NCBI GenBank assembly: GCA_041287245.1
Contig: JBEULP010000042.1
Coordinates: 1 to 50,065 of the forward strand
DNA from: Infirmifilum sp.
GTDB lineage: Archaea; Thermoproteota; Thermoprotei; Thermofilales; Thermofilaceae
Direction of reading: 5' to 3'
Length of the DNA: 50,065 nucleotides
Shown here: in pieces, positions 1 through 50,065 of the stretch
How positions within the stretch are numbered: the first letter of the stretch is position 1
How the letters are laid out: every line of letters starts with the position of its first letter
Position numbers and translations under genes: made by a program
The notes under the pieces: model-generated
What the model was told of the DNA's origin: nothing
Database searches by the model: none
The model's input: only the letters and a program-made list of their open reading frames with translations

Positions 1-986
1 CGCGCAAGCTTCTCCATATCACTCTTCTTCACACGCCTAACAGCCAAAATACCAGCCTTAGCAAGATAATACTGAGCAACATCATCAATACCCTTCTGGC
101 AGAATACGACATTAGCACCACTCTCCTTAATCTTCTCAACCATGTCCTTGAGTATCTTCTCCTCTTCCTCTAGGAATTGCTGCATCTGCTCCGGCGAGGA
201 TATACGGATCTCTGCGTCTATCTCAGTCTTCTCAACCTCCAAGGGTGCGTCAAGAAGGGCGATCTTAGCGTTCTCAACCCTCTTAGGCATCGCAGGGTGA
301 ACAACCTCCTTGTCAACTATTACTCCATAGATAAGCTGAGTGTCCAGGAATGCTCCTCCCTTCTTCTTGATAATTTGAATGTTATCTATGTCGACTACAA
401 CTTGCCCGTTAACCTCATCGGCAACCTGCTTGACGGCCTTCACCGCTAGCTCGGCAAAGTAGTCTCTCAGCGCCGCGATGGCTTTGCTCCTCATCGATGT
501 CGCGGCAACCTTCTTCAGAGTCTCTACATCGTCAAGACTAACCTTAATAGCCTTCTGCTTTATAAGCTCGCGAGACCGCTCCATCGCCTTCTTATAGCCC
601 GCGACTATAATAGTCGGGTGAATGTTCCTGTCTAGAAGCCTCTCAGCCTCTTTTAAGAGCTCGCCAGTCAATACAACAGCACTCGTTGTACCATCTCCGA
701 CCTCCTTATCCTGAGCCTTCGCAACCTCTACCATTAGCTTAGCAACTGGATGTTGTACATCCATCTCGTCTAGAATCGTAGCTCCATCATTAGATATCGT
801 GATGTCTCCAAGCGTGTCAATAAGCATTTTATCCATGCCCTTGGGACCCAAAGTTGTCTTTATCGTCTCTGAAATAGCCCTGGCAACCATTATGTTTAGG
901 TGGATAGCCTCCCTACCCGCCTGGCGAGAGGCGCCTTCTTTAAGTATAAGTACAGGAACTCCACCCAATTGCGCCACTGATGCCAT
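1..986 (-). CDS. ths: Thermosome (group II chaperonin) subunit, 5' part; runs off the window start
   Basis: Manual translation from ATG at 986: [18 protein letters not shown]...[12 protein letters not shown]...NDGATIL...[16 protein letters not shown] upstream. Not in the ORF track because it is truncated. Confidence 0.97.
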
Positions 987-1195
987 ACCTTCACCACCCG
1001 ATAATGCCATTCTGTTCGCCTGCACTAGTTGCAAATTATCGCTTCTATAAAAACTTTTCTAAACTTTTTAACCTATCTTCTTAACCGAACTCCCATATTC
1101 AGCACCAGCGAAGGAACCTTCACGTTCACCCCTCTAATGACCAAACAGGATAGCGATGTCTTTATATTTACTTACAAACATAACCCCTATGGAGC

Positions 1196-1298
1196 GGGGC
1201 CGTAGTCTAGCTTGGTAGGATGCCAGCCTGGGGCGCTGGTGGAATGCAGCTCTCCGGAGCCGCATGCTGAATCCCGGGTTCAAATCCCGGCGGCCCCA
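1196..1298 (+). tRNA. tRNA-Pro(GGG) with ~29-nt intron in the variable loop
   Basis: GGGGCCG/CGGCCCC acceptor stem, CCAGC-CTGGGGC-GCTGG anticodon arm, CCGGG-TTCAAAT-CCCGG T arm; insert ~1242-1271; TTTATA box ~1161. Confidence 0.93.
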
Positions 1299-1367
1299 CT
1301 TTTCAGCTAAACGCTATGCATAAAAAATATCTTTAACTTTTAACCATCTACCAATGAATAGGGTAAA

Positions 1368-1469
1368 GCGGGGGTGCCCGAGCTAGGACAAAGGGGGCGG
1401 ACTTAAGATCCAGATATGTAGGAGATCCGCTGGCGTCGGCCTGCCCGGGTTCGAATCCCGGCCCCCGCA
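1368..1469 (+). tRNA. tRNA-Leu(TAA) with 17-nt intron at 37/38 (1408-1424)
   Basis: GCGGGGG/CCCCCGC acceptor, GCGGA-CTTAAG|intron|A-TCCGC anticodon arm, long variable arm, GGTTCGAATCC. Confidence 0.95.
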
Positions 1470-1503
1470 CTTCTCCTCCGTTACACGCGCTCCTCGAGAT
1501 CGG

Positions 1504-1535
1504 CACCTCAAGGTTATAGAGGTGGTTATTTTTTT
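1504..1535 (+). terminator. Possible terminator after tRNA-Leu
   Basis: CACCTC/GAGGTG hairpin followed by a T7 run. Confidence 0.35.
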
Positions 1536-1576
1536 ATAGTAGCTTCGCGGGAGAGATTTGGGATGAGAAGTCAGAG

Positions 1577-2092
1577 TTATTCTGAGACATGATGAAAAGG
1601 CATTTGTTTGACCACCTTCATAGCGTAAATTTCGTCGCCGCCGCTCTCGATTAAATTCAAGATCGTAAACCCGTTAAGCTGGATGCTTGTTTTCAGAGTC
1701 TTTTTAAGCGATACTACGACTATAGCGCCTGGGGCGGCGATCCGGTGGATTTGCTCCAGCGCTCCAGGCACCTCGTGTAGAACTGTGACAGAGGCGACGG
1801 CTTCGAAGATGTTGTCGCGTAGAGGCAGGTGCTCGGCGTCAGCTTCTAAGGCATCTGAGGGGACGTTTAATCTTTTTTCTTTAAATATTCTTAGCATCCC
1901 TTCTGAGAGATCAATGCATAGATAATAGTCCGTATCATGTAGTCGCTCTCCTAGGATTCCGGTTCCGCAACCTACGTCTGCGATGCTTCTCGTACCGTCG
2001 ACAAACGTTGCCACAACTGAGTTTTTCCTCAATTGCTCCGGTCCATAGAGCTCGTCATATATGGACGCGATTAAGTCGTATGAGAGAGCCAT
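1577..2092 (-). CDS. Class I SAM-dependent methyltransferase
   Basis: ADVGCGTG motif I, IDLSEGML, ADAEHLPL. Confidence 0.9.
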   Translation of the reverse strand: MALSYDLIASIYDELYGPEQLRKNSVVATFVDGTRSIADVGCGTGILGERLHDTDYYLCIDLSEGMLRIFKEKRLNVPSDALEADAEHLPLRDNIFEAVASVTVLHEVPGALEQIHRIAAPGAIVVVSLKKTLKTSIQLNGFTILNLIESGGDEIYAMKVVKQMPFHHVSE

Positions 2093-2129
2093 ATAGTTTT
2101 AACCTGTTGACACGTATTAGTCAAAGTCT

Positions 2130-3101
2130 ATGTGGAAACGTCTAGCTATTAAAGGATTTGGGGTCATGGGCGCCGCGCTTGTTTATTGGATTAGACGCTT
2201 TTCACCGCGCATAGAGATCCTCGTCGAGTCAGACGAACTGACTGATGTATACTCAATAAGGGGTTTAAAGGCTTACTTAAGCGGGCATGAGGGTGTAGTC
2301 TACTCTCGTGAATTTCTAGAGAAGGTTCTTCTAATAAAAAAGAGCCACCTAGATCTTTCAGAGGCTGACTTCAGGGTAAGTATTCGAGAACCCAGCATAA
2401 AGGGGTATCCCCTATCGAGGAAGAGCGGTTTTGAGAGGATACCCTCCCTGGGAGGTGAAGGTATAGTTCTACCTTTTTGCATCCATTCGCTGCAAATCGC
2501 TATGTATTTGCGTGAGAGCGGCGCTAAGGCACAGGTTTCTGAAACTAGCTCTTCTCCGGCTTGGTTTAGGGACAAGCTTCCCAATGACCTTTTCACCAAT
2601 AAGGCTCCTCTGAACGGGCTAGAAGATTTGTGTCAAGATGTGGAGATCCGCATCCAGGACGGGGAGCAGGAGCTCGTCTTCCGGGCGCCTTTCCTCGACG
2701 AGAATATTCACTCTTTAGCCGCCTTGATAGCTAGAAGTATCGTACTGGGAAAAAACCACTACCTGAACCCCATCCCAATACAGTATTATTTCTTAGACAC
2801 GCATGAGGGTATAGTCGCCGGCATGGGTGATTGTAGCTCTGCGGATTCCTCTGTGAAAACCTCTCTGGGAGAAAAAGCATGGGCGAGGCTTTGTCTAGAG
2901 AAACAGAATAGAAGAATCGTGGGGTTTCAGGGGATTCTACACTATGAGCATGTTTCTGAGATAACTTTGCCCTTTATTGAAAAAGATAACTTTTGCAGCG
3001 AGAAAAACCTGTTTCTCTTGGCAATGTCGAAAAGCCCATTTTTCTATAACTCTCGTTTGATGGAGCTTTTACTGGCAGCCTGGGTCAAAATGTGTAGTTA
3101 A
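2130..3101 (+). CDS. Divergent pyridine nucleotide-disulfide oxidoreductase-like protein
   Basis: N-terminal GFGVMG Rossmann-like motif; C-terminal ARLCLEKQNRRIVGFQG resembles the NADH oxidase/CoA-disulfide reductase dimerisation domain. Confidence 0.5.
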   Translation: MWKRLAIKGFGVMGAALVYWIRRFSPRIEILVESDELTDVYSIRGLKAYLSGHEGVVYSREFLEKVLLIKKSHLDLSEADFRVSIREPSIKGYPLSRKSGFERIPSLGGEGIVLPFCIHSLQIAMYLRESGAKAQVSETSSSPAWFRDKLPNDLFTNKAPLNGLEDLCQDVEIRIQDGEQELVFRAPFLDENIHSLAALIARSIVLGKNHYLNPIPIQYYFLDTHEGIVAGMGDCSSADSSVKTSLGEKAWARLCLEKQNRRIVGFQGILHYEHVSEITLPFIEKDNFCSEKNLFLLAMSKSPFFYNSRLMELLLAAWVKMCS

Positions 3102-4128
3102 GCCTCGAGAGTTCATCCCATGTTATTTCCACGGGGCTTCTACGGGCGGCCGACTCTAGAGCTTTAACTACACACTTGAGAGCAATGTATCCTTCCACCG
3201 CAGATACCTGGGGGCGCCGCTTGTGCGATACGGCTTCGAGGAAGTCTTTGAGTTCAAGCTTCAAGGGCTCCTCCTGGAGATATGAAATCTCGAGGTGTGT
3301 ATTCTCACTGTGCAATGCTGTGGACACGGTGGGCGTCTCAACTCTCTGTACCCCATTGTCAATAACTATTCGTCTCAGAATATAATCTATGGTAATGATG
3401 GAGTCTTCTGTTCTGACCGAGAAGCTCCTATGTTTGTAGCTCGGCGCAGTTCTCCAGCTAGCAACAATATGCGCCGTTCTCGCACCGGGATAGCTGTATA
3501 GGGCTTCAATCTCGACTTCGTATGGGAAGCCGTCCCCTGGAACGGCAGAGGCGTATACTGTCCGTGGCAGATCCTCTAAGAAAGCCGCAGCAATGTCGAC
3601 ATCGTGTACAAGTAGGTCATGGGCTACGCCGAGATTAAGAGTGTAGTTCCCAGCGGGACCTGGACCAAGCCGCCTAGCCTCAAAGGCGTATATCTTCTTT
3701 TTGCTCTGCTCTAATAATTTACGCGCTATGCCCACAATCGGGTTAAAGCGCTCGATATGACCTACAGCTAGAACCCGTCCGGAACTGAGTGACTTGAGGG
3801 CTAGACTAAACCCCTGCTCTATTGTTTCTGCTAAGGGTTTCTCGACGAAGACGTCATAGTGATCCAAGAGGCTATCCACAACTCTGTAGTGATAAACTGT
3901 GGGAACGACTACTACTACGGCATCAAGGTTTTTTTCCCACGAAAAAAGCTCTTCAACGCTATCATAAAAAGCGTCTGCCGAGTAGGCGTTTGCGACCTCC
4001 TTAGCGCGGGAGAAGTCGGAGTCTACGACTATGAGCCGGTCTATGTATTCCTTGCGTAAAGCCGAGAGAACCCTAACGTGGTTCCTACCCCACCTACCAA
4101 CCCCTACTACTGCTACCTCGAGAGACAT
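3085..4128 (-). CDS. Gfo/Idh/MocA family oxidoreductase
   Basis: GVGRWG, VEKP, GHIERFNP, DLLVHD motifs. Confidence 0.93.
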   Translation of the reverse strand: MSLEVAVVGVGRWGRNHVRVLSALRKEYIDRLIVVDSDFSRAKEVANAYSADAFYDSVEELFSWEKNLDAVVVVVPTVYHYRVVDSLLDHYDVFVEKPLAETIEQGFSLALKSLSSGRVLAVGHIERFNPIVGIARKLLEQSKKKIYAFEARRLGPGPAGNYTLNLGVAHDLLVHDVDIAAAFLEDLPRTVYASAVPGDGFPYEVEIEALYSYPGARTAHIVASWRTAPSYKHRSFSVRTEDSIITIDYILRRIVIDNGVQRVETPTVSTALHSENTHLEISYLQEEPLKLELKDFLEAVSHKRRPQVSAVEGYIALKCVVKALESAARRSPVEITWDELSRLNYTF

Positions 4129-4213
4129 GATATCCCTTTTTTAATGGTTCTACGTTAAAAAAGATTCACTACCGGCAAGAGCGCGCGTCGAACCATGCAG
4201 AAAACCAGTTTAA

Positions 4214-4333
4214 GCGGCTCCGACACCGTCCTTTCCCGGGGCACGCGGACCCCAGTACTCGGAGCGGCGCACCCCCCTTAGCTTCCGGGTTCGGAATGAG
4301 TCCGGGCGTGGCAGGGGTGCTATGGTCGGAGCC
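4214..4333 (-). rRNA. rrf: 5S rRNA (unlinked from 16S/23S)
   Basis: Reverse complement GGCTCCGACCATAGC...CTCATTCCGAACCCGGAAGCTAAG...AGTACTGGG...GGGAAA...GTCGGAGCC with paired ends. Confidence 0.96.
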
Positions 4334-4382
4334 AGAAAAGCTAAACAGAGGGGGATATAAAAAAATTGCGTTTTACGTGTTA

Positions 4383-5546
4383 TTAGGAGAGGAGAGCACG
4401 AGCTATCTTGAGGCTGAAGAGTGGGTGTTTGAGAAGTTTTGTTGCAACATGAACTACGTTTTCACCGTTCGCCAGGTTTACCACATCCTCGGGCGACAGA
4501 ACCTCGGCTAGTTGGTTTAGTTCGTCGTCGCTGAGTTTCTCAATCACTTGTAAACCTTTAAGGCTGTCTCTTATCCTCTTGCCCCAATACTCGTTATACT
4601 TTGCAACATACTCACTTAAAGTCTCAGCTGAGAAATCCCCTCTTTCGAGAGCCTTTACCGCGACTTCCGCAGCTATCTTGCCCCCTGCAAGAGAGGTATG
4701 TATCCCGCCACCTGTTAGAGGTATGACTTGCCCTGCCGCTTCACCTATTAACATGACGTGATCTATCACGATCTGCTCCAGCATTCCTCCAATCGTCACT
4801 GCCGCCCCTCTAAACTCGATTATCTTAGACTTGCTGAATATCTCCGGGTGTTCTTTGATGAACTTGTCTAGGTAGTTTTTCGGGGCAGCTCCTTGAACAC
4901 CGATTCCAACGTTAGCTAGAGAGCCGTCCTTGGGAAATATCCAAACATAGCCTTTGGGGGCTACTTCATTGCCCAGGTAGAAATAGGTGAGCCCGGGATC
5001 CTCTACCTGCACGTTAGTCATGACATATTGTATGGCCGGGATGACTGTTCTTTCTCCAGGTTTTTCCAATCCGAAATTCCTGGCTGTGAAGGATAGATAC
5101 CCGTCGGCACCTATAAGTAAGGGTGCCTCTAGAGATAGCGTTCTAGCGGTTACTTTGACAGTACCATCTGTGATGACGGCTTGTTTTACCGGCTCCTTAA
5201 CGTAAATATCAGCACCGGAGGAGGAGGCGTACTCGCCTAGGACTCTCAGGAAATTCCTCTTATCTATAACGTATCCCATCTCGCCTTCTTCGGTTATTTT
5301 CACTTGTTTTCCATTTGGAGCAACTACCACAGCTCCTTTTATGGGCCTTGAGACAAAGCGGCTTATGTCGCTTCTCGACACCTCCGCCGTTTGAAGAACC
5401 CTGGCGCTTATTCCTTCCCCGCATGGCTTTACAGCAAGTGTCTCGTTCTTCTCAACAACGGCAACCCTATAGCCCGCAGCAGCCAGCTTTCTTGCGAACA
5501 TTAGCCCCGCAGGGCCTGCGCCAATGACTATAGTATCGTATTTCAT
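4383..5546 (-). CDS. Geranylgeranyl reductase family (digeranylgeranylglycerophospholipid reductase)
   Basis: GAGPAG, KPCGEG, GADG, PKGYVWIFPK, GEAAGQVIPLTGGGI. Confidence 0.92.
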   Translation of the reverse strand: MKYDTIVIGAGPAGLMFARKLAAAGYRVAVVEKNETLAVKPCGEGISARVLQTAEVSRSDISRFVSRPIKGAVVVAPNGKQVKITEEGEMGYVIDKRNFLRVLGEYASSSGADIYVKEPVKQAVITDGTVKVTARTLSLEAPLLIGADGYLSFTARNFGLEKPGERTVIPAIQYVMTNVQVEDPGLTYFYLGNEVAPKGYVWIFPKDGSLANVGIGVQGAAPKNYLDKFIKEHPEIFSKSKIIEFRGAAVTIGGMLEQIVIDHVMLIGEAAGQVIPLTGGGIHTSLAGGKIAAEVAVKALERGDFSAETLSEYVAKYNEYWGKRIRDSLKGLQVIEKLSDDELNQLAEVLSPEDVVNLANGENVVHVATKLLKHPLFSLKIARALLS

Positions 5547-5602
5547 TTTAGTTCATAGTTTAGATTTTATACCTGGTATAAATATTATACCTCGTGGGTT
5601 AA

Positions 5603-6049
5603 GTGGGAAACATAGACCTTGAAGGAGAAATTGAGAAAAAAATAAACCACGTGCTGCGGGGGGTTTCAGAGGCCCTTGAAGCCTACATACGTGACAAAGG
5701 ACTATCCATAGAAGACACTAAAGCGATCCTGGAGAAACTCGAGCCAAGTTTTAAACTATTGACAAAGAAGTGGACATTAACCATTATATATACTCTTCTT
5801 CTAACAGGCCCGTTATCCTTCAATAAGCTACACGAATTAACCAAGGTAAATAAAAGAAGCCTTTCACAGCGTCTTAAAGAACTCGAAAAGAACGGGCTTG
5901 TCCGAAGACAAGTGAGAACCCAGCCCCCGGTTACAACGGTGTATTTTTTAACTAAAACTGGGAGAGATACAGGTCTTCTAATAATTCCCTTAATATACTA
6001 CGTGGCGCGCTCAAGCTACGAGGGAGGCGTTGACAGGGCTTCAGGGTGA
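5603..6049 (+). CDS. HxlR-family winged helix regulator
   Basis: KKWTLTIIYTL...SFNKL...LSQRLKELEKNGLV...VYFLT pattern. Confidence 0.88.
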   Translation: MGNIDLEGEIEKKINHVLRGVSEALEAYIRDKGLSIEDTKAILEKLEPSFKLLTKKWTLTIIYTLLLTGPLSFNKLHELTKVNKRSLSQRLKELEKNGLVRRQVRTQPPVTTVYFLTKTGRDTGLLIIPLIYYVARSSYEGGVDRASG

Positions 6050-7074
6050 ACTTTAAGAAAAACTTTCCTTGGCCTTGGATCCCCCTGCCGAAAGTAGAGA
6101 GCTGTTCCATGACTCGCGAAGAGAACGTGGTCTCTTTCATCCGCGTTTAAGGAGAAAAGCAATGAGATGTCTCTTACATAGCTTTCAGAGCCGCTTAAAA
6201 TTATGACAAAGCCGGCGAGCTGGAAAATTCGCGGGTCGAATTCCCTAGGCAGCTGAGAGACAGCAATTAGGGAATACCCCCATTTCCTTATCTCCTTGTA
6301 TAAAGATAATAGATAGGGTGTGAACAGATGCGCCTCTTCCAGAACCACTATTTGTTCTAGATCGTTTCTAACGCCTCTCGATCTTTTCCAGCCTTGGAGA
6401 AGGAGAAGCAGAATCTGAATTGATATTTCAACCAGCTCGCGTGATACCATTAACGGGAACGTGAAGTAAACGCTTTCCTCGGCTATCGCTTCAATAGCAA
6501 GGTCACGCGAATATATTCTATTCAAATCATCATACAGCCTCTTAAGGTCTGGATCTTCTCTTGCCATCCTTTCAAGTGGAAGTAGGCTATTCTCACTGAT
6601 GCATTCTAATAAAAGCTCTCGGATCACGTTTCTCGCGCCTCTGAAACCGTAAACTATCTCTATATATCTGCTGAGCTCGCTAGCATATTCTTTTGTCTCC
6701 CACCCTGGTGTGTAAAGGAAGTCTATTTTATCTTGGGTTACTATAAACGTTTTTCTAAAAAGCCTCCTGTAGGCATCCTCGCCATGAGGATCTATGACCC
6801 ACGTTTTTACCCCTAAATTCCGAGCCTCGATAATTAGGTGCCTCGCCAGCGTGGATTTACCGCTTCCCGATGTGCCGAGGAGAACGCCATGGACATTTGG
6901 GAGAGAGAAAGGATTTATGTATATGTTTCTCCCCTTGTCGTCGACTCCCAGAAACAATCCTTGGGTTTCTTCGCGCGGCGGTATGACAGCCAGCGGCGAG
7001 AGTATGGGGATTAAATCTCCAGCTAGAACTAGAGTTTCTCTTCTCTCTAGAAGGTCACGTAGACGATCTAGCAC
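6016..7074 (-). CDS. VirB4/HerA-like P-loop ATPase (CedB/TedB-like)
   Basis: Walker A GTSGSGKS, IDPHGE, Walker B VLEEAH, RKWG arginine finger, SQ motif; downstream of membrane-protein genes. Confidence 0.82.
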   Translation of the reverse strand: MLDRLRDLLERRETLVLAGDLIPILSPLAVIPPREETQGLFLGVDDKGRNIYINPFSLPNVHGVLLGTSGSGKSTLARHLIIEARNLGVKTWVIDPHGEDAYRRLFRKTFIVTQDKIDFLYTPGWETKEYASELSRYIEIVYGFRGARNVIRELLLECISENSLLPLERMAREDPDLKRLYDDLNRIYSRDLAIEAIAEESVYFTFPLMVSRELVEISIQILLLLLQGWKRSRGVRNDLEQIVVLEEAHLFTPYLLSLYKEIRKWGYSLIAVSQLPREFDPRIFQLAGFVIILSGSESYVRDISLLFSLNADERDHVLFASHGTALYFRQGDPRPRKVFLKVHPEALSTPPS

Positions 7075-7081
7075 GAGACCA

Positions 7082-8152
7082 TTACTCTAAAGTTTTTAAG
7101 GCAAGCAAGTTCGGCGTAAAGTGAATCCCCATTCTTTCCAAGAGTTCCCGTGTTTCCTTCCTTGCGAGAAGCAGCCCGCTGGCAAGGAAGACTGGCTCTC
7201 TTCTCTCCCACCTGCGCCTCGAGGCAAAAAAGTACTTCTGGCTCTCGTGTAGCATGCTTAGCTTGTCGAGCGCCGTTCCAAGCTCATAAACCTTGTAGGC
7301 GTGGCTGTCGAGGCGTAGCGAGGCTTCCCAAGTTGCTGGTTTAATTTTAAAGGCGAGGAGGTCTATAGACCTGGCAGTAGCATAAAATACCCTTGCTCTG
7401 GTGAAAATTTCGCTGAGTGTGGGGTAGGCGAAAGTCACTGTAGTATTCTTTAACCCGTATATTTTAGCTCCTTTTTCGAGTTTAGCGTGATATATAGGCT
7501 GCCTTCTGGCTGTGAGCGCTACGAGTTCAAGTAACAAGACAACGATAAGGGGCGGGAAGATCCTCGTCGCGATAAACGTGAATACTAGGACTGGGAGATA
7601 TCTTCTAGCATCCGCCTTCCTCTCAATGAGCATATCAGGTCTTAGTAGACTTTTTACCTCAAGGCCCTCGAGGAGCTCCGCCTTGCATCCTAGTAGCTCT
7701 AACCCTCTCAAAAGGGATTCGTGTAGAGATAGGAGCGCCTGGTGAGTTTTTTCTGCGAACTCTATGCATACCTTCGTGACAATGTACATCTCTCCTCCTT
7801 TAATAAAGATTAAAAACTCCCCCCCACTTGTAAATGCTGTTGTGAAGAACGATAGCGAGCGGAGCCAGAACTCCTTCTCGTCCAGATCGTAGCAACCATG
7901 CTTACAATCGATCACGCGTAAGCCGAGGTATGCGCACGAGTGCCTCTTTGAAGCGTTATAGCAGAGCCTTTTTAAACACTTAATCTCTTCTAGCGGGCAA
8001 CCTGAATACATAGTGAATAAGACGAGTGTGTAAAGGTCATGGGCGATTAGAAGAAGTGCAAAAGAATATAAAAGATATGCCAGGATAGTGGAATGCGTCT
8101 GGATAACAATCCCTAGAATCAACATCAGGAAGAAGAGCGATACTCTACTCAT
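7082..8152 (-). CDS. Membrane protein, possibly the N-terminal/membrane partner of the VirB4-like ATPase
   Basis: Hydrophobic N-terminal pair and internal TM segment; 7 nt from the ATPase gene. Confidence 0.55.
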   Translation of the reverse strand: MSRVSLFFLMLILGIVIQTHSTILAYLLYSFALLLIAHDLYTLVLFTMYSGCPLEEIKCLKRLCYNASKRHSCAYLGLRVIDCKHGCYDLDEKEFWLRSLSFFTTAFTSGGEFLIFIKGGEMYIVTKVCIEFAEKTHQALLSLHESLLRGLELLGCKAELLEGLEVKSLLRPDMLIERKADARRYLPVLVFTFIATRIFPPLIVVLLLELVALTARRQPIYHAKLEKGAKIYGLKNTTVTFAYPTLSEIFTRARVFYATARSIDLLAFKIKPATWEASLRLDSHAYKVYELGTALDKLSMLHESQKYFFASRRRWERREPVFLASGLLLARKETRELLERMGIHFTPNLLALKTLE

Positions 8153-10595
8153 TCTTCATATCCCTTATTTTCCCGTAGATTATTCCCCATTTTCCCCTTT
8201 CACCAATAAGATCCCGTACCGCTTTTTTCCTATCTAGATAGATTTCTTTAGACAGCCTTAACGTGGCCGTATCGATTCCTTCGACTCGCTCGAGCGCTTT
8301 AAGTCGGTAATAAAGTTGTAGAGAAGCAAGCTTAAGGCCTTCACTGGCAGCGTAGATCCTGTTGGCCTTGAATATTTTATCGAGAAACTCCGGCTCCCTG
8401 AAGAACAATAAGGACAAAACCAGGTCTATCTTGTCTAAGCTGTCGCTCTCTTCTATTTTCTTGAGGTATTCGCTTGAGAAATCCTTTGAGAGCTTCACAA
8501 GATCCTCTGCAACGACCTCCTTGTATTTTCTCAAAAGGGCGTCGGCGACTTCCGGCTTCAAGGCTTTCAACAAGCTGTCAGAGTCCCTCACATTTAGCTG
8601 TTTGCGCGTGTAGACGTGATAACCAAGGAGAGAAGATATCTTGATCTGTGCTAAAAAAGTTGACGAGACTAGCTTCTTGTAAAGGTTAGAGCGAATTTTA
8701 CCTTCAAATCCTCTCAAGCCATACTTTGCCGCCCGGTACATACTCCTGAGATGTTTGTCTCTAGTTTTTTCGCTGAGCGCACGGAGCACGAATGTCGCTG
8801 GAGACTCGTTCAGTCCCTCTACAATTCTCCGAGATCCTCCATGAGAGCTAGGTTTTAACACTAACCGTCCCTCCGGGGTGAATATTTCGATGCGGATTAT
8901 CCCGCCCTTAGACCTTTTTAACCTGGCTGGCAGAGCAAAAAGCCTAAGAGGCGGGGTATGGCTACTCCTGGGCTTAGAGATACTCTGCTTTAAAAGAGAT
9001 AGAAGAGGATTATCATGAACCCCCGCTAGGCTTAATACTCCAGCACCTGTCACTATTGTCGAGAATAACGCGGCGTAAAGTATCACAAGCGGTTCAATTA
9101 TATTCCACGTGCTCACTAAAACCGACCCTAACACTTGTCTGATAATGGTCCACCCGCTAATGTACACGGGACAGTTCGACTCGTTCCACATACCATTACC
9201 ATAAACCCTCACCTTGACTACGGGGACGGGGGACGTTGAGTTACATTTGGAGGTTGAGAGGTGAATCGTGTACTCGTCAAAACTAGGAGCTCCTGTGCCT
9301 CTGACACGGAAAATATGCAAAAAACTCTCGGGTATTCCATTCTCTACCCTGGAGAGCCAGTTATCGTATTCTCGTAATGCTCTACCATACCATGATAGAT
9401 CTAACAGCTCACCAGGCGGTTTCTCAGTCCCTCTGATTAGGTGAACCTGACACTGTGTAGCATTCTTATCTAGAAGGCTCAGGTTATAGGATCCACCCCT
9501 AACGCTTATCTCAACTCCCTTCTCTAGATCCTTTGGGTCAAATTGAAAATCGACATAACCGTCTCCCTTTTCAGGATGAATAACATTATCGCCTACAAAA
9601 GCTATAACGTGTCCCGTGTGCCCCTCATAATTCTCGATAATATCGACTGGGAGAGTAACTACAACTGTAGTTGTGGATTGATCATAGATCCTAAAGAGAG
9701 ATGGCGACACCCAGCAGTTACAATAGCCGCCACTCTTAGTCTGATTAACATAGCAACAACCATTGATCGTGAAGTTTGTCCAGTAATCAGCTACCCACAC
9801 TGCGGTGTAGACGCCGGTGGGCAAGGATAATAAGGCCTCTTCCCTTACCTTTAGAACATAAAAACTTCCATTCTCGCCTCGCAGACCAACAAGAATAGCT
9901 GGCCGATAGATGGGACTGCCCGACCGCTCCACGACGTGAAAACGGATAAAGCCCAAACTCTTCGGCTGGATTAATAGGGGGATGTCAAGAGTTTGCATCT
10001 CTGGCACATTTGAAATGGATAGGGGTAACATCACCGAGAAGACAAGGAGAAAAAGCCAAAGAGGCAAGGTTACCTTCCGAACACGCGGGATGAGTTGAAG
10101 TGGAGTTAAGGATAAGAGGAGGTTAAAAAATAACTGGAATAGCGTTGAAAGCTTTAAGAGCAGCTTTGAAAGAAGCATCAAAGTTCCCACGTGAAAAGCC
10201 AATACGTCTAAGAAGCTTAAGATGGGATGCATGGAGTTCTGGAATGCCGGGAGGATTGAAAACGCCTCTCCTCCCCCCGCCCCGGCAAGAACAATCCCTA
10301 GGATAAGGTCTAAAAAAGCCACGGCAACCGCAGCTCCTATGATCTTGTTAAGATTATCTGCGAGCGCCAAGGATATGCTTTCAAGTTTTCTATAGACCTG
10401 GAAGAAAAGTGAGATGCCGACACTACTTATGATTCCCTGAAAAATCAGGATTAAAGAAGCTGAGAGGAATAACTCAACAATCGCCGATAGAGAGACGACT
10501 ATGGCGCGATTAAAACGTCCCAAAACCCAGTATAGTATGAGGAGGACTACTACAACGGCCAGACCTAGAGCCAGAGAGGATGGGAGGTCTATCAC
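8145..10595 (-). CDS. Large CedA/VirB6-like membrane protein with extracellular and basic cytoplasmic domains
   Basis: ~5 TM in the first ~195 aa ending LIPRVRKVTLPL, Cys- and sequon-rich middle, one further TM, Lys/Arg-rich C-terminus. Confidence 0.55.
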   Translation of the reverse strand: MIDLPSSLALGLAVVVVLLILYWVLGRFNRAIVVSLSAIVELFLSASLILIFQGIISSVGISLFFQVYRKLESISLALADNLNKIIGAAVAVAFLDLILGIVLAGAGGGEAFSILPAFQNSMHPILSFLDVLAFHVGTLMLLSKLLLKLSTLFQLFFNLLLSLTPLQLIPRVRKVTLPLWLFLLVFSVMLPLSISNVPEMQTLDIPLLIQPKSLGFIRFHVVERSGSPIYRPAILVGLRGENGSFYVLKVREEALLSLPTGVYTAVWVADYWTNFTINGCCYVNQTKSGGYCNCWVSPSLFRIYDQSTTTVVVTLPVDIIENYEGHTGHVIAFVGDNVIHPEKGDGYVDFQFDPKDLEKGVEISVRGGSYNLSLLDKNATQCQVHLIRGTEKPPGELLDLSWYGRALREYDNWLSRVENGIPESFLHIFRVRGTGAPSFDEYTIHLSTSKCNSTSPVPVVKVRVYGNGMWNESNCPVYISGWTIIRQVLGSVLVSTWNIIEPLVILYAALFSTIVTGAGVLSLAGVHDNPLLSLLKQSISKPRSSHTPPLRLFALPARLKRSKGGIIRIEIFTPEGRLVLKPSSHGGSRRIVEGLNESPATFVLRALSEKTRDKHLRSMYRAAKYGLRGFEGKIRSNLYKKLVSSTFLAQIKISSLLGYHVYTRKQLNVRDSDSLLKALKPEVADALLRKYKEVVAEDLVKLSKDFSSEYLKKIEESDSLDKIDLVLSLLFFREPEFLDKIFKANRIYAASEGLKLASLQLYYRLKALERVEGIDTATLRLSKEIYLDRKKAVRDLIGERGKWGIIYGKIRDMKNE

Positions 10596-11384
10596 CTATG
10601 CTCTCACCATTGTAACATAGATCGAGTCGAATACACTTGTCATTCCATAGCCTGCGGCTATTGAGAGGGCTAAGGCTACTGCCACGATCGTGGCACACTG
10701 GCCTAGAGAGATAGCTATATCGCTTGTTAGTCCAGCTATGTTCACCCAATCCAGAGGGTTTATCGGGGAGGGAACCTTTATTTTCTCGACCGTTTTTTCC
10801 GTCACGCTTCCACCATATATCACAGCGATGCTCGTTGACAGGTAAATGGCTAGGAGGGACGCGCCAAGCCTTCTTATTTTTGGAACTGGTAACAGGACAG
10901 AACCTATGGAGACAAGAAACGGTGCTATCGTCGAAAAAACTCTAGTAGCGAAGCTTAGATGCATAAAGAAAATAGCAACTATAGACAATTCAGTGGTAGA
11001 CCATCCTGTCGCCGCACCTAATACGCTTGAGAGAGGGCTTGTTAGGGGTGCTGCGGCGAGCACAGCACGCTCAGTTTGAACGTACAGGATTGTAGACACG
11101 GCTGTCTGGCTAGCTTCCCAGAAAACCGAGGCTGATGCATTGAGCCTTTCACTGACAAACTCTGGACTACCCAGACTAACACGTATGCCTGCAGCTGTGG
11201 CCACTGTATCAGCTATTGAGAAAACCAACTGCAAGATCAAAAGATGGGCCAAAACGTCCACCACTGCTTCAAAGTTGCTTATTGCTTCGCTTCTCCTACC
11301 TAAAAACCACTTCATACCACCGAGTGCAAGATAAAACAAGGCAGCTAGAGCAGCGCTAAGGTCGGGTAAAAGCATTGGACTCAC
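10596..11384 (-). CDS. CedA/TedA (VirB6-like) polytopic membrane protein
   Basis: 262 aa, 5-6 TM, IGSVLLPVPKIRRLGASLLA resembles the CedA P-x-R-x-G-A-S-L motif; context next to a VirB4-like ATPase. Confidence 0.65.
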   Translation of the reverse strand: MSPMLLPDLSAALAALFYLALGGMKWFLGRRSEAISNFEAVVDVLAHLLILQLVFSIADTVATAAGIRVSLGSPEFVSERLNASASVFWEASQTAVSTILYVQTERAVLAAAPLTSPLSSVLGAATGWSTTELSIVAIFFMHLSFATRVFSTIAPFLVSIGSVLLPVPKIRRLGASLLAIYLSTSIAVIYGGSVTEKTVEKIKVPSPINPLDWVNIAGLTSDIAISLGQCATIVAVALALSIAAGYGMTSVFDSIYVTMVRA

Positions 11385-11872
11385 CCGCTGAGAGAGGAGA
11401 GGATGAGTTGCCAGCCACGTCTCAAAAGTTTATCCATGATTTGCGAGACCGAGGCTATCTCTGGCACGCCTAGAGAGTTTAGAATTGAGATTATGAAGAA
11501 TAAAATAGGGATGACAGCTAAGGTTTCTACAGCGCGGATGAACTTCGAGATGGATAGACTCCTACCAAAACTTCCTCCTGTGATCCAGGAAAGAGCCGCG
11601 TCTAAAACAAGGAGTACAAAGCCAAGAATTCCAATGCCGAAGGTTATAGCCGCTAGAAGAGCAACTACGTCGACAAAGGGTTGAAATAACTTCGAGATCA
11701 AATCTTGCGAGTCTATGAGAAGAGGCAATTGATATAAAATGCCTACGACCGCCAATTCCTCATCAATCTTTTTCCATTTGTAGCTACCTGTCCCAAGTTT
11801 TATGCTTCTCTTTAAGGTTGTCTCGTAAACTATCTGCATCAGTTTGAGTTTAACCTTCTGTAAGAGACTCAT
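11381..11872 (-). CDS. VirB2/CedA1/TedC-like pilin candidate
   Basis: Basic N-terminal leader, then two hydrophobic helices joined by a Gly/basic loop (SWITGGSFGRS...KFIR); first gene of the operon. Confidence 0.55.
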   Translation of the reverse strand: MSLLQKVKLKLMQIVYETTLKRSIKLGTGSYKWKKIDEELAVVGILYQLPLLIDSQDLISKLFQPFVDVVALLAAITFGIGILGFVLLVLDAALSWITGGSFGRSLSISKFIRAVETLAVIPILFFIISILNSLGVPEIASVSQIMDKLLRRGWQLILSSLSG

Positions 11873-11879
11873 CACCTAT

Positions 11880-11956
11880 CACTTCTTTAGAGTATAAAAG
11901 AAGGAGTGTTTACGCACATCCCTCATGACGGACTTAAAAACTATGGTAAAGAAGTG
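11880..11956. promoter_or_regulatory. Divergent promoter with inverted 10-bp motif TAAAGAAGTG
   Basis: CACTTCTTTA at 11880-11889 and TAAAGAAGTG at 11947-11956, each just downstream of a TATA-like box on its own strand. Confidence 0.6.
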
Positions 11957-11968
11957 TCAGGGGATACT

Positions 11969-12685
11969 ATGACGGAGGTTATAGCTATTGTTTCCGGCAA
12001 CAAGGGAGGCGTTGGGAAAACCGTAATAGCAAGCCTAATCGCATATCATCTCGCGATTGTAGGTAAAAAAGCACTTGTCATAGACCTTGGCGAGAGGGGC
12101 AGCAGCACGTTATTGCTTTTAGGAGAGGATCCCGGCCACCCCTATTTGAGTGATTTCTTTATAGGTCGCGCCACATGGAGTGATGTAATTGTGCAGTCAA
12201 CCTTTACGCCGAATCTTCTCGTTGCCCCCTCGACCGGAGAAATTGGTCCTGTGGATCCCACTTCACTTGAATATCTGATTGACCGTGTGAGCAAACATGT
12301 GGACTTTATTGTACTGGACTTCCCATCATATCCAGGCACGTTATACGACCCGCTTTTAGACCTAGCACGTATACATGTTGTTGTCTTTAACCCGGACGCT
12401 TTGTCATACTATTCGGTCGTCGGATGGCTCAAAGAAAAGGAGAACCTTAGAAAAAAGCTGGTGCTACCGGTTTTAAACAAATATCTGGTTTTCCTAGCCG
12501 AGTGGAAGGAGCGGGCGGTCGACGACCTTGGCGTCGTTTTCACCTTGCCTTTCGACTCCGCACTCGCATTCACAGCTACGAGAGATATAGAGGAGGCATA
12601 CAACAATGCTAGCTCTAGCGTTAAGAAGAGCGTTGAGCTTCTAGCCTATAGGCTTCAAAAGCCGCTTTTAAAGGTGTCTGGATGA
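11969..12685 (+). CDS. ParA/MinD (TadZ/CpaE-like) ATPase
   Basis: Deviant Walker A KGGVGKT, VIDL, DFIVLDFP, VLNK; ATG 11969 preferred over GTG 11906. Confidence 0.9.
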   Translation: MTEVIAIVSGNKGGVGKTVIASLIAYHLAIVGKKALVIDLGERGSSTLLLLGEDPGHPYLSDFFIGRATWSDVIVQSTFTPNLLVAPSTGEIGPVDPTSLEYLIDRVSKHVDFIVLDFPSYPGTLYDPLLDLARIHVVVFNPDALSYYSVVGWLKEKENLRKKLVLPVLNKYLVFLAEWKERAVDDLGVVFTLPFDSALAFTATRDIEEAYNNASSSVKKSVELLAYRLQKPLLKVSG

Positions 12686-13032
12686 GTTTTAGAAGACCAT
12701 TTTCTTCTATTAAGGAGGATGAAAAAGAGGATCGTTCCCTGCCTTTGCCCACCCTCAAGGAAGATGTGAAAAATGTAGAAAAAACTGCTCCTGATGAGCC
12801 AAGCAAGGATGAGCTTTCCGTGGGGGTGAAAAACTTAGAGTTACTTCTCAAAAGCCTTGGATATGAAGTGAACCTGGCTGAGCGCATTGTCCAGAGGATG
12901 CGTGAGATAGACGGGGAGATCACAAGGCTAGACGAAAACATCGCGCAGCTGGAGCGGCAGAGAAAGAACCTGCTCATGGAGCGGCAGAGAATAACGGAAG
13001 TAATTAAAACCTTCGCGGGAATAAAAGTATGA
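12682..13032 (+). CDS. Small coiled-coil protein
   Basis: Charged N-terminus, heptad C-terminus; ATGA overlaps with both neighbours. Confidence 0.75.
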   Translation: MSFRRPFSSIKEDEKEDRSLPLPTLKEDVKNVEKTAPDEPSKDELSVGVKNLELLLKSLGYEVNLAERIVQRMREIDGEITRLDENIAQLERQRKNLLMERQRITEVIKTFAGIKV

Positions 13033-14192
13033 AAGCTATATTAAAAGGGTTGTATAATAAGCGCGGACGCAAGGACGAAGCACCTTCAATGATACCAGTA
13101 AATGAACTTCTCCCAGCCCAATCAGCCATAATTTTGAAAAATTCCTTCGGCTTTCTCGCGAGATCAGACGGAAAGATCGAGATTATTCCGATTAGAGAGC
13201 ATCCTGTCTGGAAAAAGTTTTCGCCGCTATTTCTCGCCAGCGAGGTGGAGGAAATCTGGTTGTTCGAGGGGAAAACTGTGGCAACCATAAAGAACTTCGG
13301 TAGGATCAGCATTAAGGGATCACCGTCTCCCGAGGAACTTGAGAACCTAATCATCAGTATAATAGCTGCCACTGGGGTAAAGGTTGACATGAGAAAGCCT
13401 CGTGGGGTTGTCGACGTAGATGATTGGCGTGTATCCATTCAGCTATCTAGCGGTGGACAAACACAAATCGTGGCAACACGACTCTCCAGCGTTCCGCCTC
13501 TAAAAGAGCTGATCGACCCTATCACGGCAGCGAGGTTGATGGTTCTACTTTTAAGACCCGCTGTGATTGTGATTCTAGGCCCACCAGGCTCGGGAAAATC
13601 CACGTTGCTGAATAGCTTGGTGGGAGAGATCGCAAGGATTTTCCCCAATCTGCACCTAGCTGTTGTTGAAAAATACCGTGAGCTCGTATTCAAGGAAGGG
13701 TGGTTCTCTTGGATCTTAAGCGAAAACCTGGTAGACGGTGTTAGATGGGCTATGCGCTACTTTAGGCCTGATCTAATCGTGGTGGGGGAGATAATGGCGG
13801 AGGACTTCTGGAGCATTGTGGAGCCTAGTCGAAGCGGTTTGCCGACGATCACGACGTTCCACTCACCAACGATTAGAAAAGCGGTGAAAGTGCTCTCGGA
13901 CTCTCTTAGAGCACAACTAGGCTATGGCGACGAGAATAGTGTTCTGCAATATGTTGACGTGTTTATTCAGACTCAAAAAAGAGTTACCCCCAGGGGCATA
14001 GAAAGAGGGGTCGAAAGCATCTTCATAAGCGACGGGCAAAGACTCATCCCCTTCTACGCCGCGGGAAAATCCATGTCTGACGAAGAATTCCTCCAAGCGT
14101 TACCGGAGCAAATATACGTCGGCCCAACAGTAAAAATTCTCACCCAGCTCCTTTCCGAATATGGGGTCTCGGCCCGTGAATACCGCGGTTGA
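13029..14192 (+). CDS. VirB11/TadA(CpaF)-family secretion ATPase
   Basis: Walker A GPPGSGKS, Asp-box-like VEKYREL, RPDLIVVGE, His box TTFHS. Confidence 0.88.
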   Translation: MKAILKGLYNKRGRKDEAPSMIPVNELLPAQSAIILKNSFGFLARSDGKIEIIPIREHPVWKKFSPLFLASEVEEIWLFEGKTVATIKNFGRISIKGSPSPEELENLIISIIAATGVKVDMRKPRGVVDVDDWRVSIQLSSGGQTQIVATRLSSVPPLKELIDPITAARLMVLLLRPAVIVILGPPGSGKSTLLNSLVGEIARIFPNLHLAVVEKYRELVFKEGWFSWILSENLVDGVRWAMRYFRPDLIVVGEIMAEDFWSIVEPSRSGLPTITTFHSPTIRKAVKVLSDSLRAQLGYGDENSVLQYVDVFIQTQKRVTPRGIERGVESIFISDGQRLIPFYAAGKSMSDEEFLQALPEQIYVGPTVKILTQLLSEYGVSAREYRG

Positions 14193-15577
14193 TTCCTATT
14201 ACGCAAGAAGAGGATGTAAAACAGATCTTTGAAGGGGCTGGGCTTATCCCCCGCTCGGGACAGGTAGAGGTAGCTCAGGCTATCCGCGGAGTAGAGGGTG
14301 ATGTGCTGCTCGTCGCGCCTACAGGCTGGGGGAAAACGCTCGCCGTGCTTGCAGCCCTAAAAACACGTTTACCAGTGCTTTGGCTAGTCAGATCCCTCGA
14401 AATTGGGCGTAGAGTAAGCGAGGACGCTTCTCGCCTTGGCCTTAAGGCGTTTGTCGCAGCTGGAAGAGCTAAGACTTGCCCCTACGCGCGCGTCGGAGAT
14501 GTAGACGAGTTCTGCCGGCTACACCGTAGCCGTTGCCCCTACTTCCTGGAGCTTTTGAAAAAAGGAGTTGGCGAAGCCTGGAGTTACGAAGAACTCCCGC
14601 CGACTATCTGCCGATACTACGCACAGGACGTTATAGCGGCTGATGTTGTCGTGCAAAACTATTTTAGACGCGTGGCTCACAGGTTTGAAACAGTTGTTGT
14701 AGATGAGGCGCACAACCTACTTAGGCCTGTGATCCACGAGGTGAGGGGGCTTGAAGAGGCTATTGACGAGCTGGCCCAGCTGGAGCCGACTCTCGCGTCA
14801 CAAGTAAGGGACATTTTGGAGCGGGAAGGAGTGATTAACATCCCACTCGAGCTAGCCTGGGATGTCTTAGAGTTATACAGGGAACGCCTCTTAAAGGGAA
14901 CGTTGATGTCTCCCCTTGCTAGACTTCTAAAAGCCGGCATAAGGGGGGACATAGTATATAGGGAGGCGGGGCGTGTTCAGATTTACCATACGATTCGCAT
15001 CCCTCAAGCGAGGAGGATCTATATTAGCGCTACAATCCCCGAAGAGGCTTCGAATTTTTTTCATGCCGCGGTGATACGCGTCCCCATCTCTCCTCGTCCT
15101 GCACAGATCACCGACTATTTAACTTCAAAGTACGGGGAGGAAACTATCGGAGGATATAGTCATTTGCTGTGGACGTTGAAGAAGAAGTACACGCGAATTG
15201 TTGTTTTCACCACCGAGAGGCTTGCACGCAGGCTGCATGCTGATTTTTACGAGGAACGCCTGCCGCCGGATTGGAGGGGGGTTGCTCTCTTTAATATCTA
15301 CGGGCGGTTTGCAGAAGGTGTTGACATCCCCGCAGACGCCGTCGTGATTCTCGGCGCACCCTTTCTCCCCCCAGAAGTAACAGAAAAAATAGGGAAGTAT
15401 TATAGACGCATAGGCTTAGACGCCGACGCCGCCCACTGGCTGCCCATGGTCACCGCTGTATTACAGGCCATTGGCAGGGCAACAAGAGAGCCCGGCGCAA
15501 CCCCCGATATTATCCTCGCAGACTATCGATTCAAAAGGTACATGAGAAAGTTTGAGCCATACTTAGTCTTCGATTGA
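14189..15577 (+). CDS. Compact XPD/DinG-like SF2 helicase with Fe-S cysteines
   Basis: Q motif RSGQ, APTGWGKT, CPY..FC..CPY..ICRYY, DEAH, SAT, EGVD, QAIGRATR. Confidence 0.9.
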   Translation: MIPITQEEDVKQIFEGAGLIPRSGQVEVAQAIRGVEGDVLLVAPTGWGKTLAVLAALKTRLPVLWLVRSLEIGRRVSEDASRLGLKAFVAAGRAKTCPYARVGDVDEFCRLHRSRCPYFLELLKKGVGEAWSYEELPPTICRYYAQDVIAADVVVQNYFRRVAHRFETVVVDEAHNLLRPVIHEVRGLEEAIDELAQLEPTLASQVRDILEREGVINIPLELAWDVLELYRERLLKGTLMSPLARLLKAGIRGDIVYREAGRVQIYHTIRIPQARRIYISATIPEEASNFFHAAVIRVPISPRPAQITDYLTSKYGEETIGGYSHLLWTLKKKYTRIVVFTTERLARRLHADFYEERLPPDWRGVALFNIYGRFAEGVDIPADAVVILGAPFLPPEVTEKIGKYYRRIGLDADAAHWLPMVTAVLQAIGRATREPGATPDIILADYRFKRYMRKFEPYLVFD

Positions 15578-15620
15578 AAAATATTTTTCTCCGCTTGTAC
15601 ACCTTCCCACCTTAACTGGT

Positions 15621-15785
15621 GGATCTCCGCGCGCCGGATGAAGAGCCCTCAGCTGGCGGGAGTCCCGGCCGGTCCGGGGCTTGGGCGGCAGCCGCCTTGG
15701 GCGGGGAGATGGGGGTTGCTCAGCCTGGTACGGCGAGCGCGACTAGCCGGGGGTGAGCCCTTAGCGCGTGAGTCTCCCCGCTTAA
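15621..15785 (+). ncRNA. Unidentified GC-rich structured non-coding element
   Basis: 118/160 G+C over 15621-15780; several stems whose G-U pairs favour the + strand; no ORF; no SRP or RNase P hallmark motifs seen. Confidence 0.55.
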
Positions 15786-15876
15786 AGACTTAAAGCCGTC
15801 GCGACATTTAAAAATCAAGGGAAAACAAAAACAAAAGAAACAGTATGAGAAAGGAATGAATTCTAAGTGTGAGTTT

Positions 15877-15924
15877 GAAAGTACTTTCGCCATATCAGGT
15901 TAGTGATATTAAGTAAAGTACTTT
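15877..15924. promoter_or_regulatory. Two AAAGTACTTT palindromes flanking a TATA-like box
   Basis: GAAAGTACTTTC 15877-15888, AAAGTACTTT 15915-15924, ATATTAAG between them. Confidence 0.6.
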
Positions 15925-15938
15925 TGTATTACGAGGGT

Positions 15939-16592
15939 ATGACGCAGGATATTGAAGCTATCATGAGAGAACTCACTGACACCGAGCGAAGAATTGTTGA
16001 ATTTTTCCTTAGACAGGGAGGCTCAGCACGAGAAATAGCCTCAGCGCTTAACGTCTCGGAGCGCACTGTTTACAAGGCCCTTTATAAGTATAGGAAGCTT
16101 GCCCGCGAGAACGGTCTAGACCCGAGCGCATTTTATCTACGGGGAACACTACAACTCCAAACCGCGCCGCCTCCTGAGCGAGCCCCAATACAACCGGATG
16201 TTATGGAGAGCCTAAAAAAGGATATATTAAGAGAAGTGACAGAAATCTTGGAAAAAAGTGTTCATGAAGCAGTGTTATCAGCATTCGAAGAACTTTTTGC
16301 TGCTTCAAACTTACGGTACAGGCCACTCCCTACGCCACCCCCATATAAAAACCCCCTAGAAAATGTAGACCACGTCGTAATCACCAGGCTAGTCGAAAAC
16401 CTGGAACGCCTAAACTATAACTTTGAAACTCTTGCTCGAAAACTGGACCACCTTCAGAGCTTCGACACGGCTCAAAGGACTGGCCATTCACAAGTTCAGG
16501 TGGGGGACAATGGGTATTCAGGCGAAAATGTGCTCCCCAGCTTCGTCCAGAATAATCCTTGGATAGAGGTTCTCCAGAAGAGAAAATACTAA
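15939..16592 (+). CDS. HTH DNA-binding protein with coiled coil and C-terminal PSFxxNNPW motif
   Basis: SAREIASALNVSERTVYKAL HTH; ATG 15939 preferred. Confidence 0.8.
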   Translation: MTQDIEAIMRELTDTERRIVEFFLRQGGSAREIASALNVSERTVYKALYKYRKLARENGLDPSAFYLRGTLQLQTAPPPERAPIQPDVMESLKKDILREVTEILEKSVHEAVLSAFEELFAASNLRYRPLPTPPPYKNPLENVDHVVITRLVENLERLNYNFETLARKLDHLQSFDTAQRTGHSQVQVGDNGYSGENVLPSFVQNNPWIEVLQKRKY

Positions 16593-16623
16593 ACCCTATA
16601 ATGTTCTTGCTTTCTACCGCGCG

Positions 16624-16896
16624 CTAGGATACCCGGGTTATCGAAAGCACATCGACTTGGCTTACTCCTGGAACATTGATCAAAATGCTTTCTACTTCTT
16701 CTGTGCCTCCTTCCGTCTCTTCTGGCATTAAAATAATCATGCGAAGAGCTTCCAACCCAAACGCTATGGGTTCCGCTTGGTACTGCGCGATCTGATATTT
16801 TTCCGGGAGACTCCCAGCTATCCTCTGATAAAGCACCTCAGGCTTTACGTCAGCATCGTCCGGTAAAACTCTAACAAGAATAGCTATCTTAGCCAT
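16624..16896 (-). CDS. ef1b: Translation elongation factor 1-beta
   Basis: RVLPDD, EPIAFGLEAL, EGGTEEVE. Confidence 0.95.
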   Translation of the reverse strand: MAKIAILVRVLPDDADVKPEVLYQRIAGSLPEKYQIAQYQAEPIAFGLEALRMIILMPEETEGGTEEVESILINVPGVSQVDVLSITRVS

Positions 16897-16905
16897 ACTC
16901 AACAC

Positions 16906-17085
16906 CTAAGGACCTCTAAATCCACACTTAGGACACACATAGGGATTACCCTGCCTTCTACACCTCTCGCAACGCCAAATGATTACTTCTCCGCACTGAG
17001 GACATCTAAAACTCGTGGCCTTCTCGAAAGGTGGAATCGGCCTTCCACATGAGGTACACTTTGGTAAAGCTAAAGCCTTTGCCAT
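16906..17085 (-). CDS. Small Zn-ribbon protein (DUF1610/HVO_2753-like)
   Basis: [37 protein letters not shown]; conserved neighbour of ef1b. Confidence 0.92.
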
Positions 17086-17315
17086 ACGCGACGCCTTTTT
17101 AGAAGCTATACACTTCATTTAAATCTTTTTGCATAGCTGGGAACTCCCACTCTTTATGAGCGTGGAGGCTCGTGCAGCAATAGCCAGTTCTTATGTCTAA
17201 TGGGTGCACGTCTAAGCATTAATCAAACCCTGGACATACACGCGGCTAAGGACTGAGTGATGGTTAATGCTTGGCCCTTGAGACCCCAAAATACCGTTCA
17301 ATTAGACAAGATAGG

Positions 17316-17406
17316 CGGGCCCGCCGGGACTTGAACCCGGGACCTACGGCTATCCACACTTTTACCTTCCGCAGGCCGCCACGCTTCCTAGCTACGCCAC
17401 GGGCCC
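17316..17406 (-). tRNA. tRNA-Arg(GCG) with 17-nt intron at 37/38 (17352-17368)
   Basis: GGGCCCG/CGGGCCC acceptor, GCGGC-CTGCGG|intron|A-GCCGT, CCGGGTTCAAGTCCCGG. Confidence 0.93.
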
Positions 17407-17550
17407 TTTTACAAGGGTTTTTTGCTTTCATTTTTTCTATGGTTTGTTTTATTTAAGCCTTCTCTTATTCTTCTTGCGTGCATAGTCTTTTCAGGAGTAA
17501 TGTATACCCCAACAAATGCTTTTTAAATTGATCTTGTATACATATCTTGC

Positions 17551-18033
17551 ATGGCTAAGTGTGAACTGTGTGGTGTTGAGCTCAAAGGAGTGGCGTACCG
17601 TATAGTCCTAGATGGCGCTGAAATGCTAGTGTGCTCTCGCTGCGCGAGAGGAAAAACTGTTTTGGGGACAGTCCACCTGGGGATGGAGACTAGCACTCAC
17701 GCGGCGAAGCCTAGACCTGTTATAAAATCTTTGCCTAGTACTTATGAGGAAATAATAGTGGATGGATATGGCGAGCTCATTAGAAAGGCTAGGGAGAAAA
17801 TGGGTCTTACACGTGAGCTACTGGCTGTTATGGTTGGGGAGAAGGAATCCATTATTCGCCGAATAGAGGCTGAACAATTAGAGCCTTCTATAGAGCTAGC
17901 ACGAAAACTTGAGAAAGTATTAAAAATTAAGCTGGTTGAACGCTACGAAATAGATGATGAGGGATACGGCAGGAGCTCTTCTCTGGGCGGTTACGACGTT
18001 ACTCTGGGCGATATTGCGGAGTTTAAGGATTAA
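17551..18033 (+). CDS. mbf1: Archaeal multiprotein bridging factor 1
   Basis: CELCG..CSRC Zn ribbon plus HTH (IRKAREKMGLT..). Confidence 0.95.
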   Translation: MAKCELCGVELKGVAYRIVLDGAEMLVCSRCARGKTVLGTVHLGMETSTHAAKPRPVIKSLPSTYEEIIVDGYGELIRKAREKMGLTRELLAVMVGEKESIIRRIEAEQLEPSIELARKLEKVLKIKLVERYEIDDEGYGRSSSLGGYDVTLGDIAEFKD

Positions 18034-18035
18034 TT

Positions 18036-19274
18036 ATGCCTGAAAAAGTACTGCTCGTATTTCGCTTTGACACCACTGTTAACGATTCGCACGTCGAAGA
18101 GATGGTTGGGCTAGCACAGGCAGCTGGCTATGATGTTACTGGGACAGTTGTCCAGACAAGAGCCGAGGATTCAAAATATAACATAGGGGCGGGAAAAGTA
18201 GAGGAGCTCGGGAAAATTATTAAGGAGAAAGGCGCTACTAAAGTAATCTTCTATAACATGCTAAAGCCAAGCCAAGTCTACAACCTAAGGAAAGAGCTCA
18301 AAGTGGACGTTATAGACCGCTATGAGCTTATCCTTGAGATTTTTGCCAAGAGGGCAGGCAGTCGCGAGGCAAAGCTACAAATCGAGCTTGCAAAGCTTAA
18401 ACGAGAACTCAGCTTCGCACGCGAATATATTAACCTCTCAAAACGAGGAGAACTTCATGGCTTCCTGGGTGGTGGAAAGTATGCCGTCGACGCTTACTAC
18501 ACTTATGTGGCTAGGCGCATCTCCCTTATTGAGAGGAGTTTAGAAAAGATAAGACAGCAGAAAAACATGAGGTTTAGCCGGAGGGGTGAGGCAGGACTCT
18601 ACAGCGTGTCCCTTACGGGCTACACCTCCGCCGGGAAGTCTACCTTGTTCCAAAAGTTCACGCAGGAAGAAGTATATATTGACGGAAAACCTTTTGCTAC
18701 TCTCTCAACCCTTACAAGGAGAACCAAGCTTCTGGGCCACCCTGTGCTTATAACGGATACCATTGGGTTTATTGATAGCTTACCTGATCAGCTCGTAGAC
18801 GCCTTTTACACTACGCTTCAAGAGACAGTTTTCTCAGATGTTATAGTCCTCGTAGTGGATATCTCCGAGGATGCTAAAGAGGTTATAAGAAAATTTAACA
18901 CCAGCATCGATATTCTTTCATCGCTGGGCGTCTCCTTTAATAGGATAATAATCGCAGCCAATAAGATAGATTTGCTTGACGCTTCTCAGATCGAGAAAAG
19001 AGTAGAGGTGTTGGGAGCTAGCGGTTTTCCAGTTATTCCGATTTCGGCGAAAAAAGGAGTGGGGCTTTTCGAGCTCTCGCAGGCTATAATCTCTAAACTG
19101 CCTGATAAAAAGATAGAAAAGCTTGTGTTGAAACCAGGTAGCAGTAACCTTCTCTCAGAGGCTCTTAGAAAATGTAGAGTAATAGACATTTCAGAGGATG
19201 CGGATGGAAGCCTCAAAGTAATAGTCGAGGGTAGAGCGGAGACGATTGCACGGCTTAAAGCTAGGTGCCGTTGA
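18036..19274 (+). CDS. hflX: GTPase HflX
   Basis: LILEIFAKRA..EAKLQIELA, GYTSAGKS, FATL, DTIG, NKID. Confidence 0.96.
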   Translation: MPEKVLLVFRFDTTVNDSHVEEMVGLAQAAGYDVTGTVVQTRAEDSKYNIGAGKVEELGKIIKEKGATKVIFYNMLKPSQVYNLRKELKVDVIDRYELILEIFAKRAGSREAKLQIELAKLKRELSFAREYINLSKRGELHGFLGGGKYAVDAYYTYVARRISLIERSLEKIRQQKNMRFSRRGEAGLYSVSLTGYTSAGKSTLFQKFTQEEVYIDGKPFATLSTLTRRTKLLGHPVLITDTIGFIDSLPDQLVDAFYTTLQETVFSDVIVLVVDISEDAKEVIRKFNTSIDILSSLGVSFNRIIIAANKIDLLDASQIEKRVEVLGASGFPVIPISAKKGVGLFELSQAIISKLPDKKIEKLVLKPGSSNLLSEALRKCRVIDISEDADGSLKVIVEGRAETIARLKARCR

Positions 19275-19275
19275 G

Positions 19276-19830
19276 ATGCCACCTCGTTCCGTATATGTTC
19301 TCCGGATAGGCCACCGCCGGGTCCGGGACCATAGGGTTACAACCCATGTTGCCCTGGTAGCCAGGGCATTCGGGGCTGACGGAATCTTTCTCGAGAAACA
19401 TGTTGAAGAGTCTGTTGTGAGAACCGTCGCCAGAGTATGCGCGTCTTGGGGTGGGGATTTCAAGGTTGAGAAAGTTGAGAAGCCGCTAAGATTGATCGAG
19501 GAGTGGAGAAGTAAGGGTGGAGCGATTGTACACCTTACCATGTATGGCTTGAACATAGCTGATGGCAACGTTTTAAGCCTCGTGAAAACAATTAAAAACG
19601 ATCTCCTCGTGGTTGTGGGAGGCGAGAAAGTCCCCGGCGTTCTATTCGAGCTTGCTGATTATAATATAGCCGTTGGGAACCAGCCTCACAGCGAAGTCGC
19701 AGCGCTAGCCATTTTTCTTGACAGGATCTTCGATGGAAAAGAACTCCTAAAGAGCTTCCCGAATGCGCGAATATGGGTTGAGCCGTGCGCTAACTGTAAA
19801 AAAGTTCACCGTTTGGATCCCTCCCCTTAG
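19276..19830 (+). CDS. trm56: tRNA (cytidine56-2'-O)-methyltransferase
   Basis: LRIGHR..RDHRVTTHVALVARAFGA, HLTMYG, GNQPHSEVAALA. Confidence 0.96.
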   Translation: MPPRSVYVLRIGHRRVRDHRVTTHVALVARAFGADGIFLEKHVEESVVRTVARVCASWGGDFKVEKVEKPLRLIEEWRSKGGAIVHLTMYGLNIADGNVLSLVKTIKNDLLVVVGGEKVPGVLFELADYNIAVGNQPHSEVAALAIFLDRIFDGKELLKSFPNARIWVEPCANCKKVHRLDPSP

Positions 19831-19985
19831 ACTGGCGCGCGGAAAGCCACTGGGTTGCGAAATCTTTGGGAAAAAATAAGCCTAGCTTCCCTTAGGAAGA
19901 AGTGAGCACGCGCGAGGTATTTTTAAGAAAGTGTTTACAGATATTATCATGTGCTTTCACCTGCAGGTGCAGGTAGGGTGGTTCA

Positions 19986-20495
19986 ATGTCAGACGAGGAG
20001 GTTGCAGCAATACTAGCCCGAAAAATACATGGCGAACGCGCCGAACAAATCATTAGAATATTAGCCGAAAAAGTCGAGGTTTCCGACGAGGACATTGCGA
20101 AAGAACTTAACGTCGATGCTACTGAAATCAGGAGGATTCTCAATGAACTTTTCGAATCACGTCTTGTGAAGTATCGAAGAGCACGCGATGAAGTAATAGG
20201 CTGGTACAAGTACTTCTGGAGAATTACTGATGAACCTATAAGTAGGATATTGGAGGATAGGAGAAGATCATGTCTGACTCTTCTACAGAAAACCCTGGAG
20301 TACGAGAAAAGCACAGAGTTCTACATTTGCCCCAGTTGTCATAAGCGTTTTACCTCGATGGAGGCTGATGCTAACGGATACATCTGCGACGTTTGCGGTA
20401 GTATCCTCGACCCCTATGATAATTCACACATAATCTCCAAACTTGAAAAAGCAATAAGCCAGCTCCGAAGCTGGAATCCCGAGTCCTCTGAATAA
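19986..20495 (+). CDS. tfe: Transcription factor E alpha
   Basis: wHTH (SDEDIA..IRRILNEL..GWYKYFW) plus CPSC/CDVC Zn ribbon. Confidence 0.94.
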   Translation: MSDEEVAAILARKIHGERAEQIIRILAEKVEVSDEDIAKELNVDATEIRRILNELFESRLVKYRRARDEVIGWYKYFWRITDEPISRILEDRRRSCLTLLQKTLEYEKSTEFYICPSCHKRFTSMEADANGYICDVCGSILDPYDNSHIISKLEKAISQLRSWNPESSE

Positions 20496-20590
20496 ACTAA
20501 CGTGACAACGCATAGCCCACGTGTTATGCGAAGACCAATAGGAGACAAAACCTTTAAGCGTAAGGAGGTTGTCAAGGCATTGGAAAAGTT

Positions 20591-21064
20591 ATGAAAGATA
20601 AAAGCCTGCCAACACACCTTGAACTAAGGCAGCTTGAGTCTACATTATTCTACCAGCTTGGAGTCGAGATTAATCTTCAGAGCCACGCACATAGTATAAC
20701 TGTTATAAGATCTAGGAAAACGGGTAGAGTCAAACAGGTATATATTGGAGACAACCTGTTCGCTTCAATTCGTGCGAATGATGGTTTTGTAATACCCAGC
20801 CGGTGGGGCTGGGGTTTTTTAGCAACTAACTCCGACCTGCATTCTCTACCATACGTTGAGGTTCCAGAAGATATCACGAGTTTTATAGCAGAGGGAAAAA
20901 CACTATTTTCAAAACACGTCAAAGAGGCTAACAATGATATCCTCCCGGGGGACGAAGTGTGCATAATCAATGATCGTGGAGAAATCGTGGCTTCAGGTAA
21001 AGCGGTCCTCCCAGGCTGGGAAATGGGGAGAATAAAAAAAGGAAAAGCTGTAAAAACAAGGTAA
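20591..21064 (+). CDS. PUA-domain RNA-binding protein (TGT C-terminal-like)
   Basis: SRKTGRVK, GKTLFSKHV, PGDEV, GKAVKTR. Confidence 0.88.
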   Translation: MKDKSLPTHLELRQLESTLFYQLGVEINLQSHAHSITVIRSRKTGRVKQVYIGDNLFASIRANDGFVIPSRWGWGFLATNSDLHSLPYVEVPEDITSFIAEGKTLFSKHVKEANNDILPGDEVCIINDRGEIVASGKAVLPGWEMGRIKKGKAVKTR

Positions 21065-21087
21065 ATTGAACTCTAGTGCCGTAGGCG

Positions 21088-21441
21088 TTAAGGATTTTTC
21101 TGTAGAACTACATAGCGGAACTGGCGGCGGTTCTCGATCCTAGCATTAAACCTCTGTCTTAGAACATTCTCAATTTCCCGGTAGTAATACTGGTTGGTCA
21201 GCCAAGCGGGCGGACGCACTCTGGGGACAAGCCCACGGATAACGTTGATGTCGGAGGTGCGTTTCACATAGGAAACATACGCATACCTCAGAAGAGTACG
21301 AAGCTTTATTGAAAGCTGATTTGATTTTGTGGTAGAGATTAACTGGTCGACAACCAGTACAAGATGCTCGAGAAGTTTTTCCTTTTCTTCACGCACCCGA
21401 TTTTCCATACGAATCACAGGTTGGCTTTTAAACTTAATCAT
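21088..21441 (-). CDS. Small basic hypothetical protein
   Basis: Clean 117-aa ORF with TATA-like box upstream; Arg/Tyr-rich. Confidence 0.7.
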   Translation of the reverse strand: MIKFKSQPVIRMENRVREEKEKLLEHLVLVVDQLISTTKSNQLSIKLRTLLRYAYVSYVKRTSDINVIRGLVPRVRPPAWLTNQYYYREIENVLRQRFNARIENRRQFRYVVLQKNP

Positions 21442-21510
21442 TTATCCACGGAAAACTATATATATTTTTCGTGAATAAAAATTTTTTAATCGACTACTGA
21501 CGATTTCAGG

Positions 21511-21993
21511 TTAATCAAGATTTAAGCCTGCTTTCTTGAGAGCATCCAGCAGCTTGCTTCCATCAAGGCCTAAAATCCCTGCAATCTTATCTAGTCTCTT
21601 AGTAGAAGATTCTTTGGTGTACTGATCATCCGAATAAATTTTACTTGTTTGGCTATCCACTATCCGAAAAACCATGAAATAGCTCCTTGTCTTTCTAGTG
21701 TTTTTATCGCTAACCTCAACAGCAACAAGATATGTACCTCCGTGTTCAAGGGTAAACTCGAGTACTTTTGTATCTGCCATTCCGTGAGCTAGGTCGTTAA
21801 CGGATACCCCAATTAGAGGTGATACTAACAAGTCAAAATCCACATAGTCATCTTCGGTAAAGCCTCTGGTGGATTCAGGAGAGAGCGAGCGCACATCCCC
21901 GTGGGTAAGCGTGAATAGAAGAGACTTGACACTTAGCTTGACCGGTTTGGGATCGCTGGATTCTACTGTAAACTCAAACAATTTAAGCTTCAT
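21511..21993 (-). CDS. Hypothetical protein
   Basis: 160-aa ORF 8 nt downstream of the radical SAM gene, SD-like GGGG. Confidence 0.7.
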   Translation of the reverse strand: MKLKLFEFTVESSDPKPVKLSVKSLLFTLTHGDVRSLSPESTRGFTEDDYVDFDLLVSPLIGVSVNDLAHGMADTKVLEFTLEHGGTYLVAVEVSDKNTRKTRSYFMVFRIVDSQTSKIYSDDQYTKESSTKRLDKIAGILGLDGSKLLDALKKAGLNLD

Positions 21994-22001
21994 TGAACCC
22001 C

Positions 22002-23858
22002 CTACTCTTCAACTACAGGTATGCCGAACCTCTTTGATGCAAGGACATGCTGCTCGTAGGGTATGGCTTCTAGGTCAATAATACCTTGGTAGTGCCTCTT
22101 ATATGGTTCACCCGCGATAAGCTTCTTAATGTTTCTCTTATAGGCTATATCTTTAAGAGACTTGCCTGTCAATTTCTCCCAGTCAGATATAGAGTAGGAA
22201 AATGCCTTCTGCGCCCGATCCCTATAAAGGTCTGATAATACGTTGAAGGAGCAGAACGGAACTTGCCTTCCGTCTGGCATTATATAGTGAATGTCGCACC
22301 TCATCACCCTAGCCACGTCATGGTTATACAAATCCTGGAAGTGCATCATTCCCAGGAAGAGCGTATTGTAATGGAACTCACCAAGGCTCTCATAGTTATG
22401 CTTCACAAAGACCTCATACAGGATTCTGAGGAACCTGTTACCTTCTCTTAGCCTCTTAGGGGCCTTGCTGAGATCAACAAACCTTCTAAGCTTCCACGTA
22501 ACGTCTAATAAGACTAGATACTTGTTCTTCCCTTTTTCTAGCTCATCCGCCTTTTCATCCAGGTATGCAAGAAATTCGTCAACATTGACGAAGCGAGTAA
22601 TGGGTATAATCTCGCCGTCTTCCTGCCACACATAGGTGGCAGCTCCACAGGCAAAGTGTGTAGTGAAAGCTATCTGAGGCTTACCTGTCAAAGCTTCGAC
22701 GAATCGTGAAATAGGAACTACACTTGGTACTGGATACCAGTCTTCAACCTTGATCTGCCCATCGGTTTGCTGTTCAATTGCCTTTATTACATCTGGAATC
22801 GTAACGCGTTCTTTATCACGCTCCTTTCTAGGCATACGTCCTGTAATAGAGACAGGTTGGAAGTTTACCCCCCTAACAATATCGTTATGCAGCAGGCCAA
22901 ACTCGATAATCTTACCGGCTTCGCTTAAGTTATAGCTTTTCATAACAGTGGGAACCAAGACCGCCCCTAAACCTGCCTTCCTCAGGTTGTCTAGAGCATA
23001 AGGAACCTCCCAGTGATTCTTGGGATTTGTAAATGGAGAAACTCCGTCAAAGCTAAGGTAAACAACGTTTGTTCCAGCCTGTCTAACCTTCACAGCTAAG
23101 TCTGGATCAAAAGCCAATCGTATACCGTTTGTGTTTAACTGGATGTGTGTGAAGCCTTCCTCGCGAGCCATTTTAATTATATCAACCAAGTCTTCACGTA
23201 ATGTTGGCTCGCCACCAGTTAGCTGAATAGCAGGGGGCTTTACCGGCTCGCTTATCCTTGCCTGCCTCAACATGTATCGAATATGCTCCAGACTTGGCTC
23301 GTACACATACCCAGCTCTCGATGCATAGAAAAAGCAGTAAAAGCAGCTTAGGTCACACCTGTTAGTCAACACTATGTTGATGAGGGAAGCGTTCGACTTA
23401 TGTCTAGGGCAGACTCCACAATTATAGGGGCACAGGGCCGACAGTGGTACATGTGTAACGATATTTCCCTTTCCGTCACGCTGAAATGTTCGAAATCTTT
23501 CGTAAACTGCAGCATCTCCGAAGTACAGCTCTTCAAATTCGCCGTGTTCTGGGCAGACCTTCCGTATCCATACCTTTCCTTCCCGTTTGAATACAACCGC
23601 CGTAAGCAACGAATTGCATTCGGGACACGCGGATTGAGTGTACGTTATTAACTCCTCGTTCTCTCGCAGTTCAGGTCTCTTACCCAAATAGACCTTATAG
23701 TCAAGGCCAAGCTTAGGCATAAGAAGAGGCCGAATTTTCTCAGCGGTCTCCCTTATCTCCTCTAGAGAGGAGTTAAGAAGTAACTTATAATCAACTTTGG
23801 GCGTCTCATCTTTCTGAGAAACTTCTACACGAATGTCGGTCATAGATAATCCCTTCAC
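22002..23858 (-). CDS. tes: Tetraether lipid synthase Tes (GDGT macrocycle-forming radical SAM enzyme)
   Basis: TQSACPEC..KVCPEHG, CPYNCGVCPRH, CDLSCFYC, TGGEPT, VNFQP, RCDIHY..PFC. Confidence 0.9.
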   Translation of the reverse strand: MKGLSMTDIRVEVSQKDETPKVDYKLLLNSSLEEIRETAEKIRPLLMPKLGLDYKVYLGKRPELRENEELITYTQSACPECNSLLTAVVFKREGKVWIRKVCPEHGEFEELYFGDAAVYERFRTFQRDGKGNIVTHVPLSALCPYNCGVCPRHKSNASLINIVLTNRCDLSCFYCFFYASRAGYVYEPSLEHIRYMLRQARISEPVKPPAIQLTGGEPTLREDLVDIIKMAREEGFTHIQLNTNGIRLAFDPDLAVKVRQAGTNVVYLSFDGVSPFTNPKNHWEVPYALDNLRKAGLGAVLVPTVMKSYNLSEAGKIIEFGLLHNDIVRGVNFQPVSITGRMPRKERDKERVTIPDVIKAIEQQTDGQIKVEDWYPVPSVVPISRFVEALTGKPQIAFTTHFACGAATYVWQEDGEIIPITRFVNVDEFLAYLDEKADELEKGKNKYLVLLDVTWKLRRFVDLSKAPKRLREGNRFLRILYEVFVKHNYESLGEFHYNTLFLGMMHFQDLYNHDVARVMRCDIHYIMPDGRQVPFCSFNVLSDLYRDRAQKAFSYSISDWEKLTGKSLKDIAYKRNIKKLIAGEPYKRHYQGIIDLEAIPYEQHVLASKRFGIPVVEE

Positions 23859-23992
23859 ACGTATTGTGTTGTATTATTCCCTTAAGTTTTTTATAAATTT
23901 TGCTATTATGACATCGTCATTTTATAGGTACGGCATAAAACCCAGACTCTACCAGAGGAAAATGATGCTAAAACTTGCTTCGCTCGCGTCTT

Positions 23993-24568
23993 TTAGAACA
24001 GCTCTCTTAGTTTTTCCGCCGGGATTATTGGAAAACTATTTCTTAAAATATCTAGAGATTCTAAAAGCCTCTTCTCATCCTCTTCGGATAGCTTTAACCC
24101 TTCACTGGTTATTAAGTGATTCAAAGTATCAAGCAGTGTGTAAGCTTCAAGCTTCAACATCAATCTTTGACGCTCCAGCTTCTTCCTCTCTTTCAAGTAT
24201 TCCTCATAGCTTAGCTCCTTTAAAATGAGGTGGCGCTCGCCTAGAAGAAGCAACTCGTTTTTTATCTTTTTAAGTTCGTCTGCTATCTCCCATAACTTCT
24301 CAAGTATAGCTATAGCCCCCTCATCAGTATCATTCATGAGAATAATCTTTTTGCCGGATATGCGAAGCCTATCAGGAGATATCTCAAGAATATCTCCTGT
24401 AATACGTTTTACCACAACCTTCAGAGGTTGCTTAGTCTTCTTTGCAATGTAAATCTTCCAAATAATACCAATTTTAGAGCCACGTGCATCATAAACTTCT
24501 TTTTTAACGATTCTCTCAAGTAAACGTTTATCGTTTATTTCGCTGAGAACAACCCCTCTCATGGACAT
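23993..24568 (-). CDS. PRC-barrel plus CdvA-like coiled-coil protein
   Basis: KEVYDARGSKIG PRC start; RHLILKELSYEEY helix-turn motif. Confidence 0.65.
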   Translation of the reverse strand: MSMRGVVLSEINDKRLLERIVKKEVYDARGSKIGIIWKIYIAKKTKQPLKVVVKRITGDILEISPDRLRISGKKIILMNDTDEGAIAILEKLWEIADELKKIKNELLLLGERHLILKELSYEEYLKERKKLERQRLMLKLEAYTLLDTLNHLITSEGLKLSEEDEKRLLESLDILRNSFPIIPAEKLRELF

Positions 24569-24821
24569 CTATACATAGAAGACCAATTTTCTATTTAATA
24601 AAAGAAACAACACGATATTGCATAGAACAAAATTACGACAATCGTATTACAATCTTTAGCACCTGGCTTCCAGCCAGGCGCCCAATCATACGCGCAAAAT
24701 GAAAAGATATGATCAAAACATGTCCAAAGGTGGGCATCTATGCCTTCCCAGCTAATGATTCGAACGCTAATCTATTTAAAGTATAGTTGATATATCGATC
24801 GCAAAATCTAGGTGTGGGTAG

Positions 24822-25910
24822 ATGAATGGAGACACATATAGCCTAATATTATGGATGATCATATTAACTTTTTTCTCGTTTCTCACACAAGAGATGCAAA
24901 TTTTCCGGGCAATAAGTGAGGTTGAAAATTACCTAGTAATCTTTAGGAACGCTCGAGACAAATCCATTCATTTCCTCGCATCCCAGTTAAAACGCTACGG
25001 AGAAGTTAGTGATGAGAAGCAAATAGAGGCGGCGGTGTCCGACCTTGTTGAAACATACACTATATTACCTGTGGATTTGGATCCCTTCGGAATCGTAAAA
25101 AAGATCAAACATATTGTACAAACGGGTGAGAAGGGAGTAGAGGAGAAAATATCCCGGATTGCGCCGCGTGCCTCTAGAGCCGAAGTACAAAATTTGTCAA
25201 ACATAGTTGAAATCGCTCGAGCCCTCAACGTTATCTACAAACAACTTAACCACTACTACCTCATAGCTCGTAAGTTCAGGAGCCTTTGGCTCCTCATGCA
25301 ACTTAGCGCGCAAATGCCCTTTGTAATGGAAGAGGTGAAAGCCATTGAAGGAGCTCTCGAGTCGTTTTCGCACGGGGTACCAATAGGTGATTCTGCTGGT
25401 CCACTGTTGACAAGTTATCTTGTAAGGAAATACTCGTCAGACATAAAGCCCCTAGAGCCTGTAGCCGACACTGAAGTTTACAGACTAGACATCGATGGAA
25501 GAAAAATATATGTGGTGAAAGCTAAGGGGCCGGGAGGAACCGTGGGTCACCTAGACGAGGCGCTTCAATGGATTCTCGAACATGAAAAACCAACACATAT
25601 AATCACCGTTGACGCCGCCCTCAAATACGAGGGTGAGGAGTCAGGATCTCTCGCCTACGGTTACGGCGTTGCAATGGGAGGCATAGGGGCTGAAAGGTTT
25701 GTTATAGAGGAGCTTGCCACGAGGAACAATATTCCGTTATATGCACTACTAATAAAAATGTCAGAGGCGGAGGCACTTTCTGTAATGACTGAGAAAATAT
25801 ATAAAGGCGTTAAAAACGCCTTAACTGTAGTTGAGAACTTTATTAAATCTCTACCCGTAGGATCCGTCGTTGTACTGATAGGAGTTGGAAACACGGTGGG
25901 CGTGCCATGA
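24822..25910 (+). CDS. DUF1512 family protein
   Basis: PVDLDPFGIV, GVPIGDSAGP, KAKGPGG, VDAALKYEGE, IGVGNTVGV. Confidence 0.88.
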   Translation: MNGDTYSLILWMIILTFFSFLTQEMQIFRAISEVENYLVIFRNARDKSIHFLASQLKRYGEVSDEKQIEAAVSDLVETYTILPVDLDPFGIVKKIKHIVQTGEKGVEEKISRIAPRASRAEVQNLSNIVEIARALNVIYKQLNHYYLIARKFRSLWLLMQLSAQMPFVMEEVKAIEGALESFSHGVPIGDSAGPLLTSYLVRKYSSDIKPLEPVADTEVYRLDIDGRKIYVVKAKGPGGTVGHLDEALQWILEHEKPTHIITVDAALKYEGEESGSLAYGYGVAMGGIGAERFVIEELATRNNIPLYALLIKMSEAEALSVMTEKIYKGVKNALTVVENFIKSLPVGSVVVLIGVGNTVGVP

Positions 25911-26296
25911 GCGACATTATATCCCAGGTTAAAAGACAAAAACTTCCAATGTATATCTTGCTCCTTGTCGCAAGCGTTTTACTTACACTAGCGCTTCTCT
26001 ATTTTTACTTGAGGACAAGCGCAGATTCGTATCTCTCAGGAGCCATTCTTCTCATAATGATAGACGGCTACATCGCTTGGTCCTTTTACAAACTAGTAAC
26101 CATAAAATCCGAGAAAAAGAGGCTGATTTCTCACATTAGATGCGAAAACTGCGGCTATGAGTTTGACCGCGACTACAAGGAGGACGACTATCTCTTCAAA
26201 ATAGTTGACAACTGCCCAAAGTGCAACAACGGAAAACTTGTGGTAGAGGCAATCTTTCTCAGAATCGAAACCACGCGCACGGGCAAGCCCGAGTAA
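25907..26296 (+). CDS. Two-TM protein with C-terminal Zn ribbon
   Basis: 2 TM, CENC/CPKC, DYLFK, VEAIF; typical DUF1512 partner. Confidence 0.8.
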   Translation: MSDIISQVKRQKLPMYILLLVASVLLTLALLYFYLRTSADSYLSGAILLIMIDGYIAWSFYKLVTIKSEKKRLISHIRCENCGYEFDRDYKEDDYLFKIVDNCPKCNNGKLVVEAIFLRIETTRTGKPE

Positions 26297-26350
26297 ACAT
26301 GCAAAACTTTAAATTCGATAGCCACTTGCTATGAGGAGTAGGTGAAGGGA

Positions 26351-26530
26351 ATGGCGTATGTTCCAAAAACCCTAATGCTAGGCAGGTGCGTAAGGTGCGG
26401 CAAGAAAATATTCAAGGGAGATGAGTATTACTACTGCGAAAAATGCGGAGTTTCGTACTGCCCTACATGCGCGCAAAAAACCCACGGAAAATGCCAGATA
26501 TGCGGTAATTCACTGTCTAAGAGACCCTAA
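26351..26530 (+). CDS. Small Cys-rich Zn-finger protein
   Basis: Four CxxC pairs; SD GGTGA upstream. Confidence 0.8.
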   Translation: MAYVPKTLMLGRCVRCGKKIFKGDEYYYCEKCGVSYCPTCAQKTHGKCQICGNSLSKRP

Positions 26531-28387
26531 TTCACGTTGTTGAAGAAGCCTCCTTTCTGTTCGAATGAATTTTAATGTGTATTCTACAATAGGGCACTTG
26601 GTATTACAGGTTCCGCACTGAATGCAGCGCCGCTCTTCAATACTTATCCCACCATTCTTCGAGTCTAACCATATCGCCCCCCTGGGGCACCAGTTTGAAC
26701 ATTCTAGGCACTCGACGCAATAGAATGACCTTACGACAACCCTAGCGAGATTTTCAATGTTCTTCTCAGTAGGCTCTTTTAGCTCCACTCTTAGGTAGGT
26801 GTCGCCAGCTACAACGTTTAAAACCTTGTTAGCTTCTTCCCTGGAGGTATATAGAACATTCTTAAACTTCTCAACAGCCAGCGGCTGCCTCGGCCTATTC
26901 AAGGTAAAAACAATTTGGGCACCCTCTACATGCCACCTAATATCCGCCCCTCTTCTCGGCGAGACAGCCCCTTCTCCAATCACTCTCAAAATATCTTTTG
27001 GGGGGTTAACCCACCTCCAGAGCCCATATTTTACCCATTCATCGCTAAGGGATTTCATCTCGCTAAATCCTCTGAGAACTTGCTCCCATTTCACGTATAA
27101 ATCACTTCTAATCCTCTTCGCAAGTTCAAACTCGCCTAGTTCTGACGCCGGGCAGAGCCAGCATCCTAGGCGGTCTAGACCGTAATAGTAGAGCGGGTTA
27201 GGAATAAGCCGTTCCTTGAAAATGTAAAGCCATATATCAAGCGCGGTCCAGTCCTGCACCGGTGTCGCAGCCACCACGTTTGGCAGCCAGGCGTTTCTCC
27301 AGATCCTGGGAGATCCTGCTCTTTGCGCCGATTCATACTTTCTTTGCCCTACAATACTTATAGCACCACCTGGGAACAAGGACTTCAGAGCCTGTGAAGT
27401 AGGAGCAAACTTCGTGACTTTGCAGCACCAACGCCAGTCGCGAGCCGGAGGACCCATCACCGAGACCCCGCGCCAGAAAGCATCTCCAGCATCAGCCACT
27501 ATTAGGTCTAGCCCCATCTTGTCGGCTAGCCGCCTCACGTACTCAACTGTTTCAGGAAACTCTATGCCAGTATTATTGAATAGCACCTTGATTTTATCAG
27601 GCCCAAAGGCTTTCAGCGCCAGGTGTAGCGCAACCAGGCTATCCTTACCCCCCGAAAACGAGACCACTACTGGAAGCTTGTATTTATCCTCCACCTCCAA
27701 CAGAAACGAAATCGCCTCCTCTTCCTTAGCTGCTAGATACTGTTCATGTGCCTCCACGACCTGAGACCAGTCAGGGTCTCCCTCTAGGAGGCTCGACGGG
27801 GCTCTACGCCAGCTTTTCAGAACGTAGATCCTCTTGTTCTTCAGAAGAACACCTACGCCGAGATAGTTGTAATCACTCGAGGCTAAAGCTATATATTCGT
27901 CCTCCCTGGGAAGATTCGATGCTGTCACCTGGCTAGGCTTTACAACGTAGCCCCTGGCAAGCTTCTCGAGATTAGTCTTCGCATAAAACCCTTTCTCCTG
28001 CTCAATCATCCTTGAGACGGTAGCATAGAGGGGCCGGAAGCGCCAGGCCCTATCTTCAATGTTAAACACCACATGTCCGATTATCTGAGCATCCATGACG
28101 ACTTCCACGCCGAAGTCTGGGTATGGTACTTTGTTAGCAACCACTATTTTTCTCGCGGGGATTACGCCTTCAAGGGAAGAACCTGCCGCAAGAAAATATC
28201 TTTTGACTACGTCGTTGATGTGTTTATAGAAGTACCCGACCACGGGGTAGGCATCGCCTGGCGGCGCAAGGTGAACCCTTGTAACCAGCTCTCCTCTCCT
28301 ATATGCTAGGGGATAATTACCTGTCAGATCCCAGTAAATGTTGGCACTGACCGCCTTTAATCGCTCCTGGGTCCGCTTGTGAGCCAA
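26510..28387 (-). CDS. PAPS reductase family protein with PUA-like and 4Fe-4S domains
   Basis: SFSGGKDS, RWCC, RLGCWLCP, C-terminal CxxCxxC..CP pair. Confidence 0.92.
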   Translation of the reverse strand: MAHKRTQERLKAVSANIYWDLTGNYPLAYRRGELVTRVHLAPPGDAYPVVGYFYKHINDVVKRYFLAAGSSLEGVIPARKIVVANKVPYPDFGVEVVMDAQIIGHVVFNIEDRAWRFRPLYATVSRMIEQEKGFYAKTNLEKLARGYVVKPSQVTASNLPREDEYIALASSDYNYLGVGVLLKNKRIYVLKSWRRAPSSLLEGDPDWSQVVEAHEQYLAAKEEEAISFLLEVEDKYKLPVVVSFSGGKDSLVALHLALKAFGPDKIKVLFNNTGIEFPETVEYVRRLADKMGLDLIVADAGDAFWRGVSVMGPPARDWRWCCKVTKFAPTSQALKSLFPGGAISIVGQRKYESAQRAGSPRIWRNAWLPNVVAATPVQDWTALDIWLYIFKERLIPNPLYYYGLDRLGCWLCPASELGEFELAKRIRSDLYVKWEQVLRGFSEMKSLSDEWVKYGLWRWVNPPKDILRVIGEGAVSPRRGADIRWHVEGAQIVFTLNRPRQPLAVEKFKNVLYTSREEANKVLNVVAGDTYLRVELKEPTEKNIENLARVVVRSFYCVECLECSNWCPRGAIWLDSKNGGISIEERRCIQCGTCNTKCPIVEYTLKFIRTERRLLQQRELGSLRQ

Positions 28388-28467
28388 GCAAATCCACTCG
28401 ATAATGATTATGTTTTAGCTATTTTAAGCGATTTCTTAATATATTTTCCCTTCAATTCAACCGTAGT

Positions 28468-28590
28468 ATGATGGTAATACTACTGATCCTCATGGCATTC
28501 ATAGGTACACTTTTTGCTTTAAAGTTTAGGGGCTACAAGCAACATAGGAAGAAGAAGATCAGGCTGTATGCACCGAGAATAATTATCTAG
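28468..28590 (+). CDS. Small single-TM protein (40 aa), not in the ORF track
   Basis: MMVILLILMAFIGTLFALKFRGYKQHRKKKIRLYAPRIII; TTAATATA ~25 nt upstream of the ATG. Confidence 0.55.
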   Translation: MMVILLILMAFIGTLFALKFRGYKQHRKKKIRLYAPRIII

Positions 28591-28795
28591 GAGTGATAGT
28601 TTCGTTTTTGAATATTCGGTGAACAAGATCAATAAACAGCGTCGCGCGCATCTCTAAAATTCTCCGGAGATAAGCCCTATTATACACGCTTTGACGCGCG
28701 CACGAGGGAGAGCCCTGCGCGGTAAACCTCATATTTGAGTGGATTATTTTTGGAGTGTTCATGATATATAGGGTGGTAGTTAAGGGTGATTCGGA

Positions 28796-30337
28796 TTGGA
28801 AAAGTATCGTGGTTTATCGCCAGCGCAATTCTTTCATAGAAACAAGGAGATAGCTGGCTTTTCGAACCCAGCTAGGGCGCTATACCAGACTATAAGAGAG
28901 CTTGTAGAGAACTCGCTTGATGCCACGGAGACTCATGGCATCTTACCTGATATAGCTATTGAGATAACTCTAGATCCAAACAACCAAGATAGAGTGACGG
29001 TGAAAGTAGCTGATAATGGTATTGGCGTTCCAATAAACGAGATTCCAAACGTGTTCGGAAGGGTCTTCTATGGTTCAAAGTATGTTGTGAGGCAGACTAG
29101 AGGCGTCTTCGGGCTAGGTGTGAAAATGGCGGTGTTGTATGCGCAGATGACGACGGCACAGCCTATATATGTTAAAAGCGCTCCAAAGGACTCCGAGTTT
29201 ATAGGAGAATATCTTCTCTACATCGACATTGACAAGAATATTCCACATATAGTTAGAATGCGGATAAGGAAGAAGGAGAACCCGAGAATACATGGAACGG
29301 TTGTAAAGCTGACGCTTGAGGGCTCATGGATACAGGCTAAGAGGCGCATCGAGGAATACATCAGGCGTACCGCGCTTATAGCACCCTATGCAACGATCAA
29401 ATATAAGACCCCCGAAGGAGAAATCATATTCAAGCGGGTTTCTAAGAAGCTTCCAGAGCCCCCGAGGATAGGTCAGTACCATCCCAAGGGGGTTGATGTA
29501 GAGATACTGAAAGAACTCATCAGATCGCTTCCAGATCCCAACCTTACTCTCGAAGAGTTCCTAGTGAAGCGTTTTGAGAGTGTCGGCGAGAAGATCGCCC
29601 AAGAGTTCCTGAGCTGGGCTGGGTTCGACCCCTCTATAAAAGTAAAGGAGCTGAGGTTAAGCGACTTGGAAGCCTTAGCCTCAAAGATGCGTGCATTCGA
29701 AAAGTGGAGGCGACCGCGACCAGTAACCCTCTCTCCCATAGGCGAGGACCTGTTAAAGGAGGGGGTAAAGAACATCCTTAAGCCGAGTTTTGTGAGAGCG
29801 GTTACACGTCCACCGTCTTCCTATGCTGGACACCCATTTATAGTGGAGGTGGCTGTGGCATATGGCGGCGAGATACCTCCCCAAGACCAGCCCATGGTTC
29901 TCCGCTTTGCGAATAAGATGCCCCTTTTATACGACGAGGGGGTCGACGTTTCTAGGAAAGTCGTTGATTCGATAGACTGGAGCGTCTACAAGGTAAAGTT
30001 TCCCGCTCCATTAGCGGTTATCACGCACGTCTGCTCGACAAAAATACCTTTTAAAGGCGTTGGAAAGGAGGCTATAGCGGACGTCCCAGAAGTTGAACAT
30101 GAGTTAGAGATAGCTATTCGAGAGGCCGCTAGAAAGCTAAGATCCTACATTACTAGGATGGAGAAGTTTCACGAGATTCAAAAGAAAGAAGCAACTATCA
30201 AACGCTACATGCCGGAAGTTATATCCGCCATCTCTGAGATGTTGGCTTTGGACCGCGCTCTACTTGAATCTAAGCTTAAAGAAACACTTGAAAGAGAATT
30301 GAAGAAAAGGGGTGTAGAACAAAATGTCGTCGGTTAG
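28796..30337 (+). CDS. top6B: DNA topoisomerase VI subunit B
   Basis: ELVENSLDA, DNGIG, QTRGVFGLG, RFANKMPL, STKIPFKGVGKE. Confidence 0.98.
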   Translation: MEKYRGLSPAQFFHRNKEIAGFSNPARALYQTIRELVENSLDATETHGILPDIAIEITLDPNNQDRVTVKVADNGIGVPINEIPNVFGRVFYGSKYVVRQTRGVFGLGVKMAVLYAQMTTAQPIYVKSAPKDSEFIGEYLLYIDIDKNIPHIVRMRIRKKENPRIHGTVVKLTLEGSWIQAKRRIEEYIRRTALIAPYATIKYKTPEGEIIFKRVSKKLPEPPRIGQYHPKGVDVEILKELIRSLPDPNLTLEEFLVKRFESVGEKIAQEFLSWAGFDPSIKVKELRLSDLEALASKMRAFEKWRRPRPVTLSPIGEDLLKEGVKNILKPSFVRAVTRPPSSYAGHPFIVEVAVAYGGEIPPQDQPMVLRFANKMPLLYDEGVDVSRKVVDSIDWSVYKVKFPAPLAVITHVCSTKIPFKGVGKEAIADVPEVEHELEIAIREAARKLRSYITRMEKFHEIQKKEATIKRYMPEVISAISEMLALDRALLESKLKETLERELKKRGVEQNVVG

Positions 30338-31454
30338 GCCAGGAAGCGTTCAGGCGCCTCCTGAGGAGGAGGTTATAACGAGGCTTGAAAGCCTAGCCAA
30401 GAAAGTCGCTGACCAGATCATGAGAGGCGAGCCTCCTTACCTCGAGGTCCCCATACGCTCCTTAGCGAACACCATATGGGATAAAAAGAGGAAAATGTTG
30501 CTGCTAGGACCAAAGACCGCTAGGAGAGAGTTCTTTGACGTAGGCGAGTCTAAGCGTTTCATGCAGACCATTCTGATGCTAAAGCTGATCCTAGAGGCGC
30601 GCCGTGAAGGTGTCCACCCGACGATCCGGGATCTCTACTACCGCGGCAAACATACTCTGACTGATATGAACGGAAGGCAGTTGGGAGAGAACACATGGGA
30701 TGATCAGCGGGAAAGTAACGCTGTAATCCAAGACATAGAAGTGGCTACAGGGCTCCTGCGAGAACACATGGGTCTAATGCATGATGCCAAGGGAAGAATC
30801 GTAGGTAATATGATTATACGTTCTAAGGGACAAAACATTGATCTCTCGAAGCTGGGTAGCGGCGCTTATGCAATACCCTCTAACGTAGACAGCTTAGAGA
30901 TACTTGAGGTTAAAGCAGATTACGTGCTTGTCGTTGAGAAGGGCGCTATCTTCGAGCAGTTGAACGAGGACGAGTTTTGGAAGAAGAATAATTGTATACT
31001 CGTCACCGGAAAGGGGCAGCCCGACCGGAGCACAAGGCGTATGGTGCGCCGCCTATGGGAAGAGTTCAACTTACCCGTCTACGTGTTAACAGACGGAGAC
31101 AGCTATGGTTTCTACATTTACAGCGTATATAAAAGCGGCTCTATAACCCTTAGCTATGAAAGCGAGCGCCTCGCAACGCCGGAAGCAAGATTCCTGGGAG
31201 TCTCAATATCTGATATAGAGAATTATAAGATCCCGAAAAACTTCATAATAAAGGCGACTGAAAGGGACATTAAGAGAGCACAGGAGCTTTTAAACTACCC
31301 CTGGTTCAAGGAGTCTAAAAAATGGCTAGACGAGCTTAAACTGTTCATAGAAAAAGGGCAAAAAGTAGAGATAGAGGCACTCAGCGGACACGGCTTTAAA
31401 TTCCTGTCAAACACATATATCCCGGAAAAAATAGCCAGAAAGGAATATCTATAA
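30324..31454 (+). CDS. top6A: DNA topoisomerase VI subunit A
   Basis: IRDLYY, VVEK, TGKGQPD, TDGDSYG, EIEAL. Confidence 0.98.
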   Translation: MSSVRPGSVQAPPEEEVITRLESLAKKVADQIMRGEPPYLEVPIRSLANTIWDKKRKMLLLGPKTARREFFDVGESKRFMQTILMLKLILEARREGVHPTIRDLYYRGKHTLTDMNGRQLGENTWDDQRESNAVIQDIEVATGLLREHMGLMHDAKGRIVGNMIIRSKGQNIDLSKLGSGAYAIPSNVDSLEILEVKADYVLVVEKGAIFEQLNEDEFWKKNNCILVTGKGQPDRSTRRMVRRLWEEFNLPVYVLTDGDSYGFYIYSVYKSGSITLSYESERLATPEARFLGVSISDIENYKIPKNFIIKATERDIKRAQELLNYPWFKESKKWLDELKLFIEKGQKVEIEALSGHGFKFLSNTYIPEKIARKEYL

Positions 31455-31573
31455 TCCGCGCGAGATTCATCTCTTTTGTATCCACCTTTTAATCTCTGGA
31501 TAATTTTTCCAAGTTGGATAAAAACTGGAGAAATTATACATCCAAATTATCTCCGCGCGCAACGAAAAAGATC

Positions 31574-31930
31574 TCACAACAGTTTTAGTTTTCCAGTTAT
31601 CCGGTCTATTAGGCTTGCAGGTGCTGGGCCAATTCCTAGAGCCGTTACAGTCCCCGGCTCTAACTGCGTTAAACCCATATCAGTTATCAATACAACCGGG
31701 AGCTCCGACCTCTTCGCCTCTTCATAGATCCTTAACAACTCCTCTAGAGAGTCTACACGCACAACTATCTTTTTCTGACCGGACTCAATCCAGGCTTTAC
31801 ACCACTCTGGCCGCTGCTTCTCGGCTTCCAGATACGCACTCACCGCGGCGTGCGCTCCCTGGGCAACCAGCTTGCCCTTCCCCATGTTGAGATCTCGTCT
31901 AATTACAATAACCTGTTTGACTCCTTCCAC
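31574..31930 (-). CDS. pth2: Peptidyl-tRNA hydrolase Pth2
   Basis: MGKGKLVAQGAHA, GQKKIV, DMGLTQ, TALGIGP. Confidence 0.97.
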   Translation of the reverse strand: MEGVKQVIVIRRDLNMGKGKLVAQGAHAAVSAYLEAEKQRPEWCKAWIESGQKKIVVRVDSLEELLRIYEEAKRSELPVVLITDMGLTQLEPGTVTALGIGPAPASLIDRITGKLKLL

Positions 31931-31950
31931 CTTTCCCCTCCCGAAAAAAT

Positions 31951-32448
31951 TCAGGCTCGCTTGTAGCCGATCCTCCTCAAAAGCTCGGTTCTCTTCTTCT
32001 TGTCCTCCTCGGTCTCAACACCCACTATGGTGTATCCATCTATGACTCCTAGCACACCTCTGCCCTGCTCTGTCTCTGCAATAACAACCTGTACGGGATT
32101 GGCGGTTGCACAGAAAATAGAGACAACTTCATCAACCTGTCTGAGTTTGGTAAGGATGTTGATTGGCCACGCATCGCGTATAAGAAGAACGAAAACATGT
32201 CCTCCACCTATTCTCTTGGCATTCTCAACAGCTGCCTCTGTAAGTTCTCTGTCATTTCCGTCCCAGCGGACCAATCTGTCGCCACTAGCCTCGTTGAATG
32301 CTAGACCAAACTTTATACCTGGAACACTTGTGACCACTGCCTCCGCAATGTCTTCTACACTCTTTATGAAATGTGTCTGACCTATTATAATGTTAGATTT
32401 CTCCGGTAGAATCATCTTTACAACTTCCAATTTTAATTGACTGTTCAC
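31951..32448 (-). CDS. Adenosine-specific kinase-like protein (DUF355)
   Basis: GQTHFIKSVED, FNEASG, GHVF, ATANP, GRGVLGVIDG. Confidence 0.9.
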   Translation of the reverse strand: MNSQLKLEVVKMILPEKSNIIIGQTHFIKSVEDIAEAVVTSVPGIKFGLAFNEASGDRLVRWDGNDRELTEAAVENAKRIGGGHVFVLLIRDAWPINILTKLRQVDEVVSIFCATANPVQVVIAETEQGRGVLGVIDGYTIVGVETEEDKKKRTELLRRIGYKRA

Positions 32449-32544
32449 AATATTCTGGTGTTTTCTCTGATAGAAAAAGTTTCCTCTCTTTTTTACAAAA
32501 TGATTTTTAACCTCGAAAGCCTTGCCTAGCTACGGTGGTATAGC

Positions 32545-32796
32545 GTGGCAGACGACCCGCAGAACTGCATGTTAGAAGGCTGTGTTAGACCCGCTGAGAT
32601 TATGTTGGAAGTTGGGGGACAGGTGCTGTATTTGTGCAGGCTACATTTTAGCCAGTTGGTTTCGAGGATGGAGAGGGCTGCTGAGCGTAGAGGTTCGATT
32701 TCCCCTAGAAGCTTAAAGGTAGAGAAGCTGAATGATGGAAAGGTTAAAATATCGATAAGAAGGTCTAAAAGATCTTCAAACTCTACCCTCGACTAA
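32545..32796 (+). CDS. Small putative Zn-binding protein
   Basis: C-x4-C...LCRLHF; TATA TTTTTAA ~32503; SD GGTGG. Confidence 0.7.
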   Translation: MADDPQNCMLEGCVRPAEIMLEVGGQVLYLCRLHFSQLVSRMERAAERRGSISPRSLKVEKLNDGKVKISIRRSKRSSNSTLD

Positions 32797-33276
32797 GTTC
32801 AGCTCGTCAGCTAGTATTTTCTTGAGCCTCTCATAAACATCCTTCGAACTTATTATTCCCTCCTTGAAGCTACGCTCTACATTCTCTATCTTCCTGTGAA
32901 CATCCTGTGGAGTTAAGTCAAGTGGAATGCCAACCCGCCTCATGTGTAATAGGCTCTTAAAGGTTGTCTCTTCGAAATTCAACCATATGTTTTCAAGTTC
33001 ATGAATCATTCTAACAGTTTCCTCAGATATGACGTTGATCTTCTTGCTAGACTTTTCCTCATCCAGCAGTCCCAGCTCAATCTTCACTTGAATCTCTTCT
33101 ATCTCCTTGAGGTTTGAGCTTATACGGGTTTTTAGCACTGCAATCCTCTCCAGCACTACGGGCCTTATCTTTTCCCATTCTAAAAGACTCTGTTTTACGG
33201 TAGAGGCGTATTCTTCCCATGCACTGTCAGCCGAGCTGAAGAGCTGCCCAAGGGTTTCGAAATTCACTGTAGCCAT
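32776..33276 (-). CDS. CdvA-like coiled-coil protein
   Basis: IQVKIELGLLDEE and SFKEGIISSKDVYERL motifs; paralogous to the upstream gene. Confidence 0.65.
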   Translation of the reverse strand: MATVNFETLGQLFSSADSAWEEYASTVKQSLLEWEKIRPVVLERIAVLKTRISSNLKEIEEIQVKIELGLLDEEKSSKKINVISEETVRMIHELENIWLNFEETTFKSLLHMRRVGIPLDLTPQDVHRKIENVERSFKEGIISSKDVYERLKKILADELNLVEGRV

Positions 33277-34070
33277 TACTCTTCAACCTCCTCTCTTATT
33301 CGTTCAAGCCTTTTTAGTTTAGCCTCCAGCTCCTCCTTAAGTCTCTTGTAGGTTTCCTCTGTGAGCCCTCCTTCCCTAAACTTCTCTTCGAGCTTGTTGA
33401 GAGCCAGTCTAATTTTTGCTATTTCAGGCTTAACTTCTGCGACCTTCACACGTTTATAATGGGGAAGTACAAGCCTATCAACCTCGTCAAGCCTTTTCTT
33501 GATCGACTCCATCTCAGAGGTCTTCTCCGCAATTCTCCTTTCTAATTCAGACTTAAGATCTTGATATTGAGAGTCGTCAAGAACCCCAATTTTATGCCTC
33601 ACTTCAATCCTTTCAAGCTCGTCGGCAAGGGTGTTTAGCGTACTTTCAATGCTGATTACCTCCTTCTCGAGATAATCCCTGATCTCTTCCCACCTCTCAA
33701 TTATTTCACGCGCTGCCCGGTCGTACTCTTCCCACAGCTTCGAAAGCTCCGTCGCCTTACTTGCCAGCATATCAAGTTCATCCGCCACCTTTTCAACCGG
33801 CGGTTTCTCCTCACTTATAACTACAGATGGCCGCTCGATTCTCGGCTGCTGCGCCACCTCAGGAGGCTGCCGTGGAGTTGTTACTGTTTCCTCTGCGGGC
33901 TTCTTTTCTACAGAAGCCTTCTTCTTCCATTCAAGGTAATAGGGGCACTCCCAGTACTCCATGAGACATGGCATGAAAGCTGGGTCGACTTCTACCCCAC
34001 CTGCATACTTACAATAGAACTTACCCTTTGAGTCCCTGTAAAGACCTGGACAGACGCCACCCGCGGACAT
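33276..34070 (-). CDS. Zn-finger plus CdvA-like coiled-coil protein
   Basis: N-terminal 4 Cys, Pro/Glu linker, IEVRHKIGVLDDSQY and FREGGLTEETY motifs. Confidence 0.7.
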   Translation of the reverse strand: MSAGGVCPGLYRDSKGKFYCKYAGGVEVDPAFMPCLMEYWECPYYLEWKKKASVEKKPAEETVTTPRQPPEVAQQPRIERPSVVISEEKPPVEKVADELDMLASKATELSKLWEEYDRAAREIIERWEEIRDYLEKEVISIESTLNTLADELERIEVRHKIGVLDDSQYQDLKSELERRIAEKTSEMESIKKRLDEVDRLVLPHYKRVKVAEVKPEIAKIRLALNKLEEKFREGGLTEETYKRLKEELEAKLKRLERIREEVEE

Positions 34071-34178
34071 TACTACCGCTATAAGGAGTCATTACCAGAA
34101 TATATCAGTAGCGTCCGGCCCGCAACGATGCTAACAGATTGACTTATTTATCCTCGTGAATTTTTAGAATCGCATGTT

Positions 34179-34400
34179 ATGCAGGAGGAAAACGTTTGCA
34201 AGTACTATAGGCAGACCGCTAGGGGGGCTAGGTGTATATTTATCGGGGCTGCGGAGTGGAAGGCTGTCAGTGAAAAATACCTCCAGTTTTGTAAGTCTGG
34301 AGGGGCAGGATGTCCTGTTCTAGCAAGCATAGGAAAAAAGATGGCTAATCACAGCAGCTTCAGAAAGGGTGGGGTTAATGTCCTGTTTCGGGAAGACTGA
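34179..34400 (+). CDS. Small 4-Cys protein
   Basis: VCKYYR..ARC..FC..GCP; TATA TTATTTA upstream. Confidence 0.7.
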   Translation: MQEENVCKYYRQTARGARCIFIGAAEWKAVSEKYLQFCKSGGAGCPVLASIGKKMANHSSFRKGGVNVLFRED

Positions 34401-35874
34401 CTATGTTCTTCTCGCGGGAGTTCTCTTATTAACGTTGGGGCTCAGCGTGGATGTTTTTGGTATAAAGGAAGAATCTTTGAAGGCGCCCCCTGTTTTATTG
34501 GTGCTGGCAACATCATATCTTTTATACGTATTGGCTGGGTGGAGGGGTAGAAACAAAAACATAGTCTTGCTCGCAGCTTCCGTTACTGCTATACTCTCAA
34601 CTCCATATTTTTTCATTGCCGCTTCACAGTTGGAGGATTATATTAGAAGCGGCAAGATTTCCTCAGTATTCACTGGAACCCTTGTGAACGCCGGTGCCTC
34701 GGAGACAACGTTGATATTTTCTTTGCTCGCGTTCACGGGCTTTCTAGCAACCTTGCTTCTAAGCCGGCTTTTAATCGGCTATCTCTTACCAGGGGTAAAG
34801 GAAGGGGGCTCTACAAATCCCATTCTTGTGACATCAGAGTTGCCTAAGATTAAATCCTGGTCTCTCTTCGGATTCCTCGTTGGTTTTATCCTTGTTGTAT
34901 CGTTGTCAGAAAACATAGTCGAGTCAACTATGATTGTTTATTTGTTTGCTACGCCTATTCCTCTACATTTTTCCTTGTTTATAACAACACTGTTGCAATA
35001 CCAGGGTCTTAATGCGATGGGACTTCTGGAGTCTCTCTCAGCTTTGACTCTTTTTTCTGTCATCACAAATATATCTGTAAATAGAAAGGTTCCTGGTACA
35101 GAGTCCAAACTTCTGCTATTATCCTCGAGTCTTCTGCTGTTGACGCTGTTATTTTTTATCCTATTTGGAGCGTTGTTTACCCAATATTTATTGTTTTACA
35201 TTTTGAGTATATTCTTATTAACATTAGTCATTCTCTATTCCGAGGGAATGGGGTTTCTGCTCAGTCCGTATCTCCTGTTCTATGTGATTTTCAAATTGTC
35301 AGGGATAAACGCGTCAGGAATGGAGGCAATAACGCTCCTAGCTTCACCTCTAGCCCCGCTCCTCATAGCATCTGCTCCGGCGATATCTGCGAACCTCTAC
35401 TACACCTTTTCCTCAAGCCAAAACGCGGATGATGAATGTTCCTATCTTAAGATTTTTTTAATAACCATCCTAGCCGCACCACTCTCCCACCTTATATACA
35501 ACTTGAAGACACCTCAGCTCACCGTAGGACAACAGCTTTATTTCACCCCGGTTACCCCCACGGGTATCGCTCTAGCCTTCATAGCCGTTATAGCAACGCT
35601 CGCACAACAGAGAGTTTCAAAGGAATTTTTTAATAGAGGCTCAACCCTCTTCCTACCTTTATCACTTACCCCTTTTCATCCAGTTGGGATCTTCATTGCC
35701 AACATTTTTCTAGCCGATATCCCAAGCGGAGATTGCTTCAAGCTTGCCCTTCTCTCGGGATTGATCCTCATCTTCAAAATAGTAGCTTATTTCAAGCATA
35801 TCCCGCTACGCGAGTTTAGCCTGATGGTAATGATGGGCGCCGGGACAGCCCTCCTTCTACATCTCTTACTTTAG
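34369..35874 (+). CDS. Polytopic membrane protein of unknown function
   Basis: Roughly 13-15 hydrophobic segments. Confidence 0.75.
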   Translation: MGLMSCFGKTDYVLLAGVLLLTLGLSVDVFGIKEESLKAPPVLLVLATSYLLYVLAGWRGRNKNIVLLAASVTAILSTPYFFIAASQLEDYIRSGKISSVFTGTLVNAGASETTLIFSLLAFTGFLATLLLSRLLIGYLLPGVKEGGSTNPILVTSELPKIKSWSLFGFLVGFILVVSLSENIVESTMIVYLFATPIPLHFSLFITTLLQYQGLNAMGLLESLSALTLFSVITNISVNRKVPGTESKLLLLSSSLLLLTLLFFILFGALFTQYLLFYILSIFLLTLVILYSEGMGFLLSPYLLFYVIFKLSGINASGMEAITLLASPLAPLLIASAPAISANLYYTFSSSQNADDECSYLKIFLITILAAPLSHLIYNLKTPQLTVGQQLYFTPVTPTGIALAFIAVIATLAQQRVSKEFFNRGSTLFLPLSLTPFHPVGIFIANIFLADIPSGDCFKLALLSGLILIFKIVAYFKHIPLREFSLMVMMGAGTALLLHLLL

Positions 35875-35890
35875 AGCCTCCAAAAAGTGC

Positions 35891-37021
35891 TCAGCCGCCC
35901 ACAATCTGGACAATGTCGCCGTCCTTAAGTTCAAAGTCTTTTCCAACTTTTCTCGGGTTAAAGCTAAACCGGTTGCTCCACACCCACGCATACTTAAAAT
36001 GCTCAGAGAGCTGCGAGTGAATCGTACGCGCAACCTCAATCACTCTTGCACCTCTTTTAACCACAACCGGTCTCTCTTCAACCTCTCCAGTCTTGGGGTT
36101 CCGCGTGTAAATCCTTATTAAATCAAGCTCGCGGAAAAAATACTCTGCCGCTTCTTTAAAGAGTGCATCATCGCAAGATGTATACCCGAACACTGGAACA
36201 CCCGTCACCTTATTAACCTTTAAAACCGTGTCTCTAAGATCATCGCCTTTAACATCCGAGTAAATCACAATAACCGTAGGCTTGTAGGCGACCTCGCCAA
36301 ACAGCGCGTCTTCCACGTCGTCAAGCGTAGCCTTCCCACTAATTCTCACCACAGCGTGGTAGATCCCGTATTCGCGCAGAAGAGACACGACGTCTTGAAG
36401 TGTCGCACCGTCAAGTTCACCTGCAACGATAATGCCGCCTGTAGCTTTCCTCTCGATTTCAACGCTTGAGCGAGGCTTTTTCCAGGCTATTCGCGCCTCT
36501 TCAAGAGCACGTAGCAGCATCCTAACTTGGTCCTCTACGTCACCATTCATATCCACAATTAGAGTAAGGGCGTCGGCATTCCTCGCCAGACCCAGTAGGC
36601 GAGACTGCGTAGACGTATCCCCGAGAAAAGGTGGAGCATTTATAATCTGAAAGTACACGCCTTCCCATATCTTCATCCCTGGGACAGGCTTTCGAGAGTC
36701 TACTGCCTCAATCCCAGTGACACACTTGAAGAACTCTTGTTTTCCAACCCCAGGCAGTCCAAGTAAAACCACTTGAATGTCTCCCTCCTTCTCGACAAAG
36801 AACTGTTCCCCGCCGCCAGCCCTCTTTTTCTTCTTAAGCTCTATCTCTTTCTTGAGCGTAGCTATCTGCCGCGTAACTTGCATGCGCAGCCTCTCCGTTC
36901 CCTTATGCTTGGGAACAGCGCTGAGAAACTCTTGCAGCGCGAGTAGCTTCTCCTCTGGAGTCCTAGCCTCCATCGCCTTCTTCCATTTGCTCTTTGCCTC
37001 GGCGGGAAGGTTAGTGGGCAT
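35891..37021 (-). CDS. DRG/OBG-family TGS-domain protein with degenerate GTPase motifs
   Basis: MPTNLPAEAK, PKHKGTE, LIRIYT, VGKDFELKDGDIV; G motifs altered. Confidence 0.88.
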   Translation of the reverse strand: MPTNLPAEAKSKWKKAMEARTPEEKLLALQEFLSAVPKHKGTERLRMQVTRQIATLKKEIELKKKKRAGGGEQFFVEKEGDIQVVLLGLPGVGKQEFFKCVTGIEAVDSRKPVPGMKIWEGVYFQIINAPPFLGDTSTQSRLLGLARNADALTLIVDMNGDVEDQVRMLLRALEEARIAWKKPRSSVEIERKATGGIIVAGELDGATLQDVVSLLREYGIYHAVVRISGKATLDDVEDALFGEVAYKPTVIVIYSDVKGDDLRDTVLKVNKVTGVPVFGYTSCDDALFKEAAEYFFRELDLIRIYTRNPKTGEVEERPVVVKRGARVIEVARTIHSQLSEHFKYAWVWSNRFSFNPRKVGKDFELKDGDIVQIVGG

Positions 37022-37053
37022 AGCTCTTTTGTAAAAAATGAAGTCACTTTAAT

Positions 37054-37422
37054 TTAACTTTCCCCGGGAAAAACAATCCAGACAACACCGTCTTTCTTAA
37101 CAAGGGTGAGCGTGATACGACCCTTGATTTCTTGAGCCTTCCTAACCCTGATGGATCCCGCGAGAACGGTTTCGTTTATTCTAGACAGGCACATTCGGGT
37201 GATGGGGGTTGCGGATACGAGAGTGCCGTTGGAAACATAGACGTCTAGAGCATACTCTGCTGTTAGTGTTGTGCTATTTGGCGAGACAAGCAGATAACAG
37301 ACATCGCGCAGCAGTGCAACATTATTAACCGTGGGGACGTTGTAGAATACCAGCCAATAGCCGAGCACCGAGACGCTAACAACGACGTCGAATAGAACGA
37401 GAACCGTTTCATCCACCGGCAA
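37054..37422 (-). CDS. Minor pilin-like protein
   Basis: N-terminal hydrophobic helix, beta-rich body with N-glycosylation sequons; operon context. Confidence 0.55.
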   Translation of the reverse strand: MPVDETVLVLFDVVVSVSVLGYWLVFYNVPTVNNVALLRDVCYLLVSPNSTTLTAEYALDVYVSNGTLVSATPITRMCLSRINETVLAGSIRVRKAQEIKGRITLTLVKKDGVVWIVFPGES

Positions 37423-37984
37423 TCACCAGGCCGTTACCCCACTTGTCTGTTAACCGACATGGCTGGTTTTCTCGTAGAGCAAGGATTGTCCCGTTTATGT
37501 AGTCGTGGGGACACTGTGCGTAGAGCCGCACAGATACGGCTATGATATATGGATACTCGGGTATCTTGAAGCTTTGCATGGCCGTGATGTTATAGAGGCG
37601 TAGTATTCTTCCTGTGTAAGCGTCGACTCTAAACCCGACAAGCCTGTACGCATAGTTTAGAGCGAATTCGTCGGAGCCTACATTGGTTTGTATAACCCAT
37701 CTACATTCTAGCCGTCCCTCATCGTATCTCGAAAAGTTGAGAAACTGGGAGAGAGTATAGCTTTTAACAGTGACCGGCGAGATAAACTGGGGAAGTATTT
37801 GAAATATAGCGGGAGCCCTAGCTGGATCCTCGCACAGGACTCGTGCGGCGGTTAGAACTGCGATATGCGCGTCTTCGCCCCTGTATTGCACACGATAATA
37901 GTTGTCGTCAGTTTGTCTCACTACGAGTAGGCTTAACAGAACTACCGCTAATAGTCCAATACTTGCCCTTCTCTTCACACTCAA
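37409..37984 (-). CDS. Minor pilin-like/secreted protein
   Basis: KRRA then hydrophobic stretch (class III-like signal). Confidence 0.55.
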   Translation of the reverse strand: MSVKRRASIGLLAVVLLSLLVVRQTDDNYYRVQYRGEDAHIAVLTAARVLCEDPARAPAIFQILPQFISPVTVKSYTLSQFLNFSRYDEGRLECRWVIQTNVGSDEFALNYAYRLVGFRVDAYTGRILRLYNITAMQSFKIPEYPYIIAVSVRLYAQCPHDYINGTILALRENQPCRLTDKWGNGLVIAGG

Positions 37985-38259
37985 CCCCTCCAGGTGAAGG
38001 TTATTATCTTAGGCTCAGAGCCACACCAGACTATGACAGAGCTGCTCGGATAGTCTGGAAGAGGCTCGGTAGCGTTAAGGCTTTTTAATACCTCTGAAAC
38101 GTCGCTGCAGTTCGCGTATATCATAGTATAAGCTGCTATGACAGCTAGGTTTCTTTCTTGTACTACCTGGGCTGAGATAGAATATAGTTTATGGCTGGTT
38201 GTTCGAGCCAGGGTTAATAGGAGGATAAGTGCCATTATAGCCGCGGATATCGTTCTCAC
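37981..38259 (-). CDS. Small secreted/minor pilin-like protein
   Basis: N-terminal hydrophobic helix; 4-nt overlaps with neighbours. Confidence 0.55.
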   Translation of the reverse strand: MRTISAAIMALILLLTLARTTSHKLYSISAQVVQERNLAVIAAYTMIYANCSDVSEVLKSLNATEPLPDYPSSSVIVWCGSEPKIITFTWRG

Positions 38260-38504
38260 GGCTGAATCACCTCTACCCGTGAGTTATTCTTGCAGATGGT
38301 GAGGCTGTAACCGTAGATTGTTCCATTGAATGTGATCAGGTGATCTGAGAAGATCTGCACGCACGAACCATTCGGCATAAGTCGAGGTGTGCTGGTTAGC
38401 TGGTCACTCAAAGCCGTTTGCATGGTTATAGAAAAGCTAATAACTGAAAGGAGAAGCAATACCTCGAAAATGCTAAGAGTTGATTCTTCTAGAGCTTTCA
38501 ACAT
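38256..38504 (-). CDS. Minor pilin-like protein
   Basis: MLKA|LEESTLSIFEVLLLL class III-like start. Confidence 0.55.
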   Translation of the reverse strand: MLKALEESTLSIFEVLLLLSVISFSITMQTALSDQLTSTPRLMPNGSCVQIFSDHLITFNGTIYGYSLTICKNNSRVEVIQP

Positions 38505-39031
38505 CTCTTCACCTGGAACACTTTCACCTTCACCTCTGTTGGACCTTCAATGCTCGCCTGGAAGCCGCAAATGCTTAGAAAGGGGCTGTAGACTTTATAG
38601 GATAGGAGAGAGGGTTCTAGGCAAATCCTGTCTGTCCACCCGTTAAACGTCGCGTTGTATACAATGAGAGTCGCGTTGCTCGCTATCCACATCGGCTTCA
38701 AGCTAACGAGGCACCTGTCACCCTCGCGCGTAATAGAGAACCACGACCCATTAATAGCTGTTACAGCACATTGTGAAAAAACAAGGACGGGCTTCTTAAA
38801 CCCGAAAACCACCAGGTTGTTTATCTTCAACACGCAGTCAGTCGAGTTCAGGTAGACCTGAGAGTTAAGGTCGACCATATCAGCCTGCGGCAAGATATTT
38901 AATGTGTGAGTAGTTATACGGAGCGGAACGGTGGGATTTTGAAGCAGGGCAAGAATACTGCCCAGAACCGTGATTGTGAAGATAGAGAGGAGCGCCGTCT
39001 TCACCTGGTCGCTTAAAGCCTCTCTATCCAT
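38498..39031 (-). CDS. Pilin-like protein
   Basis: MDREA|LSDQVKTALLSIFTITVLGSILALL; ATG ~39031 preferred. Confidence 0.55.
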   Translation of the reverse strand: MDREALSDQVKTALLSIFTITVLGSILALLQNPTVPLRITTHTLNILPQADMVDLNSQVYLNSTDCVLKINNLVVFGFKKPVLVFSQCAVTAINGSWFSITREGDRCLVSLKPMWIASNATLIVYNATFNGWTDRICLEPSLLSYKVYSPFLSICGFQASIEGPTEVKVKVFQVKRC

Positions 39032-41175
39032 GGCACTAACACCACTTTTGACGTTTGACAAGGAATATAGACGACTTCGATCATTTGGCTAACCGGGTTG
39101 AAAAACGGGATCTCTGCTTGGAATGGATACGGTACAATAGTCTCCCATAAGGTGGAGAGATTTTTTCTGGACAAGACCCTTATATATAATGAGCCTAGGC
39201 AGCTTGTTTCATTCAGAGAAGCCAGTATTTTGCTCAGTGTTAGGTTCTCGCCGAGGACAAGAGGACCCTCCGCGTAGAGCTTAATATTCGTCCCGGACTG
39301 GTTAAATATTAAGGTAAAGGTGACTGGAACCACGGGAAGCTCTAAGCGGGTCTCAGGTATGATGAGCATGCCACCCCAAGTGGCGAAGATCTCTATTGAG
39401 GAGAGGCGCGTAATGTTTTGCAGGCGCGAATAGTCTATGACTAGAAGCCCCTGGGATGCCGGGACCGAGGCAATAACATGTCCTGCTTGTGCTGTGACGT
39501 TATAGTTTTCCCAGTTTAGATTCGTGTTGAAGCGTATTGAGAGGCTGGTCTTCGAGTATTGTATGCTTAATATCCTTATCTTGGGAACTATCGTCCTGGC
39601 GAAGAAGAAAGAGCTATTTAGCTTTAGAAATACTGTTATATTTGGAGCGTCGGGAGCTGCGATTGATAAAAGATAGTACCTGGTGTTGTTTATTAAAAGC
39701 TGTGGTAGAGAGGGAGACGGTGTCCTTATCTTATTAGACTTGGAGCCTATAGCCACTGTTTCTCCGAAGGGGTTGCCCACCAAGAGAGTCCCGTTGACAC
39801 CGTTAAAGATGATAAGCCGGTTGCTCGAGGGATCTACTGCGACGACACTCGCGTTTGTCACAATAGAATAAACGCCTGGTTTTATCTGCTGGAAGTGTGT
39901 CCCATTGGTTGGAAGGAAGTCCATCCCCGGCAGAATGTATGCAGTTGAGTTGTTCCCTCTCAGTGAATAAACCGCCGAAATCTGTAGGTTTGTGTTTAAA
40001 GATCCTGAGAGAGTAGCGCTGAGAACCTTCGCGCCATTCACAAGCCAGTATATGAAGTATCCCGTAGCTGTCCATGCCGCGGATAACGTGACTTTAACGT
40101 AATTGGAAGCCCCAAACCCCTTCTGCGCGTAGGCTGTTACCTCTATCCTCTCGTTATAGAGCTCAATGTTCTTTACTGCTACGCTGCCACTAGCCGGGAC
40201 CTGAGAGGAGAATATAGTTCTCTTAACGCCTGCAGGAGTCACGGCGAAAACCTGCAAGAGATATTGAGGGCTGCCCGTGAAAGAATATTGTAACGTGAGG
40301 TTGTATACGCCAGTGTAATAGGTTTTACTTGAACAAGTTGCAGAAGAAGAGTTTGAAGCATTAAAGTAACTCCATAGGCAGTTTATAGGTTGATCAGAGG
40401 CCACGACGGTAAGAGTTATAGTGGCGGGGGCGTTAATGCTGAAGATGGTGTTCTCAGCTAACTGCACCGTAAAAACATTGGTTGATGGTGGCCCCGAGAA
40501 GGACAGCTGAGCGCCTAGCTGGCCTGGAGACCCTGTGAGTTTAACTATTCCATAGACAGAACAATTTGTGTTCGCTAGTATCATGGCCCCCAAGGTTATA
40601 GTAAACGTCTTCTTAGGTGTTGGAATAGAAAAGCTCGCTGTGGCAGTCTTGGCATCCTGCTTGTCACCTGCGAGCGGATAGTCATAGGCGTAAGCATAGG
40701 CTTGCTCTGTAGACGCGGTTGCACTGCCTGCGGAGAGGATCGTCGGCCCCGCGTAGGCTTGCAAGTCAAAGTAGGGTGGGATTTCGCCTATACCCGATGT
40801 AAACTTTATTAAGCCCCCATTTACGCCTGTGGCACTCGTCGCGCTCAAAGTTACGAGCTGTTGGCTAATGGTGTAAGAGCCGGAGGCAGTGGCTGTGAGC
40901 GTCGCCCAAGCAGAGGCTAGACTGGGTGCGCTTACCGTATATATGAGGTCTAGGTGTGAGTACAGGTTCGCTGTATATGTTGTGCCACCGGCTGAGAACT
41001 GAGAGCTTTTGGATACAGTTTTTGTCTCGGTACCAGAGCGGCCGTTGCCGGGTGCAACCTTAATGTTGATGCTGAGGGTATCGCCAAGCGAGAACGCCAA
41101 GGGGGTATTTATTAGAATCAGCGTTAGAATGAACACTAAGCTGGTTTTCCTCATGTCTCCACCCCGATTAAGCAA
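39013..41175 (-). CDS. Large secreted Ser/Thr-rich adhesin-like protein
   Basis: MRKTSLVFILTLIL..AFS signal peptide; beta-rich, many NxS/T sequons. Confidence 0.7.
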   Translation of the reverse strand: MLNRGGDMRKTSLVFILTLILINTPLAFSLGDTLSINIKVAPGNGRSGTETKTVSKSSQFSAGGTTYTANLYSHLDLIYTVSAPSLASAWATLTATASGSYTISQQLVTLSATSATGVNGGLIKFTSGIGEIPPYFDLQAYAGPTILSAGSATASTEQAYAYAYDYPLAGDKQDAKTATASFSIPTPKKTFTITLGAMILANTNCSVYGIVKLTGSPGQLGAQLSFSGPPSTNVFTVQLAENTIFSINAPATITLTVVASDQPINCLWSYFNASNSSSATCSSKTYYTGVYNLTLQYSFTGSPQYLLQVFAVTPAGVKRTIFSSQVPASGSVAVKNIELYNERIEVTAYAQKGFGASNYVKVTLSAAWTATGYFIYWLVNGAKVLSATLSGSLNTNLQISAVYSLRGNNSTAYILPGMDFLPTNGTHFQQIKPGVYSIVTNASVVAVDPSSNRLIIFNGVNGTLLVGNPFGETVAIGSKSNKIRTPSPSLPQLLINNTRYYLLSIAAPDAPNITVFLKLNSSFFFARTIVPKIRILSIQYSKTSLSIRFNTNLNWENYNVTAQAGHVIASVPASQGLLVIDYSRLQNITRLSSIEIFATWGGMLIIPETRLELPVVPVTFTLIFNQSGTNIKLYAEGPLVLGENLTLSKILASLNETSCLGSLYIRVLSRKNLSTLWETIVPYPFQAEIPFFNPVSQMIEVVYIPCQTSKVVLVPWIERL

Positions 41176-42578
41176 AGCTTCAAAGTCTCACCCTCAAGGT
41201 AGACGTCTAAAGCAAACTCGCCTGTGTTTGGTAGAACCCTTGTTTTCCCGGTGAGAATGTTCCAAGATGAGTTGTAATCGATGAAATCTACCCCCTTAGC
41301 GACCCCGTTAATGTCGTACGCCTTTCCTTCGAAGTATGCCTTGAGGTAGTCCAGGTCTAGAGTGACATCGTAGCAACCGCCTTGTGGCGTGGTGCCGGGA
41401 ACGTTAACGTACTCTTTACCGTTTAGGTATAGAAACTGGATGGAGGCGTGCCAGCTTTTAGTGCATATCTGCAGGCGCACTTTCCCCGATGTGGCTGGTA
41501 GGATAACCATGAGCCGCGCTATCGAGTCGGTGGTAATGTATAGGCACTGCCCCTCGAGCGTGACGTTATAGCGATCCGCTAAGCCGAACTTTCTCCTGTA
41601 GTCGTAGAAGGGGTCCTCCACCCTCTTGAAGGGTGAACAGTTACCACATACGAGAACCGTCTCCACCTGGTACTTTGAGATTAGAGCAAGCCTCTCACCT
41701 ATCGCGCCCCCGCCTCTCACATTGAAGCGCAGCAACGTGGGAGGCAGGGTTGTGTTGGAAAGCCAGCTTGGAACCTCCCAGCCGGCGATGCACAAGTAGT
41801 GCGTTGAATTATAGTCGCGGCACCCGGTGGGGTACTTCTCGCTCACGGTCATGCTTAGCTCAAGAGTAGCGTTTTCAGGAGCCAGCAGGGTTAGAAAGCC
41901 CTGCCTTAAAGAGGCGTTTACGCTAGCCTCGATTGGAAGATAGAAGTGAAGGACAAAGTACCTGTGCCCGTTTACCGTAACGTTTAAGTCGTCTTGCACG
42001 GGCAGTGTCGCGTTCAAGGCGAAGTATTCTTCAATATTCCCCCTAGCGAGAACAAGAGTATCAGAACATATCAAGGAGTCGTTTCCCGCTATTAGGCAAG
42101 TAGAGTTAAATTGAAGGTTCGAGCCTATCTTTGCCTTGAGCCTCTCGAAGCCGCGGATGAGAGTACTGTTGACGTATACAGGCGCTGTAGCATTAATCCA
42201 GAGGACGGCATAAGCCTTTATAAAATGAAGTTCGATAAAGCCATCATCTGTGACCGTAATATTTAGCTCTTTCTCTACTGGCTCGTAGACGTCAAAGGGT
42301 TGCGGCTGGAGAAGTAGGTGTGAGCCGTTGGGAACACGCAGCGTCAGCGGCAGGAGGTGGTCAGACCCGTTTATTATGACGCGCGCGTTCGCGACGTTCG
42401 CCGCTATAAAAACGGTTCTTGTTACGGGAGTCCTTATGTTAGAAGATTTTAACAGTGGCCCTGAAGATTCGCCTAGGTGTTGAGGCTTTAGGCTCTCGTA
42501 AAGCAAAAGTGTGACGAACCCCAGGGCGAGTGCCAAGAATAATAGTTTTTTCCTATTCCTCATCGCTATGACAACCAT
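41151..42578 (-). CDS. Membrane-anchored surface protein with beta-sandwich repeats
   Basis: RNRKK plus TM anchor; ANARVIING / APVYVN PEGA-like repeats. Confidence 0.65.
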   Translation of the reverse strand: MVVIAMRNRKKLLFLALALGFVTLLLYESLKPQHLGESSGPLLKSSNIRTPVTRTVFIAANVANARVIINGSDHLLPLTLRVPNGSHLLLQPQPFDVYEPVEKELNITVTDDGFIELHFIKAYAVLWINATAPVYVNSTLIRGFERLKAKIGSNLQFNSTCLIAGNDSLICSDTLVLARGNIEEYFALNATLPVQDDLNVTVNGHRYFVLHFYLPIEASVNASLRQGFLTLLAPENATLELSMTVSEKYPTGCRDYNSTHYLCIAGWEVPSWLSNTTLPPTLLRFNVRGGGAIGERLALISKYQVETVLVCGNCSPFKRVEDPFYDYRRKFGLADRYNVTLEGQCLYITTDSIARLMVILPATSGKVRLQICTKSWHASIQFLYLNGKEYVNVPGTTPQGGCYDVTLDLDYLKAYFEGKAYDINGVAKGVDFIDYNSSWNILTGKTRVLPNTGEFALDVYLEGETLKLCLIGVET

Positions 42579-42659
42579 TTACATTATAAAGCAGGGCTAG
42601 CAGTAACCACCTTATTTGCCAGTCTTAAAAACCTCGACGAATACCCTTTCGGTGAAAAG

Positions 42660-43058
42660 ATGAGCGAAGAAGTAGGCCGCTCCATAATGGTTATCATAAC
42701 CCTAGCGGTCGTCTCCGTCATCGGCTTCTTCATATACCAGGTAGCCTCTACCACTACAAGCAGACCCGTGCTCGTACAGGCCGGCGACGCTATTCTCAGT
42801 GCTAGCGGAAACAGCTATACAGTTACTCTCTGGCTTCAAAACGCCGGTTCTTCCTCAGCAGACTTGTCGTCGTGCTATCTATACCTAAGTAACTACAATG
42901 TCAACGCTTCCCTGACGTGCTCTCCGGCTATCGTGCCTAGCGGTGGCACTGCTACTTGCAAAGCCACCTTTACCCCTGCCACACCAATAACGACTGCTGC
43001 TACAGGATATATCATAACGAAGAGTGGAGTGTATAAGGTCACACTCGTGCGGAGCTAA
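42660..43058 (+). CDS. Archaeal type IV pilin (major pilin candidate)
   Basis: Hydrophobic N-terminal helix, then LWLQNAGS and IVPSGGTA Ig-like archaeal pilin pattern. Confidence 0.7.
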   Translation: MSEEVGRSIMVIITLAVVSVIGFFIYQVASTTTSRPVLVQAGDAILSASGNSYTVTLWLQNAGSSSADLSSCYLYLSNYNVNASLTCSPAIVPSGGTATCKATFTPATPITTAATGYIITKSGVYKVTLVRS

Positions 43059-43095
43059 AGGATCTGGGCTATGCACGCGCAGGGGAGGAAGACAG

Positions 43096-44193
43096 ATGAG
43101 CGCTCTTGGAGACCTTGAAGTCCTTTTTCTCCTCTCTTTTACGGACGCACCCCCGAGTCATGTTCTAGCCTGGCTAAGCAATAAAGGGATCAATTATCGC
43201 TTTTCCAGCGAACAGATAAAGGAAATCATTAACCAGGACGAGAAGAACGGCACAAAAGACAGAATTAAAAGTGCGCTTGCGGATAAGCTTAAAGAGCTTG
43301 ACTTCAGGCTTGAGACGTTCTCATCTCGAGTCGACTCGATAAGCGAGTTTTACAACATCACGCTCCTGGTCGCCCCGGTCATGCTATATTCTATCGGTTT
43401 TTTCCAACCTTCCATTCTGAATTCTAGTCTCTGGGCCCTCCTCTTTCTAAACGCTTTGCTAATTTTCTTCTTCCGTGATCTCCATCCTAGAACTTTCCGC
43501 ATGAAAACCAGTTTCTCACAGATGGCCGTGGGCTCGCTACTCCCCGTCCTAGTCGCTTTTCCCTTAACCTTAAAATTTGATATTAAGACGGGGCTTTTCG
43601 CTTTAAGCCTAGCCTCCCTTCCTTTCTCGCTTCTCTCACTGAAAAGGCTCAAACAAATCAGCAGTGAGCTCAATCAAAACAGGGACATCTTGCTGCGAGC
43701 AGTCACAGTGCCAGCCCACGTGTTTCGCGCAGTCCCCCCGGACGTTTTAATTAGCGAGACGCTAATCGGCATAAGCCGAAGCGTACGTCTAACCCTCTAT
43801 CTCTCTTCAATATGGGGTATCGAGAGCCTCCGGGCTCTCTCAGAAACCTACGAGAAAATATTTAGTTTTTACAAGAAAATTATTCGAAAAGGCTTCATCA
43901 ACGCCGGCATAAACCTTGTAACGATCTTTCTCTTAGGCTTCGCCAGCGCAACAGTTAAAACAATTTTCAGGAACATTCCACTCGAAAACCTACAGCAATG
44001 GGTGAATGTGGGCAACACCCAGCAACTCCTAGCAGCCATAGACCTCTACGTGTTCTTCACAGCCCTCCTCTATGCATTAGGTCTCAGTATTCTCTCAATA
44101 GGAGAGCCAACTCTGCTTCCACTATGGCTTCCCCCAGTTTCACTCACGCTATTAACGGGAGAGTTTCTAGGAGAGATGGTTTTCCATGGATAA
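43096..44193 (+). CDS. TadB/TadC-like pilus platform membrane protein
   Basis: Alternating cytoplasmic helical and TM blocks next to pilins; ATG 43096 with GGAGG SD. Confidence 0.6.
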   Translation: MSALGDLEVLFLLSFTDAPPSHVLAWLSNKGINYRFSSEQIKEIINQDEKNGTKDRIKSALADKLKELDFRLETFSSRVDSISEFYNITLLVAPVMLYSIGFFQPSILNSSLWALLFLNALLIFFFRDLHPRTFRMKTSFSQMAVGSLLPVLVAFPLTLKFDIKTGLFALSLASLPFSLLSLKRLKQISSELNQNRDILLRAVTVPAHVFRAVPPDVLISETLIGISRSVRLTLYLSSIWGIESLRALSETYEKIFSFYKKIIRKGFINAGINLVTIFLLGFASATVKTIFRNIPLENLQQWVNVGNTQQLLAAIDLYVFFTALLYALGLSILSIGEPTLLPLWLPPVSLTLLTGEFLGEMVFHG

Positions 44194-44326
44194 AGGCCTG
44201 TATGCTACGATACTCATGCTGTGTGTTATTCTTCTAGTACTCGCACTGTTCTCCGAGAGACTAACAGCTGCCTCAAAGGTTGTCGAACTCGCACAAAACG
44301 GATCTCTCATTTTCTATAAAATTTAA
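44186..44326 (+). CDS. 46-aa pilin-like protein, not in the ORF track
   Basis: MDKG|LYATILMLCVILLVLALF class III-like; overlaps the stop of the TadC-like gene. Confidence 0.6.
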   Translation: MDKGLYATILMLCVILLVLALFSERLTAASKVVELAQNGSLIFYKI

Positions 44327-44403
44327 CATTGTGTTCTTGACAACCTTACGAAAATAAATTATTTATATTCCTTAAGACTTTTTAAGCTGAACCGGAGATA
44401 AGA

Positions 44404-44640
44404 ATGGTGAAGGGGTATATACTCGTCATAACAAAGCCTGGAAAAGAGTATGAGGTAGCCCGTGAAATACTAAAAATGTCCTTTGTCGATGACGTGGACG
44501 TTACCTACGGCCTCTGGGATCTCGTCGTGCGGGTGGAGGCCCCCTCCTTCACCGATCTCGATAAGATCATATCAGCGATCAGAAGCCTCAAAGATATAGA
44601 ACAAACAGCTACCCTTGTATCCCAGGAACCAACCCAATAA
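44404..44640 (+). CDS. Lrp/AsnC ligand-binding domain protein
   Basis: YILV..PGKE, TYGLWDLVVRV, IEQTATL. Confidence 0.92.
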   Translation: MVKGYILVITKPGKEYEVAREILKMSFVDDVDVTYGLWDLVVRVEAPSFTDLDKIISAIRSLKDIEQTATLVSQEPTQ

Positions 44641-44774
44641 CGCGAGAGCAAGCAGGAGCCGGTGCGAATAACAAGCTCTGAGTCAAGGTGCAACGCTACT
44701 CGTCTTCTAGGAAGCGTGAAGCTTTCAGAATCCCGTGTGAGAAATTTTAAAGCCCGGGCAGGTGTGGTGCGCTT

Positions 44775-46109
44775 ATGGTTACTTTATCGCGCGCAGAGCT
44801 TGACAGACTGCTGGAAATGCGTTTCTACGGGCTTAACTCTGAGGGTATAGGAGGCCGAATACGTCAAGAGCTGGAGGATTTCATTGTCCTCGAGATAAGC
44901 TTTGACGGCGTTAGAGCTTCTTCCCGATGTAGCGAAATACCTCTGGGAGCAGGGGATTTTACCTGGATTGTTGTCGAAAAGAGAGGAGTTGACTCTATAA
45001 GTGCTGTGCGGAGGATTCAGAGGTTTCTAGGTATTAAAAAGAACAGTATTAGCTTCGCCGGTCTTAAGGATACCTCTGCCGTCACATTCCAGTTTGTCTC
45101 GGTTTCTGGAAGAATCCCCCCTGAAAAGATAGAGGAATTTAACAAGGTGAACACGAGGGTTAAGCTCTACTGCCCAGTATACAGGCCTTTTCCCCTGCGC
45201 CCTGGTCTCCTTTTCGGAAACGAGTTCACGGTAAGGGTGCGCGAGGCTGAAACCAGCCTTCTTGAGAGGCTGTTACAAGAACTCGGCGAGGTTCGAGGAA
45301 TCCCCAACTATGTGGGCTACCAACGCTTCGGCAGCATAAGACCAGTGACTCATATTGTAGGAAAAAACATTATTCAGGGAAAATTCAAAGAGGCTATTGA
45401 AGAGCTTCTCCTAAAAATATTTCCAAATGAGTCGGAGATCGCCAAGAAGGCAAGAGAGTACCTCGCTTCCACAGGCGACTACAAGGAGACGCTTGAAATT
45501 TTTCCAAAAAGCATGAAAAGTGAAAGAGCAGTCATCGCACACCTCGCCGAGAAACCCAACGACTACGTAGGGGCTCTGAGGAGCATCTCAAGTTACATCA
45601 GAAAACTATATGTCGGAGCTTACCAAGCTTATCTTTTCAACAAGGTTCTCAGCAGGAGAATAGAAGAGGGACTTTCCTGGATATACCCCTCCGTGGGAGA
45701 CTACGTGGGCATACTGCCTAGTGCCTCGCATTTTGAGCACACGTCTGTCCTAATCGCTAATGATACAAACCTCGCAAAGCTGCAAAGGCTGATAGAGGAG
45801 GAGAAGGCTGTTCTCCTAATCCCTATCTTCGGGTATAACACGAATCTATCCCAGGGAAGGCAGGGAGAAATTGAGAGAAACGTACTGAAAGAGGAAGGCA
45901 TAGACATCTCGCGTTTTTACGTGAAGAGTATACCGGAGGCGTCTTCTGCGGGAACATATAGGCCAGCAAGCCTAATTCCCCTCAAACTGAACTACAATAT
46001 TTTGGGGAGAGATGTCGTTTTCTCGTTTATCCTTAGGAAAGGAATGTACGCGACGACCCTGTTGCGTGAATTTATAAAGCCCGAGAACCCTGTGATTCAA
46101 GGGTTTTAG
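44775..46109 (+). CDS. truD: tRNA pseudouridine(13) synthase TruD
   Basis: EDFIVLE, FAGLKD, GNEF, PNYVGYQRFG, KGMYATTLLRE. Confidence 0.96.
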   Translation: MVTLSRAELDRLLEMRFYGLNSEGIGGRIRQELEDFIVLEISFDGVRASSRCSEIPLGAGDFTWIVVEKRGVDSISAVRRIQRFLGIKKNSISFAGLKDTSAVTFQFVSVSGRIPPEKIEEFNKVNTRVKLYCPVYRPFPLRPGLLFGNEFTVRVREAETSLLERLLQELGEVRGIPNYVGYQRFGSIRPVTHIVGKNIIQGKFKEAIEELLLKIFPNESEIAKKAREYLASTGDYKETLEIFPKSMKSERAVIAHLAEKPNDYVGALRSISSYIRKLYVGAYQAYLFNKVLSRRIEEGLSWIYPSVGDYVGILPSASHFEHTSVLIANDTNLAKLQRLIEEEKAVLLIPIFGYNTNLSQGRQGEIERNVLKEEGIDISRFYVKSIPEASSAGTYRPASLIPLKLNYNILGRDVVFSFILRKGMYATTLLREFIKPENPVIQGF

Positions 46110-46110
46110 G

Positions 46111-48507
46111 ATGCCGTTGATACCCAAGGAGCATTTAGACGAAGTATATGATGAGCTTGTCAAGGCTAGGAAAGCAAACCATAGACGCCTCCTGGTCATC
46201 TTCAGCGATGATGACTCCAGATTAGTCACTGCTGCTCTTGATTTTCTCTACGAGATAAAGGAGTTGGTTAAAGACGGTACTGTTCTCTACACTTACCATG
46301 CCTTCTACTCTGACGGGGCTATGCGACGCGAATTGTTTGCGCGTGGCGCTCCTAAGGATGTCGAGATAGAGTACACGTCTTATCATAACCTGGACGTGAT
46401 ATTAGGCCGAACCTATAGCGCTTGTATCGCAGACCTGCTGAACAACCTCGAGCCCAACGACCTTGGACGCTTAATGGGCGTCGTAAAAGGAGGCGGTCTT
46501 TATATACTTCTGTTACCCAGCCAGCAGAAGATTCTCAATAATGTCACGCGTTTCCAGACAAATCTGCTTGTCCCGGGCTATGAGCCTAGAGATCTCAAAC
46601 GGTTTTTCATGAGACGCTTCATCAGGAAAATCTTCGAGCATAACGGTATAGCTGTGTACGACGCTGACGCCAAGTATTTCGTTAAGAAGTTCTCCTCTGA
46701 AGCGACCGGAGGGGCTGTGGAACGGAGACTGGTTTTTCCCGAGAAATCCCGAATCCCCCTTAAGGTCTTCAAGCTCGCCTTAACCCAGGATCAGGTGGAG
46801 GTTCTAAAAAAGTTCGAGACTCTTTACGAGAAGACAAGTAAGAAAAAGACTTTCGTATTGACTGCGGATAGAGGAAGAGGTAAGTCTTCCATAGTAGGAA
46901 TAGGCTTGGGCTGGCTTGTTCATAGACTTCGACGTGCAAAGGGGAAGTGTAAGGCAGTAGTGACAGCGCCGGGAGAGACAAACGTACAAGAGGTTTTCCG
47001 GTTTGCACGGAGCGTCCTAGAGCTCTACAACCACACCCTAGATATTCATGAAAACGACGGTGTCATTGTCAGTATAACCGGTAAGGGAATAGAGATTGAG
47101 TACTTGCCTCCGCTAGAGGCTACTAGAGCCAGAGCAGATATTCTCGTTGTAGACGAGGCTGCATCGGTTCCCGTCCCGCTGTTGTTCAAGCTGCTTGAGA
47201 GGTATGATAAGGTAGTTTTCTCCACGACCATCCACGGATACGAGGGGTCTGGACGCGGATTCTCGATCCGGTTCATGAGGCATTTGAAGAGCCGGGAGGA
47301 CGTTGAGGTTATAGAATACGAAATGGAGGAGCCAATCCGCTACGAATTAAACGACCCTATCGAAAAGTGGATTTTCGACACTCTCCTCCTCGATGCTGAG
47401 CCCATAGCGCTTACTGAGAAAGATGTTAAGAGCATTGAAAGTAAGGACGTTGTTTATCACGTACCTGATGAAAAGCAGTTCTTCCTGGAGGATGAGGAAA
47501 CCCTACGACAGTTCTTCGGGATATATGTCATGGCCCATTATAGGAATAACCCCAACGACCTCGGAATCATGATGGAGGCTCCACACCATTTCGTCAGAAT
47601 GGTTAAGACCCCCTCGGGAAAGGTTACTGTATCATTAGAGCTTGCGGTTGAAGGTCCGCTAGGTCCAGAGCTTTCCAGAGAATCCGCGAAGGGCGCCTGG
47701 CTGATGGGAAACATAATTCCCGACCGGCTTATAAAACATTATAAAATCTTGGATTTCGGGGACCTAAGAGGAATAAGGGTAGTTCGCATAGCAACACACC
47801 CACAGGTTATGGGGAAGGGATTGGGAAGCCTTGCTTTACAACGACTCGAAGAAGAAGCTAGACAGAAAGGTTATGACTGGATAGGTGCCGGTTTCGGGCT
47901 GACAGAAGAGCTTCTAAAGTTCTGGGTTAAAAACGGCTTTATCCCCGTCCACCTCAGCCCTGAGCGGAACCCTGTGAGCGGCGAGTATACACTAATAGTT
48001 ATAAAACCGCTAAGCGAGCGTGCTGAGAAAATTGTTAACATCATAGCACGCGAGTTTAAGGAAAAGCTACTAGACTCTCTCCCCTCGCCATATTACGACC
48101 TGAACCCTCAGGCGGCTTTAACTCTACTCGAGGCAACACCTCGTTTTGAAACAACTCTGAATTTATCACTCTTGAAGAAGGCCCGGTTCCTAATGTACGC
48201 TTGGGGGGACATGACAATTGAAAACTGCATGGATGTGATGGTTTACCTCGCTAAATACTATTTCAAGACGCCGAAACAACCAGCGCTGAGTCACTTCCAA
48301 AAGCTATGCCTTATCTCAAAGATCCTCCAGGCGAAAAGCTGGCGCGCAGCACTAGAGGATCTACAGACAACAATGCCCCAGCTCACAGCCGAGTTAAAAG
48401 AGACAGCTAAGGTTTTCTCAAGGGAATTCCTTGGGGTGGGTAGCCCTGAGGATGCGTCCCGGTTTTTCTTCTTAAGGCTTGAAGATGTCCTATCAGAAGT
48501 GAGTTAA
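46111..48507 (+). CDS. tmcA: RNA cytidine acetyltransferase TmcA/Nat10
   Basis: TADRGRGKS, DEAA, STTIHGYEGSGRGF, AHYRNNPNDL, RIATHP. Confidence 0.96.
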   Translation: MPLIPKEHLDEVYDELVKARKANHRRLLVIFSDDDSRLVTAALDFLYEIKELVKDGTVLYTYHAFYSDGAMRRELFARGAPKDVEIEYTSYHNLDVILGRTYSACIADLLNNLEPNDLGRLMGVVKGGGLYILLLPSQQKILNNVTRFQTNLLVPGYEPRDLKRFFMRRFIRKIFEHNGIAVYDADAKYFVKKFSSEATGGAVERRLVFPEKSRIPLKVFKLALTQDQVEVLKKFETLYEKTSKKKTFVLTADRGRGKSSIVGIGLGWLVHRLRRAKGKCKAVVTAPGETNVQEVFRFARSVLELYNHTLDIHENDGVIVSITGKGIEIEYLPPLEATRARADILVVDEAASVPVPLLFKLLERYDKVVFSTTIHGYEGSGRGFSIRFMRHLKSREDVEVIEYEMEEPIRYELNDPIEKWIFDTLLLDAEPIALTEKDVKSIESKDVVYHVPDEKQFFLEDEETLRQFFGIYVMAHYRNNPNDLGIMMEAPHHFVRMVKTPSGKVTVSLELAVEGPLGPELSRESAKGAWLMGNIIPDRLIKHYKILDFGDLRGIRVVRIATHPQVMGKGLGSLALQRLEEEARQKGYDWIGAGFGLTEELLKFWVKNGFIPVHLSPERNPVSGEYTLIVIKPLSERAEKIVNIIAREFKEKLLDSLPSPYYDLNPQAALTLLEATPRFETTLNLSLLKKARFLMYAWGDMTIENCMDVMVYLAKYYFKTPKQPALSHFQKLCLISKILQAKSWRAALEDLQTTMPQLTAELKETAKVFSREFLGVGSPEDASRFFFLRLEDVLSEVS

Positions 48508-48565
48508 AACACTTGCGTGAACCAGGGGCGTATCAGAAAAAGCGCGCAGAGGAGGAAGTCAAAAT

Positions 48566-49627
48566 TTATTCTTCGGGAATGATGTTTGCAACAAGCTTTA
48601 GATTTTTACAGCTCAGGCATAGTCCACAATGATTGCATTTCTCAGAAGCGATTATTATACTAGTGTGGAGTGCTTGTGATCGGCTGTCGGCTTCGAAAGC
48701 ACGATAAGGACATAGATTTATGCAATGAGGATCACGAGACACATCTATAGCCGGTCTAAGCAGCTCAGGTATGTGTGGCCACCGGACAGGTATCTCATTT
48801 TCTAACCCGGTTGTTCTGGGGGGATCTACAACGCCCGAGAGAAGGGCTGTATCGAAGAGCAGGACGTCGAAGGTATTTTCAACTGCTAACTCGCCAAAGA
48901 ACTGTTCTGGAATGTCGCTGATATATGCGCTCGGTAGGTTAGTCCCCGCGATGAGCTTCGCCCAAATTAGAGCGTATATCCTAGATAATGCTGGCGCGTG
49001 TATACGGAAGAACTCTTTCCCGATAGAGTAAGTTAAATGAGGAGAAAAGATTAGAGCTGCAATACCAATCGACTTGAGCTGTTGTAGAAACTCGTGGCTG
49101 AAAGGGGTTGTCGGTGAAACTTTAATGAACACAGGCCTGCTAGAGTCTGAAACAAACTCTTCAACCATGTCTATAGCATAGGACTCGAAGCCTCGCTTAC
49201 CACCTGTGAGGAGATACGTCAACCCAAGGTCTATCTCGTAGCCGTCTACTTTCCCCGAGAAGCGAGAGGCAAGGGTCCTTAACGAGGAGAGGCGGGGTGA
49301 TGCTAGAGAAGCAACAATCCTGTAGTCACCGTTACCGCGTATCCTTAAAGCTATATTCTCAACCTCCTGCGTTGTAAACGAAAACGGCCTTGTAACGATT
49401 ATGTAGTCGCTCCAAGACGAAAAATATTGCAAAGTTATCCTAGTCCTTATGCTCTGCGGGGGCGGGACAAACAGCTCTTGATCTGTCACAGTAGGCAGGA
49501 AAAATATGCTCAGTTTATTCTCATGGCTTAGAAGAGAATCAACCATTTTGTAGAATATTACATCCTCACTGCTTACCCCCCTAGGCTCTTTTAACTGAAG
49601 CCCTGCAAAATAGACCGCGCGCGCCAA
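48566..49627 (-). CDS. Degenerate dihydroorotate/dihydropyrimidine dehydrogenase-like protein with C-terminal ferredoxin motif
   Basis: FAGLQLK, IVASL, DGYEIDL, PVFIKVSP; CINLCPY..CNHCGLC. Confidence 0.55.
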   Translation of the reverse strand: MARAVYFAGLQLKEPRGVSSEDVIFYKMVDSLLSHENKLSIFFLPTVTDQELFVPPPQSIRTRITLQYFSSWSDYIIVTRPFSFTTQEVENIALRIRGNGDYRIVASLASPRLSSLRTLASRFSGKVDGYEIDLGLTYLLTGGKRGFESYAIDMVEEFVSDSSRPVFIKVSPTTPFSHEFLQQLKSIGIAALIFSPHLTYSIGKEFFRIHAPALSRIYALIWAKLIAGTNLPSAYISDIPEQFFGELAVENTFDVLLFDTALLSGVVDPPRTTGLENEIPVRWPHIPELLRPAIDVSRDPHCINLCPYRAFEADSRSQALHTSIIIASEKCNHCGLCLSCKNLKLVANIIPEE

Positions 49628-49690
49628 GTTGCTTCACGAGAAAATATATTTTAGAGAGAATTAAATAACTAACCTAAGCTTAAACTCTGG

Positions 49691-49739
49691 ATGATGAAGA
49701 GTACCAAAGATGAACAATGATAGAAGAACTCTCGGCTGA
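49691..49739 (+). ncRNA. Box C/D guide sRNA
   Basis: C ATGATGA, 12-nt guide AGAGTACCAAAG, D' ATGA, C' ATGATAG, 12-nt guide AAGAACTCTCGG, D CTGA, then a T-run. Confidence 0.85.
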
Positions 49740-49751
49740 TTTTTAAAAAAA

Positions 49752-50065
49752 TTAACTAAGCATTTTTCTAAATTCCTCGGCTATCCTCCTGTATTTCTCG
49801 AGATCCTCCTTCGTAACGCTCGGCTTTACCGCGTCTAAAGCCTTCTGGAAGTGTTTCATGGTCACTTTAGTCGGCTTGCCAGCCTCTCTCAAGGCAGTTA
49901 TCGCGGCTTCTCGGCATACGGCTGCGATGTCTGCTCCTGTGTATCCTTCCGTCTTCCTGGCTAGCTCGGCTAGGTCTACGTCTTCGGCTAGTGGCATCCT
50001 GCGCGTGTGAACCTTGAATATCTCAAGCCTAGCCCTCTCGTCTGGCGGCGGTACATAGATAAGCC
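49752..50065 (-). CDS. cdc48: CDC48/VCP AAA+ ATPase, 3' end (partial)
   Basis: IYVPPPD..ARLEIFKVHTRRMPLAEDVDL..TEGYTGADIAAVCREAA. Confidence 0.93.
   Translation of the reverse strand, partial: LIYVPPPDERARLEIFKVHTRRMPLAEDVDLAELARKTEGYTGADIAAVCREAAITALREAGKPTKVTMKHFQKALDAVKPSVTKEDLEKYRRIAEEFRKMLS

Follow-up and report, generated by a model that had tools for sequence, protein, structure and literature searches.

What do the two back-to-back operons at positions 6016-15577 do, and do their two arms belong together? The window, that is, the whole 50,065-nucleotide stretch of DNA that was analysed, comes from a heat-loving archaeon of the family Thermofilaceae (Infirmifilum sp.), and the cluster sits in its core chromosome. 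Our answer, held with slightly better than even confidence, is that the chromosomal, conjugation-derived Ted-type gene set and the operon lying back to back with it, which encodes ParA, a coiled-coil protein, a FlaI/CpaF-class ATPase and an XPD-like helicase, serve DNA exchange between cells. The genes are referred to below by the following letters.

A, 6016-7074, minus strand, 352 aa: C-terminal HerA/VirB4-type ATPase half of a split TedB
B, 7082-8152, minus strand, 356 aa: N-terminal half of the split TedB/VirB4-like protein
C, 8145-10595, minus strand, 816 aa: extended TedA paralog
D, 10596-11384, minus strand, 262 aa: TedA (VirB6/CedA-like) polytopic membrane protein
E, 11381-11875, minus strand, 164 aa: putative TedC-like (VirB2-class) pilin precursor
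F, 11906-12685, plus strand: ParA/MinD-family ATPase
G, 12682-13032, plus strand: small coiled-coil protein, its gene between those of ParA and the ATPase
H, 13029-14192, plus strand, 387 aa: FlaI/CpaF-class (T2SSE superfamily) ATPase
I, 14189-15577, plus strand: short XPD/DinG-family helicase

ORF calls and junctions confirmed the two tightly packed divergent operons that a sequence-only reading of this DNA had described. E and D overlap by 4 nt, D and C abut, C and B overlap by 8 nt and B and A are separated by a 7-nt gap; the F/G, G/H and H/I junctions are each a 4-nt overlap. F probably starts at ATG 11969, since its orthologs align from M22. With this start and the ATG of E at 11872, the divergent spacer measures 96 bp (11873-11968), in agreement with the earlier estimate of about 96 bp; it is only 30 bp when the longest ORFs are taken. 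Within the genus the spacer shows little conservation; it contains two A/T-rich TATA-like boxes (TATAAAA at 11893-11899 and TTAAAAA near 11945), which may act as promoters.

The left arm had been read as Ced/Ted-like, and profile-profile comparisons substantiated this by showing homology to TedA, TedB and, more weakly, TedC. B, C and D matched no Pfam family, and a crude hydropathy count predicted TM segments in B, C, D and E. Among 5.8 billion proteins searched, D had only 24 homologs. In hhalign, the D family aligned with that of TedA (15 sequences, P. calidifontis-type TedA among them) over 233 columns (Prob 98.4, E 1e-14), while four cross-controls gave values below 3 and the reversed control gave 0.2. 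By this homology, D is a TedA homolog. Residues 2-202 of C aligned with residues 26-221 of D (Prob 95.5, E 1.5e-8), and C was homologous to the giant proteins encoded at the same position in genomes G035 (Prob 96.5) and G029 (94.6); it is, on the same kind of evidence, an extended TedA paralog. C begins with a helical membrane domain; a beta-rich domain follows, likely extracellular and with 7 NxS/T sequons and 7 Cys, and after it come a TM helix and a C-terminal domain that is again helical. The AF2 model of C had a pLDDT of 69, and Foldseek returned no match to it at E<=0.001; for the beta domain there were only weak adhesin- or pilin-like fold leads.

B and A had been taken for a membrane partner and a separate VirB4, but the profile alignments revealed a single TedB gene split in two. 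Against the TedB-long family, which includes P. calidifontis-type TedB, the B family covered residues 64-314 of 695 (Prob 98.1, E 1.2e-13) and the A family residues 343-693 (Prob 100, E 2e-51). Genome G035 has a fused 754-aa TedB-type protein as the counterpart of B+A, matched by B at residues 18-373 (E 3e-25) and by A at residues 394-753 (E 2e-59), and its gene order, namely E-like, D-like, C-like and VirB4-like, is the same as here. A itself matched Pfam HerA/DUF87 (7.3e-8) and, in the PDB profile search, HerA (4.6e-7) and the VirB4 C-domain 4ag5 (3e-6). Homology thus identifies B+A as a split TedB/VirB4 gene.

E has a long leader followed by two hydrophobic helices linked by a GGSFGRS loop, and its gene lies directly upstream of that for the TedA homolog D. 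With the true TedC locus anchored by identity to PDB 8dft, the E family (47 sequences) aligned in hhalign with TedC plus the Vulcanisaeta proteins over 121 co-linear columns (Prob 92.1, E 6.1e-7; reversed control, Prob 1.0). The probability was 87.8 after the G013-type members were dropped and 68.8 against the Pyrobaculum-type TedC family alone. Family members from outside the genus carry ALA|QP-type signal peptides. Foldseek on E gave no match at E<=0.001, and since this fold search was uninformative, the evidence for E as a TedC-like pilin is of moderate strength.

Is the cluster a resident of the chromosome or a remnant of a mobile element? By tblastn, it was flanked by the same geranylgeranyl-reductase and GFO-oxidoreductase genes in all six loci retrieved from congeneric genomes, which argues that the gene arrangement is not due to chance; the synteny check proposed earlier placed it at a constant chromosomal position within the genus. 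All nine genes were found in four of these six loci, whereas the G004 locus had eight (the coiled coil was not detected) and the G003 locus seven (G and H were absent). A homolog of C was found in 7/7 genomes of the genus, and the cluster is single copy there. Pfam searches found no integrase, relaxase or replication gene in the locus, as the sequence-only reading had noted, and the surroundings are core genes. These observations make it very improbable that the cluster is what remains of an integrated conjugative plasmid or that it is an anti-phage defence island, even though some Pyrobaculum-type genomes carry more than one copy of TedB-like genes and PADLOC matched A to mad8 (6.9e-21) and I to type IV DinG (1.9e-24). 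PADLOC matched no other MADS or CRISPR type IV component, and the matches to Ted, which extend over five genes, are far stronger.

In the right arm, the ParA/MinD and XPD/DinG assignments of the sequence-only reading were upheld by homology. F matched Pfam AAA_31 (1.5e-12) and ParA (2.6e-8) and NCBIfam minD_arch (5.9e-12), and contains the deviant Walker A motif SGNKGGVGKT. In 13 of 14 related loci, the genes for the ParA and H homologs are neighbours; the ParA tree leaves F assignable to either the Ted-type or the filament-type ParA proteins. G had only weak coiled-coil-type Pfam matches, and a small ORF occupies its position in 11/14 related loci, four of these being similar by BLASTP. I matched Pfam Helicase_C_2 (1.1e-11). 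Its Walker A, DEAH and motif VI are intact, and in an alignment of eight sequences DEAH and motif VI were invariant. Four cysteines lie between motifs I and II, at Fe-S positions; C97, C109 and C141 were invariant in 8/8 sequences and C116 was present in 7/8. As judged from these motifs, I is an XPD/DinG-family Fe-S-type helicase.

The 387-aa ATPase H had been read as VirB11. H matched Pfam T2SSE (1.5e-8), and in the PDB profile search its family gave FlaI (7.5e-23), 2oap (2.4e-20) and CpaF (3.5e-17), with the FlaI and CpaF matches spanning both domains; VirB11 and DotB scored about 1e-12 to 1e-13, with VirB11 matches listed at 8e-13 to 1.4e-10, and these covered the C-domain only. The NCBIfam scores of H were 39.6 bits for TrbB (cut-off 304.55) and 35.1 bits for VirB11 (cut-off 249.95). 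We rejected membership of H in the VirB11 family, as it lies below these cut-offs and far closer to FlaI/CpaF, and homology places it in the FlaI/CpaF class of the T2SSE superfamily.

Contrary to the VirB11 reading as well, relatives of H are usually encoded with a T2SSF-like platform and pilin-like genes. The H homolog is followed by a T2SSF-like, multi-TM membrane protein of about 400 aa in 11 of 14 related loci, and six platform-linked loci (L062, L065, L066, L067, L073 and L075) have a divergent arm with five small pilin-like proteins. Homologous and architecturally similar genes are present in the window at 37-44 kb.

37054-42578, minus strand: two large N-terminal-TM proteins (475 and 720 aa) and five small N-terminal-TM proteins
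42660-44193, plus strand: a 132-aa protein with one TM segment and a 389-aa T2SSF-like platform protein, recognised by BLASTP to relatives

In BLASTP, the 389-aa and 132-aa proteins matched the proteins that follow H in its relatives (2.5e-12 and 1e-4, respectively). In the Atlas, the 389-aa protein matched an archaeal T2SSF cluster with a TM score of 0.81 in the structure search and gave 0.94 in the feature search; Pfam T2SSF was matched in only one of 12 members, at 0.065. Complex prediction for H with this distal candidate gave 0.34 against 0.00 for the best control, a weakly supportive result. The two proteins are likely membrane partners of H. The genes at 37054-42578 diverge from the platform genes, an architecture that matches the divergent arm of the related loci, and the five small proteins are pilin-like candidates; the 720- and 475-aa proteins had no detectable homology to the large proteins of the relatives (Prob <=0.4). 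The platform gene lies 29 kb from H here and 29-57 kb away in all five complete congeneric genomes.

The ParA, coiled-coil and H-type genes are joined to Ted-like genes in three lineages: the genus Infirmifilum, G029, in which the two sets are interleaved, and G013, in which they are followed by E-like (99.0) and D-like (91.6) genes. In addition, a T2SSE ATPase and ParA are encoded inside the Vulcanisaeta Ted operon. Recurrence in three lineages, together with the T2SSE ATPase of Vulcanisaeta, makes a functional coupling of the Ted-type set and the ParA module likely, and the earlier proposal that the two arms belong together gained support. Two of its points did not stand as worded: Vulcanisaeta already has a T2SSE ATPase within its Ted operon, and linkage of ParA to Ted had been described before (PMC9905601). 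The arrangement in G013, with the ATPase directly before the Ted-like genes, would fit a direct partnership of H with the Ted proteins equally well.

Such a partnership is the essence of a reading that we regard as unlikely but deserving of serious weight, in which the Ted-type machine has taken over H as its VirB11-like traffic ATPase, with the split TedB and the TedA-like proteins as docking sites. H would then be part of a single composite two-motor machine that also includes ParA and the helicase, as the sequence-only reading had it. The linkage in three lineages, the lack of an intervening platform gene in G013, the Vulcanisaeta operon and the fact that VirB11 belongs to the same ATPase superfamily all speak for it. 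So does the tree, in which the Infirmifilum genus and genus g4 form an H clade (support 0.94) whose members lack a neighbouring platform gene; the platform-linked ATPases, those of G003 and G002 among them, fall outside this clade, so that H may have changed its role. Against this, the H family is much nearer to FlaI/CpaF than to VirB11 (35-40 bits against cut-offs of 250-305). The genus has retained the platform homolog and the pilin-like genes, and G000 had no T2SSE match other than H itself at E<=1e-8, which argues that the filament platform needs H. G018, moreover, has Ted-like genes and no H match at 1e-8, and G003 keeps a Ted-like operon with ParA and helicase but without H, besides a separate ParA-ATPase-platform locus.

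In the DNA-exchange reading that we prefer, D, C and B+A would make up a membrane channel with its motor; the E protein, after export and cleavage, would be assembled by them into a VirB2-like pilus. H, with ParA and the coiled-coil protein setting its position, would most likely power a type-IV-filament machine by way of the distal T2SSF-like platform. Contact pili would be the product of that machine, in a role much like that of the Ups pili alongside Ced in Sulfolobales. Expression of the H operon from a promoter region common to the Ted-type operon would bring up both machines together, and the XPD-like helicase would unwind or process DNA handed over or taken in. With both arms, cells can probably take in DNA from one another and process it.

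DNA import has been demonstrated only for Ced of Sulfolobales, and for no Ted system. The Ted-type set might instead be a contact or adhesion pilus that exchanges cargo other than chromosomal DNA (proteins, lipids or signals), the helicase being an unrelated repair enzyme that shares the operon. We consider this improbable. Cultured Thermofilaceae depend on factors from other archaea, which would suit such a pilus, as would the large glycosylation-rich beta domain of C with its weak adhesin- or pilin-like leads. The available portion of PMC9905601 likewise gives no Ted system with a demonstrated substrate, and helicase orthologs lie mostly away from this locus; 26 of 120 genomes from the class have one, and 60 Thermoproteales-type genomes had none. 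However, the homologous Ced system imports DNA, the helicase is translationally coupled to H in five genomes of the genus, and helicase relatives abut CedD-like or HerA-like ATPase genes (the former in G024 and G037, by coordinates only). RadA-like and HerA-like genes also occur in Thermoproteales Ted loci.

The closest known system is Ted of Thermoproteales, described by Beltran et al. 2023 (PMC9905601) and in PMC11823120 as TedA, TedB, TedC and TedD with ParA; the accessible text of PMC9905601 contains no mention of Thermofilaceae. Shared with it are the TedA, TedB and, with moderate support, TedC homologs, a pilin gene directly upstream of the TedA-type gene, ParA alongside, chromosomal location and the lack of a relaxase. 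The present locus differs in having TedB in two genes, an additional TedA paralog of 816 aa that contains a beta-rich domain, a pilin whose leader in this genus is long and weakly hydrophobic, and an attached FlaI/CpaF-class ATPase, coiled-coil protein and XPD-like helicase. It has no TedD, RadA-like or HerA-like gene; no TedD/CedD was found in the window, and the best NF053655 match in G000 was on another contig, with 123 bits against a cut-off of 600. With the VirB/D4 T4SS the locus shares VirB2-, VirB6- and VirB4-class parts, an ATPase of the VirB11 superfamily and a ParA that resembles VirC1, whereas H scores below the VirB11 family cut-off and Pfam and NCBIfam found no VirD4 or relaxase gene in the locus.

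By analogy, the working model is that of Ced plus Ups in Sulfolobales, a T4SS-derived importer with a type-IV-filament contact system, although sequence similarity to the Ced models did not extend beyond the P-loop. A channel paralog is common to both, CedE standing beside CedA in Ced (PMC11868833), and a helicase adjoins the ups genes in Sulfolobales according to PMC13705601, as one lies in the locus here; unlike in Ced plus Ups, the filament motor gene is physically beside the importer genes. PMC13705601 also describes subsystem 4G, the archaeal type IV filament systems that have a MinD-like ATPase. To judge from gene neighbourhood, 4G and the TadZ/CpaE-TadA/CpaF pair of Tad share with our locus a ParA/MinD gene beside that of a FlaI/CpaF-class ATPase, and the loci of relatives add a platform, several small pilin-like proteins and a large N-terminal-TM protein. 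In this genus, the motor module is instead 29-57 kb from platform and pilins and is joined to a helicase gene.

The cluster comprises nine genes, A to I, arranged as two divergent arms (window coordinates):

6016-7074, minus strand: gene A, ORF call; HerA/DUF87 (Pfam, NCBIfam)
7082-8152, minus strand: gene B, ORF call
8145-10595, minus strand: gene C, ORF call
10596-11384, minus strand: gene D, ORF call
11381-11875, minus strand: gene E, ORF call
11906-12685, plus strand: gene F, ORF call; ParA/MinD (Pfam, NCBIfam)
12682-13032, plus strand: gene G, ORF call; coiled coil
13029-14192, plus strand: gene H, ORF call; T2SSE (Pfam, NCBIfam)
14189-15577, plus strand: gene I, ORF call; XPD/DinG C-terminal domain (Pfam, NCBIfam)

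Pfam and NCBIfam gave no family for B, C or D, and none of note for E. Within each arm (A-E and F-I), the junctions are overlaps of 4 or 8 nt, direct abutments or a 7-nt gap. If F starts at ATG 11969, where the tblastn alignments of its orthologs begin, and E at ATG 11872, 96 bp lie between the arms, the divergent spacer that the sequence-only reading had described between tightly packed arms. A genus-wide intergenic alignment showed no conserved motif in this spacer. An HxlR-family regulator gene (5603-6049, plus strand) is convergent with gene A, overlaps it by 34 nt, and is kept in five of six congeneric loci.

The window is core chromosome, encoding EF-1beta, TFE, topoisomerase VI, tRNA enzymes and one tRNA-Pro, and no integrase was found in it. 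The source names of homologs assign it to Thermofilaceae, with Infirmifilum and Thermofilum as the genera. The tRNA-Pro(CGG) gene (17314-17406, minus strand) was called at 93 nt, long enough for an intron. Synteny, assessed by tblastn against six 20-kb stretches from congeneric genomes, proved to be conserved: the same housekeeping genes, for a geranylgeranyl reductase and a GFO oxidoreductase, flank the cluster in all six. Four of these loci (G005, G007, G006 and G001) have all nine genes, the G004 locus has eight, with the coiled coil not detected by tblastn, and the G003 locus has seven, G and H being absent and the helicase gene directly following that of ParA. Among congeners, C was 28-36% identical, D 43-60% and A 54-68%, as compared with 71-81% for the flanking reductase. 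C (816 aa) had a single match in each of the seven other genomes of the genus and in 9/22 of the family, but in none of the 18 genomes sampled from other families (10/41 overall, including its own genome). Homologs of D numbered 24 among 5.8 billion proteins, and those of E numbered 26 in the same set and 18 among 1.84 billion representatives. A mobile element was rejected in view of the fixed synteny and the core-gene surroundings, and so was an anti-phage defence island, for which the matches were limited to a generic ATPase and helicase.

As a reference for the left arm we used the Ted system of Thermoproteales. According to the accessible part of PMC9905601, TedC is a pilin whose signal peptide is cut between AVA and QA, TedA is a seven-TM, VirB6/CedA-like protein encoded just downstream of TedC, TedB is VirB4-like and encoded a few genes upstream, and genes for ParA, HerA-like and ‘Rad50’ proteins lie near the locus; that part mentions neither VirB11 nor Thermofilum. 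The true Ted locus in our set is L039, the 153-aa product of which is identical to PDB 8dft chain A over 112 residues (E 7.5e-64); its neighbours are an adjacent 310-aa TedA, a 685-aa TedB and a ParA. Of the loci considered earlier, the first was a HerA-NurA locus and the second (L032) did not qualify as a clear-cut Ted locus; two TedC candidates tried before L039 had no match in the PDB. TedA and TedC reference families were gathered from 15 loci, and left-arm families were compared with them by hhalign.

The D family aligned with the TedA family nearly over its full length (Prob 98.4, E 1e-14, 233 columns), while four cross-family controls scored below 3 and reversed TedA 0.2; by this comparison, D is a TedA homolog. 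The B and A families aligned with residues 64-314 (Prob 98.1) and 343-693 (Prob 100, E 2e-51), respectively, of an 11-member TedB family. In G035, a genome of the same order, one 754-aa protein spans the two: its residues 18-373 match B (E 3e-25) and its residues 394-753 match A (E 2e-59). B and A, which had been taken for a membrane partner and a separate VirB4 gene, are by these alignments a single TedB gene divided in two. The split is present in all six congeneric loci and in G029, a genome with a related locus, and is therefore not an assembly error. The first 200 residues of C matched D (Prob 95.5), and C matched giant proteins encoded at the same position in G035 (96.5) and G029 (94.6), identifying C as an extended TedA paralog. 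Its AF2 model (pLDDT 69) opens with five long helices; a beta-rich domain (214-465), a TM helix and a helical C-domain come next. Of these parts, the beta domain is conserved best, and it carries 7-10 N-glycosylation sequons. Foldseek with this model found nothing at E≤0.001 (best E 4e-3), giving beta-sandwich, pilin and adhesin leads only, and PDB sequence searches with the D and B profiles gave nothing useful.

With 7-34 sequences, the E family was not significantly similar to TedC (Prob 8); adding to TedC the family of a Vulcanisaeta TedC homolog (itself 94.5 against TedC) raised the score to 74.4. A family of 47 sequences raised this to 92.1 (E 6.1e-7, 121 co-linear columns; reversed control 1.0), with 68.8 against TedC alone and 87.8 after removal of the members resembling those of genome G013. 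Members outside the genus have plain, TedC-like signal peptides ending in ALA/QP or ALA/QE, and those within it have a weakly hydrophobic leader of ~55 residues. E also resembled the start of D (Prob 73.8), echoing the relation of CedA1 to CedA noted for Ced in the accessible part of PMC9905601. The predicted model of E is all-helical and had no Foldseek match (best E 1.3), and a PDB sequence search with the E profile gave nothing useful; no Pfam pilin family was found in relatives of E, nor in true TedC. Atlas leads all fell below 0.9 (T4SS_pilin 0.85, TrbC/VirB2 0.83). E is probably the pilin. These comparisons bear out the Ced/Ted-like character proposed for the left arm and specify it as a Ted-type system, with E its more weakly matched component.

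The right arm had been read as containing a VirB11/TadA ATPase. The H family profile matched FlaI (7.5e-23), an archaeal GspE-like ATPase (2.4e-20) and CpaF (3.5e-17) over both domains, whereas its matches to DotB, VirB11 and PilT (~1e-12 to 1e-13) were confined to the C-domain; H scored 35-40 bits against the NCBIfam VirB11/TrbB models, whose cut-offs are 250-305. On these profiles, H is not a VirB11. Full-length relatives occur throughout the order, and H is the sole match to itself in its own genome at 1e-8. Among 14 fetched loci around such relatives, ParA adjoined the ATPase in 13, a small ORF lay between the two in 11, and a ~130-aa single-TM protein and a ~400-aa multi-TM protein followed the ATPase in 11; six (L062, L065, L066, L067, L073 and L075) had a divergent arm encoding a ~820-1000-aa protein and five small N-terminal-TM proteins. 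A survey of type-IV filaments describes, in its accessible part, a subsystem of Thermoproteota that is rich in pilins and includes a MinD-like ATPase along with a large adhesin-like protein (PMC13705601). We read the right arm as the probable cytoplasmic part of a machine of the type-IV-filament class, to which a helicase has been added.

The window also contains a filament-type locus without an ATPase of its own (37054-44193):

37054-42578: two large (475 and 720 aa) and five small N-terminal-TM proteins, divergent from the next two genes
42660-43058: homolog of the ~130-aa protein (132 aa), BLASTP 1e-4 to relatives' proteins
43024-44193: homolog of the ~400-aa protein (389 aa, T2SSF-like), BLASTP 2.5e-12 to relatives' proteins

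Atlas placed the 389-aa protein, a candidate platform, with an archaeal T2SSF cluster (structure TM 0.81, features 0.94), and Pfam T2SSF gave one faint hit among 12 members of its family. No homology was detectable between the 720- and 475-aa proteins and the large filament-locus proteins of the relatives. In all five complete congeneric genomes, 29-57 kb separate the platform gene from H. In G003 and G002, the genes for ParA, ATPase, 130-aa protein and platform stand together beside the topoisomerase VI genes, the same neighbourhood as that of 37054-44193. In a FastTree phylogeny of 21 ATPases, H of the genus grouped (support 0.94) with the copies of genus g4 that lack a platform, apart from the platform-linked clade holding the G003 and G002 copies; the deep branching of the ParA tree was unresolved. 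The complex prediction for H and the 389-aa protein scored 0.34 (best of three controls, 0.00), within a range (≤0.60) that holds only 18 of 157 solved complexes as passes and both passing mismatches, the mark over all scores being passed by 116 of the 157 and by 2 of 215 mismatched pairs. The runs agreed in at least 92% of contacts, with a partner pLDDT of 76. The pairing of H with the 389-aa protein receives weak support from the modelling.

I contains Walker A, DEAH, motif VI and four Cys in the alignment. Its orthologs were found in 26/120 genomes order-wide and in 0/60 genomes of two Thermoproteales-type families. In G024 and G037, the ortholog abuts, by coordinates alone, a gene for an ATPase like CedD, the VirD4-like importer ATPase of Sulfolobales (accessible parts of PMC11823120 and PMC11868833); in a Pyrobaculum-type genome, a shorter relative of I is followed by a HerA-like ATPase. 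The window's own genome encodes a 325-aa soluble ATPase (contig 61, 14280-15071; L031:6215-7192) whose match to the CedD model (4.9e-36, 123 bits) covers the C-half and falls far under the cut-off; its orthologs are the ATPases encoded next to the helicase ortholog in G024 and G037. G005 carries a second helicase copy, 59% identical to I, ~9 kb from an H paralog of 33% identity (contig 1, 1374622-1375998 and 1385049-1386044).

Ted-type and filament-type genes also meet elsewhere. On G029 contig 1 (~106-124 kb; L046, L062) they are interleaved: a minus-strand operon encodes, in order, an 833-aa protein, five small N-terminal-TM proteins and C-like, B-like and A-like proteins, five pilin-like genes sharing an operon with a C-like protein and a split TedB. 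Divergent from this operon is ParA-98aa-H-142aa-362aa-102aa, after which come E-like and D-like genes in convergent orientation. An 8.3-kb contig of G013 has ParA-109aa-H followed by E-like (family Prob 99.0, from a small family of which two members are close to the main E family) and D-like (91.6) genes. An operon of Vulcanisaeta distributa beside radA (L035:4443-16709) encodes TedA (95.9), TedC (94.5), a T2SSE ATPase, ParA and TedB, together with a type-IV-pilin-like and a 6-TM protein. The filament-type ATPase beside Ted genes is therefore recurrent, with three independent gene-order links, an association of which the accessible Ted literature held no discussion that we could find.

We lean slightly towards a reading in which the locus links a Ted-type conduit, along with DNA processing, to a contact filament, both governed from a shared control region; this would resemble the pairing of Ups with Ced. 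In the main rival explanation, which we consider rather unlikely, H would now serve the Ted-type machine directly. A bolder reading, which we hold to be distinctly improbable, is that Thermofilaceae and relatives equipped a Ted-type conduit with an Fe-S helicase and a filament motor module consisting of ParA, coiled coil and FlaI/CpaF-class ATPase; the result would be a relaxase-free, two-motor archaeal DNA-transfer machine, the recruited ATPase being an independently evolved analogue of VirB11 and the helicase supplying or receiving single-stranded DNA. To our knowledge, no domesticated conjugation machine other than Ted and Ced has been described. The present assignments widen the range of Ted-type systems to include Thermofilaceae and uncultured families near it, reveal a natural split of a VirB4-type motor at a domain boundary, and add a candidate dedicated helicase to the Ted-type set; they bear on how the DNA substrate of Ted and Ced is made and which motors serve these systems, and put concrete partners at hand for pull-downs, pilus cryo-EM and damage-response transcriptomics. 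A literature search found no paper on this locus or on Ted-type genes in Thermofilaceae, although supplements, which lay outside the search, may list homologs. Some Pyrobaculum- and Vulcanisaeta-type genomes (G101, G094 and G080) have 3-11 TedB-like matches each, some with internal stops, which suggests mobile or decaying copies.

Follow-up and report, generated by a model that had tools for sequence, protein, structure and literature searches.

Repeated OrfB-related loci of P. abyssi give rise to the K-turn RNAs sRkB and sRkC (and to sRk48 and sRk52), which bind L7Ae, and sRkB and sRkC are described with two L7Ae-binding K-turns and a predicted loop E (PMC3124441). The paREP2/PaRep2b sequences of Pyrobaculum comprise a multi-copy ORF of ~500 amino acids, regarded as a putative transposon and located at sites of rearrangement (PMC3558965). 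Archaeal conjugative plasmids have no known relaxase homologues, and the account of the Ted DNA-import system raises the question of how crenarchaeal elements might mark DNA for transfer without one (PMC9905601). A cis-acting module carried by such elements would make that question testable. Here, we describe a structured-RNA family of mobile elements that is real and apparently undescribed, its RNA nature being predicted, and of which one copy lies directly behind a helicase gene in the DNA that we analysed (hereafter ‘the window’, a stretch of 50,065 nucleotides from genome G000). This copy very probably belongs to a dispersed family of many-armed elements in Thermofilaceae. It is a shortened, reduced member, it looks orphaned and degenerate, and it is probably a relic: in short, a poor specimen of a family with fuller copies in L418, L420, G004 and G018. 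No description of the element was found in the literature, covered mainly through open papers, and the portion of PMC3388794 available had nothing bearing on it. The family is absent from Rfam and comes from a lineage with few described non-coding RNAs; it is tied to little-studied elements of conjugative type, between which and a host DNA-transfer operon a helicase is exchanged, and its covariance model provides a marker by which such mobile elements may be located.

Base composition alone sets the locus apart. At 72% GC, positions 15621-15785 (put at 74% in an earlier note on this DNA) form the sole 165-nt stretch of at least 68% GC in a window that averages 47%. The island reported in that note thus exists and the strings quoted from it all occur at the positions given, but its edges and its fold had been misread. 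Delimited as 15621-15785, it folds no better than shuffled sequence (z -0.12), as does 15615-15795 (z -0.29 on the + strand, -0.57 on the - strand). The real start lies ~35 nt earlier, giving a unit of 15586-15709 (Table 1), and the architecture of the family is recovered when 15584-15712 is folded, with minimum free energy (MFE) structure and centroid identical (z -1.76; 10 of 200 shuffles equal it). Taken alone, this segment adopts the family layout at both 37 and 70 °C, with a short H2 and a short arm 2. The hairpin formerly drawn across 15621-15665 is improbable, the pair probability of its inner stem CGCCGG/CTGGCG being 0.01, and a supposed pseudoknot between 15643-49 and 15676-82 is really an ordinary nested helix (p 0.79-0.98). 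More survives of the long 3' hairpin: it beats shuffles (z -2.5 on +, -3.2 on -) at a pair probability of ~0.5, but it rivals the closing stem of the family, and since 15699-15709 is common to both, the two folds are mutually exclusive. Beyond a weak alignment to G004 (z 2.9), no counterpart of this hairpin was found in family members other than the C82 copy (Table 1).

Table 1. Features of the window at and around the element
Feature	Position	Strand	Remarks
DEAD/Helicase_C_2 (XPD/DinG-like) helicase gene	14189..15577	+	stop abuts element; last gene of a parA-coiled coil-T2SSE ATPase-helicase run, beside Ted-like cluster
A5-TA-T5 tract	15577..15588	+	recurs in family just 5' of pyrimidine tract
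Closing stem P1, 5' strand (pyrimidine tract)	15586..15596	+	in MFE structure and centroid of 15584-15712
Hairpin H1, CCACC/GGTGG, T-rich 6-nt loop	15607..15622	+	best-conserved part of family
Hairpin H2	15624..15641	+	shorter than C-run/G-run hairpin of other members
Arm 1	15637..15685	+	degenerate K-turn-like base, helix 15643-49/15676-82, internal loop, helix, G-rich apical hairpin
Arm 2, cut down to small hairpin	15684..15697	+	
P1, 3' strand	15699..15709	+	also 5' strand of competing long hairpin
Long 3' hairpin	15697..15785	+	15704-15810 98% identical to C82 copy
CRISPR-leader-like A-rich stretch, shortened	15779..15842	+	aligns to leader-repeat units C82:62192, C85, C35 and G001
Solitary degenerate CRISPR repeat	15843..15867	+	3 mismatches to C85 array repeat
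HTH regulator gene	15903..16592	+	outside element; neighbour through rearrangement

Within the window copy, H1 pairs with a probability of 0.98-1.0 at 37 °C and 0.36 at 75 °C, and the apical pairs of arm 1 reach ~0.35. The base of arm 1 sets GA opposite GG at the place of the family K-turn, as does arm 1 of L418, and so matches only the relaxed K-turn rule there: at the position usual for the family the motif departs from the canonical form and runs into H2, and the single strict match in this copy sits elsewhere. The A5-TA-T5 tract aligns to copies from G004 and G007 (z 4.2-7.2; 0 of 100 shuffles) and may represent a terminator-like U run. No TATA-like site was found upstream of the window copy, and a sigma-70 and terminator scan, ill-suited to archaea, found nothing. 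Rfam 15 gave no family at gathering score over the element (the lowest E-values, 0.73 and 3, belong to - strand matches) or over the copies of its relatives, and neither the Rfam models nor ARAGORN detected tRNA, 5S, SRP or RNase P signatures, as the earlier note had judged from the letters. Contigs from three hot-spring DNA runs of one study (X1-X3) contain the window copy with few letter changes. One, 15680 C>T (X2 and X3), converts a G-C pair of arm 1 to G-U and keeps the pairing; another, 15721 C>A, breaks one pair of the 3' hairpin.

The earlier note had proposed BLAST for homologues in Thermofilaceae; with 15600-15810 as query against 60 relatives this yielded chance-level matches only (best E 0.016), and relatives emerged instead through a hairpin pattern and a covariance model. 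The 5' hairpin pattern retrieved GC-rich repeats, present as several copies in each of G005 and G004 and as a single one in G002, and a metagenome search with the helicase (at least 46 loci, from 7 of the 64 parts of the set) retrieved L418 and L420, in which the same layout lies directly 3' of helicases 37-39% identical. Covariance model R1 was built from seven sequences of L418, L420, G004 and G005, with both G000 copies left out. Applied to 11 sources (186 kb), it returned seven matches, among them a second G000 copy on contig C82 (E 0.0057) and the G002 copy (E 0.00046), while the only match in the window, 15584-15680 on the + strand, was weak (E 0.082). Across 41 genomes it returned 15 matches, spread over five of the 22 genomes of family f1, and none in the 18 outside it; under the stricter filters of that search G000 had no match at E 0.05. 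Seven matches were new to the model (two in G004, three in G018, one each in G015 and G001) and all of them, read by eye, show both family hairpins; the copy in L498 is without arms. The 19 members compared below do not include the G007 copy, which scores E 2 with R1, and are not independent, six coming from G005 and four from G004.

Several other candidates fell away. Eight pattern matches in G004 are the ribosome-binding side of a 493-aa ORF read in reverse, rather than the domain. Membership is doubtful for the stretch behind the G006 helicase, which has 14 nt in common with the window (z 3.0): it occurs as a single copy, its fold is no more stable than that of shuffles and the model misses it. 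A 17-nt hairpin pattern run against genome contigs hit records of unrelated taxa among the matches listed; a 35-nt exact pattern found nothing in metagenome contigs, and a 16-nt H2 pattern gave 24 viral matches, none in a family context. Plasmids and phages gave no match past short GC-rich chance ones, and neither the 493-aa ORF nor the helicase led to a family locus in viral sequences.

The members have a common predicted fold, in which a closing stem pairs a pyrimidine tract with a purine tract and encloses hairpins H1 and H2 and then two to four arms. Each arm consists of a helix and a bulge capped by a G-rich apical hairpin, and K-turns sit at the arm base. Closing stems of 15-40 bp occur with altered sequence in L418, L420, G005, G018 and G001, and P1 is kept despite sequence change even between copies within G005. 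On the strand corresponding to that of the window, L418 folds at z -4.5 (-2.6 on the other strand) and L420 at z -7.2 (-3.5 on the other); 13 of the 19 members reach z <= -2.9 with 25 shuffles each, many of them likewise on the other strand, and the two G000 copies stand at z -1.6 (window, marginally better than shuffles) and +1.2 (C82, no better than shuffles). Hairpins H1 and H2 covary. H1 is 93.8% paired over 13 sequences, a value as high as which occurs in 0 of 500 shuffles, and H1 and H2 together are 89.4% paired with 22 double changes over the 23 rows of alignment A9, which was fitted to the model and includes four spurious or reverse rows; again 0 of 500 shuffles match the percentage or the score. 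The loop of H1 is conserved in sequence and other parts vary. Four near-identical apical repeats are present in both L418 and L420, and arm 2 in G005 contains AGUA/GAA, which we take to be a loop-E-like motif.

K-turns are an RNA motif, and their distribution in the family is strand-specific. Of 19 members, 16 have strict K-turns on the + strand, where 1.5 would be expected, and one has them on the - strand, where the expectation is 0.7, under a rule that was adjusted after examples had been seen and in a set with 10 of its 19 members from G005 and G004. In 13 of the 19 members one is found where arm 1 begins, at its base, with a second K-turn ~85 nt onward in L420, G004a, c, d and G018b. The element probably acts as RNA.

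How does such an RNA compare with the described classes? It resembles sRkB and sRkC in being GC-rich, in coming from repeated loci of a hyperthermophile and in its relation to mobile-element genes, a likeness drawn from descriptions, with sequences compared through Rfam only; unlike these RNAs, which match the 3' ends of orphan OrfB genes, the domain is found 5' of tnpB or at a distance from it, and its multi-arm layout is closed (PMC3124441). As with the TnpB omega-RNA and the IS200-IS605 right end (HgcC, RF00062), there is an association with tnpB in G005, G007 and G018, but the domain stands 5' of tnpB genes from several unrelated subfamilies (L346-L349, L413, L505 and L498) and occurs without tnpB too, as at the window locus, which has none. 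The HgcC model finds no match in 15500-15950, though it does detect a true end in L038, and the position of the domain upstream of tnpB, not at its 3' end, led us to reject this identity. Archaeal H/ACA and C/D guide RNAs likewise have K-turn motifs and several hairpins, and a box-C-like AUGAAGA occurs at 15638. Unlike H/ACA RNAs, the family has K-turns at the arm base instead of above a pocket and no ACA box after the arms; in the window the only + strand ACA is at 15599, upstream of H1. A C/D box sRNA was rejected on the absence of CTGA from the + strand of 15580-15790, an archaeal intron on the absence of a bulge-helix-bulge from the window (such a motif is matched in 2 of 19 members), and a MITE on a closing stem that varies in sequence between copies and on G-U pairs confined to one strand. 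Short direct repeats, read by eye, bound a removable region in G004.

The members sit in conjugative-type mobile elements, where the domain either follows a helicase of the window type or a HerA-like ATPase gene, or precedes TnpB genes of several subfamilies or a LAGLIDADG-like ORF of 420-500 aa. One case is L349 (G005:C1:1364000-1383999), an integrated element with VirB4/HerA-like ATPase, RadA-like, zinc-finger and AAA genes. It has two copies of the domain, one directly after a helicase 99% identical to the host copy of G005 and the other behind a HerA-like gene of 602 aa. L349 also has a copy of the coiled-coil gene, with no T2SSE ATPase between it and the helicase. HerA-like, zinc-finger or AAA genes are common to L349, L418, L420, L506 and L507; with the queries used, G000 yielded none of these mobile-element genes and no LAGLIDADG-like gene. 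In 11 of 19 members the domain is preceded by a TATA-like site and then ~200 nt of GC-rich sequence. In elements of G005 and G007 (L347:8927-9001, L409 and L411), a hairpin from the host pre-16S rRNA leader has been copied (74-96%) upstream of the domain.

Adjacency to the helicase recurs in L349, L418 and L420. Among 22 helicase loci scored by eye, four carry the domain, 15 do not and three are partial or doubtful (the G005 host copy, G006 and L417), and the carriers appear to fall in two separate clades among element-free helicases. Such a pattern agrees with a helicase exchanged more than once between element and host, and not with conservation by vertical descent. The proposal in the earlier note of a novel structured + strand RNA, possibly tied to the DNA-transfer operon, is upheld in substance, by the lack of an Rfam match, the covarying homologues, the strand-specific K-turns and the helicase adjacency in G005, L418 and L420; a stand-alone host RNA conserved at the locus does not accord with 15 of 22 helicase loci lacking the domain. 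Of the two linkages that the note had suggested following, that to the helicase holds at 4 of 22 loci and that to the HTH-ef1b block does not, other neighbours standing there in relatives: orthologues of the HTH gene are preceded by tRNA-like or other genes in G001, G003, G004, G006, G007, G010 and G014. By gene content the window resembles the Ted system, since ParA, an ORF of pilin size, membrane proteins and a VirB4/HerA-like ATPase are all encoded ahead of the helicase; the part of the Ted description available mentions neither a helicase of this type nor a cis element, and the paper contains no ‘Thermofil-’ name (PMC9905601).

On balance we favour, by a modest degree, an account in which the family is a many-armed mobile-element RNA with K-turns predicted to bind L7Ae and to control neighbouring transcripts, of which the window has a shortened, probably orphaned copy. 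Its mechanistic part, action in cis through predicted L7Ae binding, is more tentative and is drawn by analogy from the K-turn motif and from L7Ae binding at OrfB-related loci (PMC3124441); G000 has two genes of the L7Ae family (PF01248). The RNA would arise through transcription that reads on past the helicase operon or, where present, from the TATA-like site 180-280 nt upstream. It would then fold as a closed domain with L7Ae clamping arms 1 and 3, its repeated G-rich apical hairpins offering several sites for an element-encoded protein. In cis, the domain might protect the 3' end of the upstream mRNA or gate the downstream gene, and L7Ae binding might stabilise or control the transcripts of adjacent mobility genes. 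The window copy is likely to have reached the chromosomal helicase through recombination with an element bearing a copy of that helicase, and likely to have lost arms afterwards and become joined to a decayed CRISPR leader-repeat.

Alternatively, though this is unlikely, the RNA could be a trans-acting cofactor or scaffold of the LAGLIDADG-like (PaRep2b-like) protein, as omega-RNA is for TnpB, and so drive its spread. This ORF follows immediately after the domain in G004 (four long copies), G001 and G018 (L506), and the repeated arms of the domain suggest multiple binding sites. The 420-500-aa ORF has 109 relatives at E 0.001; the model of the G001 protein (pLDDT 74) has a predicted C-terminal LAGLIDADG-like domain that superposes on WhiA with Z 8.5 (rmsd 3.4 over 82 residues) and on I-Tsp061I with Z 7.6. 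Against this reading, the best Foldseek match is modest (E 0.017) and there is no Pfam match, a variable guide segment was not identified, six of eight G004 copies of the 493-aa ORF are without the domain, and the copies that follow helicases (window, L418 and L420) adjoin no such ORF. The ORF family is amplified in G004 (L352-L357; 15 related proteins), its long copies containing the domain and its short ones lacking it between short direct repeats. An Atlas lead of 0.77, a lead only, connects the G004 ORF with paREP2/PaRep2b; it differs in having no Pfam PaRep2b match, and a linked RNA goes unmentioned in the portion of PMC3558965 available.

Rather less probable is a transfer or replication origin of a relaxase-less element, working as single-stranded DNA or RNA primer, with the T-rich loop of H1 as nick or priming site and the arms as protein-binding repeats. 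Its place in conjugative-type elements, flanked by genes for the helicase and a HerA-like ATPase, would suit such an origin, as would an H1 loop conserved while the rest varies, the four near-identical apical repeats of L418 and L420, and the want of known relaxase homologues in archaeal conjugative plasmids (PMC9905601). It sits poorly with K-turns that are an RNA motif and strand-specific in this family, with the second G004 contig (31.5 kb) having no copy, and with two copies in L349 and six in G005. Similarly improbable is a bolder combination, in which the family would be the RNA component of an as yet undescribed class of archaeal mobile elements: an L7Ae-clamped multi-arm RNA, together with the LAGLIDADG-like protein or the helicase/HerA motors, would mark or process transferred DNA in place of the relaxase and oriT missing from crenarchaeal conjugation, leaving the window copy as the scar of a helicase exchange with a Ted-like operon.

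G000 has a second, internally deleted copy of the element, at C82:36254-36490, which has the 5' hairpin and 15704-15810 (98%) but has lost ~80 nt of the middle. It lies between an IS605-like right end (an HgcC-like end ~270 nt upstream, E 3e-4, below gathering score) and a gene that, from its sequence, we presume to be YhbY-like. Its core is uncovered in runs X1 and X2 and covered in X3 by a helicase-side contig only. Both G000 copies end with an A-rich stretch and a single degenerate CRISPR repeat; judged by its homology to array leaders, the 3' flank of the window element (15779-15867) is a decayed CRISPR leader with one repeat, and the leader feature holds for this flank only. It is very improbable that the window copy is a GC-rich distal leader part or chance GC island resembling the family by convergence, for although leader-like DNA and a repeat follow both G000 copies, a long imperfect palindrome stands at similar distance in true leaders (G000, G001 and G003) and the model E-value of the window is only 0.03-0.08, true leaders lack H1 and do not align to 15620-15790, the C82 copy retains the upstream promoter region of the family (z 8.1 to G004), and helicase adjacency is seen again in L349, L418 and L420.

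The CRISPR repeat occurs at 13 loci in G000 (C6, C17, two in C19, C35, C64, C70, C80, three in C82, C85 and C96), with C85 the sole array (five repeats, at a contig end) and most others solitary repeats, several with leader-like DNA upstream; such loci may reflect the decay of arrays, a regulatory role for solitary repeats or sequence lost in assembly. At G000:C19:46793-46881, two repeats interrupt an apparent gene, with a ‘spacer’ whose end repeats the flank in reverse complement, which suggests ectopic integration or misassembly. A second, independent fusion of element and repeat is present at L345:8150-8230 (G005), where an element copy ends in a solitary repeat within an inverted repeat. 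The palindrome of the genus leaders has GTGATA/TATCAC-like closing ends and lies ~125 nt before the first repeat (seen in L391-L396, L398, L399 and G000:C85 and C35). A search with 197 CRISPR spacers gave a single 17-nt match, taken as chance. Contigs branch at the degenerate repeat (window 15834-15867), and one X3 contig links the helicase side to the gene downstream of the C82 copy, through either a real rearrangement or an assembler path. Elsewhere in the window, three tRNA genes contain insertions (1196-1298, 1368-1469 and 17316-17406), just the last of which is detected by ARAGORN. Finally, a perfect 12-bp palindrome at 15877-15888, upstream of the HTH gene, has a right half that recurs upstream of HTH orthologues and of the G007 element promoters, and is a possible operator.
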